Notes: a model not told the origin generated them from the letters alone. Shown: positions 1 through 64,000, counted from the first letter of the stretch. The stretch: 64,000 nt of DNA from an uncultured Pseudomonadales bacterium (GCA_964406075.1 CAYOQI010000001.1:5015-69014); one strand, 5' to 3'. Numbers and translations: made by a program.

Positions 1-51
1 CAAATTGGACTTCATTTTGTTCGACTCGACTTGAGAATAAAAGTTGGCCAT
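1..51 (-). CDS. 5' end of an unidentified gene that runs off the window (MANFYSQVESNKMKSNL...)
   Basis: ATG at 51..49 lies 1 nt downstream of the stop of the 53..427 ORF and is open to the window edge. Only 17 codons are visible. Confidence 0.2.
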   Translation of the reverse strand, partial: MANFYSQVESNKMKSNL

Positions 52-52
52 T

Positions 53-427
53 TTAAGTAGGTATTCTTACGTGATTGCTTAAAAAATCAATAGCGGCAAT
101 TGGGTTTTTTCCGACATTCTCGGCTCCTTCTAATTCATCAGTTCCAGAAAAACCAACCAATGGTAAATCTGGAACTGTTGTTTTTAGCCAAGCAATGACC
201 CTTTTCCCATCACTTCCACCGCTTGAGTTTTCATAATTCGCATCTACAACAGCACCAATATATCTTTCAGGGTGAGCGAGGATTCTTTGATTCAGTGCTT
301 GCTCCTCAATTAAATCTTTTGCAACATCAAGAAAAGCTCCTAGTTTTCTTTGAGCATTAATTCCGAGTAAAGGCAGGTTATCTGCTTGATCTTCGTATAC
401 CGCAATAAAACGTGATACTTCAACCAT
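53..427 (-). CDS. hypothetical protein (124 aa)
   Basis: Intact ORF directly downstream of the LemA gene on the same strand. I recognise no family motif. Confidence 0.5.
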   Translation of the reverse strand: MVEVSRFIAVYEDQADNLPLLGINAQRKLGAFLDVAKDLIEEQALNQRILAHPERYIGAVVDANYENSSGGSDGKRVIAWLKTTVPDLPLVGFSGTDELEGAENVGKNPIAAIDFLSNHVRIPT

Positions 428-453
428 TCAGTCCTTTCTTAATGGTATTTAAT

Positions 454-1044
454 TTACAAATTCACTTTGACATCTTTCATTTCTTCACCACTGACATTCA
501 CGTGCTCACCAGTAGTTGGAGTTTCCAAACCTTTTTCAGCGGTAAAGCCAAAGAGGTTTGCAAAGATATTTCCTGGAAAGGTAACAATCTTTTGATTGTA
601 TTGTTGTGTCAGGTCGATAAGAGTTCGGCGAGCATACATCATTTTGTCAGCAGTATCTGTGAGCTCTCGCATGAATTGTTGAACTGTTTCGTTGGACTTA
701 ATTTCTGGATTTGACTCAACTAAGATATTCAATCGACCGAGGACTTGTTGGAGATCAGCAACGGCTTTATCCACTTTCCCCATGTCTGTTCCACCTTCTG
801 CGGCATCAACTGATTTACGAGCATCCGTTAACATTTTAAAAATGTCTTTTTCTTGTTTGAGATAGGCTTTGACTGAAGATTCAAGATTTGGAATCAAACT
901 TGCTTGACGTTTCAGTTGATTACCAATTTCCTGAATACTTGCCACAATTCTCGTCTTCATGGTTTGAAGCGAGTTGTACATGGAAATAACGTAGGCAATG
1001 ACTGCGATGAGGATGATGCCAAGAATGATCGGTAGGGAAAACAT
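454..1044 (-). CDS. lemA: LemA family membrane protein
   Basis: N-terminal TM helix followed by typical LemA motifs (YNSLQ..., ESNPEIKSNETVQQF, YNQKIVTFPGNIFANLFGF). Confidence 0.85.
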   Translation of the reverse strand: MFSLPIILGIILIAVIAYVISMYNSLQTMKTRIVASIQEIGNQLKRQASLIPNLESSVKAYLKQEKDIFKMLTDARKSVDAAEGGTDMGKVDKAVADLQQVLGRLNILVESNPEIKSNETVQQFMRELTDTADKMMYARRTLIDLTQQYNQKIVTFPGNIFANLFGFTAEKGLETPTTGEHVNVSGEEMKDVKVNL

Positions 1045-1174
1045 AAAAACTCCTTTTAATGATTAACGCTGACAGAATTATACTCTGGTTGTCAAGATTT
1101 TGGGAAAGAGGAGGAATATGGTGAGAAGAACAGAGTTTGAGCCTGCTTTCGCTAAAGCTACAGCGAGGCAAAGG

Positions 1175-1247
1175 CGGACCCGACCGGATTCGAACCGGCG
1201 ATTTCCTCTGTGACAGAGAGGCGTGATAACCGCTACACTACGGGTCC
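1175..1247 (-). tRNA. tRNA-Asp (anticodon GTC)
   Basis: The reverse complement folds as a cloverleaf: acceptor GGACCCG/CGGGTCC, anticodon stem CCTCT/AGAGG with loop CTGTCAC, T-arm GCCGGTTCGAATCCGGT. Confidence 0.9.
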
Positions 1248-1467
1248 CTTGTTCTCGACAGCTTGCTGTCGGAATTTGTTTCTGATCGCTTGATCAGATT
1301 ATATATTGCTCTTCTCTTCTTCCATCCTTTAATTTGCTTCTCGCGATTATATGCGTCAGCTGCAAGCTCAAACTCTTCAAAATAAATAATCTTCTTGAAA
1401 GATTATTTGTTACTCCAACATAGAGAGTTCCAAAATTGATGCTTTCGAGAACATATAAATAAAACAT
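1240..1467 (-). pseudogene. degraded GIY-YIG (UPF0213-type) nuclease gene
   Basis: One frame of the minus strand reads MFYLYVLESINFGTLYVGVTNNLSRRL, the GIY-YIG N-terminal motif. A shifted frame reads EEFELAADAYNREKQIKGWKKRRAIYNLIKR, the C-terminal helix motif. The middle of the domain is missing and the frames differ. Confidence 0.6.
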
Positions 1468-1617
1468 TCTTTGACGATCCCGACACTAAAGTGTCGAGGA
1501 CCAGTTCCGAGAATTATATATCAGCTCCTTTGTATTGAGTAGAGTTATTCTTGCGGTCTATTTTAATGAGCAAAACTAGAAGAATTGATTGATTATTCAT
1601 GGTAATATTGATCCACT

Positions 1618-2097
1618 ATGGTGGAAAAAGATCAGATCAAACAGATTCTCAAATTTATCAAATATCATGAAGAACAGATGAGCCTTCTTTTTGGAGTCTT
1701 TGTTGTAATCGTGGTGATTTTTGGATTGTCTTGGTATTTCCAGATTTTGCCAACTATGAATCAAAATACACCAAGGGTGGAAAGTCCAGATATCATGCTT
1801 CCACCTCAGGTGAGTTTGCCGCCTGATGCAATGAACCCACCATCACCTGAGAGTCCGGTGTCTCCCGCCTCAACTGCTACTCCACTTCCTTCGCCCACCC
1901 TTATTCAATCGAGCTCAAGTCCTGCTTCTACCCCAGAAGTTCGAACATATGTCGTTCGAGCAGGTGAAGGCTTATGGCAAATTGCTGAGAGATTTTATGG
2001 AGATGGGAATCAATACGTGAGAATCTACAATGCCAATCGGAATGTGATGGCAAATCCTGAAGACATTCGTGTGGGGATGAGGTTAAGAATTCCCTAA
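1618..2097 (+). CDS. membrane-anchored LysM domain protein
   Basis: TM helix, Pro/Ser-rich linker and a C-terminal LysM motif (YVVRAGEGLWQIAERFYGDGNQYVRIYNANRN...IRVGMRLRIP). Confidence 0.85.
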   Translation: MVEKDQIKQILKFIKYHEEQMSLLFGVFVVIVVIFGLSWYFQILPTMNQNTPRVESPDIMLPPQVSLPPDAMNPPSPESPVSPASTATPLPSPTLIQSSSSPASTPEVRTYVVRAGEGLWQIAERFYGDGNQYVRIYNANRNVMANPEDIRVGMRLRIP

Positions 2098-2119
2098 AGT
2101 TAGGTATAATAACCAGATT

Positions 2120-2192
2120 GCCGAAGTAGCTCAGTTGGTAGAGCGCTGGTATCGTAAACCATAGGTCGGGGGTTCGACTCCCCCCTTCGGCT
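2120..2192 (+). tRNA. tRNA-Thr (anticodon CGT)
   Basis: GCCGAAG acceptor, D-arm AGCTCAGTTGGTAGAGC, anticodon loop ATCGTAA, T-arm GGGGGTTCGACTCCCCC. Confidence 0.9.
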
Positions 2193-2560
2193 CAGTTTTT
2201 TTTCAAAATCTTTTCAATATCAGCTTCTTTATAACTAGTTCCCTTTTTGGCTTTGCCTGTTTCAGTCACATCTTTACTCATATTGCTCTGATGAACCTCT
2301 TCAAAGATGGCATCAAATTTTTCTGTTAATCCGTATGTTTCGATTGTTCCGAGAACAGTATATAAAACATCAGCTGCTTCTTTTGCAAGGTGGCTGAGAT
2401 TTTTCTCTTTCATCGCTTCTTCAAGTTCTTTCAGTTCTTCTCGCATAATTTGGATACGAAATTGTCTCAGCTCGTCTGGAATATCAGTAGTTGGAGTTTT
2501 ATATACAATTGCAGAAAATTTTTTGTGAAAGTTATGAACTGCTTGAAGATATGAATTCAT
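2192..2560 (-). CDS. MazG-like all-alpha NTP pyrophosphohydrolase family protein
   Basis: 122 aa with the EE..E...A / LAKEAADVLY / SNMSK pattern typical of MazG/PRA-PH-like pyrophosphohydrolases. It has a 4-nt ATGA overlap with the upstream EEP gene. Confidence 0.7.
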   Translation of the reverse strand: MNSYLQAVHNFHKKFSAIVYKTPTTDIPDELRQFRIQIMREELKELEEAMKEKNLSHLAKEAADVLYTVLGTIETYGLTEKFDAIFEEVHQSNMSKDVTETGKAKKGTSYKEADIEKILKKN

Positions 2561-3333
2561 AGTTCAAGTATAGCAACCAAAGGCATGTGGTCAGATATAT
2601 CAGCATTAGGCATGTAGTGATCAACTACTTTAATATTGGGGGACACAAACAGGTAATCGACCACGTATGTCGGATCGGCATGCTTCCAGCGTTTACCGTT
2701 AAAAGTTGTTCTCAATTCATTTTTAAAAACATTTACTAGCTTACTTTCCAATCCTTGCATGGTCTGAGTATCTGGCGTGGTATTAAAATCTCCTGAAACG
2801 ATTACATATTCATCATTTTTTATTTCTTCTAAAATTTGATCTCGCATTTGCAGACGTCGAGGATTATCTTCTCCATCAAATCCCCAGACTCCATGAATAT
2901 TTATCGACTTCACTTTTTTATCTCCAATGTGAAGTGTTGATGCCACAAAGCTAGCCGGAGCATCAGAAAAATCTTTTGGTTGTTTTGAACTGTAGTAATT
3001 ATAGTCAAAGCCTTTGTGATCAGGCATATAAACCGAGTGAAAACTATCGATTGAAAATCGTGAAAAAGTGGCATTACCCATTGGTAAGTTGGTTTCTGGC
3101 GTAACTTGCCACTCGAATCCTTTTACAAATGCTGTGTAAGGATAGTTAAAATTATCTTGAATGAATTGAAAGCATGAATAATTGAGGTTATTTGGAAAGT
3201 GAATCCGCTGTTCATTACTAAATACTTCTTGGAGATGCAGAATGTCTCCGTTTTCTTTTTTCAAAAAATCCATCATGGGTTGAAAGATTTCTCCACCATG
3301 AAGTGTGTTGAGTTGGATGAGTTTGAAGTGCAT
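2557..3333 (-). CDS. endonuclease/exonuclease/phosphatase (EEP) family protein
   Basis: EEP catalytic motifs are present: LHLQEV, GNATFSRF, SGDFNTTPDT, SDHMPLVAILEL. Confidence 0.85.
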   Translation of the reverse strand: MHFKLIQLNTLHGGEIFQPMMDFLKKENGDILHLQEVFSNEQRIHFPNNLNYSCFQFIQDNFNYPYTAFVKGFEWQVTPETNLPMGNATFSRFSIDSFHSVYMPDHKGFDYNYYSSKQPKDFSDAPASFVASTLHIGDKKVKSINIHGVWGFDGEDNPRRLQMRDQILEEIKNDEYVIVSGDFNTTPDTQTMQGLESKLVNVFKNELRTTFNGKRWKHADPTYVVDYLFVSPNIKVVDHYMPNADISDHMPLVAILEL

Positions 3334-3335
3334 GG

Positions 3336-4046
3336 TTATAGTAAATCGGTAATTTCTTCAATAAGTAAATTTGTTTCAGAGGGAGGTATACGATCAGCAT
3401 TTTGAAAATCTAAACGTACACTTTCTTCAAAAAGTGGATATGCCTTTGAGAATCTTGTCCGAAGCGTATTATCAGTTGATAATTTATTTTTAAAATTAGT
3501 TACAGCTTCTTTTAAGTCAAAATAATAAATTACTGGAGAAAATCGAAAAATTGGTCGAACAATTCCACGATTATTAGTATTTAAATAAAATCCTAAATGT
3601 TCTTTCTCCTCAAGCTTTCTTTGCGGTTGATCAACTTCTAGCTGTTCGATTGTTGAGCCAGAAATATGCACTCCAGCAAGAAAGGAATTTTTTATTTCTT
3701 CAATTGGAACATTAACAATCTTTCTTAGTGTTCCAATATGAGCAAGAGGATTCCTATATGCATCCCATAAGAAGTATGCGATTTGAGCATATCTTGGGTT
3801 GGTAAAGAATTGTTGATAAAAATATTGGATGGCAGGTTTAGCTTCAATTTTATCAAATCTATTTGGAATGGCACCATTTTTGTAAGGATGTGCAAATTTA
3901 GCTAAGGACTCGGTTGCTATAAGACCCGCTCGAGCAATAACAAAGTTAGGCGAATTTCCTTGAGGATATTCAGCATTAATGAGTTTTTGATAGTCATCTA
4001 ATGCCAAATCAGTCCAATGAAAAACGGTTTTTATATTTTCTTCCAT
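3336..4046 (-). CDS. hypothetical protein with an Rx4H motif (possible HEPN-domain RNase)
   Basis: 236-aa intact ORF. RNPLAH (codons at 3755..3738) matches the R[N]xxxH HEPN signature. The stop lies 2 nt before the EEP start. The function call rests on this motif only. Confidence 0.45.
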   Translation of the reverse strand: MEENIKTVFHWTDLALDDYQKLINAEYPQGNSPNFVIARAGLIATESLAKFAHPYKNGAIPNRFDKIEAKPAIQYFYQQFFTNPRYAQIAYFLWDAYRNPLAHIGTLRKIVNVPIEEIKNSFLAGVHISGSTIEQLEVDQPQRKLEEKEHLGFYLNTNNRGIVRPIFRFSPVIYYFDLKEAVTNFKNKLSTDNTLRTRFSKAYPLFEESVRLDFQNADRIPPSETNLLIEEITDLL

Positions 4047-4087
4047 ATCTATTAATTACAAGAAATTTCCTAAACATTTCAGTTGTG

Positions 4088-4158
4088 AGCGGGTGAGGAG
4101 AATCGAACTCCCGTCTGCTCCTTGGGAAGGAGCCATGCTACCATTGAACCACACCCGC
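4088..4158 (-). tRNA. tRNA-Gly (anticodon CCC)
   Basis: Reverse complement is GCGGGTG...GCTCC TTCCCAA GGAGC...GGGAGTTCGATTCTCCT CACCCGC. The D-stem is imperfect. Confidence 0.85.
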
Positions 4159-4252
4159 ACTAATGAGTTTGATTGTACCAAAACTCTCACTTTTGTCTGC
4201 AGAGTCAGAATCACCAGATGCACATACCATAACTTTTTGGTACTATTAGGAA

Positions 4253-5095
4253 ATGCGCGAGAAACTTCTTGAATTGAAACAAAATATTGTATCTTGGTGG
4301 GATTCACTGGATGCCCCGGTTGCAAGTCCTACACCAGTGAGAGTAAGAACCGCGGTAACAAGTACTGTCACGAAACCAGTTTTATCAACAACAGTCCCAA
4401 TGACTATGGCATCACCTCAGGAATATCGGAGATTATTTACACAAAGTATGGTTTTTTTCGGAATCAGTGGTGTGGTGTGGTTACTCTTTTTGTTTGTCCT
4501 TATGCCACTGATGATTCGTTTCGCTGGCAATTTAAATAATCTGAGTTTTGAAGCGCAAGATGACAAAATGCCTCCACGTGTACCTTCTTTCTCTGTTCCA
4601 CAAACTGCAACCAATAGTGCCCGAATTAAAATCGCAGGATATGGTGAAGCTCAGTCCACGGTTGTCTTAGTTCGAAATGGTCAACAAGAGGAAAAAGTAG
4701 TTGCTGATGATGAAGGAGAGTTTTCAGTCGAATTTAATTTGGAAGAAGGGAAAAACTCGATTGCTTTCTTTGCAATAGATCAGGCTAATAATGAAAGCAC
4801 TTTGAGTCAGGTAACTGAAGTCACCTACGATAAAGATATTCCGGAATTAGCTTGGGATGAACCGAGTGATCAAAAAGTGGTGACGAACTTGCGTGAGCGA
4901 GAGATTAAAGTTTCAGGTCAGACACAAGAACAATCTCGTATTTTCCTCAATGACAAATTGGTCTTTGGTGACAGCAGTGGAAAATTTTCAGATACATTCT
5001 ATTTAAATGATGGAGAGAATGTTCTGACTCTAAAAGTGGTTGATCCCGCTGGAAATGAAATTGAAGAGAAACGAACGGTTTTCTTTAGACCGTAA
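4253..5095 (+). CDS. membrane-anchored surface protein with two Ig-like beta-sandwich repeats
   Basis: Central TM helix followed by two similar segments (IKIAGYGEAQSTVVLVRNG...EGEFSVEFNLEEGKNSIAFFAIDQANNES and IKVSGQTQEQSRIFLND...GENVLTLKVVDPAGNE), typical of bacterial Ig-like domains. Confidence 0.6.
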   Translation: MREKLLELKQNIVSWWDSLDAPVASPTPVRVRTAVTSTVTKPVLSTTVPMTMASPQEYRRLFTQSMVFFGISGVVWLLFLFVLMPLMIRFAGNLNNLSFEAQDDKMPPRVPSFSVPQTATNSARIKIAGYGEAQSTVVLVRNGQQEEKVVADDEGEFSVEFNLEEGKNSIAFFAIDQANNESTLSQVTEVTYDKDIPELAWDEPSDQKVVTNLREREIKVSGQTQEQSRIFLNDKLVFGDSSGKFSDTFYLNDGENVLTLKVVDPAGNEIEEKRTVFFRP

Positions 5096-5183
5096 ATCAA
5101 ATTAAATTCCAGTATTCAAATTCCAAATTCCTACAAACACGTTTCAAATTTCAATGTTAGAGCTTACTTTGTTACGTCTTGGT

Positions 5184-6371
5184 TTATGACATTCGATGTT
5201 TAAATTCATTCTCGCTTGCATAAGTCCACAACAAACTCATCATTACGATTGCCCACGGATAGACCAGGGATAAATTGAACATGCTGTGCGCTCCCCACGC
5301 AATAAAACATGCAAGTAAGACTGGCTGAGTGATCAATCGTTTTACGATTTCCACTGATAATGGAATAAAGCTGAATACTCCGATAATCCCAAATGAAGTA
5401 AGGAGAAAGACAAAACTGTTGTCGGGTCCTTTGGCGTGTTGAGGAATTCCATTGTCACTCACTTCTTGATCTCGATACATACCTTGACCAAGTAGGAACG
5501 ATAAAGGAGTTAATTGTTGTAAGGCAGTTTGATTACTTTCAATTCTCTGCTCAATACTCGCAGTGCGTTCCAACTTCACACCTTCTCCAGCTGGTCGTGG
5601 CAGAAAAGGAATGGCCAGTATGAAGATAGAAAACAGAATATAGAAGATAGAAGATTTTTTCGTTATCCCCAAGAAAAGTAGCCCAACCAGGAAAGCGAGG
5701 TATCCTGCTCGTGAATAGGTTAAAAGAATTGAAATGAGAAAGAACGGAACGATTAAAAACCTTTGATATTTTGATAAAAGATCCCTCGTCGTTCCCAGAT
5801 AAAATAACGTCGTTAAAATTATGATGAGAGCTGTAAATCCTGGGTCAAACAGGGTTGAAATTAATCGATAGTAATGATCATCCCAACCAAAGTTATACAA
5901 CCAGCGAGTGTCTGGCCAAATTAAGTATTGAACAATTCCAAGTGCTGCGATTCCTCCGCCGATCATCAAAATACTCCAATATATTTCCTTTTGTGAAAAC
6001 CATTTTTTCTTTTTTCCATATAACAGACTGAAGAAAAATCCCAGATAGAGTGACCAGCGAGCTAGATATAAAAGAGGTAGCGTTTGAAAGTTAAAAATAT
6101 TCCAACTCAATGTTTGAACAAGAATATACTCAAGTGGTAGTGCAACTGTTACTTGTAAACCTGGATTCCCGCCTACGCGGGAATGACCATGCCTTTTTTG
6201 TTGAAATATGTAATGCAAGCCAGAAAAAGTAATAAATATTCCCATCAAAATTTCATGGATATACACAGCAATACTTGGGGTAATTTGAATACGTTGCAGT
6301 TGCCCAAGCGTGAGAAGAATGACGATTGAACAGAATAAAAAGCGATATACAGTTGAAAAAGAAAATCTCAT
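5184..6371 (-). CDS. O-antigen ligase-like (Wzy_C) polytopic membrane protein
   Basis: More than 10 TM helices and the YSRAGYLAFLVGLLFL motif. The ATG at 6371 gives an ATGA overlap with the upstream GT2 stop, so I prefer it to the track start at 6404. Confidence 0.75.
   Translation of the reverse strand: MRFSFSTVYRFLFCSIVILLTLGQLQRIQITPSIAVYIHEILMGIFITFSGLHYIFQQKRHGHSRVGGNPGLQVTVALPLEYILVQTLSWNIFNFQTLPLLYLARWSLYLGFFFSLLYGKKKKWFSQKEIYWSILMIGGGIAALGIVQYLIWPDTRWLYNFGWDDHYYRLISTLFDPGFTALIIILTTLFYLGTTRDLLSKYQRFLIVPFFLISILLTYSRAGYLAFLVGLLFLGITKKSSIFYILFSIFILAIPFLPRPAGEGVKLERTASIEQRIESNQTALQQLTPLSFLLGQGMYRDQEVSDNGIPQHAKGPDNSFVFLLTSFGIIGVFSFIPLSVEIVKRLITQPVLLACFIAWGAHSMFNLSLVYPWAIVMMSLLWTYASENEFKHRMS
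6160..6193. repeat. palindromic repeat element embedded in frame in the ligase-like CDS
   Basis: cctggATTCCCGCctacGCGGGAATgaccatgcc has an 8-bp perfect stem (6165-6172 / 6177-6184). It is translated as GHSRVGGNPGLQ and shares the GTCATTCC core with the intergenic repeats in this window. Confidence 0.6.
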
Positions 6372-7171
6372 TTGACCATTCGATTTGTATTCTGCATTTC
6401 CCATAATTTTACCCTCATGAAAAAAGAGTGAAAAGACATAAGTAAAGCGTAGATTAATCCTCTCCAGCCATCTAAAAATCCAAGTTTAAGAAAGAAGTTT
6501 TGTAAAAATTTCCCAATAGGATAAGTAATCATTTCAAAAATCGAGGTGGTTTGGCCTTTTTCATTTTTTTCTTCAGCTAGAATTGATGTATAGGCATTTA
6601 CCTTCCCGATAAACTCACCGATTGAATCATGGGGCTCATGATGAATGGCTGAGGATATATCACCTACTTCCCCGTCAAATGACCAGACCTCGTGCGCAGA
6701 CCCTTTCCACATACCTTTATGTGTCTGACCTAATCGAATCAAAGAAATTGAGGCCGTTTCTCCATGGAGCATCTCTTTTCCAAGAAAGAAATCTGTCCGA
6801 GGAATGCGAAATGCTTCGACTGTACTCTTTGAAATTGCAGACAGAATTTCGTTTTTTAATTCTGATGTCACCCATTCATCGCTATCGAGAAAAAGTGTCC
6901 AAGTCGTATCAATGTGTCGCAAGGCTGAGTTTCGCATGACGGAAAAATGATTCACTTTCGTAGCGTGTTCGTAGATATCAATCTCTGAAAAAGTATTTTT
7001 GGCTTTCTCACGGAATTCTTTGAGGTCTTTTTTATTTTTTATTGCTGAAGTATCAATCACAAGAATAATTGGACACCAACTGACGCTTTCCATGGCTTTC
7101 CATAACTTTTGGTCAAGCTTGTGAGCAATAATGGCTGCGGTTAAATCTATGGATTGTTGAAGTTTTTTCAT
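6368..7171 (-). CDS. glycosyltransferase family 2 protein
   Basis: GT2 motifs (PIILVIDTS..., FLDSDEW, FRIPRTDFFLGK) resembling KdtX/WaaE-like enzymes. Confidence 0.8.
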   Translation of the reverse strand: MKKLQQSIDLTAAIIAHKLDQKLWKAMESVSWCPIILVIDTSAIKNKKDLKEFREKAKNTFSEIDIYEHATKVNHFSVMRNSALRHIDTTWTLFLDSDEWVTSELKNEILSAISKSTVEAFRIPRTDFFLGKEMLHGETASISLIRLGQTHKGMWKGSAHEVWSFDGEVGDISSAIHHEPHDSIGEFIGKVNAYTSILAEEKNEKGQTTSIFEMITYPIGKFLQNFFLKLGFLDGWRGLIYALLMSFHSFFMRVKLWEMQNTNRMVK

Positions 7172-8706
7172 GGATTAAATTGAACTAAAATTGTATTTGG
7201 GAAATGAATGATTTTTGCTCCTGGGTATGATAATAATTCAGTATCCAATTGTTCAATTGCAATTGTTAATTCCCGCTCAGTGATTTGTTCATTTCTTCTG
7301 TGTGAATTCAGTATAAATCGATAGTGGTCTAAATAGGAAGGAAATTCGCTCCCAGGGCTTGTGGAGACCAAAGTAAACGGTTGTTGGTTGGATAAATATT
7401 CAATTGTCTGTGCTACCTCTTTAATCTCTCCATAGCTAGTTCCATAGGTAAATGCTGTTGGTGATGGTGATACGAAAAAATTATTCTGGAAAATTGAAAT
7501 GGTGTTGATAGTAGCCCAGACACCAACAACAGCAAGCAGTCCAGACAGAAACTTTTTGGGAGCTTGCAAAATAAGGTATCCAATTATTATCGAGAAGAAC
7601 ACGATATATGGTGGGAAATACGCTTCAGAAGGTTTGCCATGAATCACATAGCTGACAGTGAGTAATACAAAGAGCATCCAGTTTATCCAGATTAATTCAG
7701 GAAGAGAGTGACGCTTTTTCCAAGCGAACATGGCACTCAGTAGTACAAAAATCATGAGCAGAATAAAAAGAATAGGTTGATCAACCGAAGCAATTCTTGT
7801 CCAGTACAGACTAAACTGCTCCCCGGTCGTCGCTATTCGGGAACTGTTCACTGTGTGTTTGCCATCGAAACCACTTAACGCTACAACTCGGTATCCCGCC
7901 CAAACCATAAAACCTCCGAGGTGTTCAAATCGATTTTGCAGGTCATACAGAATTTGTGGTAATAACCCCAGAATGAATCCAATTAAGCCTGGAAGCACGT
8001 TGTGAAAAGAGAATGAAAATTTATTTCTAATAAGAATGAGAGGAATGGCTACGATTAATAGGGCTAAAGAAAGCTCAAATTGAAATAAAATCCCCCAACA
8101 CAGCACCGCTAAAAATAAACTACCTTTCTTTTTATGATGAAGTCGTAACAATGACCATAGATACAGCAGAGTAAAAAAAGGAATAGGTGAAATGTGATAC
8201 GCCATTCGGCTATGAGCCACAGCTAATGGTGAGGTTGCCATCCAGAGTGATGCAACTTGAGCTACCTGAGTGGAGACGGTTTTTTCTACGAGCAAATATG
8301 TCAAAGCAACTGTCAGCACTCCGAGTAATGCTACAGCATATCCCAAAATGATGGGGTCATTTCCAAAAAAGAACATAATACTGGCCATGAACCAAATCAT
8401 GAGTGGACCTTGTCGGAATCGAGGGACACTCGATGGAATCCCAAGTAATGGAATCTTTCCATCGGAAATCATGTAATCTGCAACAATTAAATCTCTTCCA
8501 ATATCACCAAAGAAAATCATTTTTGAATCAAGTTGCCAAGTTCTTAAAACGGCAGCTAGAATGATAATGAACCAAAATGCTTTCTGGGTTGTAAAACTTG
8601 TGAAAACTTCTGAATTATTTTGTGAAAAAAAAGTGCGAAGATATTCAATTCCCTTATCAAAAGAATCAACAATTTGATCTTGGAGTGAAATAAATGAATT
8701 ACTCAT
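7168..8706 (-). CDS. GT-C fold glycosyltransferase (GT39/ArnT/PMT-like)
   Basis: 512-aa polytopic membrane protein with an ArnT/PMT_2-like N-terminal half and a soluble C-terminal domain. It has a 4-nt overlap with the downstream GT2 gene. Confidence 0.7.
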   Translation of the reverse strand: MSNSFISLQDQIVDSFDKGIEYLRTFFSQNNSEVFTSFTTQKAFWFIIILAAVLRTWQLDSKMIFFGDIGRDLIVADYMISDGKIPLLGIPSSVPRFRQGPLMIWFMASIMFFFGNDPIILGYAVALLGVLTVALTYLLVEKTVSTQVAQVASLWMATSPLAVAHSRMAYHISPIPFFTLLYLWSLLRLHHKKKGSLFLAVLCWGILFQFELSLALLIVAIPLILIRNKFSFSFHNVLPGLIGFILGLLPQILYDLQNRFEHLGGFMVWAGYRVVALSGFDGKHTVNSSRIATTGEQFSLYWTRIASVDQPILFILLMIFVLLSAMFAWKKRHSLPELIWINWMLFVLLTVSYVIHGKPSEAYFPPYIVFFSIIIGYLILQAPKKFLSGLLAVVGVWATINTISIFQNNFFVSPSPTAFTYGTSYGEIKEVAQTIEYLSNQQPFTLVSTSPGSEFPSYLDHYRFILNSHRRNEQITERELTIAIEQLDTELLSYPGAKIIHFPNTILVQFNP

Positions 8707-9949
8707 TTGAACTAGTCAAAGCTTTTTGAGCATAAAAAATAAAAATAGGAATGGTAATGATTCGAGAAAAAAGTACGCTCATTCCAGCACCTTTTAACCC
8801 ATAGGTAAGTATCAAAGGATAGAGTGTGAGACCTAGTGCAAGACAGCTTGAGGCGATCAAAGCAAAGTGATGTGTGTATGCTTGTCGAGCTGTCAGTAAA
8901 GTACTCCCGATTGCCACAACTCCCTGAACATATCCAGCAAGTGCTAAGAATGGTAAGACCGTACTGGCCAAAACCCATTGATCTCCGAGGACAACTGAAA
9001 TAACTTCATTTGGAAAAAAGACCATTAATAAGGTAGGAAATAAAAGTATCAGACTCGATCCTCCGACCACTTGGAAAAACGCTTTTTGCAATCGGGCAGG
9101 TTCATTTAGAAGTCTTTTGTAAACTGGGAAAGAAGAATAAATAACTGATGTTCCGAGCTCTGTCACACTGGCTTGGGGAAGGTTATATCCCAGGCGGTAA
9201 ATTCCCAGCGAAGAAGTTCCTAACATTCGTCCGACGGTCAAATCATCCAATGTTTTTCTCAAGTATTCCAAAATTGAAAGCCCATTTAACCACTTCATCC
9301 CAGCCATGATTTCTTGAAAAACATCGCGTTTAAATTTCCAAGTAGGTCGAGGTGAGAAAAAGAAAAATGAGAACATGACTTCGACAATTGCGGAGAGCAC
9401 CATGGGAAGTAGCAATGCTAATGGACCGGGAATAATAATCGCAAGCACAATTGTTGCCAACGTTTCGACCACGACTAAACTCAATCGAAACATCGTGTCA
9501 TGGTGGAACTTCAAATCTTTATATACAGAGACGATAGCAGGATTTATAAAGCCTCGAACAAGAGGAACAAGACAAGCAATAAATATGAGTGGAGGGAGAC
9601 TCGGTTCATGATAGAAACTGCTCAAAGGATACGCGAGAGCTAACATGAGCACACTGATGGCAATTCCGCGGAAAATAGAAATGATCCAAGCTGTATCAAC
9701 AAAATGAGCAAGTTTTTTTTCAGACTGGACAATAATGGTGTTGATCCCAGTTTCGGTGAAGACCTCAAACAGTGAAATCGCGATCAGTGCCAAAGCAAAA
9801 ACGCCAAAATCATTCGGGCTCAAAAGGCGTGAAATGACGGCTAGTTTTCCAACCGCGATGACTTTGGTGACGACCTTTAGACTGCCATTCCAACCAATCC
9901 CATGTAAAAATGTTGTCCGATATCCCATGCGATAAGTATCTTGTATCAA
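8699..9949 (-). CDS. polysaccharide flippase (Wzx/MOP superfamily)
   Basis: 416 aa, about 12 TM helices, with the N-terminal pattern typical of oligosaccharide flippases (VIAVGKLAVISRLLSPNDFGVFALA). Confidence 0.8.
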   Translation of the reverse strand: MIQDTYRMGYRTTFLHGIGWNGSLKVVTKVIAVGKLAVISRLLSPNDFGVFALALIAISLFEVFTETGINTIIVQSEKKLAHFVDTAWIISIFRGIAISVLMLALAYPLSSFYHEPSLPPLIFIACLVPLVRGFINPAIVSVYKDLKFHHDTMFRLSLVVVETLATIVLAIIIPGPLALLLPMVLSAIVEVMFSFFFFSPRPTWKFKRDVFQEIMAGMKWLNGLSILEYLRKTLDDLTVGRMLGTSSLGIYRLGYNLPQASVTELGTSVIYSSFPVYKRLLNEPARLQKAFFQVVGGSSLILLFPTLLMVFFPNEVISVVLGDQWVLASTVLPFLALAGYVQGVVAIGSTLLTARQAYTHHFALIASSCLALGLTLYPLILTYGLKGAGMSVLFSRIITIPIFIFYAQKALTSSNE

Positions 9950-10099
9950 GTAGGAAGTATCAAGTATGAAGAGTGCTCACAATTTATCTATATTTATTTA
10001 AATGAATCAGCCATTTGTTAATGCCAGTAGCCTTTAGGACAATAAAAAAATCTTTCTCACTACTTGTTCATCTGCAAAATCCAAGCGATAATGATCCAC

Positions 10100-10684
10100 A
10101 TGGATATTCTTCGTTCGCTCGGGTCATTTTTCCTCGACATCATCGAAACAGTCGTAATAGCACTTTCAATTTTTCTGGTGATGTACCTATTTCTGGTGCA
10201 ACCACATGAGGTCAACGGACAATCAATGGTGCCAAATTTTCAAAGTGGTGAATACCTTTTAACAGATAAAGTGAGTTATAAAATGGGTGAGCCGCAACGA
10301 GGAGATGTTGTCGTATTCCATGCTCCTGAAAAAGCTCAATGTGCGGAAGGTACTGGTTGCGATTTCATTAAACGAATTTTAGGTTTGCCAGGAGAAGCGG
10401 TAGAAGTACGAGATAATGCGGTGTGGATTAATGGAGTGAAGTTGGATGAGCCGTATATTCCAGCTGATTTTCAAATACTGCCTGGGAATGCTACCAAAGA
10501 TAAAACTGTGCAATTAGGTCCCAACGAATATTTTGTATCGGGAGACAATCGTCCGTATTCCAGTGATTCTCGAGCTTGGGGTGCAATTACAATTGATGAG
10601 ATTGTTGGGAGAGCCTTTTTCCGCTACTGGCCACCACAGGCTATGGGTAAATTACCTTCGGTCACCTATTCAATAGATCAATAG
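10100..10684 (+). CDS. lepB: signal peptidase I
   Basis: S26 motifs are present: GQSMVPNF (catalytic Ser), GDVVVFH, FIKRILGLPGE (catalytic Lys), GDNRPYSSDSRAWG. I prefer the start at M13 of the track ORF. Confidence 0.9.
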   Translation: MDILRSLGSFFLDIIETVVIALSIFLVMYLFLVQPHEVNGQSMVPNFQSGEYLLTDKVSYKMGEPQRGDVVVFHAPEKAQCAEGTGCDFIKRILGLPGEAVEVRDNAVWINGVKLDEPYIPADFQILPGNATKDKTVQLGPNEYFVSGDNRPYSSDSRAWGAITIDEIVGRAFFRYWPPQAMGKLPSVTYSIDQ

Positions 10685-10692
10685 TTGAATTT

Positions 10693-10740
10693 CTCCCCTC
10701 ACTGCCTGGATTACCAGGCTTCTCTCCCGAAGGAGAGAAG
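10693..10740. repeat. double-hairpin repeat, copy 1
   Basis: ctcccctcactgCCTGGattaCCAGGCTTCTCTCCcgaaGGAGAGAAG, nearly identical to 36848-36894. It lies between the convergent lepB and parB genes. Confidence 0.7.
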
Positions 10741-10749
10741 TAAATTTTT

Positions 10750-11574
10750 TTAACTTCCTGCCAATTTCAAAATCTTCTCCAGAGTTTGTTGGGTTCGGTA
10801 TGGATCACCTTTGAGTGTGATATAGATCTTCGTTTGTCGTACTGAACGAGATAATTTGACTGAAGCATTTCGTCCCAAGGCTTTTTCCAATCGATCTCTC
10901 CAAGCATTTAACTCTTTCTCAAGTGTGGGTTTGATCTTAATATCGCCAGCTTTTAAGGTCGGTAATTGTTTTTCTTTATATAAACGAGCCAATTGCTCTG
11001 CTCTTCGAACTGATCCATTTTCTTTTAAAATGATCTTGTAGGCATCCACCATTTGTCGAACGTTCTCAATAGCAGCTAAAGCTCTTGCGTGTCCTTCAGT
11101 GATCAAACCACCTAACAAGCCATCTTTGATGGCATCTGGGAGGGTTAAAAGTCGAACGGTATTGCTGACGAATGGACCGGATTTTCCAATTCTTTTGGCA
11201 ATTTCAGTATTGGTTAAACGAAATTCGGTAATCAGTCTTTGAAAAGCTTTCGCCCGTTCAAGTGCGGTGAGATCTGTTCTTTGGACGTTTTCAATTAAGG
11301 CCATTTCCAACATTCCACGAGGCGTGGTTTTTCGTATGACTACGGGAACTTCAGTTAAACCTGCAAGCTTGGCAGCGCGCCATCGACGTTCACCCGCAAT
11401 GATCTGAAAGCCAGCCGGAGTCTGAGCAATAACCAAAGGCTCGATGATGCCGTGTTCAAGAATTGAGAGTTTTAACTCCTCTAAGCTATCTTTTGAAAAG
11501 TCAGAACGAGGTTGAAGTGGATTGGGCTGAATCTGGTTAATCGGTAAATGTTGTTGAGGTTGGAGTTGTGTCAT
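10750..11574 (-). CDS. parB: ParB/Spo0J chromosome partitioning protein
   Basis: ParB box motifs are present: IEPLVI, IIAGERRWRAAKLAGLTEVPVVIRK, and the HTH IAKRIGKSGPFVSNTVRLLTLP. Confidence 0.9.
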   Translation of the reverse strand: MTQLQPQQHLPINQIQPNPLQPRSDFSKDSLEELKLSILEHGIIEPLVIAQTPAGFQIIAGERRWRAAKLAGLTEVPVVIRKTTPRGMLEMALIENVQRTDLTALERAKAFQRLITEFRLTNTEIAKRIGKSGPFVSNTVRLLTLPDAIKDGLLGGLITEGHARALAAIENVRQMVDAYKIILKENGSVRRAEQLARLYKEKQLPTLKAGDIKIKPTLEKELNAWRDRLEKALGRNASVKLSRSVRQTKIYITLKGDPYRTQQTLEKILKLAGS

Positions 11575-11627
11575 AATAGCCCCACTGTATCAGATTTTTT
11601 CACGCATGAAAAGAATACGTTAGTACA

Positions 11628-12521
11628 TTGTTTGTTAAACAAATGATTTACATTCCAAAAAAAATGAATCAATTATTCAAAAAAGTTTCAAAAAGACTTC
11701 GTCAATTTTCTCTCTTTGGTTATAGACCTTTGTTTGAGCTGTATGGTTTTATCCAAAGCTTGTTCAATCAACCCATTCCACTTCAGCCAGGATTCAAAAT
11801 GTACGTCAACCCAGCGGATACAGTTGTATCGCCATATATTAAAAAAAATAAAAAATGGAGTGAGTACGAAACAAATTTAATAAAAAAATACCTACAACCA
11901 GGGCAAACATTCCTTGATGTGGGTGCCAATATTGGATATTTCTCATTGCTTGCGAGTCGAATCGTGGGAGAAAAAGGAAAAGTTTTTTCGTTTGAACCTG
12001 AGCCGAGAAATGTGCATTTTTTAACCAAAAATATAGAGTTAAATAATTTCACTCAAACGGTAATAATTCCTCAAGCAGTCGGAGAAAAACCAGGTCAATT
12101 AACGTTCTATTTAGAAGAGGAAAATAAAGGCGATCATCGGAGTTTTGATTCTGGAGATGGCAGACGCACAATTCAAGTTCCAATGACTTCAATCGACTCT
12201 TTCTTCAGGAAAAACACTTCTCCACTTCACTTTATGAAAGTAGATGTACAAGGCTTTGAGATACAAGTTATAAAAGGAATGAAAGAAACAATGAAAAAAA
12301 ATCCAGAATGTTTACTCATGTTTGAGTATTGGCCGTATGGATTAGAAAAAGCTGGAGATAAACCAGAAGAATTGTTTGAACAATTACTCAAACAAGGGTA
12401 TGAATTATTTGAAGTTGCAGAAGAACTGTGTTTACTCACCAAAACAGAGCTATACAAATTTTGTACAGATACTTCTTTTGAAAACGATATGAATGTGTTT
12501 GGGAAGAAAAAAATTACTTAA
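11628..12521 (+). CDS. FkbM family methyltransferase
   Basis: SAM-binding motif [22 protein letters not shown] and MKVDVQGFE, as in FkbM-type methyltransferases. Confidence 0.8.
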
Positions 12522-12759
12522 CGTGAACGAGTGTACGACCGAGTCGTTTTGAAAATTCCACTACACCATTTGTCAACGCAAAGAGTGTGAAATCTCGACC
12601 AAGTCCAACATTTTTACCAGGATGATATTTTGTTCCAACCTGACGAATGATAATTTGGCCTGTAGTGATTGTTTCACCACCAAATTTTTTGACTCCGCGT
12701 CTTTTTCCTGCTCGTTGTTTGTGTTGGCGGACACTTCCACCTGATTTAACGTGTGACAT
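12514..12759 (-). CDS. rpmA: 50S ribosomal protein L27
   Basis: [29 protein letters not shown]...[20 protein letters not shown]. There is no N-terminal propeptide. Confidence 0.95.
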
Positions 12760-12763
12760 AGGC

Positions 12764-13888
12764 TTAGTTTTTCGTTTGAAGTTTCAGTTTATATATTGCT
12801 CGCTGAACAATCGTCTGTTCTCTTCGATAGACCATCGGTCCAGATACAAGATTGTAGCCGAGTGATGGAAGATTGTCAATAAAACGAGCCAGTGAAAATG
12901 TCTTTTGTGGGGTCTCAACTAACGGTGTGACTAAGATGACTTCTCCACCGTCTTTCAAAATCTGTTTCCATTGTTTGAATGAACCAAGATATAACTTTTC
13001 CAATCCTTTAAAGATATTCGGAAGATCGTGAGTTTTTGGTTGAGGCTTTCCTAAAAAAGGTTCAGTCACAATTGCATCAATTTTCCCTGGAAGTTGTTTC
13101 AGATCAAGATGGGTAGCATCTGCAATAAAAAGTGCCTTTGGCTCTGGTTTTCCATATAATTGAGAGAACCAGTGCATATTCGTAGCTGTTCCGTGAACTG
13201 CATCGCCAGCCAAATCAGAACCACCAATATCCCAACCCAGCATGCTCGCTTCCATCAAGACTGTGCCAGTCCCACAAAATGGATCATAAAGCAGTTTATC
13301 TGTTCGTTTTTGAATATCAGGTGAGACGAAATTGACCATCATTCGAGCAAGTTTAGGTGGCAACATGCCTTTTTTTCGATCGCGATAGGGTTTACTTCGA
13401 TCGCGAACTGTCCATTCATCAATGTTTTGCACCCAAATGGTTTGAGCAAGAAGAACATTTTCACCATCGACCACAGCATGTAAATCAATAGTGTTTTGGT
13501 GATGAAGGAAAAAAGCGGTTGAGGATTTTTCAATAAATCGAGAAGAAACGTTGAGTTTTTTCAACTCATTCTTAATTTCCTGAGGAGAAAGCTGAACCGA
13601 GTTGCCTTCCGTATTATGTGAGGTGAATGAAAAAGTAGGCTTTGGAAGATCTTTTAGGTATTCGACAATAAAAGGTAATAACTCATCTTTTTGAACAGTT
13701 TTAATCGCTTTAAATGCTCGAGAAATACCCCCAGAACGTTCTACTATTTCCAAAACTTTACTTTCGTCATCCACTTCGACAGCAAGAAATTTCTCGGCTA
13801 GAGGTTCCTGTGGATAGCCATCAAAAATCTGAGCTGCTTCATATACAGACAGTTCTTGTAGGCGACCAAGTTCAAGAAGATATTTCAT
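12764..13888 (-). CDS. THUMP/UPF0020-like RNA methyltransferase (Trm11/RlmL-like)
   Basis: SAM motif [13 protein letters not shown] and a DPPY-like motif TEPFLGKP, with an N-terminal RNA-binding-like domain. It sits between rplU and rpmA. Confidence 0.65.
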
Positions 13889-13950
13889 ACTAGTATCTTA
13901 ACGATTTTCTCAAAAGAAATGAATTCCAGGAAAGAAGAAAAGATCCCTGT

Positions 13951-14265
13951 TTATGCAGAAATGGATTCGACTTTGATTGTCGTAAGTAGTTGCTTGTGGC
14001 CTTTCACTTTGCGTTGTCGAGCTTTAGCCTTATATGTAGCAACTCGAATTTTTGGAGCATGACCTTGTTTAATAACTTTGAGAGTGACTTTTGCTTTTTC
14101 AACTAATGGAGTTCCAATAGTCTTGGTATCACCATTTCCGACCATAAGGACGTCAGTTACCTCAAAAGTCTTGCCTTCTTCTTGAGAAACGACTTCCGCA
14201 GTGAACTCTCCGTTTTCTTCGACGAAGTACTGATGACCAGATAATTGAATGATTGCGTATTTCAT
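13951..14265 (-). CDS. rplU: 50S ribosomal protein L21
   Basis: MKYAIIQLSGHQYFVEE...KVKGHKQ is a typical L21 sequence. Confidence 0.95.
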   Translation of the reverse strand: MKYAIIQLSGHQYFVEENGEFTAEVVSQEEGKTFEVTDVLMVGNGDTKTIGTPLVEKAKVTLKVIKQGHAPKIRVATYKAKARQRKVKGHKQLLTTIKVESISA

Positions 14266-14346
14266 AAAAAACTCCTGAAAGACTTGAGGTTGTATCTTAT
14301 CATACTTTTTTAAATTGAGGAGTGAGAACTTGATAATTTATTAAAC

Positions 14347-15417
14347 TCACCGGATTTGTCGAAAATGTTTGGCGTGTTGATTGATGACAATGTGCTGAAT
14401 CAGGCCAAATAAGAAGGCAAAGCTCAAGAGTGAGCTTCCTCCGTAGGAGATAAAAGGCAAAGTAATTCCAGTAATCGGCATGATTCCACTGTTCATTCCA
14501 ACATTAATAAAAATTTGAATAAAAAGTAACGAAGCTGCCCCTAGTAAAAAAAGTTGTTGAGGAGAACGGTATTTGTGTCGTTGGGCAACGAGAAAAATAT
14601 AGATTAACAGGATGAAGTATAAACTTAACAACAAGCTGACACCGATAAAGCCAGTTTCCTCTGCTAATGATGCAAAAATAAAGTCCGTTTGTCTTTCGGG
14701 AAGAAATCGAAGCTGAGACTGCACACCGTGTCCAAGTCCTCTCCCCCAGACCTGACCAGAACCGACTGCAATTAAAGATTGGACGGCATTATAGTTATCC
14801 ACTTGAGTTTCCTCGCTCGAAAAAAAGGTGGTAATACGTTGTTTCTGATACGGTTGCAATAATAATGTCCAGACAAGTCCACTTAAAACAATCATGATCC
14901 CGGAAAGAAATAAAATTCGAGAAAAAGGAATATCACTAAAAAAAATAATTGATGAAAGTGCGACGGAAAGCACAGCAAATGTTCCGAAGTCAGGCTCAAT
15001 AAAAATAAGCAGTAAAGGAAGTCCAATCATAACGCTCGCAAGTACAAGGTTTTTCCATTCTTTCATGCTATGTTTGGTCAGAAAAAAACTCAGCAATAAC
15101 AACGCAATGGGCTGAGAGAACTGAGATGGTTGAAGATTAAACGGACCAATCGGGATCCATCCCCTAGATCCTCGAGTGACGATCCCAAATGCAAGCGGAA
15201 TGATCAAGAAAATAATCATCCCAACATATAATAATGGTGATAATCTTTTCCAAGTATTTAAAGGAATTGTGCTAGTGATCGTGAAGATTAATGCTCCAAT
15301 AACAAAAAAAAGTGCTTGGTATTGAACTAGCACAGGTGCGATGCTTTGGATGATCGTCAGACTGATTGCCGCAAAGAAAAGATAGATCAATGGGAGAATA
15401 AGAAATCGCTTTTGCAC
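14347..15417 (-). CDS. rodA: SEDS family peptidoglycan polymerase (RodA-like)
   Basis: FtsW/RodA/SpoVE motifs are present: QPSQFSQP, PERQTDFIFASLAEETGFIG, PITGITLPFISYGGSS. Confidence 0.85.
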   Translation of the reverse strand: MQKRFLILPLIYLFFAAISLTIIQSIAPVLVQYQALFFVIGALIFTITSTIPLNTWKRLSPLLYVGMIIFLIIPLAFGIVTRGSRGWIPIGPFNLQPSQFSQPIALLLLSFFLTKHSMKEWKNLVLASVMIGLPLLLIFIEPDFGTFAVLSVALSSIIFFSDIPFSRILFLSGIMIVLSGLVWTLLLQPYQKQRITTFFSSEETQVDNYNAVQSLIAVGSGQVWGRGLGHGVQSQLRFLPERQTDFIFASLAEETGFIGVSLLLSLYFILLIYIFLVAQRHKYRSPQQLFLLGAASLLFIQIFINVGMNSGIMPITGITLPFISYGGSSLLSFAFLFGLIQHIVINQHAKHFRQIR

Positions 15418-15460
15418 GAACTCAGTGTATAGCTCAAAACTTAAATTTCAAAGTTCAAAA

Positions 15461-18259
15461 CTAAACAATTTTATTTTCGCTGCCTTTTACTAATTTTTCC
15501 ACTTTCGTTTTTTTCTTGATCTCTTCTTCCCAACTCTCAGGCCAATCTGTTAACTCTACGGATACAACGTCATTTTGTTGTTTGCCAGCTTTTTTTCTCA
15601 AGTTTTGAATCAAACGAATAACTTCTCTGGCTTGACCTTCAGCTTCGAGCTCAGGAGTTAGTTTGGTATCCAATGTCACTTCTAGCTCTGTCCCTTGTGT
15701 CCACACTACATTTTTGACATTTACTTCCTCTTTCAAAACTTCGATCAATTCCTGCATGGGTTCGGATTCTGATGAAATGACAGCAACCTGAGATAAAGGT
15801 TGTCTTACTTTTACTTTTGCTTCGAGTCGAGCTGAAAGAGTTTTTTCGACCACTTCTCTGAGTGCTTCCATGCTTTTTTCTAATTGCGTATCTTGAAGCT
15901 CTTTTTGGAAAACTGGCCAATCACTGTGATGAATACTTGATTTCTCATCGACCAGATTGTGATACATCAACTCAGAAAAGAATGGTGTAAATGGTGCAAA
16001 CAGTTGAGAAACAGTTACCAATGCATAACCAAAAATATCGAGAGAATTATCTTGTTGGCCTTTGATTCGTTCTCGGCTTCTTCTCAAATACCAAGTCGAG
16101 AGTTCAGTGATGAACGTCATGAGTTCTCGAGTTGCTTTAACAACATTATATTCATCCATGTATTTACTGACAGTTTTTATTAAGGTCTGAAGCTTGCTCA
16201 TCATCCAGCGATCCATAACATCTTTGGGCTGAGGTACTTTTGTCATGTCCACCATGCGATCACCGGCATACATACGGTAGAACGTGTAGGTATTCCACCA
16301 GATGACAAACACTTTTTTACGGATATCAGACACCTCTTGTTCACTAAAGTTCAGGTTCTCACCCTTCATAACTGTTGAACTCATTAAATACAGTCGTAAT
16401 GCGTCGGCACCATATTTATCAATAACAATCAGTGGATCAGGATAGTTCTTTTTGGATTTGCTCATTTTAGAACCATCTTCAGCCAAAATTGTTCCGGTTG
16501 TTAAGACATTTTCAAATGAAGGTTTGCCAAAAATTCCCACAGACATGACATGCATGGTGTAAAACCAAGCTCGGGTTTGGGCGATATATTCACTGACAAA
16601 TTGAGCAGGATAGTTGTGTTCAAATTGGTCTTTGTTTTCAAATGGATAATGAATCGCTGCAAATGGCATTGACCCAGATTCAATCCAACAATCAAAAACC
16701 TCAGGCATACGTCGACCTTTGACAGTTTTCGCATCATCAACCCAAACTTCGACATCATCTAAAAATTCACGATGAATGTCGGTTAATTTTTCAACAATTT
16801 CAGGTTTAACGGCCCATTGTTTCAATTCTTCAAGTGAACCTATGACTCTGAGTTTTTTACCATTTACCCAAATTGGCATAGGCGTTCCCCAATATCGGGA
16901 TCGAGAAATATTCCAGTCAGGAGCATTTTCCAAACCTTTCATGAAACGTCCATGCTTGAGATGATCTGGAAACCAATTCACTTTTTCGTTTTCATCGATC
17001 AGTTGTTGGCGGAGTTGTTTGACATCAATAAACCAAGCAGGAACCGGCGCGTTATATAAACGGGTGCCACATCGATAACAGGTGGGCACACTGTGTTTGT
17101 ATAACTCATCTTTGTAAATTAATCCGCGTGTATTGAGGTCTTCATTGACCAGTGGATTCACTTTATTGATATTCAAGCCAGCCCAAGGTGTTATTTCTGG
17201 TTTTAAGCGACCTTCCTCATTTACATGCTCAGCCAACTGTATGCCATATTCTTTCATGACTCGATAGTCGTCTTCCCCATACACAGCTAAAGTCACGATT
17301 CCAGTTCCTTCGTCAGCTGTCACAAATTCGTCAGCAATGACAACGCCGATTTTTTCATTTGGTTTTGGTTTGAAAAAAGAAAAATGAGGTTCAAAAGTAA
17401 CTTCTTCTAAGTCCTTGCCAGTAAAACGTTCAACAACGTTATGTGTTTTCTCTTTGAGAGTTGTTAAAGTAGTTTCCGCAAGAATGAAATACTCTTCACC
17501 TTCCTTCACTTTCACATATGAAAGTTTGGGATTAACAGCAAGAGCTGGAGTGACTATTTTATTCCAAGGGGTGGTGGACCAGGCAAGAAGGTATGTATTG
17601 TCTTGGCCGACGACTTTGTACTTATATGTCGTGCCAAAGTCTTCGACTTCTTTATAACTATTATCCATGGCGATCTCAAAATTAGATAAGGGTGTGGCAC
17701 AGCGAGGACAATAGAGAATGACTTTTTTCCCTTCATACACTAATCCTTTGTCATACATCTGCTTAAATCCCCACCAAACTGACTCCATGAAAGTCATATC
17801 CATGGTTTTATAATTGTTCTCAAAATCAACCCATCGGCCCAAACGTGCAATGATTTTCTCCCAATCTTTATCAAGCTGAAGTACTTCGCTTCGACATGCA
17901 TCATTAAATTTATCAATTCCCATTGCTTCGATTCCTTTTTTTCCACCTTTGATTTCAAGTTTTTTCTCAATCATGTTTTCGATTGGTAATCCATGACAAT
18001 CCCACCCCCAAACGCGTTCGACACGGTAACCTTTCATAGTCCAGTAGCGAGGAATCACATCTTTAGTGGTTGATGCGAGCAAGTGTCCATAGTGAGGTAA
18101 ACCAGTAGCAAATGGTGGTCCATCATAAAAAACGTATGACTTTTTAGGGTCACGTTTTTCGACAGATTGCTCAAATGCTTGAGTGTCTTGCCAAAACTTG
18201 AGCACGTCTTGCTCGAGCTCTGGGAAGTTTGGAAGTGTGGTATGTGGTACTTTTGGCAT
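15461..18259 (-). CDS. ileS: isoleucyl-tRNA synthetase (type 2 / eukaryote-like architecture)
   Basis: YVFYDGPPFATGLPHYGH (HIGH region), KMSKSKKN (KMSKS), 932 aa, with the CP1 editing domain present. Confidence 0.97.
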   Translation of the reverse strand: MPKVPHTTLPNFPELEQDVLKFWQDTQAFEQSVEKRDPKKSYVFYDGPPFATGLPHYGHLLASTTKDVIPRYWTMKGYRVERVWGWDCHGLPIENMIEKKLEIKGGKKGIEAMGIDKFNDACRSEVLQLDKDWEKIIARLGRWVDFENNYKTMDMTFMESVWWGFKQMYDKGLVYEGKKVILYCPRCATPLSNFEIAMDNSYKEVEDFGTTYKYKVVGQDNTYLLAWSTTPWNKIVTPALAVNPKLSYVKVKEGEEYFILAETTLTTLKEKTHNVVERFTGKDLEEVTFEPHFSFFKPKPNEKIGVVIADEFVTADEGTGIVTLAVYGEDDYRVMKEYGIQLAEHVNEEGRLKPEITPWAGLNINKVNPLVNEDLNTRGLIYKDELYKHSVPTCYRCGTRLYNAPVPAWFIDVKQLRQQLIDENEKVNWFPDHLKHGRFMKGLENAPDWNISRSRYWGTPMPIWVNGKKLRVIGSLEELKQWAVKPEIVEKLTDIHREFLDDVEVWVDDAKTVKGRRMPEVFDCWIESGSMPFAAIHYPFENKDQFEHNYPAQFVSEYIAQTRAWFYTMHVMSVGIFGKPSFENVLTTGTILAEDGSKMSKSKKNYPDPLIVIDKYGADALRLYLMSSTVMKGENLNFSEQEVSDIRKKVFVIWWNTYTFYRMYAGDRMVDMTKVPQPKDVMDRWMMSKLQTLIKTVSKYMDEYNVVKATRELMTFITELSTWYLRRSRERIKGQQDNSLDIFGYALVTVSQLFAPFTPFFSELMYHNLVDEKSSIHHSDWPVFQKELQDTQLEKSMEALREVVEKTLSARLEAKVKVRQPLSQVAVISSESEPMQELIEVLKEEVNVKNVVWTQGTELEVTLDTKLTPELEAEGQAREVIRLIQNLRKKAGKQQNDVVSVELTDWPESWEEEIKKKTKVEKLVKGSENKIV

Positions 18260-18424
18260 AAATAATGATTGTGTACCCTCCTTCGTTCCAGATTTAAAAT
18301 TTTCTGGGCTTATTCAGCCATATTTTAATCTGGCTACTTCGGCGGGTTGTTTGCGTTTAGCTTATTTAATAATTATTACAACTTTATATTATCCTGGGTT
18401 TTTTATATTGCTGACTTAGCAAAC

Positions 18425-18605
18425 AAAAAACCCTCTTCTATCCACCACATATGATGAATAAAAGAGGGTCTTCAGTAAAGAAGGCGGTACCACCTCTGTT
18501 TGGTCTTATTACAGCAATTACGGGCGTACCCGGAAGGTTCTAGATTCTTAACGAATTTCTTCCTTCACCTTGTCCCGTGATGGCAGGACTCAAATGGCTT
18601 TGTTA
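18425..18605 (-). promoter_or_regulatory. T-box leader (tRNA-sensing riboswitch) with an intrinsic terminator, upstream of ileS
   Basis: The minus strand carries AGAGGUGGUACCGCC (T-box consensus AGGGUGGNACCGCG) at 18481-18497. It is followed by the hairpin ACCCUCUUUUAU...AUAGAAGAGGGU and UUUUUU (18425-18468). An AUC triplet sits in the upstream stem-loop (gaAUCua). Confidence 0.75.
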
Positions 18606-18611
18606 AAAGTT

Positions 18612-18640
18612 ATTATATGCCAGGAAACTGTTTATGAGAA
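18612..18640 (-). promoter_or_regulatory. candidate sigma70-type promoter for the ileS T-box leader
   Basis: On the minus strand, TTCTCA (18640-18635), a 17-nt spacer, then TATAAT (18617-18612). It overlaps the 3' end of the upstream 174-aa ORF. Confidence 0.4.
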
Positions 18641-19137
18641 GCTAATGCTTCAGCTAGAGCTTTTTCGCTACAAAGTTGCTCTGAATAGATGATTAAAGTA
18701 CCATGCTGTTTGTGAGAAGACTTATCAAAGGTGTAGTAATATCGAACTGCTTTATCACAACACTTGACCTCGACCATGAGTTCAAGAAAATTTGGTTGTT
18801 TAGATCGTAAACCGTTTCTTACTTCAGCTGTTACGCTATACTGTTTAGTATCTCGGCTCTTTCTTACTGACACTTCAAAGGTTCCACTTAATTTACCACT
18901 TTGTAAAATCCATTCAGAGCCATCAATAACTTTTTTCTCTTGAATGTCACTTGCAGACGTATTTACAAGGTGTCGAGCAAGGCTATCAACAGCACGTAAG
19001 AATTGTATTCTCTCTGTTTTTGGGGATTCATTTTTTTTGTTTCTATCCAAATCTCTACCTGAAGCTGATGGTTCTAATACGCGATCAATAATTTTCTCAA
19101 CTTTTTTGCCTTGACGAGTTTCTTTCATTTGTCTCAT
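18613..19137 (-). CDS. hypothetical protein (174 aa)
   Basis: Intact ORF with no recognisable motif. It has a charged N-terminus and a beta-rich C-terminal half. Confidence 0.6.
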   Translation of the reverse strand: MRQMKETRQGKKVEKIIDRVLEPSASGRDLDRNKKNESPKTERIQFLRAVDSLARHLVNTSASDIQEKKVIDGSEWILQSGKLSGTFEVSVRKSRDTKQYSVTAEVRNGLRSKQPNFLELMVEVKCCDKAVRYYYTFDKSSHKQHGTLIIYSEQLCSEKALAEALASHKQFPGI

Positions 19138-19215
19138 AATTTTCCTTTGTGGATTGGGATTGTAACAATATTCCAGCTTTTTGGAAACAAGGTTAAATTA
19201 AGGTAATATGATGAC

Positions 19216-19548
19216 ATGGCAAAGTATGAAGATTGGAGTGAGGTTCCTGAAGAATTACTTTTAGATGAAATAATAAAGTTATTAGAAATTCCGATTGAAA
19301 AGCAGTTAAAATCTTTTGAAGAGAGCAGTGAATTTCCAGTTCTACTTTATCTACTTCTTATCTTAGTTGTTTCCAGAGAACAAAGATCTTCGACAGAATT
19401 TACTCGAAAATGTTGTTTTGAAGTTTATGAGATCACTTTAAATTATTTGCGTCTGGGTGTTAACAGTTACCTAAATACTGAATTACTGCATATGGCATGG
19501 TTTCTCAGTTCTGGTGGAATAATCCGAGATCCTCAGGGAATTGCTTAG
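19216..19548 (+). CDS. hypothetical protein (110 aa)
   Basis: Intact ORF divergent from the 174-aa gene, with one hydrophobic segment (FPVLLYLLLILVV). No family recognised. Confidence 0.5.
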   Translation: MAKYEDWSEVPEELLLDEIIKLLEIPIEKQLKSFEESSEFPVLLYLLLILVVSREQRSSTEFTRKCCFEVYEITLNYLRLGVNSYLNTELLHMAWFLSSGGIIRDPQGIA

Positions 19549-19560
19549 AGTTTAAATACT

Positions 19561-19589
19561 AAAAAAAAGCGAGGGGGTGCTCCCCTCGC
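19561..19589 (-). terminator. rho-independent terminator
   Basis: GCGAGGGG / CCCCTCGC 8-bp stem (19569-76 / 19582-89), followed on the minus strand by T8 (19561-68). Confidence 0.6.
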
Positions 19590-19593
19590 TAGC

Positions 19594-19710
19594 TCACCTA
19601 TTAAAGTAATTCATGATAATAGGGAGTGAAATATAAGAAAACCATGCTAATGCTATCATCAGAACTGCTATTAGTCCTGCGATTACCTCCCAACGCGGTT
19701 GTTGGAACAT
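19594..19710 (-). CDS. small hydrophobic peptide (38 aa, not in the ORF track)
   Basis: MFQQPRWEVIAGLIAVLMIALAWFSYISLPIIMNYFNR. A GGGAGAAG Shine-Dalgarno sequence lies 5 nt upstream, it sits 22 nt downstream of the 136-aa gene, and the terminator follows it. Confidence 0.45.
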   Translation of the reverse strand: MFQQPRWEVIAGLIAVLMIALAWFSYISLPIIMNYFNR

Positions 19711-19732
19711 TTACACTTCTCCCTTTAAATAC

Positions 19733-20143
19733 TTACTGTTTTACTGCTCGTGATTGTACTTCCAAAGCTTTTTCTGAAAATATACTCTCGATGTCTTCGT
19801 CTGATTGGTCAGTAAAAAAAGTAATAACTTGGGTAGTATCTATACTGGAGTGTCTTATTGGTTCAGGACGATTTCGATCCACAATTCTGACGTACATTCT
19901 TAATGCTGGTTGGCCTTCTTGAGGTTGAAGTATCACCAAAAAATGGAGGCCTCTATCATTGGCTTCACCTTTAGTTTCTGTGACTTTACGTACTGAAGAT
20001 AGTGTCTTAACAACTTCACAGAGTCTCGTTTTATGTGTCTCTCCATTATCAGAAATTTCAGTAGTTTTAGATTGGTCAATAGCTTTTTGTAATTCCCAAT
20101 ATTCTGTATTCGTCTTTTTCCAACTTTCTGGTTTAGCTGCCAT
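19733..20143 (-). CDS. hypothetical protein (136 aa)
   Basis: Intact ORF with no recognisable motif. Confidence 0.6.
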   Translation of the reverse strand: MAAKPESWKKTNTEYWELQKAIDQSKTTEISDNGETHKTRLCEVVKTLSSVRKVTETKGEANDRGLHFLVILQPQEGQPALRMYVRIVDRNRPEPIRHSSIDTTQVITFFTDQSDEDIESIFSEKALEVQSRAVKQ

Positions 20144-20203
20144 ATTTTCCTTTCAATTTAAAAAAACTTCTTTAATAGTTTAAATTAAAAAAGTTGAATC
20201 ATT

Positions 20204-21466
20204 CTACTTATTTTGTCTTAGAAAGGCAGGAATATCGAATTCGTCTTCAAAGTCTGAAGAAGTATCGTTTTGCTCCGGTTCAGGAGTTGATTGAATAGGT
20301 GCTTGCGATTGTTGAAGAGGTTGAGGTTGAAATGAGTGTTGTTGAGGTGGTGGTGAAAATGTAGACCGACCAGACATTTGTGGCTGGACATAGGAATTAG
20401 GAGCAACTTCGATTTTGGGTGGAGCTGGCGGTGCTTCGGGCTCTAATTTATCTTTTGAGGCTCGACTATATGCACCAAAGGTAGGACGCTTCAGGGCGTT
20501 GTAATTGGTTCTACCATCAAATCCAGTAGCGATGACACTGATACGAACTTCTTGGCCCATGGTCTCATCAATCGTTGCTCCAAAAATGATGTTGGCATCT
20601 GGATCAGAAGCTTGAGAAATGATTTGAGATGCATCAGCTACTTCACTCATGGCCAAGTCAGAGCCACCGATAATGTTGTAGAGCACACCTTTCGCGCCAT
20701 CGATCGAAACTTCAAGTAGTGGTGAAGAGATAGCCATTCTGGCAGCATTGATCGCTCGATTTTCTCCACTTGCCGCACCGATTCCCATCAAAGCTGAACC
20801 TGATTCAGACATGATTGTTTTAACGTCTGCAAAGTCAACATTGATCAAACCAGGAACGGTGATCAGATCTGATATTCCTTTTACACCTTGACCAAGAACA
20901 TTATCCGCTAAGCGAAAGGCATCAAGCAAAGTCATTTTTTTATCAACCACATCCATGAGTCGTTGATTTGGAATCACGATTAAGGTATCAACATTATCTT
21001 TCAGCAAATCAATGCCTTCCTCAGCGGCATTCATGCGGCGAATGCCTTCAAACAGGAATGGTTTCGTCACAACAGCGACCGTTAACGCTCCAGCTTCTTT
21101 GGCAAGTTCAGCCACGATTGGTGATGCACCTGTTCCGGTACCTCCACCCATACCAGCAGTAATAAAGACCATGTCTGTATCAAAAAGAACTTCTTGGATT
21201 TTTTCACGAGATTCTTCAGCTGCTTGGTGACCAACATCAGGATCTGCTCCACTCCCGAGCCCTTTGGTGTAATTATTTCCGATTTGGAGTTTGGTATCAG
21301 CTTTGGAAGTTAAAAGTGCTTGTGCGTCAGTATTGATGGTAATGAATTCGACTCCGGTAATTTTTCCGGACTCAATCATGGAGTTGATGGCATTTCCACC
21401 ACCGCCACCTACACCAATCACCTTGATCTTCGCAAAGGAAGTGTTGCTGGGTTTGACGAATGCCAT
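20204..21466 (-). CDS. ftsZ: cell division protein FtsZ
   Basis: [25 protein letters not shown], a long P/Q-rich linker and the C-terminal peptide DIPAFLRQ. Confidence 0.97.
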
Positions 21467-21699
21467 ATAAATTGGTTTACTAATGAACTACTCAGATTAA
21501 TTTTTGTTTGTAGTACCGAACTGGTTGCTTAGTCTACCATTTTTTTTGATTATTACTTCACACATTACATTTTACTACTGCTTCTTATTATTGATTTAAT
21601 AAAAAGTGGAACAGTTTTCGAAAGACTTGGGGCAGGAATTGGCACTCAGTGTACCATGAAAGATGACATCTGAAAATATTATCCTTTATCGATCAATCA

Positions 21700-23004
21700 T
21701 TACGGTAGAAGAGATTTTAATAATTCAGCAAATTTTCTTGGTAATTGGTCAACACCTCCGGAAAATGGGTTTGGAATGGACAAGCCAGACCGTTGAACCG
21801 TCTCTACCCCTTTACCTGCTCCATGCAAAAGCAAACCAAGACTGGTGGAGTATGCCGGCTTTTCAACTTCATCGATCAATCCCTGAAATCCATGAGGGAT
21901 ACCAACTCGAGTAGAAAGTTGTAAGGTGCGTTTACAGACATCATCGATATACGCAGTTTCGGCACCACCACCCGTTAACACTACTCCAGCGGGAATGGCA
22001 TTAAATAGTTTTTGTTTTTCTAATTCTTTGCCAATCAATGTAAACATTTCTTGCATTCGAGGAATCACAATTCGTTCAAATAATACTTTTCTGGAGAGCG
22101 GTGGAATGTTTTCAGCAATACCTAACATTTTTATATCAATGGCATCTTCTTTTTTTCTTCTTTTTCTTGCGTCTTCTTTACTCTCACCGGTCAATGCCAC
22201 AGGTGAATCAGGAATACTTCCGAGTTTGAGTTTAATAATTTCAGCTGATTGCAAGCTGACTTGGCAACCAAGTGCAATGTCTTGGGTAATATGTCGAGCT
22301 CCGACTGGAAGTACGGCGGAAAATTCAGGTGAACCTTCTACAAAGGCTGTTAAAGACGTTGTCCCGGCTCCGATGTCGACCAAGATCACACCCAGTTCTT
22401 TTTCAGTTTCCGTTAACACGGCTTGAGATGAAGCGAGACCAGAGAACACGAACTCTCGAACTGTTATTCCCATTTCATTAATACATTTTTCAATATTTTT
22501 CAGCACAACTGAGGAGGCAGTAATGATGTGTGCTTCGGCTTCTAAACGAATTCCACTCATACCAATCGGATCTCGAATGCCATCTTGGGAGTCGACTCGA
22601 AAGTTCTTGGGAATGATATGGATGATTTCTTTTCCGGTAGGAAGTGACACCGCTTTGGCCGCATCAATGACTCGAGCGACATCTTCGCCAGTAATCTCTT
22701 GATTTGGCTGGGCGACAGCAACAACACCTTTGGAGTTTTGAGATTGAATCGTAATCCCACCAACACTGACATAGGCTTGTTGGATATTCACTCCAGCCAT
22801 ACGTTCAGCAGCATCGACACTTTCCGTAATTGCCTCGACTGCACTGTGGAGATCAACGATTTGGCTTTTTCGCATGCCTTTCGACGCAACAGAAGAAACA
22901 CCGAGGACTCGGATATTTTGTTTGCCTTCACTAACATCGGCAATCAAGGTGACGACTTTGTCAGTACCTATATCGAGAGCAGAAACAAGTTGTTGTCTGG
23001 GCAT
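21700..23004 (-). CDS. ftsA: cell division protein FtsA
   Basis: Actin-fold motifs LDIGTDKV, VDIGAGTT and LTGGGA, with a C-terminal amphipathic helix FAELLKSLL. Confidence 0.95.
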   Translation of the reverse strand: MPRQQLVSALDIGTDKVVTLIADVSEGKQNIRVLGVSSVASKGMRKSQIVDLHSAVEAITESVDAAERMAGVNIQQAYVSVGGITIQSQNSKGVVAVAQPNQEITGEDVARVIDAAKAVSLPTGKEIIHIIPKNFRVDSQDGIRDPIGMSGIRLEAEAHIITASSVVLKNIEKCINEMGITVREFVFSGLASSQAVLTETEKELGVILVDIGAGTTSLTAFVEGSPEFSAVLPVGARHITQDIALGCQVSLQSAEIIKLKLGSIPDSPVALTGESKEDARKRRKKEDAIDIKMLGIAENIPPLSRKVLFERIVIPRMQEMFTLIGKELEKQKLFNAIPAGVVLTGGGAETAYIDDVCKRTLQLSTRVGIPHGFQGLIDEVEKPAYSTSLGLLLHGAGKGVETVQRSGLSIPNPFSGGVDQLPRKFAELLKSLLP

Positions 23005-23288
23005 GTGTCAATCTCGCTTTTCCACTATAGAGCGGGACGAGTACCGCAATTGCGGGATAAATTTCAATTACAAACCGCTTTAATCAATAATAACATCACT
23101 TTTTTACCATTGGAGGATGAGATTGAAAATCAACCCAAAATCCATCATTTAGAATACGGAGTAAAACGAATAGTATGACTGTATAGAATTAATTGCGTCT
23201 TGGCAAGAGGAAGGGATAGGAGATATGAATGTTTAGCGGTTGAAAAGTTCGATAGTAAAAACACACATTCCACTATTGTTTTCAAAGT

Positions 23289-24074
23289 CTACCGTAAGAT
23301 AGGTTTACTAAAACGAAGATCGGCTTCGGTCCAGGGTTGCTCCAGTGGATATGAAAGTATTGTATCAAGTTGTGATAATTGTGAGGAACATTCATTTTGG
23401 GTGAATATAATTTCTTTTTGATTATCTGTCGTTGCTCGTACTTCAGTTTCTGATATCAGACGAACATTTTTAATTGGTGATATCGTGTCTTTCAAACACG
23501 TTGCAATAGATAACAACTGTTGGTGTTCGTTTGCAGGAAGCACAGTCCCACCATCAATTTTTTGCCATACATCAGTGGAAACAAGAATTTCAGGGACAGG
23601 ATCAGAAATTTCTGTATAAATGACGGAGCCAGCTTCAGTGATGATTTTTTGATCAGTATTGTGTTTGAGGACGTATCGAGGTGGACTGATCATGACTTTA
23701 AATTCAATTCTTGAAGGGAATTTTCTTTTGATAGTAAAAGTAAAATAGCTTGGGTTTGCCCGCTGAATATTTTTAATTTCATCTTCCCAACTCCCAAAGT
23801 ACAGATGACGGCCTTTGCCTTGTTCAAGTTCCCCAAGTACTGCCTCCTCACAACTACTACTAAATTGAGTGGAACACGAAACATGTTGGACACGAAACCA
23901 AGGTGAGCCGGCCAAAAAAAATATACTGCTTAAAAACAAGATGAGGAACAAACAGGCGTGAAATAACTTGGAAAAATCAAATTTGCCCTGTAACTGTGAC
24001 CAAGAACGATGTTGACGGCGTTTTTTTAAGGTTGATTCTAGTGGTCGGTGATTGAATGGAGATTGTGTTGGCAC
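23289..24074 (-). CDS. ftsQ: FtsQ/DivIB-like division protein
   Basis: Single N-terminal TM helix followed by a POTRA-like segment (FRVQHVSCS...). It occupies the position between murG and ftsA. Confidence 0.7.
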   Translation of the reverse strand: MPTQSPFNHRPLESTLKKRRQHRSWSQLQGKFDFSKLFHACLFLILFLSSIFFLAGSPWFRVQHVSCSTQFSSSCEEAVLGELEQGKGRHLYFGSWEDEIKNIQRANPSYFTFTIKRKFPSRIEFKVMISPPRYVLKHNTDQKIITEAGSVIYTEISDPVPEILVSTDVWQKIDGGTVLPANEHQQLLSIATCLKDTISPIKNVRLISETEVRATTDNQKEIIFTQNECSSQLSQLDTILSYPLEQPWTEADLRFSKPILR

Positions 24075-24119
24075 AATAACAAAATTGTAGACACTTCGTA
24101 TTTAATTCCAATTGGGAGC

Positions 24120-25274
24120 TTATTTTTTCTCGACTGCACCTTTTTGTTCTTCGAGGACGACATCAATAAGATTCAGTAATCGTTTCGCACCATCCCAAAT
24201 ATATTCTTCTTTCAGTTTTTCAGCCGCTTGTTGCATGCTTCTATACCGACGAGAAACGTTGGACAATGCAGACAAGAAAGTCTGTGGTGTGAGATCTTTT
24301 TGTTCCAAAATAATTGCTCCTCCGGCTTTCTGAATTGCTTCAGCATTTTTGTGTTGTTCGTTATCACGAGAAAATGGCAAAGGAATCAGTACTGCAGGAA
24401 CTCCATGATAAATGAGTTCATGAATTGTGTTGGCACCTGATCTGGAGACGGAGAGTCGGGCATTGTTGTACACCCAAGTCAGTTCTTTCTCATTCATCCA
24501 CGTTTTAACCACATACTCTTTTTGAAGGTCTTCGGGGAGTGATTGAGCTTGTACCTGAAGTGTCTGTTCATAATTGGTATATGAATTCGGATTTCCACAT
24601 TGATGAATGACAAACCACTTTGAAGTTAATTCTGTCAACGTTTCACCCACTACCCGATTCAATATTTCTGAGCCTTGATTACCGCCGGTAATATAGAGAA
24701 TGGGTTTAGAAATATCTTTTGGTATCCATTTTGGATGAGTGGAAGCTGCTTGCATGACGCTAGTTCGGACGGGATTTCCAGTGACGACTGTTTTTCCATC
24801 GGGAAATTGCTCAATCGTGCTTTCATCAGATACCGCAACTTTGGCTGACAACACAGCAATTGCTTGATTAGCTAAACCGGCTGAGCTGGTTTGTTCGTGG
24901 GTAATTACTGGAACATGTCGAATTCGACAGACGAGAGCGATCGGAAAAGCCAAATATCCGCCAAATGACAAAAACAGGTGAGGTTTTTTTTCAGTCACAA
25001 TTTTCCAAGCAATTTTTAAAGCTGGAGCCCACTTGCCTATTTCATTAAAATTATTCCACCAGAAGGTTTTGTAGAATTTCGGTGCGATTGTTGGGATGAA
25101 TTCAATACCTCTCTTTTCAATTTCAGCGCGTTCATGAGAGAGTTGTTGAGTTGCGTCTTGAGAATATTCACGACCAAGGAAAATAAATTCCAGATCACGT
25201 TTGTCTTTTTTTGCCTGATCAATAACTGCTAAAGCTGGAGTGAGATGTCCTCCGCTAATGAGTATTTTTTTCAT
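24120..25274 (-). CDS. murG: UDP-GlcNAc:lipid I GlcNAc transferase MurG
   Basis: GT28 pattern: KILISGGHLTPALAV, ITGGNQGS, SRSGANTIHELIYHGVPAVLIPLP. Confidence 0.9.
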   Translation of the reverse strand: MKKILISGGHLTPALAVIDQAKKDKRDLEFIFLGREYSQDATQQLSHERAEIEKRGIEFIPTIAPKFYKTFWWNNFNEIGKWAPALKIAWKIVTEKKPHLFLSFGGYLAFPIALVCRIRHVPVITHEQTSSAGLANQAIAVLSAKVAVSDESTIEQFPDGKTVVTGNPVRTSVMQAASTHPKWIPKDISKPILYITGGNQGSEILNRVVGETLTELTSKWFVIHQCGNPNSYTNYEQTLQVQAQSLPEDLQKEYVVKTWMNEKELTWVYNNARLSVSRSGANTIHELIYHGVPAVLIPLPFSRDNEQHKNAEAIQKAGGAIILEQKDLTPQTFLSALSNVSRRYRSMQQAAEKLKEEYIWDGAKRLLNLIDVVLEEQKGAVEKK

Positions 25275-25350
25275 ATTTTTAAAAAAAGAAATGAGAGTCG
25301 TTGTTGTTTCTCATTATAGAGTCACCGTTTTCCAACGGACGTTGATTATA

Positions 25351-26442
25351 TCATTTGTGAGAATGCACGCTTGTTCTTGATAATGAAATAAGAATACCTG
25401 TCGCCATCATGATAGTTAACAGTGATGATCCTCCTCGAGAAATGAATGGTAAAGGAATGCCTGTGAGTGGCACCAAGGCGACCACTGCGGCCAGATTCAT
25501 GATCATTTGTCCGGATACCCAGATAACTAAGCCAGTTGCAAATAAACGCTCAAATGAGTCCTCAGGGAGGTCTTTGACAATTTGAAATGCAGTTTGAATA
25601 TAAAACAGAAAAATAAAAATCAAGGCCGTACTCCCCACAAATCCAACTTCTTCTGCAATCAATGCAAAAATAGAATCTGTGCTTGCTTCAGGAAGATACT
25701 GATACTTCTGTTTAGACTGTCCAATACCGAGCCCAAACATTCCACCATTCCCAAGTGCAATAGTGATTTGTCGAACGTGATATCCGGCTCCGAGTGGATC
25801 TGAGCTCGGACTCAGGTACGTTGTCAAACGTTCACGACGATAACTTGAAGTCAAAATTAACAGTAAAATGCCAACGATTCCCACTCCAAAAAGTATACCG
25901 ATCTCTTTTAACTTTCCTCCAGCTACCACATACATACCGAAAGCAATTAAAAGCACAATTAATGTCGAGCCAAGATCTGGTTGGATCATAACCAATGCGG
26001 TAGGTATTAAAGAAAAAGTTAAAAAAGGTGCTATTCTTTGATGTTTTATTAGCCAAGTTGCAAAAAAAGCAGAGATGCCTAACTTGATAAGTTCAACTGG
26101 CTGAAACCGTTGGCCACCAAGATCAATCCATCTTCGAGCACCATTCACTTCCACACCAATACCAGGAATCAGCACCGCAATTAAAAGAATCACTCCGACA
26201 ATGTATATCAGCGGACCAAGTTTCGACCAAAAAGTTGGTGGAATCATGGCAGAAACGATTAATACACCCAAACCAATTCCTAACCACTGAAGTTGTTGTC
26301 GGATAAAATAGTACGCATCATTAAATCGATGGAAGGCTTCGATATGTGAGGCTTCAAAAACTGCCAGTATGCCGATCAAACAGAGTACGACAACAAGTAA
26401 AAACAGTTTCCGACCATGATTGAAAGACGGCTTCAATTTCAT
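25351..26442 (-). CDS. ftsW: SEDS protein FtsW
   Basis: RWIDLGGQRFQPVELIKL, PEASTDSIFALIAEEVGF, PLTGIPLPFISRGGSS, in a dcw context. Confidence 0.9.
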   Translation of the reverse strand: MKLKPSFNHGRKLFLLVVVLCLIGILAVFEASHIEAFHRFNDAYYFIRQQLQWLGIGLGVLIVSAMIPPTFWSKLGPLIYIVGVILLIAVLIPGIGVEVNGARRWIDLGGQRFQPVELIKLGISAFFATWLIKHQRIAPFLTFSLIPTALVMIQPDLGSTLIVLLIAFGMYVVAGGKLKEIGILFGVGIVGILLLILTSSYRRERLTTYLSPSSDPLGAGYHVRQITIALGNGGMFGLGIGQSKQKYQYLPEASTDSIFALIAEEVGFVGSTALIFIFLFYIQTAFQIVKDLPEDSFERLFATGLVIWVSGQMIMNLAAVVALVPLTGIPLPFISRGGSSLLTIMMATGILISLSRTSVHSHK

Positions 26443-26511
26443 GATTTAAGAATAACATAGACAGTAGAAATCGAAGCTGAGAGATTAAGAAATGAGGCAA
26501 AGGAGAAAGTG

Positions 26512-27564
26512 TCAAATGACAGCCAGCCAAACGCCAAAAAGCATGAGGATTAATGAAATGATCCATACACGCTGGACAATTTTAGGCTCTTCCCAACCCT
26601 TGAGTTGAAGCCATAGATGAAGCGGTGCGACTGGGAAAATTTTCTTTCCACGAATTCTCTTTGAGAGTAATTGAAGTAAAGAGCTCAATATTTCCACGAC
26701 AAATACTCCACCAATAATTCCCACCGCTAAAGTTTTGCCAAGCAACAGTCCGACAACAGCGAGTGTTGCACCAAATGACAGTGCTCCCACATCCCCCATC
26801 CATATTCGGGCTGGGTAAATATTGAAGTACATGAAGGCAATTAAAGAACCAATCCACAATGCAATAAATAATGATAATGGTGTATCTAAAATTGCGTATG
26901 ATAAAAACCAAAGGCCAAAGAGCGAAATCAATAAAACTCCAGATGCCAAGCCATCAAGCCCATCGGTGATATTGACTGCATTGGCGAAGGACACGATCAC
27001 AAAAGCGGCGAAAGGAATGTACATCAGTCCGACATTGAATGTGCCAACAAATGGAATATAGAAAAATGAGATTCCAAGTTGGAAATACAGAATCAGCGCG
27101 ATAATAATCGCTAACAAACATTGCACCAAAAATTTATGCTTCAATCTTAAGCCAAAGAAGCCCTCTTTTTGAAAGCCAAAGAATTTTTTAATGTCATCAT
27201 ATAAACCTAAGAGTCCGAAAGATAAAAAGGTGAAAAAGATTACATTCACTTCAGTTCTGATTGGATAGACATTTGTTATTTCAATTCCGAACAACTCTAG
27301 AAGTGGAAGCATCATGGCAAATAAAATAGAGACCACGAGCAACACTAATAATCCGCCCCCGACTGGAACGCCCACTTTTTGTTTGACATTATGAAAGGCA
27401 TTGAAGACAGGCGTGGTTTTCCCAAAGGCATCGCGAGTGTTTTGTTTTCGACGTTGGAATTTTAGTGCGTAGAGAGTGTTGATGAACGGGACGATGCAAA
27501 TCGCGGTCACAATAAATGAAAAAATGAGCAGGCCAAGCATCAGAGACATAGCGGTATTGTACAA
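26512..27564 (-). CDS. mraY: phospho-MurNAc-pentapeptide translocase MraY
   Basis: NAVNITDGLDGLA, YPARIWMGDVGALSFG and PLHLWLQLKGW motifs. Confidence 0.95.
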   Translation of the reverse strand: MYNTAMSLMLGLLIFSFIVTAICIVPFINTLYALKFQRRKQNTRDAFGKTTPVFNAFHNVKQKVGVPVGGGLLVLLVVSILFAMMLPLLELFGIEITNVYPIRTEVNVIFFTFLSFGLLGLYDDIKKFFGFQKEGFFGLRLKHKFLVQCLLAIIIALILYFQLGISFFYIPFVGTFNVGLMYIPFAAFVIVSFANAVNITDGLDGLASGVLLISLFGLWFLSYAILDTPLSLFIALWIGSLIAFMYFNIYPARIWMGDVGALSFGATLAVVGLLLGKTLAVGIIGGVFVVEILSSLLQLLSKRIRGKKIFPVAPLHLWLQLKGWEEPKIVQRVWIISLILMLFGVWLAVI

Positions 27565-27604
27565 GCTTAGATGTTAGGTGTCAGGTGTCAGGTTTTAGGA
27601 AAAG

Positions 27605-27916
27605 TTAAAGATTAGGATATCTCTTATTAACAAAGGAATTAACTCTATCAAACGCAGGCTGGACTCGTTGATCGATGGATGAATTTATAATAGAAGTCAA
27701 TTCCTCAGGGTTAATTACAAGAGTTGGAACGGGGATTTGATAGTCATTACAAACAGCAAAAAGCATAGCGATGGCTATTTCACGATTTAAATGTGATGAG
27801 GGAGAGGTATTTTTTAATTGAGCACTTGTTTGTAAATCTAAAAGAAGCTGATTTAAATATTCATCACAAAGTACTTTTTCTAGCGGAGATTTTGCCTCCA
27901 AATCAATTTCTACCAT
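27605..27916 (-). CDS. hypothetical protein (103 aa) between murA and mraY
   Basis: Intact ORF whose start lies 1 nt after the murA stop. No family recognised. Confidence 0.55.
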   Translation of the reverse strand: MVEIDLEAKSPLEKVLCDEYLNQLLLDLQTSAQLKNTSPSSHLNREIAIAMLFAVCNDYQIPVPTLVINPEELTSIINSSIDQRVQPAFDRVNSFVNKRYPNL

Positions 27917-27917
27917 C

Positions 27918-29237
27918 TTAATCTTTTCTTTCTATTTTTGCCCCCATGCTTTTGAGGCGTTCATCTAATTTTTCATATCCGCGATCGACGTGTTCAATCC
28001 CATGAATGGTGGAAGTGCCTTGGGCGATCATGGCAGCCAGAATTAATGTTGCACCGTGGCGTAAATCCTTCACATTGAACTCACCAGCTTTGAGTGGTGT
28101 AGGACCAGAAATTTTGATTGCATGCATATCTTCAGGTTTATCGTCGGCAATATTGAAGTTATATACTTTTTCCGGATGCGCAACTTCAGGTTGATAGCGC
28201 TCAATTTTTGCACCCATTTGGATCAGTTCATCAACATACTGAAAACGGCGTTGCATAATCGTCTCATGCAAGTGACTTTCGCCTGTGGCTTGAGTTGCTA
28301 AGGTTGCCCAGAGTGGTTGCCAATCAGTCATAAATCCTGGCTCAATTTCTGTGGTCACATCGGCAGAACGTAATCCATCTTTATAAAAGAATCGCATTCC
28401 ATACTTCCCTACTTCGTGGCCGGCGCCCATTTCTTCCAGCTTAGTGATAAATGCTTTTAAATGTTCGGCTTTGGCATTTTCAATAATGACGTCACCTTTG
28501 GTAGCAATCGCGGCACACGCGTAGCTGACTGCTTCATTTCGATCGGGCATGAGTTTATGAATAGCGCCATGGAGTTCACTGACTCCTTCAATTTCAATCA
28601 CCCGTTGAGCGCGACGACGAATACGGGCTCCCATGTCATTTAAAAATTCAATTAAATCATCAATTTCAGGTTCTTCAGCTGCATTTTCCAAAACGGTTGT
28701 TCCCTGGGCTTTAACAGCAGCCATGATCAATGTTTCAGTTCCGGTATGGGTATTTTTTTCAAATTTATACGTTGTTCCTTTTAACCCATTGGTTTTAGCA
28801 ATAAACATGTTGCCTTCAGTCTTCATCTCAACTCCGAGTGCTTGCAAGCCATCAAAATGGCGTTCAAGAGGACGTTTCCCAATTTGATCACCACCAGGAG
28901 CAGGCACAGCAGCTTGGCCAAAACGAGCAAGCAGTGGACCAAGAAACATAGTGGAAAATCTCCCCTGTTCTCCTTTGGCCGGATCAAGAGTCCATTTATT
29001 CAACGTTTCTGGATTGATGAAAATGGCACGTTCACCGGCCTGATGAACACTTCCGCCTAATTCGGTAATGATTTCTCCCACGGTTTTGACATCACTAATG
29101 TGTGAAAAGTTGAGCAGACGTGACTCTGAATTTGCCAGCAAAGAGGCAATCATGAGTTTGAAGGAAGCGTTTTTGGCTCCTCCAATTCGAACTGAGCCAT
29201 TAAGTGGTGTACCGCCGGTGACGAGAAAAGTGGACAT
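27918..29237 (-). CDS. murA: UDP-GlcNAc 1-carboxyvinyltransferase MurA (Asp at the Cys115-equivalent position)
   Basis: GGTPLNGSVRIGGAKNA..., active-site loop PAPGGDQIGKRPLERH. Codon 117 is GAT at 28889..28887. Confidence 0.95.
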   Translation of the reverse strand: MSTFLVTGGTPLNGSVRIGGAKNASFKLMIASLLANSESRLLNFSHISDVKTVGEIITELGGSVHQAGERAIFINPETLNKWTLDPAKGEQGRFSTMFLGPLLARFGQAAVPAPGGDQIGKRPLERHFDGLQALGVEMKTEGNMFIAKTNGLKGTTYKFEKNTHTGTETLIMAAVKAQGTTVLENAAEEPEIDDLIEFLNDMGARIRRRAQRVIEIEGVSELHGAIHKLMPDRNEAVSYACAAIATKGDVIIENAKAEHLKAFITKLEEMGAGHEVGKYGMRFFYKDGLRSADVTTEIEPGFMTDWQPLWATLATQATGESHLHETIMQRRFQYVDELIQMGAKIERYQPEVAHPEKVYNFNIADDKPEDMHAIKISGPTPLKAGEFNVKDLRHGATLILAAMIAQGTSTIHGIEHVDRGYEKLDERLKSMGAKIERKD

Positions 29238-29248
29238 AGCTGTGATTA

Positions 29249-29280
29249 AATTCCAAATTATTAATTTTTAAATTCCAAGC
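29249..29280 (-). promoter_or_regulatory. paired TTTGGAATTT motif upstream of murA
   Basis: On the plus strand, AAATTCCAAA at 29249-58 and AAATTCCAAG at 29271-80, with a 22-bp centre-to-centre spacing. The proximal copy is 11 nt from the murA ATG. Confidence 0.4.
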
Positions 29281-29306
29281 CTAAAAGTGATTGTATAGCA
29301 AAAAAC

Positions 29307-29612
29307 TTAATATCCTCTACGACGTTTTCTTTTCAATAACATTGCAGAATGAAAGACCTCTGTTACCTTTTTTTTATTTTCTTTCTTAGCGATAATCAGA
29401 GTGAGCTTTTCTATTTGCTTTTTTTCATTTAATAATTTTTCTCTTTCTGATGTTAGTTCTGAAAGTCTTTTTTTTGAAAGATTTTTTTTATGTGTAAAAA
29501 GATGAAGGATAACTTGGAGCCTTTGATCAATAAATACTTCTCGATTTGCAGTTGACCAATTTGGCAAAGCAAGATAATTAGATGGTAGCTCTGTACTATT
29601 TACCATTGTCAA
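29307..29612 (-). CDS. hypothetical coiled-coil, basic protein (101 aa) between murB and murA
   Basis: Intact ORF overlapping the murB 3' end by 17 nt, with a Lys-rich heptad-like region and an RKRRRGY tail. Confidence 0.5.
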   Translation of the reverse strand: MTMVNSTELPSNYLALPNWSTANREVFIDQRLQVILHLFTHKKNLSKKRLSELTSEREKLLNEKKQIEKLTLIIAKKENKKKVTEVFHSAMLLKRKRRRGY

Positions 29613-30648
29613 ACCCTAAATAAAAAATTTCTGATTTGAGTTCGATGCCGGTTTTTTCTTTAGTTTCATTTACTAAAGTGTCGATCACGGCTTTGTACTC
29701 TTTGGCTGTAGCATTTCCAACGTTTTCAATAAACGCACAATGTTTTTCTGAAACCATTGCTCCGCCGATTTTAAAACCTTTTTTGTTTAACACATGCTCA
29801 ATTAAGTATCCAATACTCGGTGTTGGAAGGTTGAGTTGTTTTTGCTGGTCAGCAGTTAAATTTTGAAAGACACACCCAAGTGAATTTTGAGGTTGAATAC
29901 TTTTTCGTTTTGCCCATTCAACCACGACTTGTTTAGCTTTTTCCACGTCGCCTTTAAATAAAAGAAAAGTAGCCGAAACAATTACTTCTTCTGAGTGATG
30001 AAAGCGAGAAAAATCATATCCGAACTCAGCATCTTTGGTTGCGATTTTTTGTAGTTCGCCATCTTTATCAATCACTGTGATGAACTCAATCACTTCGCTG
30101 ATGAAATGAGTGCCACCATGAATATTATTGTAAATGGCACCGCCAATACTCCCTGGAATTCGAGAAAACCATTGCAGGCCGGTAATACCTTGTTGCAGTA
30201 AAGTATTGATCACGACAGGCAAACCAACACCCGAAGAAATTTCTACTCGAATACGTGGTGAATCGTTTTCATTGTAATCAAGATCTTCAAATTCATATTT
30301 TTTATTTGAATTAGAGTCGTCTGATTGCCAGCGAGGAATTGTTGTCACTGTTTCAATCGGAGCGGTGACGTTTTCATTCACTATATCAATTTGATTTGAA
30401 GTGTTTTTAACAACCAATCCTTTGATCCCCTCGTCCGCAATCAATGTATTCGCACCCCAACCGAGGAGAGTTACAGGTATTTGATTTTTACGGGCAAGCG
30501 TTATTAATTCAACAAAATCTTTGGTGTTAGGAGTTTCGACGTACAGTTCAGCAGGTCCGCCAATTTTGACTGTCGTATGCGGAGCCAGCAAATGATTCGA
30601 TTCGAATTTAAGATGCGGAAATTTGTTAGGTAGATCTGAAAGTGTCAT
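29596..30648 (-). CDS. murB: UDP-N-acetylenolpyruvoylglucosamine reductase MurB
   Basis: FAD-binding N-terminal region (HTTVKIGGPAELYVE, LGWGANTL) and C-terminal GCVFQN...LIE motifs. It contains an acidic insertion. Confidence 0.9.
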   Translation of the reverse strand: MTLSDLPNKFPHLKFESNHLLAPHTTVKIGGPAELYVETPNTKDFVELITLARKNQIPVTLLGWGANTLIADEGIKGLVVKNTSNQIDIVNENVTAPIETVTTIPRWQSDDSNSNKKYEFEDLDYNENDSPRIRVEISSGVGLPVVINTLLQQGITGLQWFSRIPGSIGGAIYNNIHGGTHFISEVIEFITVIDKDGELQKIATKDAEFGYDFSRFHHSEEVIVSATFLLFKGDVEKAKQVVVEWAKRKSIQPQNSLGCVFQNLTADQQKQLNLPTPSIGYLIEHVLNKKGFKIGGAMVSEKHCAFIENVGNATAKEYKAVIDTLVNETKEKTGIELKSEIFYLGFDNGK

Positions 30649-30650
30649 GG

Positions 30651-30890
30651 TTATTGTTTGGGTCTATATAGGCCAAAAAGTGGTAGATATTTAACTTTAT
30701 CGCCAGGTGCAAAAAGATCTTTTTCACTTCTCTCCCTGTTCGTGACACACGGCTGAACGGTTATTCCTAAACCTAATTTAATAGTCGCGTAAAAGTCACA
30801 ACCAGAATTTCTTTGATTAAACTTAGGAAACACATCTTGAATAGTCACATCTTTACCACATCTTTGAACAAGTTCCTTTCCCAAATTCAT
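30651..30890 (-). CDS. hypothetical protein (79 aa) between murC and murB
   Basis: Intact ORF lying 12 nt after the murC stop and 2 nt before the murB start. No family recognised. Confidence 0.5.
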   Translation of the reverse strand: MNLGKELVQRCGKDVTIQDVFPKFNQRNSGCDFYATIKLGLGITVQPCVTNRERSEKDLFAPGDKVKYLPLFGLYRPKQ

Positions 30891-30902
30891 TGGTTGCCTT
30901 TT

Positions 30903-32354
30903 TTAAATCTTATCATGGACTTTATAAATATCTCCGGCACCAAGTGTAATCATGACATCGTGTGGCTTGAGCTGAGTTAAACAGTATTCAGTCAGTTTTT
31001 CAATTGTTTTGAGATTCATGACATTGGCTTTGGGATTCATTTTCTTAATATCTGAAACGAGATCATCCGAACTGATTTCATCCGAAATTTTTTCTCTGGC
31101 TGAAGGAAAAATATCTAATATAACAACTTCTTCCGCGGTTGATAAAGCTTGAACAAATTCTTTTCTCAATGCGATGGTTCGCGAGAAGGTATGAGGTTGA
31201 AATGCGATCACGCAACGGTAGTCTGGATACCACTCTTTTATTGCTCGAATGACTGAAGTTATTTCATGTGGGTGGTGAGCATAGTCATCATAATACCAAA
31301 CATTTTGTTTGTGACCTTTGAACTCAAATCGTCTTTGCGTAGACTGAAAAGTTGAAATACTTTGCACTGCGTTAAAAAGCGGAAAACCAAGTTTACTGAC
31401 TGCCACAAGTGCGGCAGTAGCATTTTTCATATTAAATTCGCCCGGAAGAGAAAGATTCAGTTGTTGAATTTCATTTTCATATTTCAGTTGACCGTGAGAT
31501 ATTCCCGGGGAAAAATGAATCTGATCAATCACGTACATATTGGTTGGATTTTTTCCGAACGTCACTACTTTTATATCTTCCCGTTGTCTTTGAACTGCTT
31601 TACTAACTTCTACTAAGTTTTCATCATCACCATTGATTATTAAAATTCCACCGGCTTTCAGTTGAAGAAAAAATTGTAAAAAAGTCCGCTTTGTCATCTC
31701 AAAGTCGTCATAGACATCGGGATGATCAAAGTGAAGATTAGTGCAAACGATAATATTTGATTGTAAAAAAGAAAAGCGAGGTACAGGTGGTTTTTGTTGT
31801 GGATCGATGACGTACTCATCAGCTTCAGCCACAAAAAACTGAGAATTAGCATCCCATTTTCCTGTTTTATTTAAACCGATAATATTTCCAACTCCAATGC
31901 TATACGAAGGATACTGGTTCAATTGATGAAGCATCCACACAATCATGGCAGAGACAGTTGATTTCCCACCAACTCCACACACGGCAATTCCAGTTTTACT
32001 ATTAAATAGTTGACTGAGCGCTTCAGCTTGTGAAAGTGTTGGAATATTTTGTTGCTTGGCCCACTGCACTTCAGGATTATTTGGGCCACCGTGTGCAGAC
32101 GTATAAATAAGCAGATCAATTGGTGTTGAAAGTTGATAATTATTAGTTTGGAGTTTTTCAAATTCTGCTTGGCTGTTTATGAAAGGAAGGATCGGAATGT
32201 TCAGTTCACGAAGCATGTGTTGGGTAACAAAATCTTCTTCTAGATCAGAACCCGTCACCATTTTTTCCATATCTCTCAAACATTGAGAGATCGAAGTCAT
32301 GGCAACGCCTTTGATGCCGGTTAAATGCACATGATGAGCTGAGAAAATATCCAT
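30903..32354 (-). CDS. murC: UDP-MurNAc--L-alanine ligase MurC
   Basis: N-terminal HVHLTGIKGVAMTSISQCL...VTGSDL, P-loop CGVGGKSTVSAMI, and Mur ligase middle and C-terminal domains. Confidence 0.85.
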   Translation of the reverse strand: MDIFSAHHVHLTGIKGVAMTSISQCLRDMEKMVTGSDLEEDFVTQHMLRELNIPILPFINSQAEFEKLQTNNYQLSTPIDLLIYTSAHGGPNNPEVQWAKQQNIPTLSQAEALSQLFNSKTGIAVCGVGGKSTVSAMIVWMLHQLNQYPSYSIGVGNIIGLNKTGKWDANSQFFVAEADEYVIDPQQKPPVPRFSFLQSNIIVCTNLHFDHPDVYDDFEMTKRTFLQFFLQLKAGGILIINGDDENLVEVSKAVQRQREDIKVVTFGKNPTNMYVIDQIHFSPGISHGQLKYENEIQQLNLSLPGEFNMKNATAALVAVSKLGFPLFNAVQSISTFQSTQRRFEFKGHKQNVWYYDDYAHHPHEITSVIRAIKEWYPDYRCVIAFQPHTFSRTIALRKEFVQALSTAEEVVILDIFPSAREKISDEISSDDLVSDIKKMNPKANVMNLKTIEKLTEYCLTQLKPHDVMITLGAGDIYKVHDKI

Positions 32355-32362
32355 ACATTAAT

Positions 32363-32394
32363 AAATTCCAAATGATTAAATATCAAATTCCAAA
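32363..32394 (-). promoter_or_regulatory. paired TTTGGAATTT motif upstream of murC
   Basis: On the plus strand, AAATTCCAAA at 32363-72 and 32385-94, with 22-bp spacing identical to the murA site. The proximal copy is 8 nt from the murC ATG. Confidence 0.4.
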
Positions 32395-32466
32395 AATCTG
32401 AATAAAAAACTCCCCTTTGCCATGCTACGCTTGGCGTTTCCCCTCTACGAAGGGAAACAACTACTA

Positions 32467-33153
32467 TTATTTATTTCTCCATACTGCTACTAAAAATCGT
32501 CCATCCTCATCTTTTTGTTCTTTTGATCGGCGATGAGAATAAAACGCTTCTTTTTCCATGTATGTATCTTTATCATAATCAAAAATATTCTCTGCCTTCA
32601 TTTTGCATTGTACCAAGCTATTTTTAGCATAGGCAGACAGATCAACATGATACCCTTTTTTTGATTCAGTGATGAATTGATGCCACTCTGGAAAAAATGC
32701 TTGCACAGGTGCTTGAGTGGAAATATTTGACTGGGCATGTAATCCGGGACCTATCCAAGCAATGAGTTTTTCCGGATCACATTTATAGTGAAAATCCTTC
32801 AATTCTTTTACCGTTAACGGAATGATATTTTGAAGTAAAGATCTCCAACCTCCGTGAATCATTGTTAACACATGGCTTTTGGGTTCAATCATAATGATGG
32901 GAAAACAATCACCAACTACCATTGATAAACACAGTTCGGGATTATCCGTCACCACAGCATCACCTTTTTCTTCTGTGACATCTTTTTTCCAATGAACGCG
33001 TTGTGATCCATGTAGTAATCTCAAGAAACCGACTGGATGAGGGCAACCAGCTGCTTTAATTAATTGCTCAGCTTGTTCTTTGGTAGTAATACTCCCCTCG
33101 TTTCGAGTGGAAAGTAAAATTGTATAGTCAGGATGAAAAGGTAAGGTGATCAT
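32467..33153 (-). CDS. pgeF: YfiH/PgeF (DUF152) peptidoglycan editing factor / laccase-domain protein
   Basis: DAVVTDNPELCLSMVVGDCFPI, HGGWRS and GPGL motifs. Confidence 0.85.
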   Translation of the reverse strand: MITLPFHPDYTILLSTRNEGSITTKEQAEQLIKAAGCPHPVGFLRLLHGSQRVHWKKDVTEEKGDAVVTDNPELCLSMVVGDCFPIIMIEPKSHVLTMIHGGWRSLLQNIIPLTVKELKDFHYKCDPEKLIAWIGPGLHAQSNISTQAPVQAFFPEWHQFITESKKGYHVDLSAYAKNSLVQCKMKAENIFDYDKDTYMEKEAFYSHRRSKEQKDEDGRFLVAVWRNK

Positions 33154-33167
33154 GAGTAAGTCATCAG

Positions 33168-33803
33168 TTAATTATTTTTCTGTTTTATTATTTCAGTAAA
33201 TTCGGTGAGTGAGGTAATTGTTAATGTTGGGACAAAGTCACTGGTTTTTTCTAGCGGGTTTCTTTGAATCCAAACGGTTTTCGTGGCAACATGCAGCTGT
33301 GTCGCTAATTCAAGTAACTCGTGTTGGTTGTCCATGTACCATGATTCGTGGGGGTCAAATTTCTGCAGTAACTGAACGTACTCTTCCATCTTATTGTCAT
33401 AAATAAAAGCATAGTTCACTAAGTTTGCGAGACCAGATTGCTGGACTTTCACTTGTTGAAATAAACCATCACCAGTTGAAAAAAGTGCGACAGTGCCTAA
33501 CTCTTTGAGTTTTGGAAGTTCGATATGAACATCAGGATATAAGAATGTTGCAAAATCATGATCGAGAAAGGCGTGAAAAAAATCATCCCGTTTTTCCACG
33601 AGTCCTTTTTTTTCACAGAAGTTTTTTATAGTATTTTGGACATGAAAAGGCGTATTCCGGAGTGATCGATTGAGTTGCCAGAACTCATCCAACAATGTTG
33701 CATCGCCAAGTAGGCTCAGCAGTCGGTCAGAAATATCTTTTTTTAACCGTGCGGTATCGAAAAGTGTGTCATCAATGTCGAGCAGAAATAAGCGGTTTAT
33801 CAT
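33168..33803 (-). CDS. HAD superfamily hydrolase
   Basis: Motif I LFLLDIDDTLFDT, plus downstream S/T and D motifs. Confidence 0.75.
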   Translation of the reverse strand: MINRLFLLDIDDTLFDTARLKKDISDRLLSLLGDATLLDEFWQLNRSLRNTPFHVQNTIKNFCEKKGLVEKRDDFFHAFLDHDFATFLYPDVHIELPKLKELGTVALFSTGDGLFQQVKVQQSGLANLVNYAFIYDNKMEEYVQLLQKFDPHESWYMDNQHELLELATQLHVATKTVWIQRNPLEKTSDFVPTLTITSLTEFTEIIKQKNN

Positions 33804-33824
33804 ACATTTGGTAGTCCAACCTTT

Positions 33825-35042
33825 TTAGGCAGAAATATCTAGGCTTTTCTGAATTCCTTCACTGTCGTTCCAGGGATACTCTATCGTACCATAGCACATG
33901 GTTTGCTCATGGCCTTTACCGAACACTGCAATAGTATCGCCTGATTTGGCTAAAGTGTTGATCGCAAAGTCGAGGGCTGTTTGTCGATCTGGAATTGAGT
34001 GAATATGATTGTGGCCTGTTGTGAGATTTTCTTTCATTTGGCGAATAATTGTCCACACGTTTTCTGTTCGTGGATCTTCAGCCGTAAATACACAGTAGTC
34101 GGCGAGTTCAGTCCCATACTGTCCCATGCGAGATCGTTTACTTGGATCACGTAAGCCAGCACACCCAAACACTGCAATCAGCTTTTTCCCTGCTATGGTC
34201 GTTTTCTTCAAAGAAAGTAAAGCTTCTTTCAATGCATTTGGAGTGTGGGCGAAATCCACGATGATTCGTAAGTTTCTATCATTTTTAATTTCTTCCATTC
34301 GACCAGGAATTCCTGAAAAGCTCGAAATACCTTCCACAATTTTTTCTTCATTTACTCCAAGTTGCATGGCTAAAACAGAAACCAAAGTTGCATTGTTGTG
34401 ATTGTATGACTGAGTAAAACGTGTACGAATCGCAGTTTGGAGTTTTTCACTCAGATTTTTTAAAGAATATTCAATAAATTTTGTTTGATTAATAGATAAG
34501 ATTTGAGTTACTGACTCAGTCGACTCGTCTTGTCTGGGAATGACTGCGAGCTCAGCTTCCGCGAGCATACTGGCTTTGGCCTTCACATATTCAGAATAAC
34601 TGACGTGATAATCAAGATGTTCATTATTTGAAATATTCGTAAGTCCAGCAAAGTTCGGTGTTATTCCCCAATTTCGATATTGGTATATTCCGTGTGAAGT
34701 CGTTTCCAATACAACGTGGGTAAATCCTTTATCAACAATTTCTTTCAATATTTTTTGAAGTTGCCAGGGATTAGGGTTAGTGACATGAAAACCAGTATCA
34801 ATTTGTTCATCGCCAATGTAGGCAGCGACCGTTGAAATTAAGGCAACTTTGTATCCGGCTGTATTTAAAACGTGGTACAGCATGGTAGATGACGTCGTTT
34901 TGCCATCGGTACCGGTGATCATGATAACGGTCAGTTTACTACTCGGGAAGTTATAGACCAGATTGGCCGGAAGAGCTTCATACAAAAAAGTTCGAAAGAA
35001 GTGGTACAGTTTTTTGGATTGATAAATAATGTGTTTATTCAT
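33825..35042 (-). CDS. murE: Mur ligase, MurE-like (short form, 405 aa)
   Basis: P-loop ITGTDGKTTSSTML, DFAHTPNALKEAL, FGCAGLRDPSKR and TAEDPRTE, resembling MurE. The usual N-terminal domain is largely absent. Confidence 0.7.
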   Translation of the reverse strand: MNKHIIYQSKKLYHFFRTFLYEALPANLVYNFPSSKLTVIMITGTDGKTTSSTMLYHVLNTAGYKVALISTVAAYIGDEQIDTGFHVTNPNPWQLQKILKEIVDKGFTHVVLETTSHGIYQYRNWGITPNFAGLTNISNNEHLDYHVSYSEYVKAKASMLAEAELAVIPRQDESTESVTQILSINQTKFIEYSLKNLSEKLQTAIRTRFTQSYNHNNATLVSVLAMQLGVNEEKIVEGISSFSGIPGRMEEIKNDRNLRIIVDFAHTPNALKEALLSLKKTTIAGKKLIAVFGCAGLRDPSKRSRMGQYGTELADYCVFTAEDPRTENVWTIIRQMKENLTTGHNHIHSIPDRQTALDFAINTLAKSGDTIAVFGKGHEQTMCYGTIEYPWNDSEGIQKSLDISA

Positions 35043-35046
35043 TCAC

Positions 35047-36813
35047 TTATTCCCTATCTGGCAAGATATTTAATAGTATAAACAATTCTTTGGAAATGTC
35101 ATACCAGAGCGGTGCTGCTGTCTCTGAAGCCCATTGAGAAGATTGAGGTTCTCGCAGTTTTACCAACATCACAAATTCAGGATTAGAAGCTGGCGCAAAG
35201 CCGATAAAACTAGCAATAGTTTTATCTGCATCATAGTGACCAGCAACCGGGATTTGAGCCGTTCCGGTTTTCCCAGCAACGGAGTATTTTTGGCTGGCTG
35301 TCCATTTTGCTTCACCTTGGCTGGCAGCATGAACCATCATTTCTGTGACCGTAGCAGCGGTTTTGGCTGAAACGGGTTGCCCGAGCAGTTCAGGTTCGAC
35401 TTTTACCTCTTCTCCATCAACCTTTACTGACTCAAGTATCTTTGGTCGCATCATATTTCCATTGTTTGCAATTGCTCCGACCGCTTTCACCATTTGCAAT
35501 CCTGTCGTGGCAATACCTTGTCCAAATGATGTGGTCGCGAGATCGATCGGCGTCCAATTTTTTCGAATCTGTGTTCCACTATCCTCTTGGAGTTCCACAC
35601 CTGAGGCTTTTCCAATTTGGAATTTTTCTAAATAGTCGGTGAATTTTTCCTGTCCGAGCTCTTCTGCCACGAAGATCATGGCGGTATTGTCGGATTTGGC
35701 CAATCCATCTCGAATGGTGATGTTGGGATTGTAGACCTCATTCCAAGTTTTCAAGGTATATCCAGCAATTTTGCGGGCGGTGGCACATCGTGTACAAATA
35801 GTTTCAGGTGAAATAATTCCGGCATCAATTCCAGCGGAAACGGTCAGCACTTTAAATGTCGAACCAGGTTCATAGCCTTCGGCAACGAGCGGATTTCTAT
35901 ACCACTCTTGAGGATACTGAGCATAGTGTTTGGGATCATAATTTGGAAAACTAGCCATCCCGAGAATATTTCCAGTTCTCGGATCCATTACCAGAACTTC
36001 GCCTGAGATTGCACCATATTTATTCATGCCTGCCAGGAGTTTTTTCTCCAACATGTATTGAACATCTCGTCGAATGGTGAGTTTTACATCGCGTCCATCT
36101 TCGTTATCGGGCAAGGAACTATCAGTCAACGACAGTGTTCGCCCTCGGGCGTCTGTTTTTCTTTTCACTTTCGCAACGTGTCCTTGAAGTTCGCGGTCGA
36201 GCTGGCCTTCGATTCCGAAGTATCCGATATCTGCTCCATTGGTATCTTTCCCAACAAAGCCGACGATTTGAGCAGCCAGTGAAGCTTCAGGATACTGACG
36301 AATGGTGTAGGCATCGAAACCTATTCCAGGCAAATCCAAGGCCTCAATGGCTTTCTTCTGATCTTCATTCACTTCTTGTTGGATTGCAATCCATTTTTTA
36401 TCAGAGTCAGCAAGTTTATTTTTCAGTTCATCGAACGTTAAGGGAGTAATTTTTCCACTTGGACTAGCTGTGTCAGGTAGTGTTTTGAGTGAAGAAAAAA
36501 GTGCATCTGCAATTTCGACAGAACTTTTCTTGAAGTATTGTGGTTGAGCAAAGAGTGTATACACAGTTTGATTGCCGACGAGCAAGTGACCGTCAGCGGT
36601 ATACATTTTCCCACGTTTCCCTTGCCAGTTTGATACAGAGGTATATTGAGATTCAGCCAAGGCTTGGAGTTCTTGACCTTTAAAAATTTGCCAATAAAAA
36701 AGGCGACCAATGATCACTAAAAAAGCAAAATAAATACATCCTTGGACGAGGCGAAGACGATCGAGAGTTTGAGGTGATTTTTGTCTGGAATGAAAGGTAG
36801 CTCTTTTTTGCAT
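35047..36813 (-). CDS. ftsI: class B penicillin-binding protein (FtsI/PBP2-type transpeptidase)
   Basis: N-terminal TM helix, dimerisation domain, and the SxxK (GSTFK), SxN (KSDN) and KTG (GKTGTA) motifs. Confidence 0.9.
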   Translation of the reverse strand: MQKRATFHSRQKSPQTLDRLRLVQGCIYFAFLVIIGRLFYWQIFKGQELQALAESQYTSVSNWQGKRGKMYTADGHLLVGNQTVYTLFAQPQYFKKSSVEIADALFSSLKTLPDTASPSGKITPLTFDELKNKLADSDKKWIAIQQEVNEDQKKAIEALDLPGIGFDAYTIRQYPEASLAAQIVGFVGKDTNGADIGYFGIEGQLDRELQGHVAKVKRKTDARGRTLSLTDSSLPDNEDGRDVKLTIRRDVQYMLEKKLLAGMNKYGAISGEVLVMDPRTGNILGMASFPNYDPKHYAQYPQEWYRNPLVAEGYEPGSTFKVLTVSAGIDAGIISPETICTRCATARKIAGYTLKTWNEVYNPNITIRDGLAKSDNTAMIFVAEELGQEKFTDYLEKFQIGKASGVELQEDSGTQIRKNWTPIDLATTSFGQGIATTGLQMVKAVGAIANNGNMMRPKILESVKVDGEEVKVEPELLGQPVSAKTAATVTEMMVHAASQGEAKWTASQKYSVAGKTGTAQIPVAGHYDADKTIASFIGFAPASNPEFVMLVKLREPQSSQWASETAAPLWYDISKELFILLNILPDRE

Positions 36814-36847
36814 GTATATACACTTGATAATAGCAGAAATGAGATTA

Positions 36848-36894
36848 CTCCCTCACTGCCTGGAATACCAGGCTTCTCTCCCCAGGGAGAGAAG
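36848..36894. repeat. double-hairpin repeat, copy 2
   Basis: ctccctcactgCCTGGaataCCAGGCTTCTCTCCccagGGAGAGAAG, in the same orientation as 10693-10740. It lies between the ftsL-like gene and ftsI. Confidence 0.7.
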
Positions 36895-36918
36895 TATTAA
36901 GTTTGTATGACTTTTGAG

Positions 36919-37242
36919 CTAGCGTAAGGCGACTGCTGAGTCTGCGGGAGTTTTGATAGCAATAGTTTGAGTAATTGGGACATAACCCAGTTCCAAGGCT
37001 TTTTCTTCTAAAGATTTGAGGGAAATGTGTTGACTCAGTTGTGAAGTCAGCATTTCTTTTTCTTCTTGAAGTTGTGCATATTTTTGTTCTTGAAGTTTAA
37101 GCTCAGTGGTTGCAGTGACAGTTCTTCCAGATAAGAAAATGTTCGCTACAGCTAAAGTGAGTATTAAAAGAAAACAACTGAAGTACAGTGATTTAATTTT
37201 TTTGTGGTTGGACTGTGTAGGTTTCATACTAATTTTTTTCAT
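36919..37242 (-). CDS. FtsL-like division protein (TM helix plus coiled coil)
   Basis: 107 aa with a single TM helix and then a leucine-zipper-like coiled coil. It sits in the canonical position between rsmH and ftsI. Confidence 0.6.
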   Translation of the reverse strand: MKKISMKPTQSNHKKIKSLYFSCFLLILTLAVANIFLSGRTVTATTELKLQEQKYAQLQEEKEMLTSQLSQHISLKSLEEKALELGYVPITQTIAIKTPADSAVALR

Positions 37243-37283
37243 CCGCCTTCGCTAAAGCTATGGCAGGATTTCGTATTATTTTG

Positions 37284-38183
37284 TTATTTGAGCTCAAATA
37301 TTCGTAATTTTGCGCTTCGAGCTCGAGGGTTTTCTCGTAACTCATCAGCATTGGCTTCTAATGGTCGTTTTGTAATTTGTTTTCCTTTTCCTTGCTCTTC
37401 CCACTTCTTCAATGTTTGTTTGGCAATTCGATCTTCACCTTCGTGAAAGCTGATCGTGACGACTCTTCCTCCAGATTGTAAAACTTCAACTGCCTGAGGC
37501 AGGACGTCTGAGATATTCTCAAGCTCACTATTTACTGCAACTCGCAGTGCTTGAAAAACTTTGGTTGCTGGGTGCAGGTGACCTCTGCTTTGTTTCATCC
37601 TTTCAATAATTCCTGTTAATTGTTTCGTGGTCGTAATCGGCTTTATTTGTCGTTCTCGAACAATGGCTTTTGCAATCGATTTTGATGATTCTTCGCCGCC
37701 GTACTCTTGAAAAAGCAAAGCCAATTGGTGTTCATCAATCAATGCGAGTAAATCTTTGGCTTTTACTCCCAATCGATCATCCATTCTCATATCGAGTTCA
37801 CTATCAGAATCAAATGAAAAACCTCTTGTTGCGTCTTTGAGCTGATCAACCGTCGTACCAAAGTCAAACAAGATTCCGTAAATACTTTGTTTCACTTCGG
37901 TGCGAAGATTGTCCAACTGATTTTTTAAATCTCTGAAATTTGATCGAAGTAAAATTAAACTGCCAGCTTCGATTTCATTCTTAAATTTCTCTTGACCAAA
38001 ATCGATTGCTTCCTGATCAAAGTCAAAAGCAATGACTTTTCCGCCTTTTTCTAAAATTGCCTGTGTATGACCGCCTCTTCCAAACGTTCCATCCACATAC
38101 CATTTCCGTGTTTTTACCTGTAAACCTTCAATGGCTTCAACTGGCATAACTGATTGATGTAAAGGTGCTTGCATAAATTCCAA
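37284..38183 (-). CDS. rsmH: 16S rRNA (cytosine1402-N4)-methyltransferase RsmH
   Basis: HQSVMPVEAIEGL, YVDGTFGRGGH, DLGVSS-like FDFGTT and ISFHEGEDRI motifs. Confidence 0.95.
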   Translation of the reverse strand: MEFMQAPLHQSVMPVEAIEGLQVKTRKWYVDGTFGRGGHTQAILEKGGKVIAFDFDQEAIDFGQEKFKNEIEAGSLILLRSNFRDLKNQLDNLRTEVKQSIYGILFDFGTTVDQLKDATRGFSFDSDSELDMRMDDRLGVKAKDLLALIDEHQLALLFQEYGGEESSKSIAKAIVRERQIKPITTTKQLTGIIERMKQSRGHLHPATKVFQALRVAVNSELENISDVLPQAVEVLQSGGRVVTISFHEGEDRIAKQTLKKWEEQGKGKQITKRPLEANADELRENPRARSAKLRIFELK

Positions 38184-38618
38184 TTATTTTTTTTCTTCAG
38201 GTTCGATGTGTTCAGCGATATCATTTGCTCGAGTCTCTAAGTTTTCTATGTATTGGTGATATCGTTCTACGTCCCAAATTTCAATTTTGTTATAACTTCC
38301 AACGATGACGACTTGTTTTTCTAAGTGAGCAAAAGTTCTCAAGTATTCAGGAATTAAGATTCTTCCTAAATGATCAACTTCTACTTCTGATGCGTCATTG
38401 GTCATGAGACGAACGACATCGCGATGATCTTTTTTTGTAAAGGTGCGAGTGGTGAGCGTTCCCACTTCGTTTGCCCAGGTCTCACTCGGAAATACGTAGA
38501 GTCCTCCATCAAATCCTCGAGTCAAAATAAACGTCTCTGTATTCGTTCCGCGAAACTTTTTGGGCAAAGAGACGCGTCCTTTGGCTTCTATCGTGTGATA
38601 ATATCTACCGATATACAT
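38184..38618 (-). CDS. mraZ: transcriptional regulator MraZ
   Basis: MYIGRYYHTIEAKGRVSLPKKF and a second SpoVT/AbrB-like repeat VEVDHLGRILIPEYL. I chose the start at M11 of the track ORF by alignment to the canonical MraZ N-terminus. Confidence 0.9.
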   Translation of the reverse strand: MYIGRYYHTIEAKGRVSLPKKFRGTNTETFILTRGFDGGLYVFPSETWANEVGTLTTRTFTKKDHRDVVRLMTNDASEVEVDHLGRILIPEYLRTFAHLEKQVVIVGSYNKIEIWDVERYHQYIENLETRANDIAEHIEPEEKK

Positions 38619-38881
38619 TTTATAAGTCTCTTTACCATTTCTTACCACTTTGTTAATAAATATTATTGTACTCTGGGAGAGTCGGGAGTAAAGGAGAAAA
38701 TGACCCGAAAGAGCAAGCCATTTAAATAAAATATTTACGACCTTTGGAGTTTTTTATAACAGCTACTTTTTGAATCAATATTGTTTTTTAAAGAAATGAT
38801 GAAAATATACCTATACGTCGCATACTCTTCTCAAGAAGATACTTTGGTCTTATAATATTTCCCTGTGTGCCTTAGATGACG

Positions 38882-38908
38882 AAGAACGCAGAAACGCGTT
38901 CTTTTTTT
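38882..38908 (+). terminator. orphan terminator-like hairpin with a T-run
   Basis: AAGAACGC agaaac GCGTTCTT followed by TTTTT. No plus-strand gene lies upstream, and it sits 80 nt before the GtrA-like gene. Confidence 0.4.
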
Positions 38909-38986
38909 GTTCATCCAAGGTTCGCGCTTTAACAAGTTAACGGTTTCATGACGGTTTGTTCCGTCACAATATGAAAGGTATGAGAA

Positions 38987-39469
38987 ATGAGCTATGAGTT
39001 TGAGGATCAAAATGGGCCAAAGGAAAAAAGTTTCCTGCGGCGTTTTACTACTTTCGGTATTATCGGCTTGCTTTTAACGGTGGGAGGTGCATGGTTCATC
39101 GAAACCGCAGTCTCCTATGGGATTCAACCATTGTTGGCGAATTTCATTCAGGCCATTATCTCTATTGTCTTAAATTTTGTGGGCAATGAGAGATTAACTT
39201 GGGGTGATCGGCAAGGGCTTACTCGGCGAGAAAAGGTAATCCGTTTTGCCAAGGTGAAAGCATTCACGTTATCGTTTAACCAAGTATTGTTTTTGATTGG
39301 GTTGTGGAGTTTCCCTGTTTTTGTGGTGGGGACACACTACATTCTCCCGGCAATTTTGCCGATCTATCGATTTTTTCCTGAAAATACGTTCGCCTATTGG
39401 TTTAGCACCAGTATTATTATGGTGTTCAACTACATTGCGGGTGACCGCTATGTGTACGCCAAAAAGTAG
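38987..39469 (+). CDS. GtrA-like small membrane protein (flippase component)
   Basis: 160 aa with four TM helices and GtrA family motifs (FGIIGLL..., LANFIQAIISIVLNFVGNERLTWGDR). The region is GC-rich. Confidence 0.8.
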   Translation: MSYEFEDQNGPKEKSFLRRFTTFGIIGLLLTVGGAWFIETAVSYGIQPLLANFIQAIISIVLNFVGNERLTWGDRQGLTRREKVIRFAKVKAFTLSFNQVLFLIGLWSFPVFVVGTHYILPAILPIYRFFPENTFAYWFSTSIIMVFNYIAGDRYVYAKK

Positions 39470-39485
39470 AAAGGTGAAGTGAGAA

Positions 39486-40697
39486 ATGCAAGAGTGGCAG
39501 CCTTTTGTGTCATTCGTAGTCCCGCTGAGAAATCAGAAGCGGGAGAACATTCAATCGTTGCTGGGAAGTTTAACTGCTCAAGACTACCTCAATTTTGAAA
39601 TCGTCTTAGTAGGGGGAAAAGATGACTCCACATGGGAGCACATTCCTGAAGAATTTCTCGAATGGGGAGGACTTTCTCTTCAGCAAATATGGTCTGATTA
39701 TCTTGCCCCAAAATCGCTCTCTGGAAACGCTCATGCTGTACGTGCAAAATACGGCAATCGTTTAATCATAGTTGAAGTTGAGTTAGTGAAAGTTCGCCGG
39801 CGTGGAAAGATTGTCGATTGGATTGGTCGGGATACAAACGTGAAACGTAACGTTGGGTGCCGGTTAGCACGCGGCGATGTACTCTCCCTCACAGATGGGA
39901 AAAACACACATGAACGTGACTATATTCAAAATGCTTTGTCAGAAATGGTGGAGCATAACGTAGAAGCTCTCGCGGGGGAAATGTATGCACTTGAAGAAGA
40001 GCATCATGGACTACTAGAAAACATCCTGATTCTCTATCAAGAGAAAGGGTGGGTTCGACGCAATCCAACTTTTCGACAAGGCTATCGGTTAGATAGTAAG
40101 TCCATTCGAGGTGTGCGTACGCTTCCAATCACGGCCTCGTGGTGGATGACGCGCAATGCATACTCCGTTATGGGTGGGTTTGATGAGCGGATGACGATTT
40201 CCTATGAAGATTTCGCCTCCGCAATTCGTTATGTTCAAAATGGTGGAGCTTTTTGGGTCACACCAAATGTATTCGTCTATCACCGTCACCGTCGGACTTG
40301 GGCAGAAATGTCTAAAGAATGGAAGCGATCTGGTGGAGGTGCGGCGGACACGTTGCACTTCTATCGGGATTCTGCATTCGCCCAGAAGCGTTTTCGAGAT
40401 GTGGTTTCGGTTTTAGGTTCGGTTCTTTTTGCGCTGTTTGTGGGGCTTGTTCTGATCGTGGCCCAGCAATGGGAAATTATCGGAGCAGGAAGTTTCGTGG
40501 TCGGATTGATGGGGATCGGTGCCGGTTTGGCGAATGCCCGAAGTGCGGGGCGCTGGTTTGGTTTCTTCTTCCCCTTCCTCACGGTACTGTTGATTCTCAT
40601 CTTCAGTATAAGTTTCATGCGTCAATATCTCCTTCGAGATGGTGCTAAGCGACTACTTCAAACTGTGTGGTCACTAGTAATGAGGACAACGTCATGA
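39486..40697 (+). CDS. GT2 glycosyltransferase with C-terminal TM helices (GtrB/CsbB-like polyprenyl-phosphate glycosyltransferase)
   Basis: VSFVVPLRNQKRENIQSLLGSLTAQDY, FEIVLVGGKDDST, and two or three C-terminal TM helices. Confidence 0.75.
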   Translation: MQEWQPFVSFVVPLRNQKRENIQSLLGSLTAQDYLNFEIVLVGGKDDSTWEHIPEEFLEWGGLSLQQIWSDYLAPKSLSGNAHAVRAKYGNRLIIVEVELVKVRRRGKIVDWIGRDTNVKRNVGCRLARGDVLSLTDGKNTHERDYIQNALSEMVEHNVEALAGEMYALEEEHHGLLENILILYQEKGWVRRNPTFRQGYRLDSKSIRGVRTLPITASWWMTRNAYSVMGGFDERMTISYEDFASAIRYVQNGGAFWVTPNVFVYHRHRRTWAEMSKEWKRSGGGAADTLHFYRDSAFAQKRFRDVVSVLGSVLFALFVGLVLIVAQQWEIIGAGSFVVGLMGIGAGLANARSAGRWFGFFFPFLTVLLILIFSISFMRQYLLRDGAKRLLQTVWSLVMRTTS

Positions 40698-42130
40698 GTA
40701 ATAGGCGATTTGGTTTTTGTATCTTATCGGTGCTAGTGGTAACGTTGGTCATCCACTTAGCTTTTATTCCGCTAACACCAAGGGAATCGGACGAAAACGT
40801 GTACCTCAATATCACAACTGAAACGTTGTTTTTAGGGTATCCACATTTAAATCTCCATCAGTCAGGAGAACCAGAATGGTTTCCCTACCATCCGCCATTT
40901 CAGTTTTGGTTGTGGTCAATTTGGTCGAGGATTTTCGGACTGTCGATCTTATCACTCAGATGGTTTAGCAGCTTAGTTTCAGTTGCGATGGTTGGGATGA
41001 CGATGTGGTTTACCCATCTCGTCGCTCAACACAAAGGCGCTACTCTGATGGCTGGAGCGATGTTGTCGGTAGCAGGGTGGTTCAGTTATACAACTCTGCT
41101 CGTTAAAATCGATTCGACCTCTGCCCTCACTGGGATTGGAGGGCTGATCGCTCTCTTGATTGCAACTCGTAATAAAACTCGTCGGTGGTGGATTCTTGCA
41201 GGAGCTCTGTTGGGGCTAGCAACAGCGTGGAAACACGTGGGGGGCTATGTCATCATTTCGGCAGCACTGTATGGGCTATTCACCCGAAAGGCTGAAATTC
41301 AAAGTCGGCGATATGTGATTGCTTTCTTTGTTGCGATTGCCGTGGTATTTGCGTACTTCTTGTTCATGATGGTAGTCGTTCAAGATGTGTATATCGATGC
41401 CACAGCGATTCAAATCCGTAGATCGCTAGGATTACAGCAGGCACGAGGTTTAGACTTTGGTCTTGGTGAACTGCTCAACGCACTAACTCAGACGTATTGG
41501 GCGTTCGGTGGCTCAGTGCTGACATTAGTTCTCGCTGGATTGTTAGCTGTTTGGTATAGCTGGCAACACGTCCAAGGAAAAGACCAATGGTTGGCACCAC
41601 TAACAGTTGCTGTGATTGGTTCGGTTATCATGCTGACTGGCGTTCGTCTCAGGAATCCGCATTACCTCGTGTATGCGGAATGGTCAGCCCGAGCATTTCT
41701 TGCAGTTTTGTTTGTCCGACAAATTATCGACAAAAGGAGGTTTTGGAAACTAGCACGTGGCTTGTTGGTTGTGATCATCGTCTTGGATTTTGTAACGTTA
41801 GGAATTCGAGCATTGATCTTCTCAGAAAACGATGCGTTCGCACGACTGGAAGAATCCCTAGCTCAGCTTCCAGCGGAAGCAGTATTCCTGTCCGAAGAGT
41901 CTGTGTGCGCCATGGTAGAACAGCGATGCTACTCGTTCGATACAACGAGTATCGATGAGCTCGAAGCAGATCCTCCGTGGTATGTGGTTGTTCAAGACAC
42001 GCTTGTATTGGATCCACCACAAACTGTGGAAGTACAAGAGCTTATCGATAGTTCAGTTGAGTTGAAAGAAATGATGGAGACGTATTGGAAGGGGGTGTTC
42101 CGAGTATATCGGACCCCCTATCACCGTTAA
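40694..42130 (+). CDS. GT-C fold glycosyltransferase (GT39/ArnT/YfhO-like)
   Basis: Polytopic membrane protein with an N-terminal loop bearing DE (PRESDENVY) and a soluble C-terminal domain. The ATG at 40694 forms an ATGA overlap with the GT2 stop. Confidence 0.7.
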   Translation: MSNRRFGFCILSVLVVTLVIHLAFIPLTPRESDENVYLNITTETLFLGYPHLNLHQSGEPEWFPYHPPFQFWLWSIWSRIFGLSILSLRWFSSLVSVAMVGMTMWFTHLVAQHKGATLMAGAMLSVAGWFSYTTLLVKIDSTSALTGIGGLIALLIATRNKTRRWWILAGALLGLATAWKHVGGYVIISAALYGLFTRKAEIQSRRYVIAFFVAIAVVFAYFLFMMVVVQDVYIDATAIQIRRSLGLQQARGLDFGLGELLNALTQTYWAFGGSVLTLVLAGLLAVWYSWQHVQGKDQWLAPLTVAVIGSVIMLTGVRLRNPHYLVYAEWSARAFLAVLFVRQIIDKRRFWKLARGLLVVIIVLDFVTLGIRALIFSENDAFARLEESLAQLPAEAVFLSEESVCAMVEQRCYSFDTTSIDELEADPPWYVVVQDTLVLDPPQTVEVQELIDSSVELKEMMETYWKGVFRVYRTPYHR

Positions 42131-42160
42131 CTTACCATGTTTAGATACATGGATTTTTAA

Positions 42161-42189
42161 AGACCCGCTTGCATAAAGTGGGTCTTTTT
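42161..42189 (+). terminator. rho-independent terminator after the GT-C gene
   Basis: AGACCCGC ttgcataaa GTGGGTCT followed by TTTTT. Confidence 0.6.
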
Positions 42190-42219
42190 GTATATACTTC
42201 TTTTTTGGTTAAAAATTCA

Positions 42220-42260
42220 AAAAAATGAGCCACTTCCTCCCTTGCGGAAAGAAGCGGCTC
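42220..42260 (-). terminator. rho-independent terminator after the 101-aa membrane protein gene
   Basis: GAGCCGCTTC...GAAGTGGCTC stem on the minus strand, followed by ATTTTTT. Confidence 0.6.
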
Positions 42261-42266
42261 GAGAAA

Positions 42267-42572
42267 CTACGTTGTGATCGAAGTCGGGTTGTCATAGCGG
42301 TTTTTGCCTAAAAGTACTGCACCAGCAAATAGTGCAGAAGCAACCACCGCGACGGTAGCCAACAGATCTAAAGGTGAAAATGTGCGATTCGCTAGGGCGT
42401 TAAAAACACCCAGAACTGCTGCCATTTCACCTACAACGAAAAGGCTTACGCCTATAATTTTCGGCACTTTCTGGCGAAGCAGAATAGCAATTACAGCTCC
42501 GCCACCAAAAATTGCCGCTACTAAATAGTACAAATTCCATTCTGTCACGACAAATTCTCCTCTTAGCTTCAC
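42267..42572 (-). CDS. small three-TM membrane protein (101 aa)
   Basis: Three hydrophobic helices rich in Ala, Gly and Val. GC-rich like the adjacent island, with its own terminator. Confidence 0.6.
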   Translation of the reverse strand: MKLRGEFVVTEWNLYYLVAAIFGGGAVIAILLRQKVPKIIGVSLFVVGEMAAVLGVFNALANRTFSPLDLLATVAVVASALFAGAVLLGKNRYDNPTSITT

Positions 42573-42725
42573 TTAACTCTCAATTATATCCCATAACATG
42601 GGTTTTGTGTATTGACAGCGTAAGCGTTTGGTTTTTTGAAAGATGGAGGAATGCTTAATACACTTTCTCAATTGGCGACGGGATTCTTCGATTCTGGTGA
42701 GTACACTAGAATTCTCTGAATGACA

Positions 42726-45236
42726 CTATTTTCCTGAGGCAATCCAGTTGAACTCAATGTCAGTTTGAGTATCTTTATTTAGTTGAATGGTAAAACCTTT
42801 TGTAGTTTGTTTAGTAATGACGTACTGAATGTTTTGATCAAAAAATGCCTTGCGCGCTTCTTTACTCTCATCATCTCCATTATCATTTAGCATCACACTG
42901 GCTGTAACCACAGGCGTTTCTTCAAGCTCTTTTTCAAATGTGACTTCGATATGATCTTTGGTTTTTTCAACTTTTACTTTGCCGGAAGTTTGCGTATTTG
43001 ATGAGGATTCTGCTTTCGATTCAGAGGAAGCGACGACACTTGGTTCTCCACCGATTCTTTTTTCCAATTCATTGATTCTCTGATTCAGTGCTTTGATTCC
43101 TACCAACGCTATACCAGCAGGATCTATCGTAGAAATAGAAGTATCATTTTCACCGACATTAAACGCTGCTTTGAAATCTTGGGCGACCGGTCCGATATGT
43201 TTGACCTCTTCCCCATCCTGTTTGTAATTCCATTGTTGGACAGGTAAATTCACAATTTTTTGCAAAACTTCTAGTGAATCAATATCCGTAAAATTTTCTT
43301 TTTGATTGCGGTCGGAAGAGTTCGTCCAATTGGCACCGTCGCTATACGCACCTCCGGAGAGTGTAACTAAGTGATCAACCGTCGCAGTCCCAATTCCTAG
43401 AAACCCACCTGAAGTTAAAGTCATAGCAGTTCCGCTTCCAAAAGAAGCATTATTCACATTAAATTTAATCCCTTTACTCGTCCCACCTTGAATTACTGCA
43501 TTTGAGCCATCGTAACCCACCATGGTACGATTGCCGGCCATATTGGTATATGAAGAGACATTCGTTCCGTCACCGAGTCGCAGTCCTTCCGCATTATAAT
43601 TAACATGTAGTTTTGTGCCTGGATCGACGGTTCCAATACCTACGCTTCCCGCAGTATCAATAGTCATTGCAGTACCAGCACCGAAGGAGGATGTGTTGAC
43701 ATTTAATTTTAATTTTTTATCCGTCCCTGATTGAAGCACTGCAGAAGAGCCATCATATCCGACCATAGTGCGATTACTTTGCATATTAATATACGACGAG
43801 GTATTTGTTCCGTCACCTGTTGTGATTCCTGCAGCATTGGCATTGGTATCAATCACCCCAGTACCGGCGTTCAGTACGATAGATTCGGTGGAAGTATTAT
43901 CCCCGACATTGAGAACGAGCCGACGTTGACCAGATGTATTTGTTTCTCGAAATAATCGAAGTGTGGCATCTTTAGTATTACTCATTGTCTTAGGATCAAA
44001 GGTCATAACTGTGTTGTCTGATCCATCCAATTCCGTTGACCATTTTCCAATTTGATAACTGCCCGTGTCACCACTATCTCTCATTTGATGAACAAATGTT
44101 GTACGGTCACCGTAATCATTGTGGATCCCAACCGTATCTGTTTGACTAAAAATGATATCGGCAAGATCACGATCATAGTCGATTGCAAATCGAGTGAGCA
44201 TGACAGCAGGAATTGATCCTAGTGCATCTGCAACGGTTTTGACTTCCCATCTTTTTTGTTCTGTTTCATCATTTATGTCGACACTGTGTATTCCAAACGC
44301 AGCGACATGTCGAGCGTTGTGATCAATACTACTGATCCAGGGGCGATCATATTGACTTGTTGCACGGAGTGAAATTAATCGAGTAATTGTGCCAGTTGTT
44401 GGTGTATTGGCAGTCAGAGAAATTCCTTGGTTTTCACCTATTGTCATAGCACCACTCGAGTTAAAAGAAGCGAGTGAATTACCTGAACTATTTTGAATAT
44501 CGATTAATCGATTGGTTTGCCCACTTGCTCCTCTGACCACTAACGTTTTTTCGTCGGTATCACCCACAATACCTAGTTTTCCAATTGAACTTGTAGAGCC
44601 AATACTCACATTGGCAGATGTATCGCCGGCGGAAACAACTCCACTGCTGTTATTCCATCCATCAGAACTGCTGGAAGTTGCGGTATTGGTAATTTTAATT
44701 TTTCTATTATCCTTATCGGTTGATAAAGAAATTCCATCTCCGGATTCAAACGTTAAGGCATCATTGTTTGAAGTAGCAGAAATAGTATCTTGATCATGCA
44801 CTTTAAACTCTTTAAAAATATTTTGAGCAGAACCTTTATCAGTGTTCACAATGGCACTTTTCAATATTTCAATTCCATTTCCTGCCACCAGCGACAACAC
44901 CCCAGTATTTGATATCCGATTTCCTTTAATTGAGATTCCAGTTCCGGCCATAAATGGAGCAATTTGGAGAGAATATTCAGGAGAAATCGCTGAAGAAGTT
45001 GCGATGTCCTGGCTAGTGTCTATAGCTGCGGCAACTGTTGGTAATGGTGAAATTAATTCTTTTTCGTCATTGGCTTTTTTTTCTGCAGCCTGCTGACATG
45101 GTTTATTACGAATAACCCAAGAGATCACTGGCAAGTTCCAAACACAGAAGCCAGATGATTCTTCAGCAGCTACGGCCGTTTGAGGGATCGACAGAAAAAC
45201 TATGAGTGATAGTAAGAATATCCGAAAAAATTTCAT
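42726..45236 (-). CDS. secreted fibre/adhesin-like protein with a peptidase S74 intramolecular chaperone domain (tail-fibre type)
   Basis: Signal peptide (...PQTAVA|AEE) and G/S/T/N-rich beta-repeats including an 81-aa tandem duplication. The C-terminal region reads SDRNQKENFTDIDSLEVLQKIVNLPVQQWNYKQDGEEVKHIGPVAQDF...ALNQRINELEKRI, which matches the S74 auto-processing domain. About 110 further residues follow it. Confidence 0.8.
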   Translation of the reverse strand: MKFFRIFLLSLIVFLSIPQTAVAAEESSGFCVWNLPVISWVIRNKPCQQAAEKKANDEKELISPLPTVAAAIDTSQDIATSSAISPEYSLQIAPFMAGTGISIKGNRISNTGVLSLVAGNGIEILKSAIVNTDKGSAQNIFKEFKVHDQDTISATSNNDALTFESGDGISLSTDKDNRKIKITNTATSSSSDGWNNSSGVVSAGDTSANVSIGSTSSIGKLGIVGDTDEKTLVVRGASGQTNRLIDIQNSSGNSLASFNSSGAMTIGENQGISLTANTPTTGTITRLISLRATSQYDRPWISSIDHNARHVAAFGIHSVDINDETEQKRWEVKTVADALGSIPAVMLTRFAIDYDRDLADIIFSQTDTVGIHNDYGDRTTFVHQMRDSGDTGSYQIGKWSTELDGSDNTVMTFDPKTMSNTKDATLRLFRETNTSGQRRLVLNVGDNTSTESIVLNAGTGVIDTNANAAGITTGDGTNTSSYINMQSNRTMVGYDGSSAVLQSGTDKKLKLNVNTSSFGAGTAMTIDTAGSVGIGTVDPGTKLHVNYNAEGLRLGDGTNVSSYTNMAGNRTMVGYDGSNAVIQGGTSKGIKFNVNNASFGSGTAMTLTSGGFLGIGTATVDHLVTLSGGAYSDGANWTNSSDRNQKENFTDIDSLEVLQKIVNLPVQQWNYKQDGEEVKHIGPVAQDFKAAFNVGENDTSISTIDPAGIALVGIKALNQRINELEKRIGGEPSVVASSESKAESSSNTQTSGKVKVEKTKDHIEVTFEKELEETPVVTASVMLNDNGDDESKEARKAFFDQNIQYVITKQTTKGFTIQLNKDTQTDIEFNWIASGK

Positions 45237-45311
45237 TGAAAGGTGATGTGATCGATCTTTTATTTCATCAACACTGTAGCTGGTTTTGAGAAGAATTTCT
45301 AGGAAGAAAAA

Positions 45312-45620
45312 TCAATTTCTTCGCATATCTCGAGTAAGATAGGCATGGAAGATGTAAGAAAAAATAACAGTTTCAATATAAGGTATTTCAAATCTTTCGT
45401 TTTCATGCACATCAAAAAGCTCGACCTGGTTATTTAATTGAACCATACCATCAGCGTATTCTTCACTGCCAGGTTTTGATTGTAGTACAAGTTCAAAATT
45501 GCCGTCATTCAGACAAGAAAGATTACGAAGAAGTATTTGAATAAGCAGATTTTTCTCTAAGGTTTTCAACCTAAATTCATTAACGGTTTTTTTTAACGCC
45601 CGTTCATGTATATGAGCCAT
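45312..45620 (-). CDS. hypothetical protein (102 aa)
   Basis: Intact ORF 9 nt downstream of the 281-aa gene and 75 nt upstream of the fibre gene. Confidence 0.5.
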   Translation of the reverse strand: MAHIHERALKKTVNEFRLKTLEKNLLIQILLRNLSCLNDGNFELVLQSKPGSEEYADGMVQLNNQVELFDVHENERFEIPYIETVIFSYIFHAYLTRDMRRN

Positions 45621-45629
45621 AATCTTCGT

Positions 45630-46475
45630 TTACTGAGCAATCACGATATACGCTTCCGCGAGCGGAACATCCGCAGTTGAAGTGTTGCCTGATGTGGTAG
45701 TTTCGGCTAATTGCCAATCGCTTCCATCCCAAGCGTAGATGGTTCCACTTCCTTGTTCTAACGTTTCGATCGAAACCGTTGCAGTTTTAGCAGAAGTTGA
45801 ACCGGCGTATTGGAAGGTATAGAGATCAGACATGGCTGTGCCAGGTAACTCGGCTGGATAGCCAGGAGAGTTGTAAATAATGGCGTATTTTAATGAAGAC
45901 AAGCCTGTTCCTTCAATTAAAAACTTTCCGTCTTGGGACTTGAGATCAGATGTTTTACTAGAGCTTTTGGCATTAACTCGATCATAGTATGACCAGTCTT
46001 GTTTGAGCCAATACTCATTTGGATTGGCAAATTTCAGTGTTAACGTCCCACCTTTGACATCTTCTTCATAACTAGTTTTTCCACCTGCACTGCGTGAGTA
46101 TAGTGCAAATTGTTTAGTGGCTGGAAGACCTTGCTCGAGATCAAAAGAATTCTCATTTCCACCGAGAGATGTTTCATATTGATACTCGGCTAAAAATTCA
46201 AGTTCTGTCGCCTCTTTATTGATTTTCGTAATCGTCACATCGATCTCACGATTGAGAGTTGGTGTCATGAAAACGTATGGTCGTTCACTGACCGGAATTT
46301 CATTGACTGGTTTAGAGACTTTTTTCTTTTTGACTGGACTTTGAGAAGCTTCTGGATTATCTCCAGCTGATTTTTGACGTGTAGCAAAAATGACAGCTGG
46401 AATGGCAATCACAGCTATGATGACAACGGCGATGATGATCTTTGTGGGGGTCGGTTTGGGCATGTTCTTTTTCAT
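45630..46475 (-). CDS. membrane-anchored extracytoplasmic protein (281 aa)
   Basis: N-terminal TM anchor (IIIAVVIIAVIAIPAVIF), a Lys-rich linker and a beta-rich ectodomain. No family recognised. Confidence 0.6.
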   Translation of the reverse strand: MKKNMPKPTPTKIIIAVVIIAVIAIPAVIFATRQKSAGDNPEASQSPVKKKKVSKPVNEIPVSERPYVFMTPTLNREIDVTITKINKEATELEFLAEYQYETSLGGNENSFDLEQGLPATKQFALYSRSAGGKTSYEEDVKGGTLTLKFANPNEYWLKQDWSYYDRVNAKSSSKTSDLKSQDGKFLIEGTGLSSLKYAIIYNSPGYPAELPGTAMSDLYTFQYAGSTSAKTATVSIETLEQGSGTIYAWDGSDWQLAETTTSGNTSTADVPLAEAYIVIAQ

Positions 46476-46519
46476 TCCGTCATTATCCGAGAGATTGGTG
46501 CTTTTGGCAACCCTAGCGC

Positions 46520-46545
46520 TTTGTCATCCTGTTTATTCAGGATGA
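46520..46545. repeat. minimal TGTCATCC palindrome
   Basis: TGTCATCCTG tttatt CAGGATGACA is a perfect 10-bp inverted repeat with the same terminal sequence as the elements at 47337 and 51010. Confidence 0.6.
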
Positions 46546-46566
46546 CAGGGTAATTCTCAAAAATGT

Positions 46567-46595
46567 ATTGAATCAGAATCCTATAAGAGTTATAA
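46567..46595 (+). promoter_or_regulatory. near-consensus sigma70 promoter
   Basis: TTGAAT (46567-72), a 17-nt spacer, then TATAAT (46590-95), about 80 nt upstream of the 85-aa ORF. Confidence 0.5.
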
Positions 46596-46674
46596 TATCC
46601 GCTTCCGTAAAGCCTTAACAGTGCGTTGATGGCCAAGCGGAATTTCGCTAAGAAGTAATGCAAAGGATTAAGAG

Positions 46675-46932
46675 ATGCATAAGTTGAAAGATGGGCAAAA
46701 TCACCGAGCATTTAATCTTGGAGGAGACTATCGTTCGTTTGAAGTCCACCAAGATGACCGCATGACAGAGATGGGAAACGTTAGTCGCGTGTTCGTAATT
46801 AAAGAGGGTCCCAACAAAAGGAAAACCCTACTTATATCCGAACGCGAGATGGAGAAGTTTGAGGAGGTGCTCGAAGAAGAGCCACCTCTAACTTCAACTC
46901 AACAGTCCCCGCCCTCCCCGATATTTCTATAA
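46675..46932 (+). CDS. hypothetical protein (85 aa)
   Basis: Intact ORF downstream of the consensus promoter, with an acidic and Pro-rich tail. No confident family assignment. Confidence 0.5.
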   Translation: MHKLKDGQNHRAFNLGGDYRSFEVHQDDRMTEMGNVSRVFVIKEGPNKRKTLLISEREMEKFEEVLEEEPPLTSTQQSPPSPIFL

Positions 46933-47032
46933 AAAGAAATAGCGGGAAAAATCTTGAACCGTCATGCACAGTACTTGTGTGTGGCGGTTTTTCTAAGTTA
47001 ACAAGTTTAGAATGGAATGAACTCACTCTTTA

Positions 47033-47326
47033 GTGGGTTTTTTGTTTTTTAAAAAAGATATGTCTGAACAATTTCAATTAATTGTAAAAGAAGATGAAGA
47101 GATGCTAAAGAATGCAGAGTATGTGTTGACCGAGGATATTTTTTATCCGCATTTTGCTGGAGATGTCTTGCGAGAAGGTACGATTCTTGTTCACAGTGGA
47201 AATTATAGAGATCGTCGTTTGTATAAAACAAAGATTAAAACACTGAAGGGCGAAGTAGACTTCACTGTATCAGTAGAAAGAAACGGAAGTCAAGATAAGC
47301 TCATTCATCAGCGATCTAATCAATAA
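47033..47326 (+). CDS. hypothetical protein (97 aa; possibly starts at M10, position 47060)
   Basis: Intact ORF with no family recognised. Confidence 0.4.
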   Translation: MGFLFFKKDMSEQFQLIVKEDEEMLKNAEYVLTEDIFYPHFAGDVLREGTILVHSGNYRDRRLYKTKIKTLKGEVDFTVSVERNGSQDKLIHQRSNQ

Positions 47327-47336
47327 GCACTACCGC

Positions 47337-47531
47337 TGTCATCCTGAGCGATCAGGTACTCCTGACGGTCGAAGGATCCCTGTCATCGGATAATCAATGG
47401 AACAATCACATAAGATGTTGAGCAAGCAATGCTTTTGAGGTTTTCAATTCATCAAGTCTGTCAGACTTTTAGATTTTTCAACTAAAAGGGATTCCTCGAA
47501 TGTCTGGATTACCAGACTGCTCGGAATGACA
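47337..47531. mobile_element. MITE-like element with imperfect terminal inverted repeats of about 44 bp
   Basis: Left end: TGTCATCCTGAGCGATCAGGTACTCCTGACGGTCGAAGGATCCC. The reverse complement of the right end is TGTCATTCCGAGCAGTCTGGTAATCCAGACATTCGAGGAATCCC. There is no coding capacity between the ends. Confidence 0.55.
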
Positions 47532-47555
47532 AAAAGAGAAGATAAAATTAAGAGA

Positions 47556-48947
47556 TTATTTCAAAAAGTTTTGATTTACTTCAGAAGTCTTAATTCTTTT
47601 TTGCTCAGTCGTTTCTCGATCGCGAAGAGTGACTGTGTCATCTTCTAATGTTTGATAATCGATTGTTAAACAATACGGGGTACCAACTTCATCCTGACTT
47701 AAGTATCGTTTTCCGATATTTCCACGATCATCCCAAACGACTCTGACACCTTTATCCAATAAATCGTTATAAATTTCCTCAGCTTTTTTCACCAATTCAG
47801 GTTTGTTTTTGACTAAAGGGAATACTGCAACTTGGACTGGAGCAGTATTTTGATTCAATGATAAAACGAGCCGATTTTTCGCTTCTTCACTTCGGTATGC
47901 ATCACAAAGAATCATGAGAAAGAGTCGATTGATTCCAACTGCAGGCTCGATGACATGTGGAACGACTTTCTTGCCGGTTTGAGGATTGGTGTATTCGAGT
48001 TTTTGTCCTGAAAACTGAATGTGCTGTTTCAAGTCATAATCAGTTCGATAGGCAATTCCCCACAACTCTTTCCAACCAAATGGATATTTATACTCGAGAT
48101 CGTAGGTATCTTTACTGTAGTGACTTCTCTCTTTATCGGTATGTTGTCGCCAACGGAGATTTTCTTCTTTAATTCCCAAAGTCTTGGTCACGAAATCCCA
48201 CATGGCTTGCTTCCAACTTTCCATGAGCGGTTGCCACTCGGTTTCTTCAGGATCAAAGAAGTACTCAATCTCACCTTGTTCGAATTCCAAAGTTCGGAAG
48301 ACAAACTGTCCTGTGGTGACTTCGTTGCGGAAACTTTTTCCAATTTGCCCAACTCCGAAAGGAAGTTGCACACGAGTGGAATCAAGAATCTGTTTGAAAT
48401 TAGAAAAAATTCCTTGAGCGGTTTCTCCACGAAGATACACTTGAGATTTTTCTCCAGTTACAGCTCCAATAGAAGTTTCAAATAAAAGATTAAAAGATTT
48501 AGGTTCGCTTAATTCATTTCCGTCAGGACTTTTTACTTTATGCTCAGTTATAAATTTTCCCATGTCGAATAAGGACATGTTTTCAATGATGACTGGTTCA
48601 CTTTGAGGATTTTTTTCCAACCAAGCCTCGATCAAATGATCAGCTCGGTAGCGTTTATGAGTGACTTTATCTTCGACTAACGGATCGGAAAAAGAACCCA
48701 CATGTCCGGAAGCCACCCAAGTCTGAGGGTGAAGCATGATTTGGGAATCGATCCCCACCATATCTTTGCGTTTAGTAATCAGTACTCTCCACCACAAATT
48801 GCGAATATTGCGCATCAACTCTGCTCCGAGTGGACCGTAGTCATACGAATTGGCTAATCCACCATAAATTTCAGAAGTTTGATACGCAAAACCGCGACGC
48901 TTTGCGAGGGAAATGATGTCTTCGAGGGTGGGAGAGTTATTTGTCAT
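47556..48947 (-). CDS. glyQS: glycyl-tRNA synthetase (alpha2 dimer type)
   Basis: LAKRRGFAYQTSEIYGGLANSYDYGPLG, class II motifs and an anticodon-binding C-terminal domain. Confidence 0.95.
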   Translation of the reverse strand: MTNNSPTLEDIISLAKRRGFAYQTSEIYGGLANSYDYGPLGAELMRNIRNLWWRVLITKRKDMVGIDSQIMLHPQTWVASGHVGSFSDPLVEDKVTHKRYRADHLIEAWLEKNPQSEPVIIENMSLFDMGKFITEHKVKSPDGNELSEPKSFNLLFETSIGAVTGEKSQVYLRGETAQGIFSNFKQILDSTRVQLPFGVGQIGKSFRNEVTTGQFVFRTLEFEQGEIEYFFDPEETEWQPLMESWKQAMWDFVTKTLGIKEENLRWRQHTDKERSHYSKDTYDLEYKYPFGWKELWGIAYRTDYDLKQHIQFSGQKLEYTNPQTGKKVVPHVIEPAVGINRLFLMILCDAYRSEEAKNRLVLSLNQNTAPVQVAVFPLVKNKPELVKKAEEIYNDLLDKGVRVVWDDRGNIGKRYLSQDEVGTPYCLTIDYQTLEDDTVTLRDRETTEQKRIKTSEVNQNFLK

Positions 48948-49318
48948 TGTGAGGTTCTGGGGAAAGTATTATCTAAATTATTAAAATTCGTATCAAGTAT
49001 TTCAAATTTATCTATTGTTTTTTTATTACTTTCATTCATCTCTTGGAGTGTAAGAAAGTATTCTTTTTCACCTTTTAATATGAGTCCACCTTTTATCACT
49101 CCACGATGCAAGTATAAGCGAGTGTTTATTTTTAACTCATCAATTGAGTGTTTTAACGTAATAGCAAAATCTTTATTTTTGAGGCTTATCACAATTTTCT
49201 GATAGCCATTGTCATCCTTTTCAATACTCTTTACGAGACCTGATGCTATGGTGAACTCAATTTCATAACCAAAAACACTTCTATTTGCGAATTTTTCTGT
49301 TTGAGTTGATAAAACCAT
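48944..49318 (-). CDS. hypothetical protein (124 aa) between recO and glyQS
   Basis: Intact ORF with a 4-nt overlap with the glyQS start, lying 10 nt after the recO stop. Confidence 0.55.
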   Translation of the reverse strand: MVLSTQTEKFANRSVFGYEIEFTIASGLVKSIEKDDNGYQKIVISLKNKDFAITLKHSIDELKINTRLYLHRGVIKGGLILKGEKEYFLTLQEMNESNKKTIDKFEILDTNFNNLDNTFPRTSQ

Positions 49319-49328
49319 GGATTATTAT

Positions 49329-49874
49329 TTACCTTGATTTAACCGTTAAAAAGTTATAGCTTTGCATCGGTTTCTCAGCAACACTTGAGACGTATTCTAT
49401 CACGTTTTTATAGGTCGTTTCTCGAGAGTCTTGGTAGCCCATTCTCATCAACATCTGATTCAAACGTTCTTGAATGATGTTGTACGCCTCAGGTCGTTTA
49501 TCCAATTCGCCAATCATCTCGATCATGTAGTGATACTCTTCTTCGGAGGCTTCTTCGACAAATAACGTATCAATAATTTCTAAAATTTGAAAAAGTTTTT
49601 TCATGCCTTGAAGATGTGTTTTTATACTCGAAAAATTATTCACTAACCGACTTTGAGTTAACAGTGGAAGTGATTTAGTATGAATGAGATAGGCATCGAT
49701 CACATTGCCAGGTTCGAGGTGACTACGTTGTGAAGAACCCATCTTTCGACAGCCTTTGGCCACAGCTGTAATCTTCCCAAAATCAGGGGTAAGCATCGTG
49801 ACAATCCGGTCGGCTTCACCAGAGTTGGAACGCTTCAAAATCAAGGCAGGAACTAAAGTACTTTTTACTGACAT
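49329..49874 (-). CDS. recO: DNA repair protein RecO (short form)
   Basis: N-terminal OB-fold pattern ALILKRSNSGEADRIVTMLTPDFGKITAVAKGCRK. Confidence 0.85.
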   Translation of the reverse strand: MSVKSTLVPALILKRSNSGEADRIVTMLTPDFGKITAVAKGCRKMGSSQRSHLEPGNVIDAYLIHTKSLPLLTQSRLVNNFSSIKTHLQGMKKLFQILEIIDTLFVEEASEEEYHYMIEMIGELDKRPEAYNIIQERLNQMLMRMGYQDSRETTYKNVIEYVSSVAEKPMQSYNFLTVKSR

Positions 49875-49876
49875 AT

Positions 49877-50041
49877 TAGACTTATAATGAAATAAAAATC
49901 TCGTTCGAAACGTGTCTATTTGGGCTTTTTCTTCACTTTTTTCTCCTTAAGTAGACACAGCTACTAGGCGTCGAAAAGAAGCTTGAAAAATCTCCAAAAA
50001 TTCATCGTTTTGCTCCAATTTTTTATTTCATTACAAGTCTA
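49877..50041. repeat. 165-bp element bounded by a 22-bp inverted repeat (candidate structured RNA or leader)
   Basis: TAGACTTATAATGAAATAAAAA (49877-98) pairs with TTTTTATTTCATTACAAGTCTA (50020-41), matching 21 of 22 positions. There is also an inner 7-bp stem, GTGTCTA (49912-18) with TAGACAC (49952-58). Confidence 0.5.
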
Positions 50042-50089
50042 CCAAGTATACAGAGGAAAAAGGAGAATGACAAAGAGAAAGAAAAAATG

Positions 50090-50632
50090 CTAGGTCGTTT
50101 TTACTAGGAAAAGTTTTGAGGAGAAACTACGATTGAGTAAAGCTGAAATTCTTTTAAAATTCCTTATAACGATATACCCATACCCAAACCCAAGATCACC
50201 GATTAACGTCCGGGTGTAAAACGGTACAGCTAATGAATAACAGAGCATTAGCTCAGGCCAAGTATGGTCATACCAGTACCACCAGACTCCGAAGTTTGAC
50301 ATGATGAAAAAAAGAAAGGAGGCGACAGGTAAAGCCAGTAGCTGAGACTTTGTGTGATTCTTTGTTAATTGTCCGAGCAGTGGGTAAAAAGCAAAGCCAA
50401 GATAGGTAAAAAGTACTCCTGGATAAAACCCTTTCACCCCAATATCAAATGCGAGAATTGAAACGAAAAATAAAAGAGGGTTTCCGAAAAAACCAAAAGT
50501 ACCTAAAGGACTGATATTTGCAGGGAGAACATCGAGTCTTGATCCAAAAACGAGAAACGAGGAAAGTACTTGATTACGATTGAGGTTCTTGAGTGACTGT
50601 AACTGCTTCATAAACGAATTTGATAGTATCAC
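50090..50632 (-). CDS. polytopic membrane protein (possible vitamin-transporter S-component-like partner of the DUF4430-like lipoprotein)
   Basis: Five or six TM helices rich in aromatic residues. The track start overlaps the upstream gene by 59 nt, so the true start is uncertain. Confidence 0.55.
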   Translation of the reverse strand: MILSNSFMKQLQSLKNLNRNQVLSSFLVFGSRLDVLPANISPLGTFGFFGNPLLFFVSILAFDIGVKGFYPGVLFTYLGFAFYPLLGQLTKNHTKSQLLALPVASFLFFIMSNFGVWWYWYDHTWPELMLCYSLAVPFYTRTLIGDLGFGYGYIVIRNFKRISALLNRSFSSKLFLVKTT

Positions 50633-50993
50633 CTTTTTTCAAGATTGTCTGACTTGCACCTTTTTCGGCATATTCACCGTTGAGATAAAAAGCCCAGTAG
50701 TATGAGTTGTCCCCTGCTAAGCCATTAATACTTGTCACAAATTTGCCGGCATCACCATAATCAGTGGTTTCAACTTCGGCATTGGCCATGATTAAATCGA
50801 GTGCAACCTGATCATCTTCTGCTGCAACAAATTCATACTCAGCTTTTTTCTTGCCATCTACTTCAACTGGAGCACTTTCAATTAATGAGGTTTCACTTGG
50901 AGTTGAGGTTTGTAATCGACTACAGCCAGTGAAGAGCAATGAAGCAACGATTGCTATGAAAATGAATTGTATTTTTTTTGTATTCATAAACAT
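50574..50993 (-). CDS. DUF4430-like (transcobalamin-like C-terminal domain) lipoprotein
   Basis: Lipobox LLFTGC, then FVTSINGLAGDNSYYWAFYLNGEYAEKGASQTILKKGDTIKFVY, which is typical of DUF4430. Confidence 0.7.
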   Translation of the reverse strand: MFMNTKKIQFIFIAIVASLLFTGCSRLQTSTPSETSLIESAPVEVDGKKKAEYEFVAAEDDQVALDLIMANAEVETTDYGDAGKFVTSINGLAGDNSYYWAFYLNGEYAEKGASQTILKKGDTIKFVYEAVTVTQEPQS

Positions 50994-51009
50994 TTTTAAT
51001 TTTAATTCA

Positions 51010-51114
51010 TGTCATTCAGAGTTAATCCGACCGCGTGTCGCCATTAGCTTTAGCGGTGGCACAAGAATCTGTACTTTTAACAATCTCCAGATCCCTCGTA
51101 TACTCGGGATGACA
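51010..51114. repeat. MITE-like element with TGTCATYC termini
   Basis: TGTCATTCAGAG...CTCGGGATGACA. The termini are inverted repeats of the same family as 47337-47531. Confidence 0.55.
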
Positions 51115-51142
51115 ACTGAACTTCGTTTTGGTTTCTAAAGTA

Positions 51143-53266
51143 TTAGAACTCAACTTCAATGGTTTTGTCTTTATCCAAAATTACTTCTTCTTCGTGACCA
51201 TTTATATCGATTAAGTAATTGGCAGGATCAGTTCCGGCTTGTTTGCGAAGTTGCAAACGATATGTCGTTGTATCAGTATATGGAACGGTGTATTCAAGCT
51301 GAACTGTGCTCTGACTGAGTGGCGCTAAGTTGAACTCACCTTCGATGATAGTAAAGCCATTTTCTGTGCTTTCTTTTCGACTGCCCTCTTTGATACCGGT
51401 GACATTGGTAACGGTGGCCCCTTCAGGGACATAGACTCTCATCCAATCTCTGAGTACGGCGTTCAAACAGAGTAAACCTGCTTCAAGATTACAGTTATCA
51501 CCTTTTCGATTGTTTTTATATGTCAAAGTCAACGTATTTTTAATCTGACCATTTTCTGGAGCTGAGACGACGAGCTTTGCACTTTGCTCGACAAAGAGAT
51601 TTGATTTCGCTCCACCTAAGTTGGCATCTACGACCGCGATGTAATCATGACCTTCTTTGACAGGATTCAAACGTCCTGCGGCATTGATTTTCTCAGCAGC
51701 GGCTTGGTGTTCTTCATTGAACATGTAGAACTGAACACTGCGTGCTTCGATTTTCTTCCATCCAATATCAAATAATTGGGGCCAGAGTTCGTTTGGTGCA
51801 GCATAGGCTTTTTGTAAAATTGCTTGCATCATCGGAGCGATAATTCCTTTTCGATCTTCTCGAATGTACGGAGTAGGTCGGTCAACGATTTCAGACAAGA
51901 CATAAATGATTTGAGGACAATCACAGCGAGGATCGTTATCTGCAGTAAATGTGCCGTATCCTGGAACCTCAACGGGACCAAGAACTTTAACTAAATCTGA
52001 AAGAACGGTGGTATCAACAGCAATGATGCCATCAATATTGGCTGGTTCACCTGGAACTTCCTGGAAGTGTTCGTAAAAGGTATCCATTGAATTTTTGAAA
52101 TCTGGATCAATATTCATGTCTCGCAGATTGAACCGAGTTTCACTGGTTAGGTATTTGCCCAAAATTGGAGGAATTGGGATATTTTTGCGAAACTTTTTAT
52201 CTAACTCATAAATGTCATCACTTTTCTCTGGAGTGACAACACCTTTTTCGACAAACATGACGGCGTAAGCAGTCATGAATCCACCAGTGGGGCGAAGCTC
52301 ATTATCGTTTTGGAAAATAACTAAGTATTTTTTTCGAGTATCAGATCCAGCGACTTCAGGAAGAATTTCAATAACTGGACGGAATTCTGTCACAGCTGAG
52401 ACTGCGCCACTGCTAAACGCCTTGGCTTGGTCAATCATCGTACGGACCTCATATTCCTGATATTTTTCTGGGTAACGACTGGAATCAATTTGAGCGAGTT
52501 CAGTTTCAACGGTTTTCAGCTCAGTCGTAATGTCATCAATGACAGGAGTAACTTTATCCAGTGTTTCTAAGAGCAATTTAATTCTATTTTCAGCTGTGCC
52601 ACCTTCAAAACTGCCTTCTCCGGAAAAACCAAGCACATCTGCATACGGCACGATAGCATCAACACTTTTCAAACCTGCTCTCATTCCGGCTTCACCAGCT
52701 GCAAAAGCATGGAGACCATCTTGATAATAGGTTTTAGCGACAGGAACATTTTGATAAAAAGCCAAGCGTTCATACTCAGTCTTCATTGTTTCAACTCGCT
52801 TTTGGAGATCGATCATTGTGGCTTCAGCTCCAGGAAGGTTTTGATTTTTTAGCTGATCTTTCAGACCCTGCCCGACAACCATGGCTTCCATCGCCTGTGT
52901 TTTCAAATTCGTCGCAATTTTATACGTATGTAAGCCAACGGCACCAACAGTTCCAACTACACTCAAAAAGAGTATGAGTACGACACTGGAGATCACTACA
53001 AATCTTCGAGAAAAATTGAATCGACGTTTCTTTTTGGTTAGAATTGGCGCTGGATCAGACTCAAGCTCTTCATTCATAGCTTCTTCTGGTTCATCGTCAG
53101 TGTGCTGAAAGAGACGCACCAAGGGTTTAGAAGTCTCGTCATCGAGAGGTGTTTCTGGTTCCACTTGGACTGTGGGAGTCAATGTCGGTTCGACTTCTTT
53201 TTGTTTGTTATCTGGTGTGATAACAGTATGTGTGTTTTTCGAGGTTGTTTGGGCATTTTGAGACAT
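51143..53266 (-). CDS. DUF4012 domain membrane-anchored protein
   Basis: 707 aa with an N-terminal TM anchor and the signature FQNDNELRPTGGFMTAYAV. Confidence 0.8.
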   Translation of the reverse strand: MSQNAQTTSKNTHTVITPDNKQKEVEPTLTPTVQVEPETPLDDETSKPLVRLFQHTDDEPEEAMNEELESDPAPILTKKKRRFNFSRRFVVISSVVLILFLSVVGTVGAVGLHTYKIATNLKTQAMEAMVVGQGLKDQLKNQNLPGAEATMIDLQKRVETMKTEYERLAFYQNVPVAKTYYQDGLHAFAAGEAGMRAGLKSVDAIVPYADVLGFSGEGSFEGGTAENRIKLLLETLDKVTPVIDDITTELKTVETELAQIDSSRYPEKYQEYEVRTMIDQAKAFSSGAVSAVTEFRPVIEILPEVAGSDTRKKYLVIFQNDNELRPTGGFMTAYAVMFVEKGVVTPEKSDDIYELDKKFRKNIPIPPILGKYLTSETRFNLRDMNIDPDFKNSMDTFYEHFQEVPGEPANIDGIIAVDTTVLSDLVKVLGPVEVPGYGTFTADNDPRCDCPQIIYVLSEIVDRPTPYIREDRKGIIAPMMQAILQKAYAAPNELWPQLFDIGWKKIEARSVQFYMFNEEHQAAAEKINAAGRLNPVKEGHDYIAVVDANLGGAKSNLFVEQSAKLVVSAPENGQIKNTLTLTYKNNRKGDNCNLEAGLLCLNAVLRDWMRVYVPEGATVTNVTGIKEGSRKESTENGFTIIEGEFNLAPLSQSTVQLEYTVPYTDTTTYRLQLRKQAGTDPANYLIDINGHEEEVILDKDKTIEVEF

Positions 53267-53367
53267 AAGGGATAGTATACATGATCATCACTGCACAGGA
53301 CAACCTTTAGCACTTTTTCATCAATAAATGATAAAATGCGAGTTCTTAATTAACAGAAATATTACAT

Positions 53368-53712
53368 ATGTCAGAACGTTTTGTAAATTTGCCAGAAAAA
53401 CTTTCAATTAAAGCGATTGAGGAAATATTAGGTTTAACTCCGGGCGTTATAGCAAGTTGGAAATCCCGTAAGTTAATTTCATATAATGAATCAGATTTAA
53501 GGGGTGAGAATGTGGCATTAACACGAGAGCAAATTGCTAGAATAATTGTTATTCAAGCAGTTCGAAATCAGGTAAGAAAAGAACGAGGAGACGGAAGTGA
53601 CTATGCAAATGATGTGAAAATGACCTTCAGATACCCAGATTGGGTAGATGATTACTCAGAAATGATTAACGAAATGGGCTGGAATTTATTTAGTCCACGA
53701 GTAGATCAGTAA
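53368..53712 (+). CDS. hypothetical protein with a possible helix-turn-helix
   Basis: LSIKAIEEILGLTPGVIASWKSRKLI resembles a MerR/excisionase-type HTH. The call is weak. Confidence 0.4.
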   Translation: MSERFVNLPEKLSIKAIEEILGLTPGVIASWKSRKLISYNESDLRGENVALTREQIARIIVIQAVRNQVRKERGDGSDYANDVKMTFRYPDWVDDYSEMINEMGWNLFSPRVDQ

Positions 53713-53715
53713 CTT

Positions 53716-54339
53716 TTACCACTTCGAAATCATGGCCTGAGGAGTGTGAAAGAGAATCTTAATATCTTCGATAATACTTTTTTTGTTGGCATACTCAGCA
53801 TCCATTTTTGCTCGAACTATGAATGGAACTTCGTTTCGGCCACTTGTTTGCCAAGGTCCAGTAATTCCTGGTTTCACCGTCATAATTTCATTTACTAAAG
53901 CTTGTGTTTCAGGATATTTTTTAGTTTGCTCTTCAAGTTCTTTTAGCACATAGGCACGAGGGCCAACCATGCTCATCTCTCCTTTTAAGACATTATAAAA
54001 TTGTGGAAACTCATCAATAGTTAGTGATCGAAGGATTTTACCTAACTTGGTAATTCGGGGATCATTTTTCAGCTTCCAATCGCCTTTTTTAAATTCAGCT
54101 AACAATTTTGGATCTTGGCCACTATGGAGGTATTCATCGGCATCTTTTCTCATCGATCGAAATTTATACAACCGAAAAGGCGTTCCATTTTTCCCCACTC
54201 TTGTATGAGTAAAAATAATTGGGAACCCAGATTCCAAATAAATCAAAAAAGGAACAATAATCCAAATTGGTAGGAAGAGTAACATCAAAATCGAAGCAAC
54301 CAAAAGATCAAGCAGGCGTTTTTGAATTTCGTAATTCAT
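53716..54339 (-). CDS. polyprenyl-phosphate sugar-1-phosphate transferase (small PGT, WbaP/PglC-like)
   Basis: KRLLDLLVASIL..., PIIFTHTRVGKNGTPFRLYKFRSM and DEFPQFYNVLKGEMSMVGPRA motifs. Confidence 0.9.
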   Translation of the reverse strand: MNYEIQKRLLDLLVASILMLLFLPIWIIVPFLIYLESGFPIIFTHTRVGKNGTPFRLYKFRSMRKDADEYLHSGQDPKLLAEFKKGDWKLKNDPRITKLGKILRSLTIDEFPQFYNVLKGEMSMVGPRAYVLKELEEQTKKYPETQALVNEIMTVKPGITGPWQTSGRNEVPFIVRAKMDAEYANKKSIIEDIKILFHTPQAMISKW

Positions 54340-54347
54340 GAGATTGA

Positions 54348-55451
54348 TTAGAGGAACTTATCCTGTTTTTCTTCTTTTAAGCGTTCCACCAATTTCTTTA
54401 CATCTTGACTGCGTGATTTTGGAACGATCATCAAGATTTCTGGTGTATCAATAATGATCATATCATTTACACCAATTGTTGCCACTAATCGTCCATCAGC
54501 ATGAATCATATTTTGTTGAGATTCAATCAGGAGTGTATTGAATTGTTGTTCGTCACTGACGATCACATTGCCAGCTAAATCTTTTTTGCTCAATTCATAC
54601 ACCACTCGCCAATCTCCGACATCGTCCCATCCAAAATCACCAGGAATCAAAACAAGGTTATCGGCTTTTTCAGAAATGGCGTAATCGATGGAAATAGCTT
54701 CAGCAGATTTATATACAGCTGGGAGTGCTTCGTGAAATTCTTGGTTTTTTAATGTAGTTAAATGCTTGGTTTCTTCAAATAATTTCGGCATGTATTTCTC
54801 AAATGCGTCTTGTAATACCTGGGCTGACCAGACATACATATTGGCATTCCAGAAGTACTTTCCGGTTGATATAAATGCTTGGGCAGTCGGTTGATTGGGT
54901 TTTTCGGTGAAACTATCCACTTTAAATACTGATAGGCCACCTTCAACTTTTTTCAAATCTTCCCCAATTTTGATGTATCCAAATGCGGTAGAAGGAAAGT
55001 TTGGAGTAATACCGACAGCTACTAAGTGCTTGCCTTCGCTGGCTATGGTAATGGCTGCTTTCATGACTCGGACAAATTCACGTTCATCGGTAATCACATG
55101 ATCTGAGGCCTGATTGGCCACCACAGCTTCTGGGTCCAAAGATTTTGCATACAGTGCTCCAGTCAACATGGCTAGAGCCGTATCTCGTTTTTCAGGTTCA
55201 GCGATAATATTTTGTGCGGGAACTTCAGGTAACTGGACTTTTACTTCATCGACATACTTTTTATTCGTGACAACAATAATGTGATCCCAAGCCACGAGTT
55301 TAGTAGCTCGAAGGGTTGCGATTTGCATCATGGTATCTTTGCCAGTTAATTTAAGAAATTGTTTGGGTGAAGCATTACGAGATTTGGGCCAGAGACGTGT
55401 GCCACCACCACCAGCAAGAATGACGAAGTAGACGTGATCAAAAGATGTCAT
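54348..55451 (-). CDS. manC: mannose-1-phosphate guanylyltransferase
   Basis: ILAGGGGTRLWPKSR...PKQFL nucleotidyltransferase motif and a ManC-like C-terminal part. No PMI domain is present. Confidence 0.85.
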   Translation of the reverse strand: MTSFDHVYFVILAGGGGTRLWPKSRNASPKQFLKLTGKDTMMQIATLRATKLVAWDHIIVVTNKKYVDEVKVQLPEVPAQNIIAEPEKRDTALAMLTGALYAKSLDPEAVVANQASDHVITDEREFVRVMKAAITIASEGKHLVAVGITPNFPSTAFGYIKIGEDLKKVEGGLSVFKVDSFTEKPNQPTAQAFISTGKYFWNANMYVWSAQVLQDAFEKYMPKLFEETKHLTTLKNQEFHEALPAVYKSAEAISIDYAISEKADNLVLIPGDFGWDDVGDWRVVYELSKKDLAGNVIVSDEQQFNTLLIESQQNMIHADGRLVATIGVNDMIIIDTPEILMIVPKSRSQDVKKLVERLKEEKQDKFL

Positions 55452-55490
55452 ATGTCTTCCTTATGAATTGCAGATGTCTGCAATTACTCA

Positions 55491-56630
55491 TTAAGTAGAA
55501 GTAATATTTTTTAAATGACTTTCCCAGAGATCTTCCAATATTTTCAGGAACTTCTTTTGGAAAGACGCCTTATTATACTCCATTACTGATTCTGCAATAG
55601 CTTTTTTTTGCCAATGTATCTGTTTACTCTGGTGTAAAGCTTGTTCGAGAGTTTCTACTGTGATCGATTTCAGAAGTAATCCTGTTTTATTTTGTGTTAC
55701 TAACTCACCAACACCACTTTTTTCAGAGGTAATAAGAGGACATCCGGCACTGAGTGCTTCAAGTCCAGCGATACCAAAATCTTCTTCATTTGGTAAAACA
55801 AAAGCCTTAGCTTGAGAATAGAGATAGGCTAATTCTTGGGAAGAAACCCCTTCCAAAAAATGAATAAAATTTTCTCCATCTAAATCTTGAACTAATTGAA
55901 CCAGCCGATCTTTTTCCGGACCCTTTCCTACAATTTTTAAATTCCATTTATTTTTGATACATACTTTGATAGCCAGATCAATATTTTTGTATGGAACTAG
56001 TCGGGAAACTATTAAAAAATACAACTCACTTGGTTTAGTTGGCAATTCATCAACTGTAGGCAAAGGAACAAAAGGAGGATAAACAACTGCATTGACTTCT
56101 CTTTTATAGTATTTCTTGGTTCTGTTTGCCGTGATGTTTGAAATAGAAATAAGATGATTTGGTCGTTGGGCAGCTTTAAAATCCCAAAATCTCAGTTGTG
56201 AAAAAATAAATGCTTTGAGTGGCTTCAGTATTCCTGTTTCGTATTCAAGATAGTGGCTCCATAAATATCGAGTCGGCGTTAGCAGATAACACACGTGAAG
56301 TTGGTTGGCATGAGTTAAAACGCCTTTGGCTTCGGCACTGCTAATTGAAAGTACGATGTCAAATTCTTTTAACTCAAGCGATTCGAAGGCTTTTGGCATG
56401 AGTGCAACAAATTGGCGATGATGAGATTTTGCAAAGGGAATATGTTGAAGAAATGATGGTCGAACACCAAAGACTTTCGCCCACTTGGCCTGATTGGAGT
56501 CATAAACTGAAGTAAACAAGGGAGCATTCGGAAAGAGTTCATGCAAAGCTACCAAAACCTGTTCCGCACCCCCAAACGGTGTATTTACTCGATCGTATAC
56601 CAAAGCAATTTTATTTTTTCTCAAAGACAT
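55491..56630 (-). CDS. GT4 (GT-B) glycosyltransferase
   Basis: VSRLVPYKNIDL and the E(x7)E region EDFGIAGLEALSAGCPLI. Confidence 0.85.
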   Translation of the reverse strand: MSLRKNKIALVYDRVNTPFGGAEQVLVALHELFPNAPLFTSVYDSNQAKWAKVFGVRPSFLQHIPFAKSHHRQFVALMPKAFESLELKEFDIVLSISSAEAKGVLTHANQLHVCYLLTPTRYLWSHYLEYETGILKPLKAFIFSQLRFWDFKAAQRPNHLISISNITANRTKKYYKREVNAVVYPPFVPLPTVDELPTKPSELYFLIVSRLVPYKNIDLAIKVCIKNKWNLKIVGKGPEKDRLVQLVQDLDGENFIHFLEGVSSQELAYLYSQAKAFVLPNEEDFGIAGLEALSAGCPLITSEKSGVGELVTQNKTGLLLKSITVETLEQALHQSKQIHWQKKAIAESVMEYNKASFQKKFLKILEDLWESHLKNITST

Positions 56631-56649
56631 ACCTGGTACGAATTTTATC

Positions 56650-57294
56650 CTATTTTGAAAGAAGAAGGGGTTTTCTTTTGGCGAATAAAAAAAGTAGAAA
56701 AGACTGAATCCAGGTTAAGAGAAGAACTGTGATGGCTGATGCAATCCAAAATTGTTCTGGGAAGAGTTGAATAATTAAACTTTCTTCTGGAAAGCCCCAG
56801 TTTCCTTGTGGAAAAAAAACCTGGTGAAAAAGAGTAAAAAAAGCATTCCAGAAAAAAATGACTGCAACTAGGCACACCAAAATTAAAATGTTTACTACCC
56901 AAAAAGTTGATGTAAATATATGTCTGAGTTGACTGAATTTCTTTTGTTGAATAAATATTCCGAGTAAAAAGAGAAAAATAATGAGTATGAAATTATGAAA
57001 AGAAAAAAATGTTTGACTGAGTTTTTTAACATCATTCATGTGAGATTGTTCTGACAAGGTGATGGTGATTAGATATCCATTAGGGTCAACCAGTTGAAAA
57101 ACATCTTTTTTATCGAGCAAACTGTGAACGGAATTTTTTCTGAGGAGACTTTGTGTTTCTGTTGATAGTTGAGCAGACGGCCCAATTCCATCCGTTACAT
57201 TCATATAAGTTGGCGTAAAAACCATTCTCACAGAATTCCCAACTAATATAAAAAGAAACAGAAACAATACAAACCAATGAAAGAATTTGCCCAT
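56650..57294 (-). CDS. TIGR01906/DUF1461 (Lit-like) integral membrane protein
   Basis: FFTLFHQVFFPQGNWGFPEESLIIQLFPEQFW matches the DUF1461 signature, and four TM helices are present. Confidence 0.65.
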   Translation of the reverse strand: MGKFFHWFVLFLFLFILVGNSVRMVFTPTYMNVTDGIGPSAQLSTETQSLLRKNSVHSLLDKKDVFQLVDPNGYLITITLSEQSHMNDVKKLSQTFFSFHNFILIIFLFLLGIFIQQKKFSQLRHIFTSTFWVVNILILVCLVAVIFFWNAFFTLFHQVFFPQGNWGFPEESLIIQLFPEQFWIASAITVLLLTWIQSFLLFLFAKRKPLLLSK

Positions 57295-57311
57295 ATTTTA
57301 AAGAGTTTGAT

Positions 57312-58466
57312 TTATTGCAAAATATTGAAGTAAGACTGTAGAGTTTCTTCAGCCATTTTTTTCCAACTATATTGTGAAACGACATGTTGAGACTTTTTAC
57401 TTAACTCTGCTTTATTTGATTCAGAATTTTTCACTGCTTTTACAAATGAAAGTGAATCGTGTGGATTAAAATATATCGCACCATCTTGATAAATTTCTTT
57501 AAAAATTGGAATATCTGAACAAATTACAGTTCCTCCAGCAGACATGGCTTCTAAACCCGTTAAACCAAATCCTTCCGATAAAGAAGGTTGAATGAGCGCT
57601 TGAGCCTGTTGAATTAATTCGACAATATTCTCATCTGTTTGATATCCAAGGAAGGTGACTTGTTGTTCCAAGTTTTTCTTTTTAACTTCTTCTAAAGTTT
57701 TATCTGCAAACACATCGCGCGCACCAACTAAAATGAGCTGGTAATCAGGTAATTTTTGAAGAGCATCAAGCACGACCGTAATATTTTTATGCGGATAGAG
57801 TGAGCCAACATACAATAAAAATTTCGTATTGGTTTTTTTAGCATTCTTTTTAATATGAAATTGTGGGCTAACACCTTCTTTTGTAACGACAATCTTAGAC
57901 TCAACTTCAGGATAATATTTAGTAACTATTTTTTTAATTGTTTCTGCTGGCACAAAAATTTGTTGAGCATTCTTCACAGCTTTTCCAGTTAACCATTTAT
58001 AGGCGGAATGTTTAAATCGATATTGCCAAGATGGAAGCGTTGTGACATCTGATCCCTGGTACTCGTGCCAGAGCAGATCATGAATTGTCACAACAATTTT
58101 TCCTGAATAAAAGTAAGGAATATTGAAGTGTGGAATATGCAGAAGATCGAGATTTATTGATGAAAAAATTCCAGGCATGCTCAGTTGTTCACGAAGTGTG
58201 TAGTGACGTATTGGAGCATAGTGAACAGTTAAATCACTATCATTAAAACTGGCTCCCAATACTTCCTTTGCCTGCTGCTCATCAAAAAAGAAAAAGTGCC
58301 ACTTAACAGAAGTGTTATCTAATTTAAGTAGTTCTAAGATTAAATTTTGAATGTATCGTCCAATTCCTCCATGTCTTACTCCACTTAACCGAGCATCTAT
58401 TCCTATTTGGAAAGTTGGTTGATTAGTTGGATCGTTGGTCGGCTGGTCGGTGGATTCATTCATCAA
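57312..58466 (-). CDS. GT4 (GT-B) glycosyltransferase
   Basis: GSLYPHKNI and SLSEGFGLTGLEAMSAGGTVICSD. Confidence 0.85.
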   Translation of the reverse strand: MMNESTDQPTNDPTNQPTFQIGIDARLSGVRHGGIGRYIQNLILELLKLDNTSVKWHFFFFDEQQAKEVLGASFNDSDLTVHYAPIRHYTLREQLSMPGIFSSINLDLLHIPHFNIPYFYSGKIVVTIHDLLWHEYQGSDVTTLPSWQYRFKHSAYKWLTGKAVKNAQQIFVPAETIKKIVTKYYPEVESKIVVTKEGVSPQFHIKKNAKKTNTKFLLYVGSLYPHKNITVVLDALQKLPDYQLILVGARDVFADKTLEEVKKKNLEQQVTFLGYQTDENIVELIQQAQALIQPSLSEGFGLTGLEAMSAGGTVICSDIPIFKEIYQDGAIYFNPHDSLSFVKAVKNSESNKAELSKKSQHVVSQYSWKKMAEETLQSYFNILQ

Positions 58467-58490
58467 CTAAGTATAACTCAGTTTAGTTGC

Positions 58491-58515
58491 TTTCCCCTCT
58501 TTTAAAGAGGGGAAA
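58491..58515. repeat. perfect palindrome TTTCCCCTCTTttAAGAGGGGAAA
   Basis: 11-bp arms, related to GTTTCCC...GGGAAAC at 32436-32458. Confidence 0.5.
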
Positions 58516-58558
58516 TACAAAGGGGAGTTGATATTAAAAGCGGGATTAACATAAAAAA

Positions 58559-58579
58559 AACTCCCCAGTCTGGGGAGTT
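58559..58579. terminator. bidirectional terminator hairpin
   Basis: AACTCCCC agtc TGGGGAGTT, flanked by A8 upstream and T-runs downstream. Confidence 0.6.
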
Positions 58580-58600
58580 TTTAATTTTTTTAAAGAAAAA

Positions 58601-59026
58601 TTACTTTCGAGTAACTTTTTTAGCAGGTGCACGACGTGTTGTTCGAGCAACAGTTGTTTCACTTGCATCAGCCATCAAAGTTGATCGTGAAGCAGAAGTG
58701 TCATAACTTGAAGAACTGAGAGATGATCCTTCCATTTCTCTTTCAAGTTTGGCAATTTGACGCATTTTGCCAATGGATTTTAATGTTGCATATGCAAAAA
58801 ATAAGACGGCAACGCCAAAAGAAGCAACTGGAATGTATTGCATAACAGGTGGTTCTGCGGTCAATTGTTGATCAGCGTACGCGTAGGTATACAGAATACT
58901 TGGCAAGAAAATAGTTACCATAACAGCTAAAATAAAGACAGCAATGGTCTCAATACCGAGAATCATTTTGTCCAATCGAAGTTGTTGGATTTTAAATTGT
59001 TGAGAGGAATACATAGAACCTTTCAA
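58601..59026 (-). CDS. hypothetical two-TM membrane protein (141 aa)
   Basis: Two hydrophobic helices and a Ser- and Arg-rich tail. Confidence 0.55.
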   Translation of the reverse strand: MKGSMYSSQQFKIQQLRLDKMILGIETIAVFILAVMVTIFLPSILYTYAYADQQLTAEPPVMQYIPVASFGVAVLFFAYATLKSIGKMRQIAKLEREMEGSSLSSSSYDTSASRSTLMADASETTVARTTRRAPAKKVTRK

Positions 59027-59128
59027 TAGTGTGTAATGTACAAACGTAAGCTTGATGATAAATCAAAAGACTGAATCAATCAATCTCTGGATATAAGAAT
59101 CCATTTTTCAATCAATTGAAAACGAATA

Positions 59129-60001
59129 CTACTTTTTTTTCAATTTCTTTAAAACTTCAACTCCGGTATGAATCAGCTGTTTTTTAATTGGGGAATTATT
59201 TCCATAATGTTTTTGGTAATACTGCTTCATCGTTTCAAAGAAATGATGATTCGCGGTTGAAGATGTTTTTTTTGAAGTATTTTTTAATCCTGATTTATAT
59301 TTATGATGTAACACAGTTGCTTGAGGAAAGTAGACAATTTTAAATCCCGCTTCTCGAACTCTTCGGCACCAATCCAAGTCTTCCGCATACATAAAAAATT
59401 GTTCATCGAGTCCACCAACTTGCTGAATAACAGATGCTCTCACAATCATAGCAGCGCCACTGCAGGCATCAATTTCATGTGTTTCGTCAAAATTTTTCCA
59501 TGTCTGATGATACTTCCCAAACATTTTTGAATCGGGAAAAAATTGTTCAGCTTTGCCAAAATAAGTGATAGCTGCCCAAGGTGTTGGTTCACCTCGATGT
59601 GATGCCAGATCGAGTGAGCCATCCGGAAGTTCGAGCCTAGGTGTTAACATTCCGACAGCGTTATTCTCATCTAAGTACTCAATGATGCTTTTGAGATCTG
59701 TTTTTCCGGTAAACTCTGCGTCCGAGTTCAATAACATCACATAGCGACCTTGTGCGATTTTGATACCTAAGTTATTGCCTTTGGCAAAGCCACCATTTTC
59801 TTTTGAAACAATTAAATCCACCCACCGAAATTTTTTTCGAACCATTTCCACTGAATCATCAGAACTTGCGTTATCCACTACAATCACTTCTTTTTTAATT
59901 GATGACGAAGCAAAAGTGTCAATTGAATTCAATACATTTTCCAACCAGTCAGAAGTGTTGTAATTGAGAATGATGATGGAGAGGTCAAATTTAGATGACA
60001 T
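59129..60001 (-). CDS. GT2 glycosyltransferase
   Basis: LSIIILNYNT, VVDNASSDDS, LLNSDAEF and AEDLDWCRR, resembling rhamnosyltransferase-like GT2 enzymes. Confidence 0.85.
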   Translation of the reverse strand: MSSKFDLSIIILNYNTSDWLENVLNSIDTFASSSIKKEVIVVDNASSDDSVEMVRKKFRWVDLIVSKENGGFAKGNNLGIKIAQGRYVMLLNSDAEFTGKTDLKSIIEYLDENNAVGMLTPRLELPDGSLDLASHRGEPTPWAAITYFGKAEQFFPDSKMFGKYHQTWKNFDETHEIDACSGAAMIVRASVIQQVGGLDEQFFMYAEDLDWCRRVREAGFKIVYFPQATVLHHKYKSGLKNTSKKTSSTANHHFFETMKQYYQKHYGNNSPIKKQLIHTGVEVLKKLKKK

Positions 60002-60915
60002 TACTTTCCTTCAATTTTCAATTCCGAATAAGCTTTTAATCCAGTGAAACCTAAAGCTAAGATAGCCCATGGGAAAGTTTGAATTCGAACAATATTTTCT
60101 AAACTAATCTTAGCAGTCATTTTTGTTAGATCATTCATTCTACTTTCATCACTGCGCTGTTTCATTGAAGATCGTTGTAAAAGCACCCCTTCCCATGCAA
60201 GTTTGGTCGAGTGGTTCAACTTTCCTAACCTTACTTTATTTACAGCAAGAGCAGACAGCATTGCTGCTTCGTATTTATCTTCCGCTTGATAATCTACTAT
60301 TTGAGGCAGTCTTCCAAAAATAGTTGCTATCTCTTGTTTCACTTTTTTTTTGCCAGTAGGCTTTTCTATTTTTCCGTTTCTTTGTGAACGAAGATCTAAT
60401 AATCGAGCTTCTAAATCTTCAATTGCATCCGAATAGATAATGAGTGCTTCATCCGGTTTATCCATCCTCTCTAGAGTTATCCCCTTGTCTTGAGCAATTT
60501 CTCCACTCCAATCAATTGAGGCACCGTGGATAGTTTCTGGATAAGCGTTTTCTGGAGGAATCTTAGAATAAACTGTTGAATGAACATCATTAATGCAATC
60601 CAATACAATTTTTTTATCTGTAAAAACAAGTGAAGACTTTAGCTGAGTATTTAAATCAACAATCCTGATTCGAGCCAAACCTAACAAACCGATTGCTAGC
60701 CAACATAAAAATAATTGTTTTCTTTCTTCTCTTGAAGAAAAACTCTCTTCAATAACTTGTTGATTGTTATCAATTCTTCCTCCTGTTGTCCAGTGAGAAT
60801 AGATACGTTCGACCTCTTCATGGTCACCATCACCCATTGCTTTACTTGCCGAGGTTACATCATTTTTTAAAGATCTAATTAAAGTGATTGGTGAAACTAT
60901 TTTTTCAGTGTTCAT
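60001..60915 (-). CDS. hypothetical protein (304 aa) inside the glycan operon
   Basis: Intact ORF with overlaps at both ends (1 nt and 4 nt) and one or two hydrophobic segments. No family recognised. Confidence 0.55.
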   Translation of the reverse strand: MNTEKIVSPITLIRSLKNDVTSASKAMGDGDHEEVERIYSHWTTGGRIDNNQQVIEESFSSREERKQLFLCWLAIGLLGLARIRIVDLNTQLKSSLVFTDKKIVLDCINDVHSTVYSKIPPENAYPETIHGASIDWSGEIAQDKGITLERMDKPDEALIIYSDAIEDLEARLLDLRSQRNGKIEKPTGKKKVKQEIATIFGRLPQIVDYQAEDKYEAAMLSALAVNKVRLGKLNHSTKLAWEGVLLQRSSMKQRSDESRMNDLTKMTAKISLENIVRIQTFPWAILALGFTGLKAYSELKIEGK

Positions 60916-62111
60916 CCTTTTCTTCCTAACGTTTGATAGATTCCATCTAGTTTTTGGCTAATGGTTTTCCAGTCATACCGTTCAGTTACAAACCGTTTCC
61001 CGTTTTTGGCAAGTTTTTTTTGTAATCCTGTATCATTCAGTAATTGAACTGTTAGTTCCGCCATTTCCTCAGCATTCTTTCCCACAAGTACCTCTTCCCC
61101 ATTTTTCACCCCTAAACCTTCGACAGCAGTGGGTGTTGCAACGATTGGAGTTTCAGATGCCATGGCTTCTAAAATTTTGTATCGGGTACCTTTCCCACTA
61201 AAGACTGGAGCAAGCAAGACATGGGCACCGTTAAACGCATCTCGAATATCTGGAATTCCTCCAGTGACAGTAATGGCGGAATCTTTTTGATGAAAATTCA
61301 TAATTTCAGGTGTTGGCGCATTTCCGACAATCCACAACTGAGCATTTTCAACTTTTTGTTTCACCTTAGGCCAGACTTCGTGGACAAGAAACTTTACAGC
61401 CTCAACATTTGGTAACCAGTTAAACGTTCCGACGAAAAGAATGGTTGGTTTATCAGGCAAATTTTTATTTTTTTCTTCAAACCATTTCACGTCTACCCCA
61501 TTGGAAACAACTTCTATTTTTTGAACATTCCCAATTGCTTGACCAATAAATTCTCGATCTTCTTCACTCATTGCGATTAATTTCGTACAACTTCTCCAGT
61601 AAAATTCTTCCCAGCGTCGAATTTTGGCAATGTCGATATTTAACAACGGTTTTAAGAAAATTGAAGAAACTTTTTTGCCAAAACTTTCATAGCCAAGATA
61701 TTCGATTGTTTGCTCCACTAAAATAATTGGAACCTCAGTGTCTGGAATATTCGGCATCATGTAAAACGTTTCAGCGTGAATGAGATCGTAGTGTGTTTGT
61801 GCGAGTTCTTTAATGACAGCTTTTTTGGTTTCAGGAGTAAAGTTCCGAATCACTAAAAAGGGATAACTTGAAAGTGCTGTATTAATGATATTTCGAATGG
61901 TGAATGGTTTTTGGGAGCGTTTAAAAACCTCCACTTTATGACAGTACTTTTGAAGTTCAGGAATATATTGACGCTCACTCTCTTCTTTGATTAAAGCAAA
62001 AAGTGTGACCTCATGAGACTTGGCCAATTTCTTAAGTAAGTTATAGGTACGAATCTGCCCACCCGAAAGTAAAGGATACGGAAGATATGGGGTTAACATT
62101 AAAATACGCAT
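60912..62111 (-). CDS. GT4 (GT-B) glycosyltransferase
   Basis: FVGTFNWLPN and GKGTRYKILEAMASETPIVATP. Confidence 0.85.
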   Translation of the reverse strand: MRILMLTPYLPYPLLSGGQIRTYNLLKKLAKSHEVTLFALIKEESERQYIPELQKYCHKVEVFKRSQKPFTIRNIINTALSSYPFLVIRNFTPETKKAVIKELAQTHYDLIHAETFYMMPNIPDTEVPIILVEQTIEYLGYESFGKKVSSIFLKPLLNIDIAKIRRWEEFYWRSCTKLIAMSEEDREFIGQAIGNVQKIEVVSNGVDVKWFEEKNKNLPDKPTILFVGTFNWLPNVEAVKFLVHEVWPKVKQKVENAQLWIVGNAPTPEIMNFHQKDSAITVTGGIPDIRDAFNGAHVLLAPVFSGKGTRYKILEAMASETPIVATPTAVEGLGVKNGEEVLVGKNAEEMAELTVQLLNDTGLQKKLAKNGKRFVTERYDWKTISQKLDGIYQTLGRKG

Positions 62112-62162
62112 GTCTTGATTGTATCGGATTTTTAACGAAAAAATCGTGATAATATTAATATT

Positions 62163-62585
62163 ATGCTTGATCTAATTGAATATCGAGATCCCCAATATGA
62201 AGAATTACGCCCTGAAGAAGTGGTAGATGCGATTAAAAATAAAGGATTAATGTGTTTAATTATCTGTAAAAAAGGAATTAGTCGTAGTGGTGATTTTGCA
62301 AAAATATTAAATAAAAATGGCTTTCGCTCACTTAAACTTCAAGGTGGACTTGAAGGTTTAGGAAAAATGAGTGATGAGGAAATTATCAAATTTGGAGAGG
62401 ATTTACGTTTGCTTCCAGGATTATTCATTTCAACCACTCGTTTTGAAGCCAATTTGGAAGAATACAAAAAAACGATTAAATTACTTGAACAAGGTTTAGG
62501 CAAACCTATTTTAATTGAATCTGATGCAGTTGTAGCTTGTGTCTTGATGAAAAAGGCAATGGAGCTAAAAGAAAAATCCAATTAA
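62163..62585 (+). CDS. rhodanese-like domain protein
   Basis: IICKKGISRSGDFAKILNKNGFRSLKLQGGLEG resembles the CxxGxR(S/T) rhodanese active-site loop and the following GG motif. Confidence 0.5.
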   Translation: MLDLIEYRDPQYEELRPEEVVDAIKNKGLMCLIICKKGISRSGDFAKILNKNGFRSLKLQGGLEGLGKMSDEEIIKFGEDLRLLPGLFISTTRFEANLEEYKKTIKLLEQGLGKPILIESDAVVACVLMKKAMELKEKSN

Positions 62586-62587
62586 AG

Positions 62588-62992
62588 TCATCTTTTTTTT
62601 TCAGATTTCACTTTTTGAATTCGTTCAATTTCTGCTTGTGCTTTGTCATGAACTTTTTTAAATTCACTTTGTAACTCATCGAGTTCATTGTCAGATAAGT
62701 TCTCAATATCAACCATACTATTTCTCGCACCTTTGACAGCTTTAATCAGCTCATCCAGCTTAAGATGCACAGCACGACCATCTCTATTTTGTGTATTTTG
62801 AATAAGAAAAACCATTAAAAAAGTTGCAATAGTTGTTCCCGTGTTAATAAAAAGCTGCCAAGTATTTGAAAAGTTAAAAAGCGGTCCTGTTACCGCCCAA
62901 GTAATAATGACGATTAAAGCAAATATAAAAGCTATAGGTGATCCCATAGCATTTGAAACAATTGCAGCTAATTTTCTAAAGCCTTCTTGCAT
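62588..62992 (-). CDS. low-affinity iron permease family protein
   Basis: GSPIAFIFALIVIITWAVTGPLFNFSNTWQLFINTGTTIATFLMVFLIQNTQNRD is typical of PF04120. Confidence 0.75.
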   Translation of the reverse strand: MQEGFRKLAAIVSNAMGSPIAFIFALIVIITWAVTGPLFNFSNTWQLFINTGTTIATFLMVFLIQNTQNRDGRAVHLKLDELIKAVKGARNSMVDIENLSDNELDELQSEFKKVHDKAQAEIERIQKVKSEKKR

Positions 62993-62993
62993 A

Positions 62994-63470
62994 TTATTTT
63001 AAGTTTTGATTTATTTCTGCGACTCCACCACCATTCCATTTTGTTATGCTATTTCCCTCTGTATCAACTTGAACAAGCGTGTGTTGATATGTCACAGCAT
63101 ACTTGGTTTTAAGTTCTGTTTCAGAATCGTAATCAACCTTAAAAATCGTAACATTATTTGGAAGTTGTGAAATATTTGATATTAATTCTTTATCAAGTGC
63201 TTGGCAGGTTGGGCACCAGCTTGCATGGAAAAATAAAACTGCTTTGCCATTCAAGGCGGCATCTTTAACGAGTGAGGCATCATATGTCATGTAGTTTGCT
63301 GGAACTACTCTGGTAATTTCATTTGTGGAAACGGGTGTGGCATCGGTGATTGGTTCACCGGCTATCACTTGATCACCTTCAGAAACTGAAGGAATGTTGA
63401 TTTGTTTTTGGCAAGCTACGAGGATGATACTTGAAACAAAGAGGATGGAGATTGAAATAAGTTTTTTCAT
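62994..63470 (-). CDS. thioredoxin-fold lipoprotein
   Basis: Lipobox IILVAC and the WCPTC active site within FFHASWCPTCQALDKEL. Confidence 0.8.
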   Translation of the reverse strand: MKKLISISILFVSSIILVACQKQINIPSVSEGDQVIAGEPITDATPVSTNEITRVVPANYMTYDASLVKDAALNGKAVLFFHASWCPTCQALDKELISNISQLPNNVTIFKVDYDSETELKTKYAVTYQHTLVQVDTEGNSITKWNGGGVAEINQNLK

Positions 63471-63650
63471 TGACGTACTCTTTGATTCAGGTCTATGTGT
63501 AATGTCGTTGTCATAATAGCATTTGTTTTGTTTAAAAAAAAAGATCCAATCCTCAAGAGGAAATCTGACTTTTCGTAAGAACTGTTACTTGCAGACAGAA
63601 CCGGTGATTATCTATACTGAGTGTTGAGTAATTTTTTTTGAAGATATACT

Positions 63651-64000
63651 ATGGCGCGTTCTTTAGATGTGCTGATGATTGGTTGGGAGTATCCCCCACA
63701 TAACAGCGGGGGTCTTGGTGTGGCTTGCGAAGGTCTCACAAAGGCTCTTGTCGGAAACAATACGCACATTTCATTCACACTTCCGTATAAACATGGGATG
63801 TCAATTGATCACATGGACGTTTTGACGTGCGTCAGTGGTGGTGCATTTCCATCAGGAGATCCCAATCAGGCACCTTTTTCTGCATACACCCACATGGCTA
63901 CGAATAATAACGGAATTCCTTTGGCTTTTGATCCCAAAAACTTACGAAAAATGCCTCTCCAAGAGATGGAGTATCGTGTCGAACAGTATGCCAATTCTAT
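63651..64000 (+). CDS. glycogen/starch-synthase-like GT-B glycosyltransferase (5' part, runs off the window)
   Basis: ATG at 63651. MARSLDVLMIGWEYPPHNSGGLGVACEGLTKAL is the typical N-terminal motif of glycogen synthase-like enzymes. It is not in the ORF track because there is no stop codon in the window. Confidence 0.7.
   Translation, partial: MARSLDVLMIGWEYPPHNSGGLGVACEGLTKALVGNNTHISFTLPYKHGMSIDHMDVLTCVSGGAFPSGDPNQAPFSAYTHMATNNNGIPLAFDPKNLRKMPLQEMEYRVEQYANS

Follow-up and report, generated by a model that had tools for sequence, protein, structure and literature searches.

Small ORFs in three consecutive junctions of the mur block

Within the window (the whole 64,000-nt stretch of DNA that was analysed), murC, murB, murA and mraY follow one another with a small ORF in each junction, an arrangement described in the initial annotation and borne out by ORF calls and by Pfam assignments of the neighbouring genes (Table 1). 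We call these ORFs s79, s101 and s103, and the families that occupy the murC-murB, murB-murA and murA-mraY junctions A, B and C. The window's cluster also encodes MraZ, RsmH, FtsI, FtsW, MurG, FtsA and FtsZ, which speaks against the earlier suggestion that the small proteins replace missing division factors; a separate 107-aa ORF occupies the FtsL position.

Table 1. Features of the murC-mraY block and its surroundings in the window.
Feature	Position	Strand	Description
mraY	26512-27549 (27564 if TTG start)	-	Glycos_transf_4 (Pfam)
s103-to-mraY spacer	27556-27593	-	CCTGACA heptamer, three copies (TRF), then -10-like GTACAAT
s103	27605-27916	-	103-aa ORF, murA-mraY junction
murA	27918-29237	-	EPSP_synthase fold (Pfam)
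32-nt element	29247-29278	-	TTGGAATTTA-N12-TTGGAATTTA, in the s101-to-murA gap (repeat search)
s101	29307-29606 (29612 if TTG start)	-	family B, murB-murA junction
murB	29596-30648	-	FAD_binding_4 and MurB_C (Pfam)
s79	30651-30890	-	79-aa ORF, family A, murC-murB junction
murC	30903-32354	-	Mur ligase, three domains (Pfam)
32-nt element, second copy	32362-32393	-	TTGGAATTT(G/A)-N12-TTGGAATTTA, directly upstream of murC
107-aa ORF	36919-37242		FtsL position, precedes ftsI

The reported coupling was recovered at murC-s79 (12 nt), s79-murB (2 nt) and murA-s103 (1 nt). The 17-nt overlap of murB with s101 holds from a TTG start, but shrinks to 11 nt from the likelier ATG at 29606. This ATG is almost certainly the start, giving a protein of 99 aa rather than 101, because the 99-aa form is present in the protein database, the 101-aa form is absent from it, and the orthologue in L001 (one of four related metagenomic contigs described below) aligns from that methionine. 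Two further gaps, which the initial annotation does not mention, are looser: that from s101 to murA is 69 nt, and that from s103 to mraY is 40 nt to TTG 27564 or 55 nt to ATG 27549. The MraY start in L001, MPLMLGLLIFSF, aligns with MSLMLGLLIFSF in the window, that is, with ATG 27549, which is probably the true start of mraY in place of the TTG.

Both longer gaps carry candidate regulatory sequences. The 32-nt element upstream of murA is 88% identical to the copy upstream of murC, which comes after the hairpin and T-run that follow a pgeF-like gene, and it points to murA as the start of a regulatory or transcription unit of its own. In the spacer ahead of mraY, GTACAAT lies 7 nt upstream of ATG 27549 and completes a promoter-like match (CTGACA-17-TACAAT); GTACAAT is likewise found upstream of mraY in L001 and in L003, another of the related contigs. 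s101 and s103 stand at the 3' ends of apparent units, followed by untranslated gaps of 69 and 55 nt.

Searches against known families

No recognisable family had been seen for the three proteins, and that description stands: nothing significant was found in Pfam, NCBIfam, PHROGs, PADLOC or, with family profiles as queries, PDB sequences, and no Pfam family reached E ≤ 1 for s79, s101 or s103. By inspection, none of the three has a signal peptide or membrane segment (GRAVY -0.46, -0.69 and -0.09). FtsL, FtsB and DivIC had no Pfam match among the window proteins or their L001 and L003 homologues, and profiles for ZapB, ZapA, SepF and GpsB-DivIVA had none among the window proteins; a 110-aa homologue from L003 reached ZapB at E = 0.013, with 16.4 bits against a cut-off of 31.5 and amid generic coiled-coil matches. 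The IreB family, which includes ReoM, had no match in Pfam, NCBIfam or the PDB sequences searched with family profiles. As for defence or toxin-antitoxin functions, no member of A, B or C matched PADLOC, and the ORFs stand singly between enzyme genes, unpaired. No PHROG match had an E below 0.0037 or recurred consistently in one family, and scans of viral contigs with the family A motif and of metagenomes with the family B motifs yielded no confirmed hit. No repeat family that could mark a mobile cassette brackets the small ORFs in the window, L003 or L004, the sole notable repeat being the element upstream of murC and murA.

Distribution among relatives

Conservation and synteny, by which the initial annotation proposed to judge the small ORFs, extend to the closest relatives and stop there, and the refutation it set, non-conservation by frame decay in relatives that share the mur order, comes out divided. 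Four related metagenomic contigs (L001-L004, with MurB 62-82% identical to that of the window) carry small same-strand ORFs at the same junctions. L001, whose MurB and MurA are 82% and 97% identical to the window's, has ORFs of 87, 98 and 90 aa at the A, B and C junctions; L003 has 83 and 84 aa (with a further ORF of 105 aa) at A, 110 aa at B, and 111, 91 and 92 aa at C. L002 has an 87-aa ORF after murB and a 147-nt gap without an A gene; L004 lacks a C gene, and its B junction holds unrelated ORFs on the opposite strand. Copies per junction within the clade range from 0 to 3, with tandem duplication and loss in single lineages; the tandem copies of L003 are paralogues of each other, and strong AAGGAG ribosome-binding sites precede several L003 members. 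In the window, L001 and L003 every family keeps to a single junction, as B does in L002 too. The additional 105-aa ORF at the A junction of L003 was rejected as a family A member (hhalign P = 0.34), and a 105-aa ORF of L004 is marginal (P = 0.018).

Outside this group, some 120 Patescibacteria loci share the mur order, with tight junctions (medians of 2, 12 and 24 nt) that hold no member of A, B or C. The more distant relatives in which the small ORFs are lacking comprise some 35 GTDB species representatives, L005, L061, L062 and a large number of JGI contigs. A scan of GTDB contigs with a single MurB query gave no match, and none of the 55 loci recovered with an alignment of MurB exceeded 59%, so the clade is not among the GTDB species representatives; a MurA-anchored metagenome scan found 80 loci and no clade members. 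A, B and C are restricted to one narrow clade of Pacebacteria-like Patescibacteria, which includes the window's genome and within which MurB identity is about 62% or more. Decay of a larger gene, for instance one like the genes of about 410 aa that lie between murA and mraY elsewhere, was rejected as the origin of the small ORFs: six-frame translations of 140 loci gave no match to the family HMMs, and the tandem copies of L003 are paralogous.

Three position-specific families

In a leave-one-out HMM test s79 scored 21.1 bits, against a maximum of 7.1 among 2000 shuffles; its 90% cluster has one member, and its AlphaFold2 single-sequence model has a pLDDT of 49.6. At this level, and at 48.6 for s103, the models give no backing to the globular look that the initial annotation ascribed to these two proteins. 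Family A has a C-terminal motif with the consensus (V/I)(K/R)(Y/W/I)LP(L/F/V)(F/L)G(P/L/A)(Y/F)(R/H), which reads V-K-Y-L-P-L-F-G-L-Y-R in s79. The motif is retained with synonymous codon changes in L001 and in two tandem L003 copies, the first of which does not adjoin murB. Synonymous variation in its codons and its retention away from murB place the constraint on the protein, and a DNA-level signal for murB translation was rejected.

The same motif raises the question of whether family A imitates the C-terminal peptide of FtsZ. FtsA binds the FtsZ tail, and the invariant LPxFGx(Y/F)R might engage FtsA, or some other binder of that tail, and tie the synthesis of precursors to the divisome. 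The s79 gene lies in the dcw cluster, and the end of its product, VKYLPLFGLYRPKQ, shares with the end of the window's FtsZ an extreme C-terminal (I/L)-P-x-F...R followed by a few polar or basic residues. Yet the likeness covers only 3-4 residues and requires a 2-residue insertion, and s79 has none of the acidic residues that precede the FtsZ motif, making this reading a long shot.

s101 has a conserved N-terminus (ELPxxYLxLxNWxTANRE..QRL, with ELPxxYLxLxNWxTANRE as the constant motif of family B), then a helical middle rich in K and E and, last, a basic tail. The Lys-rich character reported for s101 is real (15 K and 23 K+R among 101 residues), as is its RKRRRGY tail; the coiled coil is not established, since a crude heptad test did no better than shuffles (71/300). 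s101 is 42% identical to the 98-aa ORF of L001, its one true homologue among 1.84 billion cluster representatives, and its leave-one-out score was 46.2 bits against a shuffle maximum of 14.8 (2000 shuffles). Derivation of the B N-terminus (S-[ST]-E-L) by frameshift from the ancestral C-terminal tail of MurB (..SELxGIV) was ruled out, as L002 and L003 have both the tail and a B gene.

The third protein, s103, is acidic (pI 4.6) and predicted to be all-helical, with four helices in an AlphaFold2 single-sequence model (pLDDT 48.6). A search of 5.8 billion proteins returned only s103 itself, and BLAST gave no alignment with the 90-aa ORF of L001. The leave-one-out HMM gave p of about 0.03 (62 of 2000 shuffles scored as high), and hhalign against a profile of the other four C members gave P = 0.005 over 51 collinear C-terminal columns. 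Family C keeps a C-terminal helix motif, DPxV...Q(V/L)..(Y/F). s103 belongs to family C by position; its membership by sequence is weak. Small ORFs between murA and mraY also occur in other Patescibacteria (L076, L086 and L135); these are hydrophobic, DgkA-like by eye and unrelated to family C.

Coding evidence and evolutionary rate

At a stop probability of 0.064 per codon, open frames of 79, 101 and 103 codons have P = 0.005, 0.0012 and 0.0011. Among the six frames, codon scores are highest in the annotated one for each of the three ORFs, at values (0.08-0.17) that are low against the genome's genes (0.29 ± 0.09). Relationships within A and B, and those of all but one of the five C members, beat 2000 shuffles. 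Synonymous sites are saturated between the relatives (dS 1.9 for murB and 2.8 for murC), and because the small ORFs persist at the same junctions despite this saturation and fall into position-specific families, these comparisons show s79, s101 and s103 to be real protein-coding genes in three taxonomically restricted families.

Chance ORFs in non-coding spacers, or mis-annotation, would account for the low codon scores, for the lack of homologues outside the clade in the protein and metagenome searches run, and for the weak family membership of s103. Set against this are the small per-ORF probabilities (0.001-0.005), repeated in several genomes on the same strand, the conservation of motifs at the protein level, the ribosome-binding sites in L003, and the finding of no Rfam family in the region. 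We find this explanation scarcely credible overall, and very unlikely for families A and B.

The small ORFs have dN of 0.5-0.9, as against 0.02-0.23 for the Mur genes (0.018 for MurA). Families A and C, with pN of about 0.52-0.53, are near saturation in amino-acid divergence, and dN/dS could be estimated only for family B (about 0.43). Judged by these divergences, the small genes outpace the flanking enzymes several-fold to tens-of-fold, and the short motifs of A, B and C are the only parts that hold constant.

Possible readings: dispensable modulators or young genes

The initial annotation saw the small proteins as lineage-specific accessory subunits, scaffolds or regulators of the Mur pathway, and their standing as real, lineage-specific genes has held. 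A role as core subunits, as scaffolds or as stand-ins for absent division proteins would fit the regular interleaving and tight coupling with the mur genes, as well as the Mur complexes that have been proposed and the often conserved mur gene order (PMC10214165). The small ORFs are nevertheless absent from the roughly 120 related loci with the same gene order, and an obligatory role is argued against because copy number varies (including loss in L002), the L004 junction is replaced, and divergence is extreme beside near-invariant enzymes; as substitutes they would be superfluous beside a standard set of division genes. The distribution already largely refutes this reading, which we consider highly improbable. 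With an obligatory role argued against, dispensable modulators and unrelated young genes both stay live.

We tentatively prefer the former, at a probability of roughly 40%: A-C may be dispensable, lineage-specific cytoplasmic modulators or adaptors, rather than core subunits, that dock through short motifs on a conserved partner. From the 12- and 2-nt gaps, the overlap with the murB stop and the 1-nt gap, s79, s101 and s103 would each be translated together with the adjacent enzyme. Each would dock by its short invariant motif, most plausibly on the Mur enzyme that is co-expressed with it. In favour are the persistence of unlikely open frames despite saturated synonymous sites, the best-scoring annotated frames, the family relationships, the motifs kept at the protein level, the dN/dS of family B, the ribosome-binding sites in L003, the fidelity of each family to its junction and the tight spacing or overlap with the enzyme gene upstream. 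Against this, partners of near-invariant enzymes are normally conserved, yet the small ORFs diverge far more than MurA. Absence from the more distant relatives, variation in copy number, low codon scores and the many orphan small ORFs of the genome also weigh against it.

Nearly as likely is that the small ORFs are hitch-hiking young orphan genes. Junction DNA would have been gained in the ancestor of the clade and the ORFs held open by weak selection, or mainly because a translated spacer keeps up coupling and averts polarity in a highly expressed operon, with no specific role in peptidoglycan synthesis. Near-saturated amino-acid divergence, weak codon adaptation, copy-number flux and loss, and absence wherever else the operon occurs are as expected of such genes. 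Unrelated small ORFs also occur at other dcw junctions (105 aa between mraY and ftsW in L003, 134 aa between ftsI and murE in L002, and three opposite-strand ORFs in L004), and orphans are frequent in the window's genome: seven of ten other small ORFs tested in the window have no family. What this explanation handles less well is that short motifs are conserved at the protein level across saturated divergence, that each family keeps to one junction, and that tandem duplicates stay intact with strong ribosome-binding sites of their own; moreover, a role as coupling spacer would be needless for s101 and s103 at the ends of their units.

Two narrower proposals give the modulators a target or a cause. 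The families may be enzyme-specific, rapidly co-evolving binders, each translated with one step of the cytoplasmic peptidoglycan pathway and docking on it by a short invariant peptide, A acting on MurC/MurB (or on FtsA via LPxFGxxR), B on MurB/MurA and C on MurA/MraY, as a lineage-specific regulatory or protective layer in an episymbiont that could, for example, guard MurA and MraY against phage or host inhibitors; we think this unlikely. Alternatively, conflict may have driven them as guards or decoys that would shield MurA, MurB, MurC or MraY from inhibitors made by phages or competitors, in an arms race. Fast evolution, tandem duplication, copy variation and narrow distribution are typical of conflict genes, and MurA and MraY are the very targets of known phage proteins (bioRxiv 10.1101/2023.10.16.562596). 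No PADLOC or PHROG match and no viral-contig relative of the A motif was found, however, dN/dS is below 1 for B, and nothing ties these organisms to such inhibitors, so that we hold the conflict explanation to be quite unlikely.

If the small proteins bind the neighbouring enzymes, they would be the first adaptors or modulators found interleaved with Mur enzymes, and would help to show how Patescibacteria, ultra-small and dependent on hosts, tune or protect the synthesis of cell-wall precursors. If they are merely young orphans, they provide a clean natural case of gene birth, tandem duplication and loss in one of the most conserved bacterial operons, for which over 100 relatives record the ancestral state of tight junctions. 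In both cases only a handful of uncultured genomes are involved.

Comparison with known systems

In size and dcw location the small proteins resemble FtsL, FtsB, DivIC, ZapA, ZapB, SepF and GpsB, and family B adds a long charged helical segment; the window proteins differ from these divisome and Z-ring proteins in having neither a Pfam match nor a transmembrane segment. Mur enzymes are proposed to form complexes, with a gene order that is often conserved and with fusions and complexes such as MurE-MurF (PMC10214165). The idea shared with our proposal is that gene order reflects physical association, which could accommodate adaptors, although the known Mur cases are enzyme-enzyme fusions or contacts; small adaptors interleaved between mur genes did not turn up in the literature searched.

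Phage single-gene-lysis proteins bind MurA (A2 of Q-beta) and MraY (E of phiX174), according to the same preprint (bioRxiv 10.1101/2023.10.16.562596), and indicate that small or unrelated, fast-evolving proteins can specifically bind and modulate these two enzymes. Unlike such phage-encoded inhibitors, A-C are chromosomal, co-oriented with their putative targets and without PHROG relatives or, in the scan with the family A motif, viral-contig relatives. In Firmicutes, ClpCP-dependent MurA degradation is under the control of ReoM (IreB family), a small protein of the cytoplasm (PMC7286690). It is like the role proposed here in being a small cytoplasmic modulator of a Mur enzyme outside the catalytic pathway, and differs in being conserved across Firmicutes and in having no sequence relationship to the window proteins. 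ReoM is not known to be encoded between mur genes.

The closest general likeness is to the orphan small genes of Patescibacteria/CPR, which, like A-C (79-111 aa), are short, without family, confined to narrow clades, fast-evolving and weakly adapted in codon usage. Unlike those scattered orphans, A-C lie in consecutive junctions of a tightly packed and widely conserved murC-murB-murA-mraY block, each family faithful to its junction.

Small genes at three mur junctions

The division/cell-wall (dcw) cluster lies on the minus strand of the window, and its murC|murB, murB|murA and murA|mraY junctions hold three small ORFs, s79, s101 and s103, exactly where the initial annotation had placed them. 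Its spacings (12 nt, 2 nt, a 17-nt overlap and 1 nt) were also right. The tight coupling that it described holds at these joints, but not between s101 and murA (69 nt) or between s103 and mraY, where the spacing is 40 nt, or 55 nt if mraY starts, as is probable, at ATG 27549 rather than TTG 27564. The start of s101 is very probably ATG 29606, which makes the protein 99 aa long and its gene's overlap with murB 11 nt: the 99-aa form is the one listed in the protein library, and the orthologue in the related metagenomic contig L001 aligns from that Met.

Coordinates of the dcw genes, small ORFs and other features
Feature	Sequence	Position	Strand	Basis or remark
MraZ	window	38184-38648	minus	Pfam
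RsmH	window	37284-38183	minus	Pfam
FtsL-position ORF (107 aa)	window	36919-37242	minus	no Pfam match; identity from position only
FtsI	window	35047-36813	minus	Pfam
MurE-type ligase	window	33825-35042	minus	Pfam
Cu-oxidase_4/PgeF-type protein	window	32467-33153	minus	Pfam
32-nt element copy	window	32362-32393	minus	just upstream of murC, after hairpin and T-run
MurC	window	30903-32354	minus	Pfam
s79	window	30651-30890	minus	ORF call
MurB	window	29596-30648	minus	Pfam
s101	window	29307-29612 (ATG 29606 very probable start)	minus	ORF call
32-nt element copy	window	29247-29278	minus	s101-to-murA gap, immediately upstream of murA
MurA	window	27918-29237	minus	Pfam
s103	window	27605-27916	minus	ORF call
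MraY	window	26512-27564 (TTG start; ATG 27549 more likely)	minus	Pfam
FtsW	window	25351-26442	minus	Pfam
MurG	window	24120-25274	minus	Pfam
FtsQ-position ORF (261 aa)	window	23289-24074	minus	no Pfam match; identity from position only
FtsA	window	21700-23004	minus	Pfam
FtsZ	window	20204-21466	minus	Pfam
Orphan ORF (105 aa)	L003	7293-7610		mraY|ftsW
Orphan ORF (134 aa)	L002	986-1390		ftsI|murE
Orphan ORF	L003	2132-2449		murC|murB, third ORF there
Orphan ORF (55 aa)	L004	5539-5706		

The small ORFs do lack a recognisable family: searches with the ORFs, with their relatives and with profiles derived from them gave no meaningful match in Pfam, NCBIfam, PHROGs, PADLOC or PDB chain sequences, and Rfam returned only three tRNAs across the whole window. 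Both predicted structures, modelled without alignments, have pLDDT below 50, and the coiled coil of s101 is an unproven candidate.

Elsewhere in the window, an 836-aa protein (42726-45236, minus strand) carries a Peptidase_S74 (endosialidase chaperone) domain of the kind usual in tail-fibre or tailspike-like proteins of phages. Glycosyltransferase genes (GT2, PMT_2) coincide with the GC-rich stretch at ~40-42 kb. Away from the dcw cluster, near the genes for ribosomal proteins L21 and L27, there is a second gene of the SEDS family (FtsW/RodA; 14347-15417, minus strand).

Position-specific families in close relatives

Judged by its MurB homologues, the organism belongs among Pacebacteria-like Patescibacteria. 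Our sample of its clade consists of the window and four short metagenomic contigs that encode the closest MurB proteins and come from the samples ERZ27275549, SRR26389779, SRR31239916 and SRR34294820. Gene orders in these contigs (small-ORF lengths in aa bracketed) are murC-[87]-murB-[98]-murA-[90]-mraY in L001 (MurB 82% identical); murC, a 147-nt gap, murB-[87] and contig end in L002 (73%); murC-[83][84][105]-murB-[110]-murA-[111][91][92]-mraY-[105]-ftsW in L003 (67%); and murC-[55][105]-murB, three opposite-strand ORFs, murA, a 304-nt gap and mraY in L004 (62%). Those three tandem ORFs (7220-8212; 100, 108 and 104 aa) stand in place of a family B gene and are unrelated to families A, B and C below; two of them have weak matches, the one AbiEi-like in PADLOC (E = 0.0066), the other HTH-type in Pfam (E = 0.035).

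Families were defined by all-against-all BLAST, family HMMs and leave-one-out tests against 2000 shuffles, and three position-specific families resulted. Family A (murC|murB) comprises s79, L001-87, L003-83 and L003-84 and carries the C-terminal motif (V/I)(K/R)(Y/W/I)LP(L/F/V)(F/L)G(P/L/A)(Y/F)(R/H). Family B (murB|murA), with the N-terminal motif ELPxxYLxLxNWxTANRE..QRL, comprises s101 and L001-98 and, weaker but significant, L003-110 and L002-87. Family C (murA|mraY), whose conserved part is a C-terminal helix, comprises L001-90, L003-111, L003-91 and L003-92. s103 appears to belong weakly to family C (leave-one-out p ~0.03; hhalign P = 0.005 over 51 collinear C-terminal columns), whose members it resembles in position, in acidic pI (4.6-4.9) and in being predicted helical (s103 model pLDDT <50). 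Junction expansion is a clade-wide trait of the operon that extends beyond the three flagged junctions, since additional small orphan ORFs fill further dcw junctions there.

Open frames this long would each arise by chance with P ~0.001-0.005 (stop-codon probability 0.064 per codon), and for all three ORFs the annotated frame outranks the other five by codon score, although these scores (0.08-0.17) are low against those of the genome's genes (mean 0.29 +/- 0.09). We regard the comparative evidence as decisive for their gene status. The family motifs are written in different synonymous codons in different genomes, and the family A motif is retained even in an L003 copy that does not adjoin murB, so the constraint acts on the peptide rather than on a nucleotide signal. 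Strong AAGGAG ribosome-binding sites precede several L003 members; Shine-Dalgarno use is weak in general in this lineage. We conclude that families A and B are certainly real protein-coding genes and that s103 very probably is one.

Distribution beyond the clade

As far as the searches reach, families A, B and C are restricted to this small clade. Among 5.8 billion proteins s103 found only itself, and among 1.84 billion cluster representatives s101 (99 aa) found nothing but the L001 orthologue and one spurious coiled coil. Family HMMs recovered nothing further from six-frame translations of 140 related loci and the rest of the window, and neither the family A motif in viral contigs nor the family B motif in JGI metagenome contigs gave a confirmed match. 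The murC-murB-murA-mraY order itself is common across Pacebacteria and Microgenomates-type genomes, where the junctions are tight, with median gaps of 2 nt at murC|murB (no more than 100 nt in 56 of 61), 12 nt at murB|murA (74/83) and 24 nt at murA|mraY (41/63). Conservation of the small ORFs, by which the initial annotation proposed to check its idea, is thus seen in the L001-L004 clade, whereas over 100 relatives that share the operon lack them. L017 and L039, relatives that have the window's HAD-like/PgeF arrangement upstream of murC, lack the small ORFs too.

In the clade, that arrangement between the MurE-type ligase and murC consists of a 211-aa ORF and a Cu-oxidase_4/PgeF-type gene (window 32467-33803); the 211-aa ORF has no Pfam match and is labelled HAD-like by eye only. 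Most relatives have a CofD-family gene (~327 aa) there. Some other Patescibacteria carry a hydrophobic ORF of 115-124 aa at murA|mraY (L076 1928-2287, L086 5872-6219, L135 1054-1428), by eye a DgkA/undecaprenol-kinase-type membrane protein, which is unrelated to family C.

Putative transcription units

A 32-nt element, TTGGAATTT(A/G)-N12-TTGGAATTTA, occurs in two 88% identical copies on the minus strand of the window and could serve as a common operator or promoter element; an exact TTGGAATTTA on its own is present at the mraZ/rsmH boundary (38174-38183). The corresponding places in L001-L004 showed no such element. In the window (27547-27593), L001 (~4200-4225) and L003 (~6225-6244), a -10-like GTACAAT precedes the mraY ATG by 7-8 nt, which suggests a near-leaderless internal promoter. 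Three CCTGACA heptamers precede it in the window, and similar CTGACA/CTAACA-rich runs occupy enlarged spacers of L001, L002 and L004. Together, the 32-nt elements and the GTACAAT box suggest the units [murC-s79-murB-s101], [murA-s103] and [mraY...], in which each small gene would share expression with the enzyme gene just upstream.

Tempo and possible roles

Between the window and L001, dN and dS are 0.018 and 0.61 for MurA, 0.11 and 1.9 for MurB, and 0.23 and 2.8 for the C-terminal part of MurC. Family B reaches dN 0.53 and dS 1.2 (omega ~0.43), and families A and C reach dN 0.87 and 0.92 with dS saturated; in all three, short motifs alone survive the divergence. Amino-acid identity is 97% for murA (27918-29237 against L001 2401-3717), 82% for murB and 68% for murC, and the likeness of murA could be due to its recent recombination between lineages or to an unusually strong constraint on synonymous sites.

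In its strong form, the initial idea makes the small proteins Mur-pathway subunits or scaffolds, or stand-ins for absent division proteins, and this does not fit the data. More than 100 relatives have the operon without the small genes, which within the clade have been lost, replaced or multiplied and have diverged enormously beside a MurA that is 97% identical; none of the standard division genes is missing. We instead favour, at a probability of roughly 0.4, dispensable lineage-specific modulators. Each would dock through its short invariant motif on a conserved partner, most obviously the co-expressed Mur enzyme. Conservation of the motifs at the protein level, the fidelity of each family to one junction and the tight coupling to the upstream enzyme gene argue for this reading. 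We place it slightly ahead of another, almost as probable, that these are young orphan genes riding in a well-expressed operon, to which their weak codon adaptation, their copy-number flux, the occurrence of unrelated small ORFs at further junctions of the clade's dcw cluster and the abundance of orphan genes throughout the window's genome all point.

We also retain two minority readings. The family A C-terminus (YLPLFGLYRPKQ) weakly resembles the tail of the window's FtsZ. Alternatively, the small proteins might be conflict-driven guards against Mur inhibitors, with which the fast tempo of their genes would be consistent, as would the phage proteins known to inhibit MurA and MraY (bioRxiv 10.1101/2023.10.16.562596).

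Follow-up and report, generated by a model that had tools for sequence, protein, structure and literature searches.

A probable exported fibre of phage-tail type, with an internal S74 chaperone domain and a C-terminal H-type-lectin fold, encoded in a chromosome assigned to the Microgenomates group

Proteins carrying S74-type domains, such as endoNF, T5 pb1, and MYRF, cleave themselves. MYRF is a eukaryotic membrane-anchored transcription factor, the C-terminal part of which comprises a transmembrane segment and a luminal domain. The MAT (mosaic adhesive trimer) fibres of Bdellovibrio bacteriovorus, e.g. Bd3182, are cell-encoded, Sec-exported, S74-processed adhesive trimers; Bd3182 cleaves at S782, and its mature tip ends at A781 (PMC10769870). 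These fibres have a conserved β-rich domain of ~130 aa directly behind the signal peptide, and their capping loops follow the motif V-G-G/N-pi-x-x-P-x-x-x-L (PMC10769870). H-type lectins are homotrimers, and a trimer of the H-type-lectin fold is found at the distal tip of a bacterial pilus in CofB, the ligand of which is a peptide and no sugar (PMC6048534).

The gene analysed here is located in a stretch of 64,000 nucleotides (hereafter, the window), and the features of the locus are listed in Table 1. The computed mass of the fibre precursor is 89.0 kDa (86.3 kDa without the signal peptide). The N-terminus (MKFFRIFLLSLIVFLSIPQTAVA, followed by AEE) displays a basic n-region, a hydrophobic core of 12 residues, and an A-x-A site, with the predicted SPase I site located between AVA and AE. 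A hydropathy scan showed that residues 1–19 are the sole hydrophobic segment of the protein. The sequence reading and the scan agree with the initial annotation, which had described an 836-residue ORF with a cleavable signal peptide and a G/S/T/N-rich shaft; these four residues account for 46% of aa 111–270 and 51% of aa 471–640. All ten members of the fibre family carry an export signal, which is either a signal peptide or a membrane anchor at the N-terminus. The N-terminal 94 residues are weakly conserved even inside the family (19% identity). The N-terminal motif listed in Table 1 includes two cysteines, C31 and C47, and is possibly a disulphide loop or an anchoring element; a search for anchoring motifs in the fibre found no LPXTG, lipobox, or C-terminal transmembrane segment. 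The N-proximal shaft exhibits 49% mean pairwise identity across the family. In the distal shaft, each repeat is closed by a (V/L)GIGT... motif, and the PHROG tail-fibre family phrog_1980 covers this region. An NCBIfam search of the fibre yielded nothing useful, and its three domains were found in no further ORF of the window.

Table 1. Features of the fibre locus, in coordinates of the window
Feature	Position	Strand	Remarks
Fibre gene	42726..45236	(-)	836 aa, ATG start
Signal peptide, aa 1-23	45168..45236	(-)	read from sequence
N-terminal motif FC.W.LP.ISW...C	45096..45152	(-)	conserved in 5/10 family members
N-proximal shaft, aa 95-267	44436..44954	(-)	G/S/T/N-rich
Family-defining central domain, aa 268-470	43827..44435	(-)	most conserved region
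Distal shaft, aa 471-640	43317..43826	(-)	two ~81-aa repeats
Peptidase_S74 intramolecular chaperone domain, aa 641-726	43059..43316	(-)	Pfam
Linker, aa 727-749	42990..43058	(-)	Ser/Glu/Lys-rich
H-type-lectin-fold domain, aa 750-836	42729..42989	(-)	profile and predicted structure
Small membrane protein, 3 predicted transmembrane segments	42267..42572	(-)	3' of fibre gene
Terminator-like hairpin, 15 bp stem and T-run	42227..42260	(-)	closes fibre/small-ORF transcription unit
Terminator-like hairpin	42159..42187	(+)	closes convergent glycosylation operon
GT-C glycosyltransferase	40667..42130	(+)	PMT_2 family (PF13231), 51 bits
GT2 glycosyltransferase	39486..40697	(+)	PF00535, 31.2 bits; three C-terminal transmembrane segments
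GtrA-family small membrane protein	38987..39469	(+)	PF04138, 45.7 bits

The S74 domain, which the initial annotation had called by eye, was recovered in the HMM search with Pfam Peptidase_S74 (PF13884; aa 641–692, 46 bits with the cutoff at 22, E = 6.4e-12). The catalytic dyad Ser641/Lys646 is intact (S641-D-R-N-Q-K646, Ser codon 43314..43316), with the Ser–Lys spacing of 5 that had been read in SDRNQK. The S-D-x-x-x-K motif is invariant in eight of the ten family members; the other two, P0008 and P0010, have lost the motif and retain the lectin and the gene module. A single-sequence phmmer search of the domain against PDB sequences gave no match, and a family profile was needed to reach the S74 entries 8jov, 6f45, 8hqz, 7dc3, and 3gud. 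The SSDRxxK of the fibre aligns with the catalytic motif (e.g. SDERLK and SDRRIK) of the solved domains, which include the T5 L-shaped fibre (8hqz), the S16 fibre (6f45), MYRF (7dc3; E = 5.8e-5 with the family profile), and GA-1 (3gud). By analogy with Bd3182, the scissile bond is predicted to be that between Ser640 and Ser641. Because the S74 helix stops near aa 726, 110 residues, including the lectin domain predicted to be folded, remain beyond the S74 domain, as had been estimated (~110), and the domain is not at the extreme C-terminus. The annotation had regarded that terminus as the normal place of S74. This is usual in the phage members, but the internal position is less exceptional than was implied: the S74 domain of MYRF is also internal, and a non-terminal position is thus compatible with membership of the S74 family. 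At the position of the linker, most homologues possess a longer (~45 aa) conserved β-rich segment. Cleavage, if it occurs, separates the lectin from the fibre.

Profile and structure prediction both bore out the lectin-like nature proposed for the C-terminal extension. With Pfam H_lectin (PF09458), the whole fibre protein scored 22 bits against a curated cutoff of 24, and aa 750–836 alone scored 25.4 bits (E = 1.6e-5); all 12 family domains matched this profile, the best with E = 7.4e-9. The AF2 model of the domain (pLDDT 91.2) and a Foldseek search predicted the six-stranded β-sandwich fold of the HPA/SLL-2/discoidin type. The top PDB matches of the model were SLL-2, HAA, HPA, and discoidin II (prob 1.0, TM 0.59–0.62; entries 3wmp, 4q56, 2ccv, 2ce6, 2cgy, and 2vm9), and the same H-type lectins were the top matches in a profile search of the PDB. 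The domain thus has a fold in common with the H-type lectins (HPA, SLL-2, and discoidins) and with the CofB tip domain, but the sequence identity is only 14–21%. In a HMMER alignment, the loop after the FxxxLNK strand is 3 residues shorter in the fibre lectin than in HPA, and the family residues aligned to N61 and R63 of HPA are variable. This loop and these two residues are presumably sugar-contacting in HPA, and because the loop is shortened, GalNAc binding by the fibre lectin cannot be assumed. The fibre protein stops 2 residues past the lectin; most homologues add a Pro/Ser/Thr-rich tail, which is missing in the window protein and P0002. The cassette of lectin and Pro/Ser/Thr tail terminates thousands of other proteins, some of them very large, most of which are without any S74; an S74 domain preceding the cassette is uncommon. 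In a tblastn search of a phage collection, for which the last 210 aa served as query, all matches fell in the S74 part (query residues 14–106) and none in the lectin part. Our literature search turned up no description of an S74 domain with an H-type lectin behind it.

The central domain, which defines the family, displays the highest mean pairwise identity in the family (59%) and includes the motifs YDRPWIS, LTRFAIDYD, GIHNxYG, and LRxFRETNTSG. A profile search of PDB sequences found no match for this domain at E<=1, and Pfam gave nothing but a sub-threshold SH3_10 hit (aa 319–348, 14 bits against a cutoff of 22.8). An alignment of 14 sequences gave only a poor AF2 model of it (pLDDT 51.7, pTM 0.29). 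Outside the family, the only relatives of the domain are stand-alone proteins encoded in structural modules of high-GC phages: the gene of one lies second in line behind a gene for a major head protein (E = 6e-52), and that of another immediately behind a P22-type portal gene. The GC content of the three phage contigs with central-domain homologues is 62–63%, compared to 38–48% for the CPR loci. The phage homologues and the conservation suggest a binding role for the central domain. The C-terminus that cleavage would expose (...GAYxxxGxxWTN-S) is conserved across the family; typical receptor-binding tips are variable, whereas the predicted exposed tip of this fibre is not.

The fibre family is rare, comprising about 10 sequences. 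Whole-protein identity within the family is 40–53%, and the ORFs are intact in eight different chromosomal neighbourhoods. One family locus was found among the GTDB species representatives, and one, already in the set, in the JGI metagenomes. With strict family patterns, no relatives were found in viral contigs (IMG/VR), and a broader alignment gave two short partial matches only. No paper linking S74 fibres to CPR was found.

A five-gene module, consisting of the fibre gene, the small ORF, and the convergent GT-C, GT2, and GtrA genes, is present in seven of the eight family loci, with different flanks. The small membrane ORF more probably starts at GTG 42548, which has AGGAG 8 nt before it. 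In seven of the eight loci, this place is taken by a similar small hydrophobic ORF; the position is kept, and sequence homology among these ORFs was not established. The GtrA, GT2, and GT-C genes are adjacent on one strand, two of them overlapping, and the glycosyltransferase orthologues of different loci share 28–39% identity. The GT-C protein has at least 6 transmembrane segments and a DE motif after the first of them, which is kept in the orthologues. The GT2 protein is a candidate polyprenyl-phosphate sugar synthase, and the GtrA-family protein a candidate flippase component. NCBIfam searches of the GT-C, GtrA, the small ORF, and two upstream ORFs gave nothing useful. The upstream ORFs 45312–45620 and 45630–46475 were rejected as members of the module because they are not conserved beside the homologues.

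The order and orientation of these genes are identical to those of the tailspike-gtrCBA region of phage P22, in which a receptor-binding protein gene is followed by convergent genes for GT-C, GT2, and GtrA. In phages, seroconversion by gtr genes prevents the tailspike of the same phage from binding. The two trios represent the same three functional classes, and the GT-C proteins are similar in length (487 aa here and 486 aa in P22). However, the sole detectable similarity to P22 is that between the GtrA proteins (E = 5e-4), and the window GT-C is of the PMT_2 type, without similarity to P22 GtrC. Orthology of GT-C and GT2 to P22 GtrC and GtrB was rejected since they are not detectably close, and the parallel with P22 is therefore one of organisation, not of orthology. 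The locus also differs from P22 in lacking attP and integrase and in carrying the extra small membrane ORF between the fibre and GT-C genes.

The fibre gene is cell-encoded and lies outside any prophage, between the dcw (cell-division/wall) cluster (~20–38.6 kb) and a polysaccharide cluster (51–62 kb); other cellular neighbours are GlyRS-like and RecO genes. When the neighbouring ORFs over ~15.5–63.5 kb were scanned with Pfam and PHROGs, no phage families were detected, and the fibre gene is thus free of phage genes to a distance of ~20 kb, which substantiates the earlier remark that phage genes are lacking nearby. No integrase, capsid, terminase, portal, tail-tube, baseplate, or lysis genes were found across this range, the unknown neighbouring ORFs had no PHROG matches, and the homologue loci likewise showed no capsid, terminase, portal, tail, baseplate, lysis, or integrase genes. 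The best named homologues of the FtsZ protein (69–70% identity) are from the Microgenomates group, Pacebacteria, and Woesebacteria. Similarity of this one marker protein places the source organism among the CPR bacteria, in the Microgenomates group, and the bacterium is tiny and probably host-dependent. Because of this affiliation, the episymbiont context, the relevance of which had been raised conditionally in the annotation, applies.

The window fibre resembles the MAT fibres in several respects. Both are cell-encoded and not viral, carry a signal peptide and an SDxxxK S74 domain, and are long, β-rich fibres of the phage-tail-fibre type, although for the window fibre the trimer is only presumed. 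MAT fibres are recognised by a signal peptide and by S74 or an adhesive tip at the end of the fibre; these are found in the window fibre, which would likewise be a trimer. Both families split into members with and without S74, the latter ending in lectin-like tips among the MATs, and Bdellovibrio, as is probable for the CPR producer here, depends on contact with other bacteria. VGIGTVDPGTKL (aa 535–546) and LGIGTATVDHLV (aa 616–627) resemble the MAT capping-loop motif, with an extra residue before the proline or no proline. In contrast, the C-terminus of a MAT is either S74 or an adhesive tip, whereas in the window fibre an internal S74 is followed by a lectin in the same chain. The lineage (CPR, probably monoderm) and the central domain are also different, and the linkage to GtrA, GT2, and GT-C genes has not been described for MATs. 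The likeness to phage fibres with a C-terminal chaperone (K1F endosialidase, T5 pb1, and S16 gp37) lies in the S74 profile and the aligned catalytic motif, and the β-rich shaft matches a PHROG family of phage tail fibres. By analogy with the endosialidase, the window fibre may be seen as a central functional domain upstream of a stalk and a chaperone. Unlike phage fibres, it has an export signal, no virion genes around it, and a chaperone that is not C-terminal. With MYRF, it shares an internal S74; cleavage there splits the protein into a trimer on the N-terminal side and a C-terminal part with further domains, as would be expected for the fibre. The parts themselves differ: in the fibre protein, a soluble lectin fold lies C-terminal and an extracellular fibre N-terminal of the cut, as opposed to the transmembrane segment and luminal domain at the C-terminus of MYRF.

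We consider it rather likely that the gene is fixed in the chromosome of a Microgenomates-group CPR bacterium and that its product is a surface fibre, exported by Sec and derived from a phage tail fibre. We infer the fibre's trimer formation, cleavage, anchoring, and ligand, and the glycosylation target of the system, as follows. The precursor would be exported and lose the signal peptide at Ala23, and the β-rich shaft would zip up toward the N-terminus. The Ser641/Lys646 dyad would then cut the bond between Ser640 and Ser641, producing a mature fibre of 64.6 kDa (aa 24–640) and a chaperone-lectin fragment of 21.8 kDa, which would leave or remain bound as a cap. With its N-terminal region holding it to the cell, the fibre would project outward, and the highly conserved central domain would bind a glycan on the surface of another cell; the lectin tip may bind too in variants that are uncleaved or lack S74. 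The GtrA/GT2/GT-C trio would move a sugar, linked to a lipid carrier, through the membrane for attachment outside the cell. Its target may be the producer's own surface glycan, preventing self-binding as in phage gtr seroconversion, or the Ser/Thr-rich fibre itself. The conserved C-terminus that cleavage would expose, the failure to find an anchoring motif, and the loss of the lectin upon cleavage speak against this reading. With its neighbouring trio, the fibre is a good candidate for the gripping of other cells by such bacteria. A more far-reaching proposal, which we regard as unlikely, is that the CPR bacterium recognises its host by a domesticated phage receptor-binding fibre. The central domain would then descend from podophage-like viruses of high-GC bacteria, namely, from one of their structural or receptor-binding proteins, and the fibre would recognise a surface glycan of the same kind on the host of the CPR bacterium. 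The co-inherited trio would act like P22 gtrABC and alter the producer surface, with no binding to self or kin, and the internal S74 and the lectin would be a removable, surface-tethering assembly cap for trimer formation outside the cytoplasm.

Instead of being released, the lectin might be the working distal tip, with S74 uncleaved or conditionally cleaved and serving as a trimerisation module; its ligand may be either a glycan or, in the manner of CofB, a peptide. P0008 and P0010, in which SDxxxK is lost but lectin and gene module are retained, are consistent with this, as are the thousands of proteins, mostly without S74, ending in the same cassette. The lectin is also the fastest-evolving folded part (31% mean identity versus 59% for the central domain), as expected of a tip that determines specificity. 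Phage tailspikes and pyocin fibres are capped by H-type-lectin folds, a trimer of this kind tops the pilus in CofB (PMC6048534), and S74 cleavage of Bd3182 in Bdellovibrio appears to be delayed to late predation (PMC10769870). The strict conservation of the Ser/Lys dyad and the surrounding motif in eight of ten members is, however, hard to explain without catalysis, and characterised S74 proteins with an intact dyad all self-cleave (PMC10769870 and, as general knowledge, endoNF, T5 pb1, and MYRF). We find a working lectin tip doubtful, although it retains some real chance.

The fibre could also be an envelope-building glycoprotein, i.e. a surface-layer or wall fibre and no adhesin, which is O-glycosylated by the GT-C and tethered to its own wall glycan by the lectin and the Pro/Ser/Thr tail. 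Such a role would fit the assignment of the GT-C to the PMT_2 (protein-O-mannosyltransferase-like) family with its DE motif kept, the Ser+Thr content of the fibre (21–23%), the location between the dcw and surface-polysaccharide clusters, and the tails of most homologues, which are typical of O-glycosylated wall-spanning linkers. It is quite improbable in our view, since the window protein and P0002 have no tail, S74 cleavage would cut the fibre from the proposed tether, and a core envelope component is expected to be commoner than a family with one GTDB species representative and one JGI locus; moreover, S74+lectin proteins without the central domain show no GT-C linkage. The initial annotation had offered a tailocin or prophage remnant as an alternative, and a decaying temperate-phage or tailocin remnant, comprising a receptor-binding protein and seroconversion genes with no present cellular function, would copy the P22 tailspike-gtrCBA layout and account for the GC content of the gtr-like block (46.6%, above the 39.3% of the whole window). 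As to ancestry, this suggestion stands, every module having phage relatives. As to the present state it is not supported, in view of the signal peptide or membrane anchor in all ten members, which phage fibres are without, and the ORFs intact at 40–53% identity in eight neighbourhoods. Together with the lack of detected integrase, capsid, terminase, tail, and baseplate genes over ~15.5–63.5 kb and the absence of the family from IMG/VR, these features make a functionless remnant very improbable.

What is new here, in our opinion, is the five-gene module, the rare family, and the phage-linked central domain; the kind of protein is already known from the MAT fibres of Bdellovibrio. To our knowledge, little has been learned of the means by which CPR/Patescibacteria locate their hosts and stay attached to them, and the hosts of the Microgenomates group are mostly unidentified. 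The known means of CPR attachment are type IV pili and a few adhesins in Saccharibacteria (PMC10633639, PMC12206443). An exported phage-type fibre with a glycosylation trio provides a concrete handle on CPR attachment, and the recombinant fibre, central domain, or lectin could serve as a probe for the partner cell in a community. The fibre would be a bacterial case in which a further folded domain is set free by cleavage at an internal S74, an arrangement so far known from MYRF. The principle seen in the MAT fibres, namely, that bacteria living on bacteria reuse phage fibre parts, would extend to a second, very distant lineage.

The fibre protein begins with MKFFRIFLLSLIVFLSIPQTAVA|AEE, which, with its A-x-A cleavage site, reads as a classical Sec signal peptide, and a hydropathy scan gave aa 1–19 as its one hydrophobic segment. 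The G+S+T+N content is 46% in aa 111–270 and 51% in aa 471–640. Both the signal peptide and the G/S/T/N-rich shaft of the initial annotation were borne out. In PHROGs, aa 397–739 fell into a tail-fibre family and aa 640–738 into a virion structural family. An S74 domain (Peptidase_S74, an intramolecular chaperone) had also been recognized from SDRNQK and its Ser-Lys spacing of five, and the profile search agreed. Ser641 (codon 43316..43314) is the first residue of the motif and Lys646, five residues further, the last, and Pfam Peptidase_S74 matched aa 641–692 above its cutoff of 22 bits (46 bits, E=6.4e-12). The S74 region of the family, used as a profile, matched solved intramolecular chaperone domains with E-values of 3e-6 to 8e-5, namely a phage tail fibre (8jov), a long tail fibre distal subunit (6f45), the T5 L-shaped fibre (8hqz), MYRF (7dc3), and the GA-1 neck appendage (3gud). 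The family motif SSDRnlK was aligned to SDERLK and SDRRIK of solved domains, and the GxxAQ(D/E) motif was aligned too. Two family members, P0008 and P0010 (locus L009), have lost the SDxxxK motif and retain the lectin. An unrelated ~100-aa segment (…ELRVRDEDGNVTTLSPHNF…) replaces their S74 catalytic region, and the shaft and the same gtr-like neighbours are kept; they make up a natural non-S74 subfamily that parallels the NS74 members of the mosaic adhesive trimer (MAT) fibres of Bdellovibrio.

The extension behind the S74 domain had been claimed to be lectin-like. Pfam H_lectin stayed below its cutoff on the whole fibre (aa 764–833, 22 against 24 bits) and reached 25.4 bits when the last 87 residues were scanned alone. 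H_lectin matched 12 of 12 homologous domains (best E=7.4e-9). The top four PDB sequence matches of the lectin profile, all weak (E 0.4–1.3), were H-type lectins (SLL-2, Helix pomatia agglutinin (HPA), and HAA). The AF2 model of the domain was confident (pLDDT 91.2, pTM 0.80), and its top structural matches were SLL-2, the Helix aspersa and H. pomatia agglutinins, and discoidin II (probability 1.0, TM ~0.6). Next came the C-terminal domains of the phage tailspikes phi297 gp61, AP22 gp54, LKA1 gp49, and Pam1, together with R-pyocin fibres, and a viral structure library gave tail-fibre proteins as best matches, of which several carry an H-type lectin annotation. By these profile and structure matches, the extension has an H-type-lectin fold, a kind used also by phage receptor-binding proteins. 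It may bind GalNAc, but in the HMMER alignment one loop lacks three residues relative to HPA, and the polar residues aligned with N61 and R63, taken as contact residues of HPA, vary among the family lectins.

Among 5.8 billion proteins searched, nine proved to be full-length relatives, 40–53% identical over the whole protein in the family alignment; a signal peptide or N-terminal membrane anchor is present in every member. The family is rare (one GTDB species representative and one JGI metagenome locus), and IMG/VR contained zero members. Mean pairwise identity is 59% in the family-defining central domain (aa 268–470), 49–54% in the shafts, 38% in S74, 31% in the lectin, and 19% in the N-terminal 94 aa. 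At seven of the eight loci examined (the window, L001, L004/L005, L006, L009, L010, and L011), a same-strand small hydrophobic ORF (61–110 aa) follows the fibre gene, and then come convergent genes for GT-C (PMT_2), GT2, and GtrA; at L003, a PMT_2 gene lies two genes upstream of the fibre gene instead. The genes outside this block differ at each locus. The glycosyltransferases of the module are orthologous (28–39% identity), the GT-C proteins have in common a DE motif directly behind TM1, and in the window a strong hairpin terminator closes each of the two convergent units. Two proteins with S74 and lectin and without the central domain (P0017 and P0011) have no gtr-like neighbours; therefore, the linkage to the trio is specific to the central-domain family. 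The trio may have been acquired horizontally, because the GC content of the gtr-like block (46.6%) is above the window mean (39.3%) and that of the fibre gene is near ambient (40.8%). The 2-kb GC profile of the window is highest (0.479) at 40001–42000, in the GT2 and GT-C genes.

The GT2 profile matched the window enzyme in two separate pieces (aa 9–53 and about 121–270), which implies a ~65-aa insertion in the catalytic domain; its homologues match Glyco_transf_21 and Glyco_tranf_2_3 instead. The enzyme has three C-terminal TM segments, and GtrB-type enzymes have two. The small ORF downstream of the fibre gene has a good AGGAG 8 nt ahead of an internal GTG at 42548, suggesting that its real start is there (93 aa) and not at 42572. 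The stretch upstream of the fibre ATG (45237–45270, …GATCACATCACCTTTCA ATG) has no Shine-Dalgarno-like sequence. The sole GTDB representative genome with the family (L006, CAZRAG010000001.1) bears the title 'uncultured Pseudomonadales bacterium', a label that is probably wrong, given that the same CPR-type module is present at its locus, where GC is 45%.

Features of the window around the fibre gene
Feature	Coordinates	Strand	Content
dcw cluster	~20–38.6 kb		mraZ, mraW, ftsI, mur ligases, murB, murA, mraY, ftsW, ftsA, ftsZ
GtrA gene	38987..39469	+	
GT2 gene	39486..40697	+	
GT-C gene	40667..42130	+	
Fibre gene	42726..45236	-	836 aa
ORF directly upstream of fibre gene	45312–45620	-	102 aa
ORF directly upstream of fibre gene	45630–46475	-	281 aa
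Intergenic stretch	46476–47555		~1.1 kb
Downstream of fibre gene			class II aminoacyl-tRNA synthetase, RecO
Polysaccharide cluster	51–62 kb		DUF4012, Bac_transf, NTP_transferase, several GT1/GT2 genes
DUF4012 protein gene	51143–53266	-	
Lit-family gene	56650–57294	-	
Thioredoxin-fold gene	62994–63470		

The window is ordinary chromosome. The statement that no other phage genes are nearby held true: across about 15.5–63.5 kb, Pfam and PHROGs placed the neighbouring ORFs in cellular families or in none, ten ORFs of unknown function gave zero PHROGs matches, and S74, lectin, and central domain were absent from the other ORFs of the window. The window FtsZ has hundreds of homologues at ~70% identity, and all those bearing an organism-level taxon name belong to the Microgenomates group ('Microgenomates group bacterium', 'Candidatus Pacebacteria' twice, and 'Candidatus Woesebacteria'); from this one marker, we infer that the organism belongs to the CPR/Patescibacteria. 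The 281-aa protein encoded upstream of the fibre has an N-terminal TM or signal segment; neither it nor the 102-aa ORF matched a family in Pfam, PHROGs, or NCBIfam, and neither is conserved beside fibre homologues. Between the genes for the 281-aa protein and the class II aminoacyl-tRNA synthetase lies a stretch without an Rfam match; none of its ORFs reaches 100 aa, and those present are plus-strand ORFs of 85 and 97 aa. The polysaccharide cluster encodes a Lit-family lipoprotein intramolecular transacylase, of a family characterized in Firmicutes, and a DUF4012 protein, which would be consistent with a monoderm-type envelope. Disulphide-handling genes (VKOR, DsbD/CcdA-like, and DsbA-like thioredoxin) lie a few kb from the fibre gene at L001 and L009, the thioredoxin-fold gene of the window lies 18 kb away, and the N-terminal motif of the fibre has two conserved Cys; this proximity may be coincidence.

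Outside the family, the central domain has only three clear relatives, stand-alone proteins of 260–350 aa with 31–36% identity. For one of them, the contig encodes an integrase and a major head protein (phrog_212, E=6e-52), the gene of the latter lying two genes upstream of that for the relative; another is encoded directly behind a P22-type portal gene. The three contigs have 61.6–63.1% GC as against 38–48% in the CPR loci, and the hosts of these phages are evidently high in GC and other than these CPR. Every module of the fibre (S74/shaft, lectin, and central domain) has phage relatives, which points to phage ancestry. The layout is also that of P22, in which convergent gtrC (486 aa), gtrB, and gtrA, and after them attP and int, come behind tailspike gene 9. 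Similarity to the P22 proteins was detectable for GtrA alone (E=5e-4); orthology of GT-C and GT2 to their P22 counterparts was rejected because similarity was undetectable, and the parallel is one of organization.

In an exhaustive HMMER search, the lectin profile matched 2,946 cluster representatives at E≤1e-3, of which 1,183 reached E≤1e-10; many are very large (up to 4,395 aa) and have the domain close to their C-terminus. A tail after the domain is usual (median 77 aa), rich in Pro/Ser/Thr/Ala and never hydrophobic; the window protein and its homologue P0002 are exceptions, ending two residues after the domain. Many unrelated proteins among the matches P0029–P0173, some very large, have K-(N/D)-(A/P)-K-x-(F/Y)-x-S directly behind the lectin and then a Pro/Ser/Thr-rich tail without a hydrophobic anchor. 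Lectin, motif, and tail look like an undescribed C-terminal cassette of surface proteins. The cassette is widespread and the S74-lectin tandem is not: a family-derived HMM found S74 upstream of the lectin in only 8 of the 145 best non-family matches, three of them confirmed by Pfam. Two other cassette proteins have a Peptidase_G2 chaperone-type domain (GA-1-type) instead of S74 (P0068, 29.5 bits against a cutoff of 25; P0050, below threshold), and P0050 contains LVIVD repeats as well. The combination of a self-cleaving chaperone with a lectin behind it thus seems to have arisen for each of two chaperone types. Precomputed Pfam annotations already place the S74 and H_lectin pair on four database proteins, and in tblastn of the C-terminal 210 aa against 50,697 phage genomes the S74 portion alone matched.

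The best-supported reading, and a fairly probable one, is an exported, trimeric, phage-derived surface fibre. We regard the export signal, the S74 domain with its intact dyad, the lectin fold, the chromosomal, non-prophage setting, and the conserved five-gene module as established. As in the related families, the S74 domain and the trimer-forming lectin would bring three chains into register, starting at the C-terminal end, and the Ser640|Ser641 bond would then be cut, giving a 64.6-kDa fibre and a 21.8-kDa chaperone-lectin fragment; this position is proposed because Bd3182, a MAT fibre, is cleaved N-terminal to the catalytic Ser (PMC10769870). It is rather unlikely, though worth considering, that the lectin is the working tip and S74 cleavage is absent or conditional. 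That the protein is a wall or S-layer-like glycoprotein seems improbable, and we give still less weight to an inert prophage remnant, against which speak the export signals throughout the family, the ORFs intact across eight different neighbourhoods, and the absence of phage genes nearby. For the surface fibre, we speculate that the central domain might be the ligand-binding or enzymatic part and that the N-terminal region, in which five members have a motif with two Cys, might anchor it on the cell. The GtrA/GT2/GT-C trio might alter the producer's own glycan and so prevent self-binding, as gtr does in P22 lysogens, or else O-glycosylate the Ser/Thr-rich fibre.

In function, the nearest precedent is the Bdellovibrio MAT family, Sec-exported, cell-encoded fibres for prey recognition that end in either a self-cleaving S74 domain or lectin-like tips; MAT-like proteins are listed in other predators and symbionts, and CPR members and H-type lectins are absent there (PMC10769870). 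In contrast, the window fibre fuses both ends in one chain, comes from a different lineage, and has the glycosylation trio attached. MYRF is a precedent for an internal S74 domain, and CofB for an H-type-lectin trimer at a bacterial filament tip, where it is repurposed to bind peptide (PMC6048534). Our literature search found no paper on an S74 domain followed by an H-type lectin, and none on S74 fibres in CPR. The finding is real, and the reading in the initial annotation is supported. Its value lies in its occurrence in CPR, whose machinery for attaching to hosts is poorly known, in a tightly conserved module of fibre and glycosylation genes with a P22-like layout, and in the clue that the conserved central domain stems from phages of high-GC bacteria.
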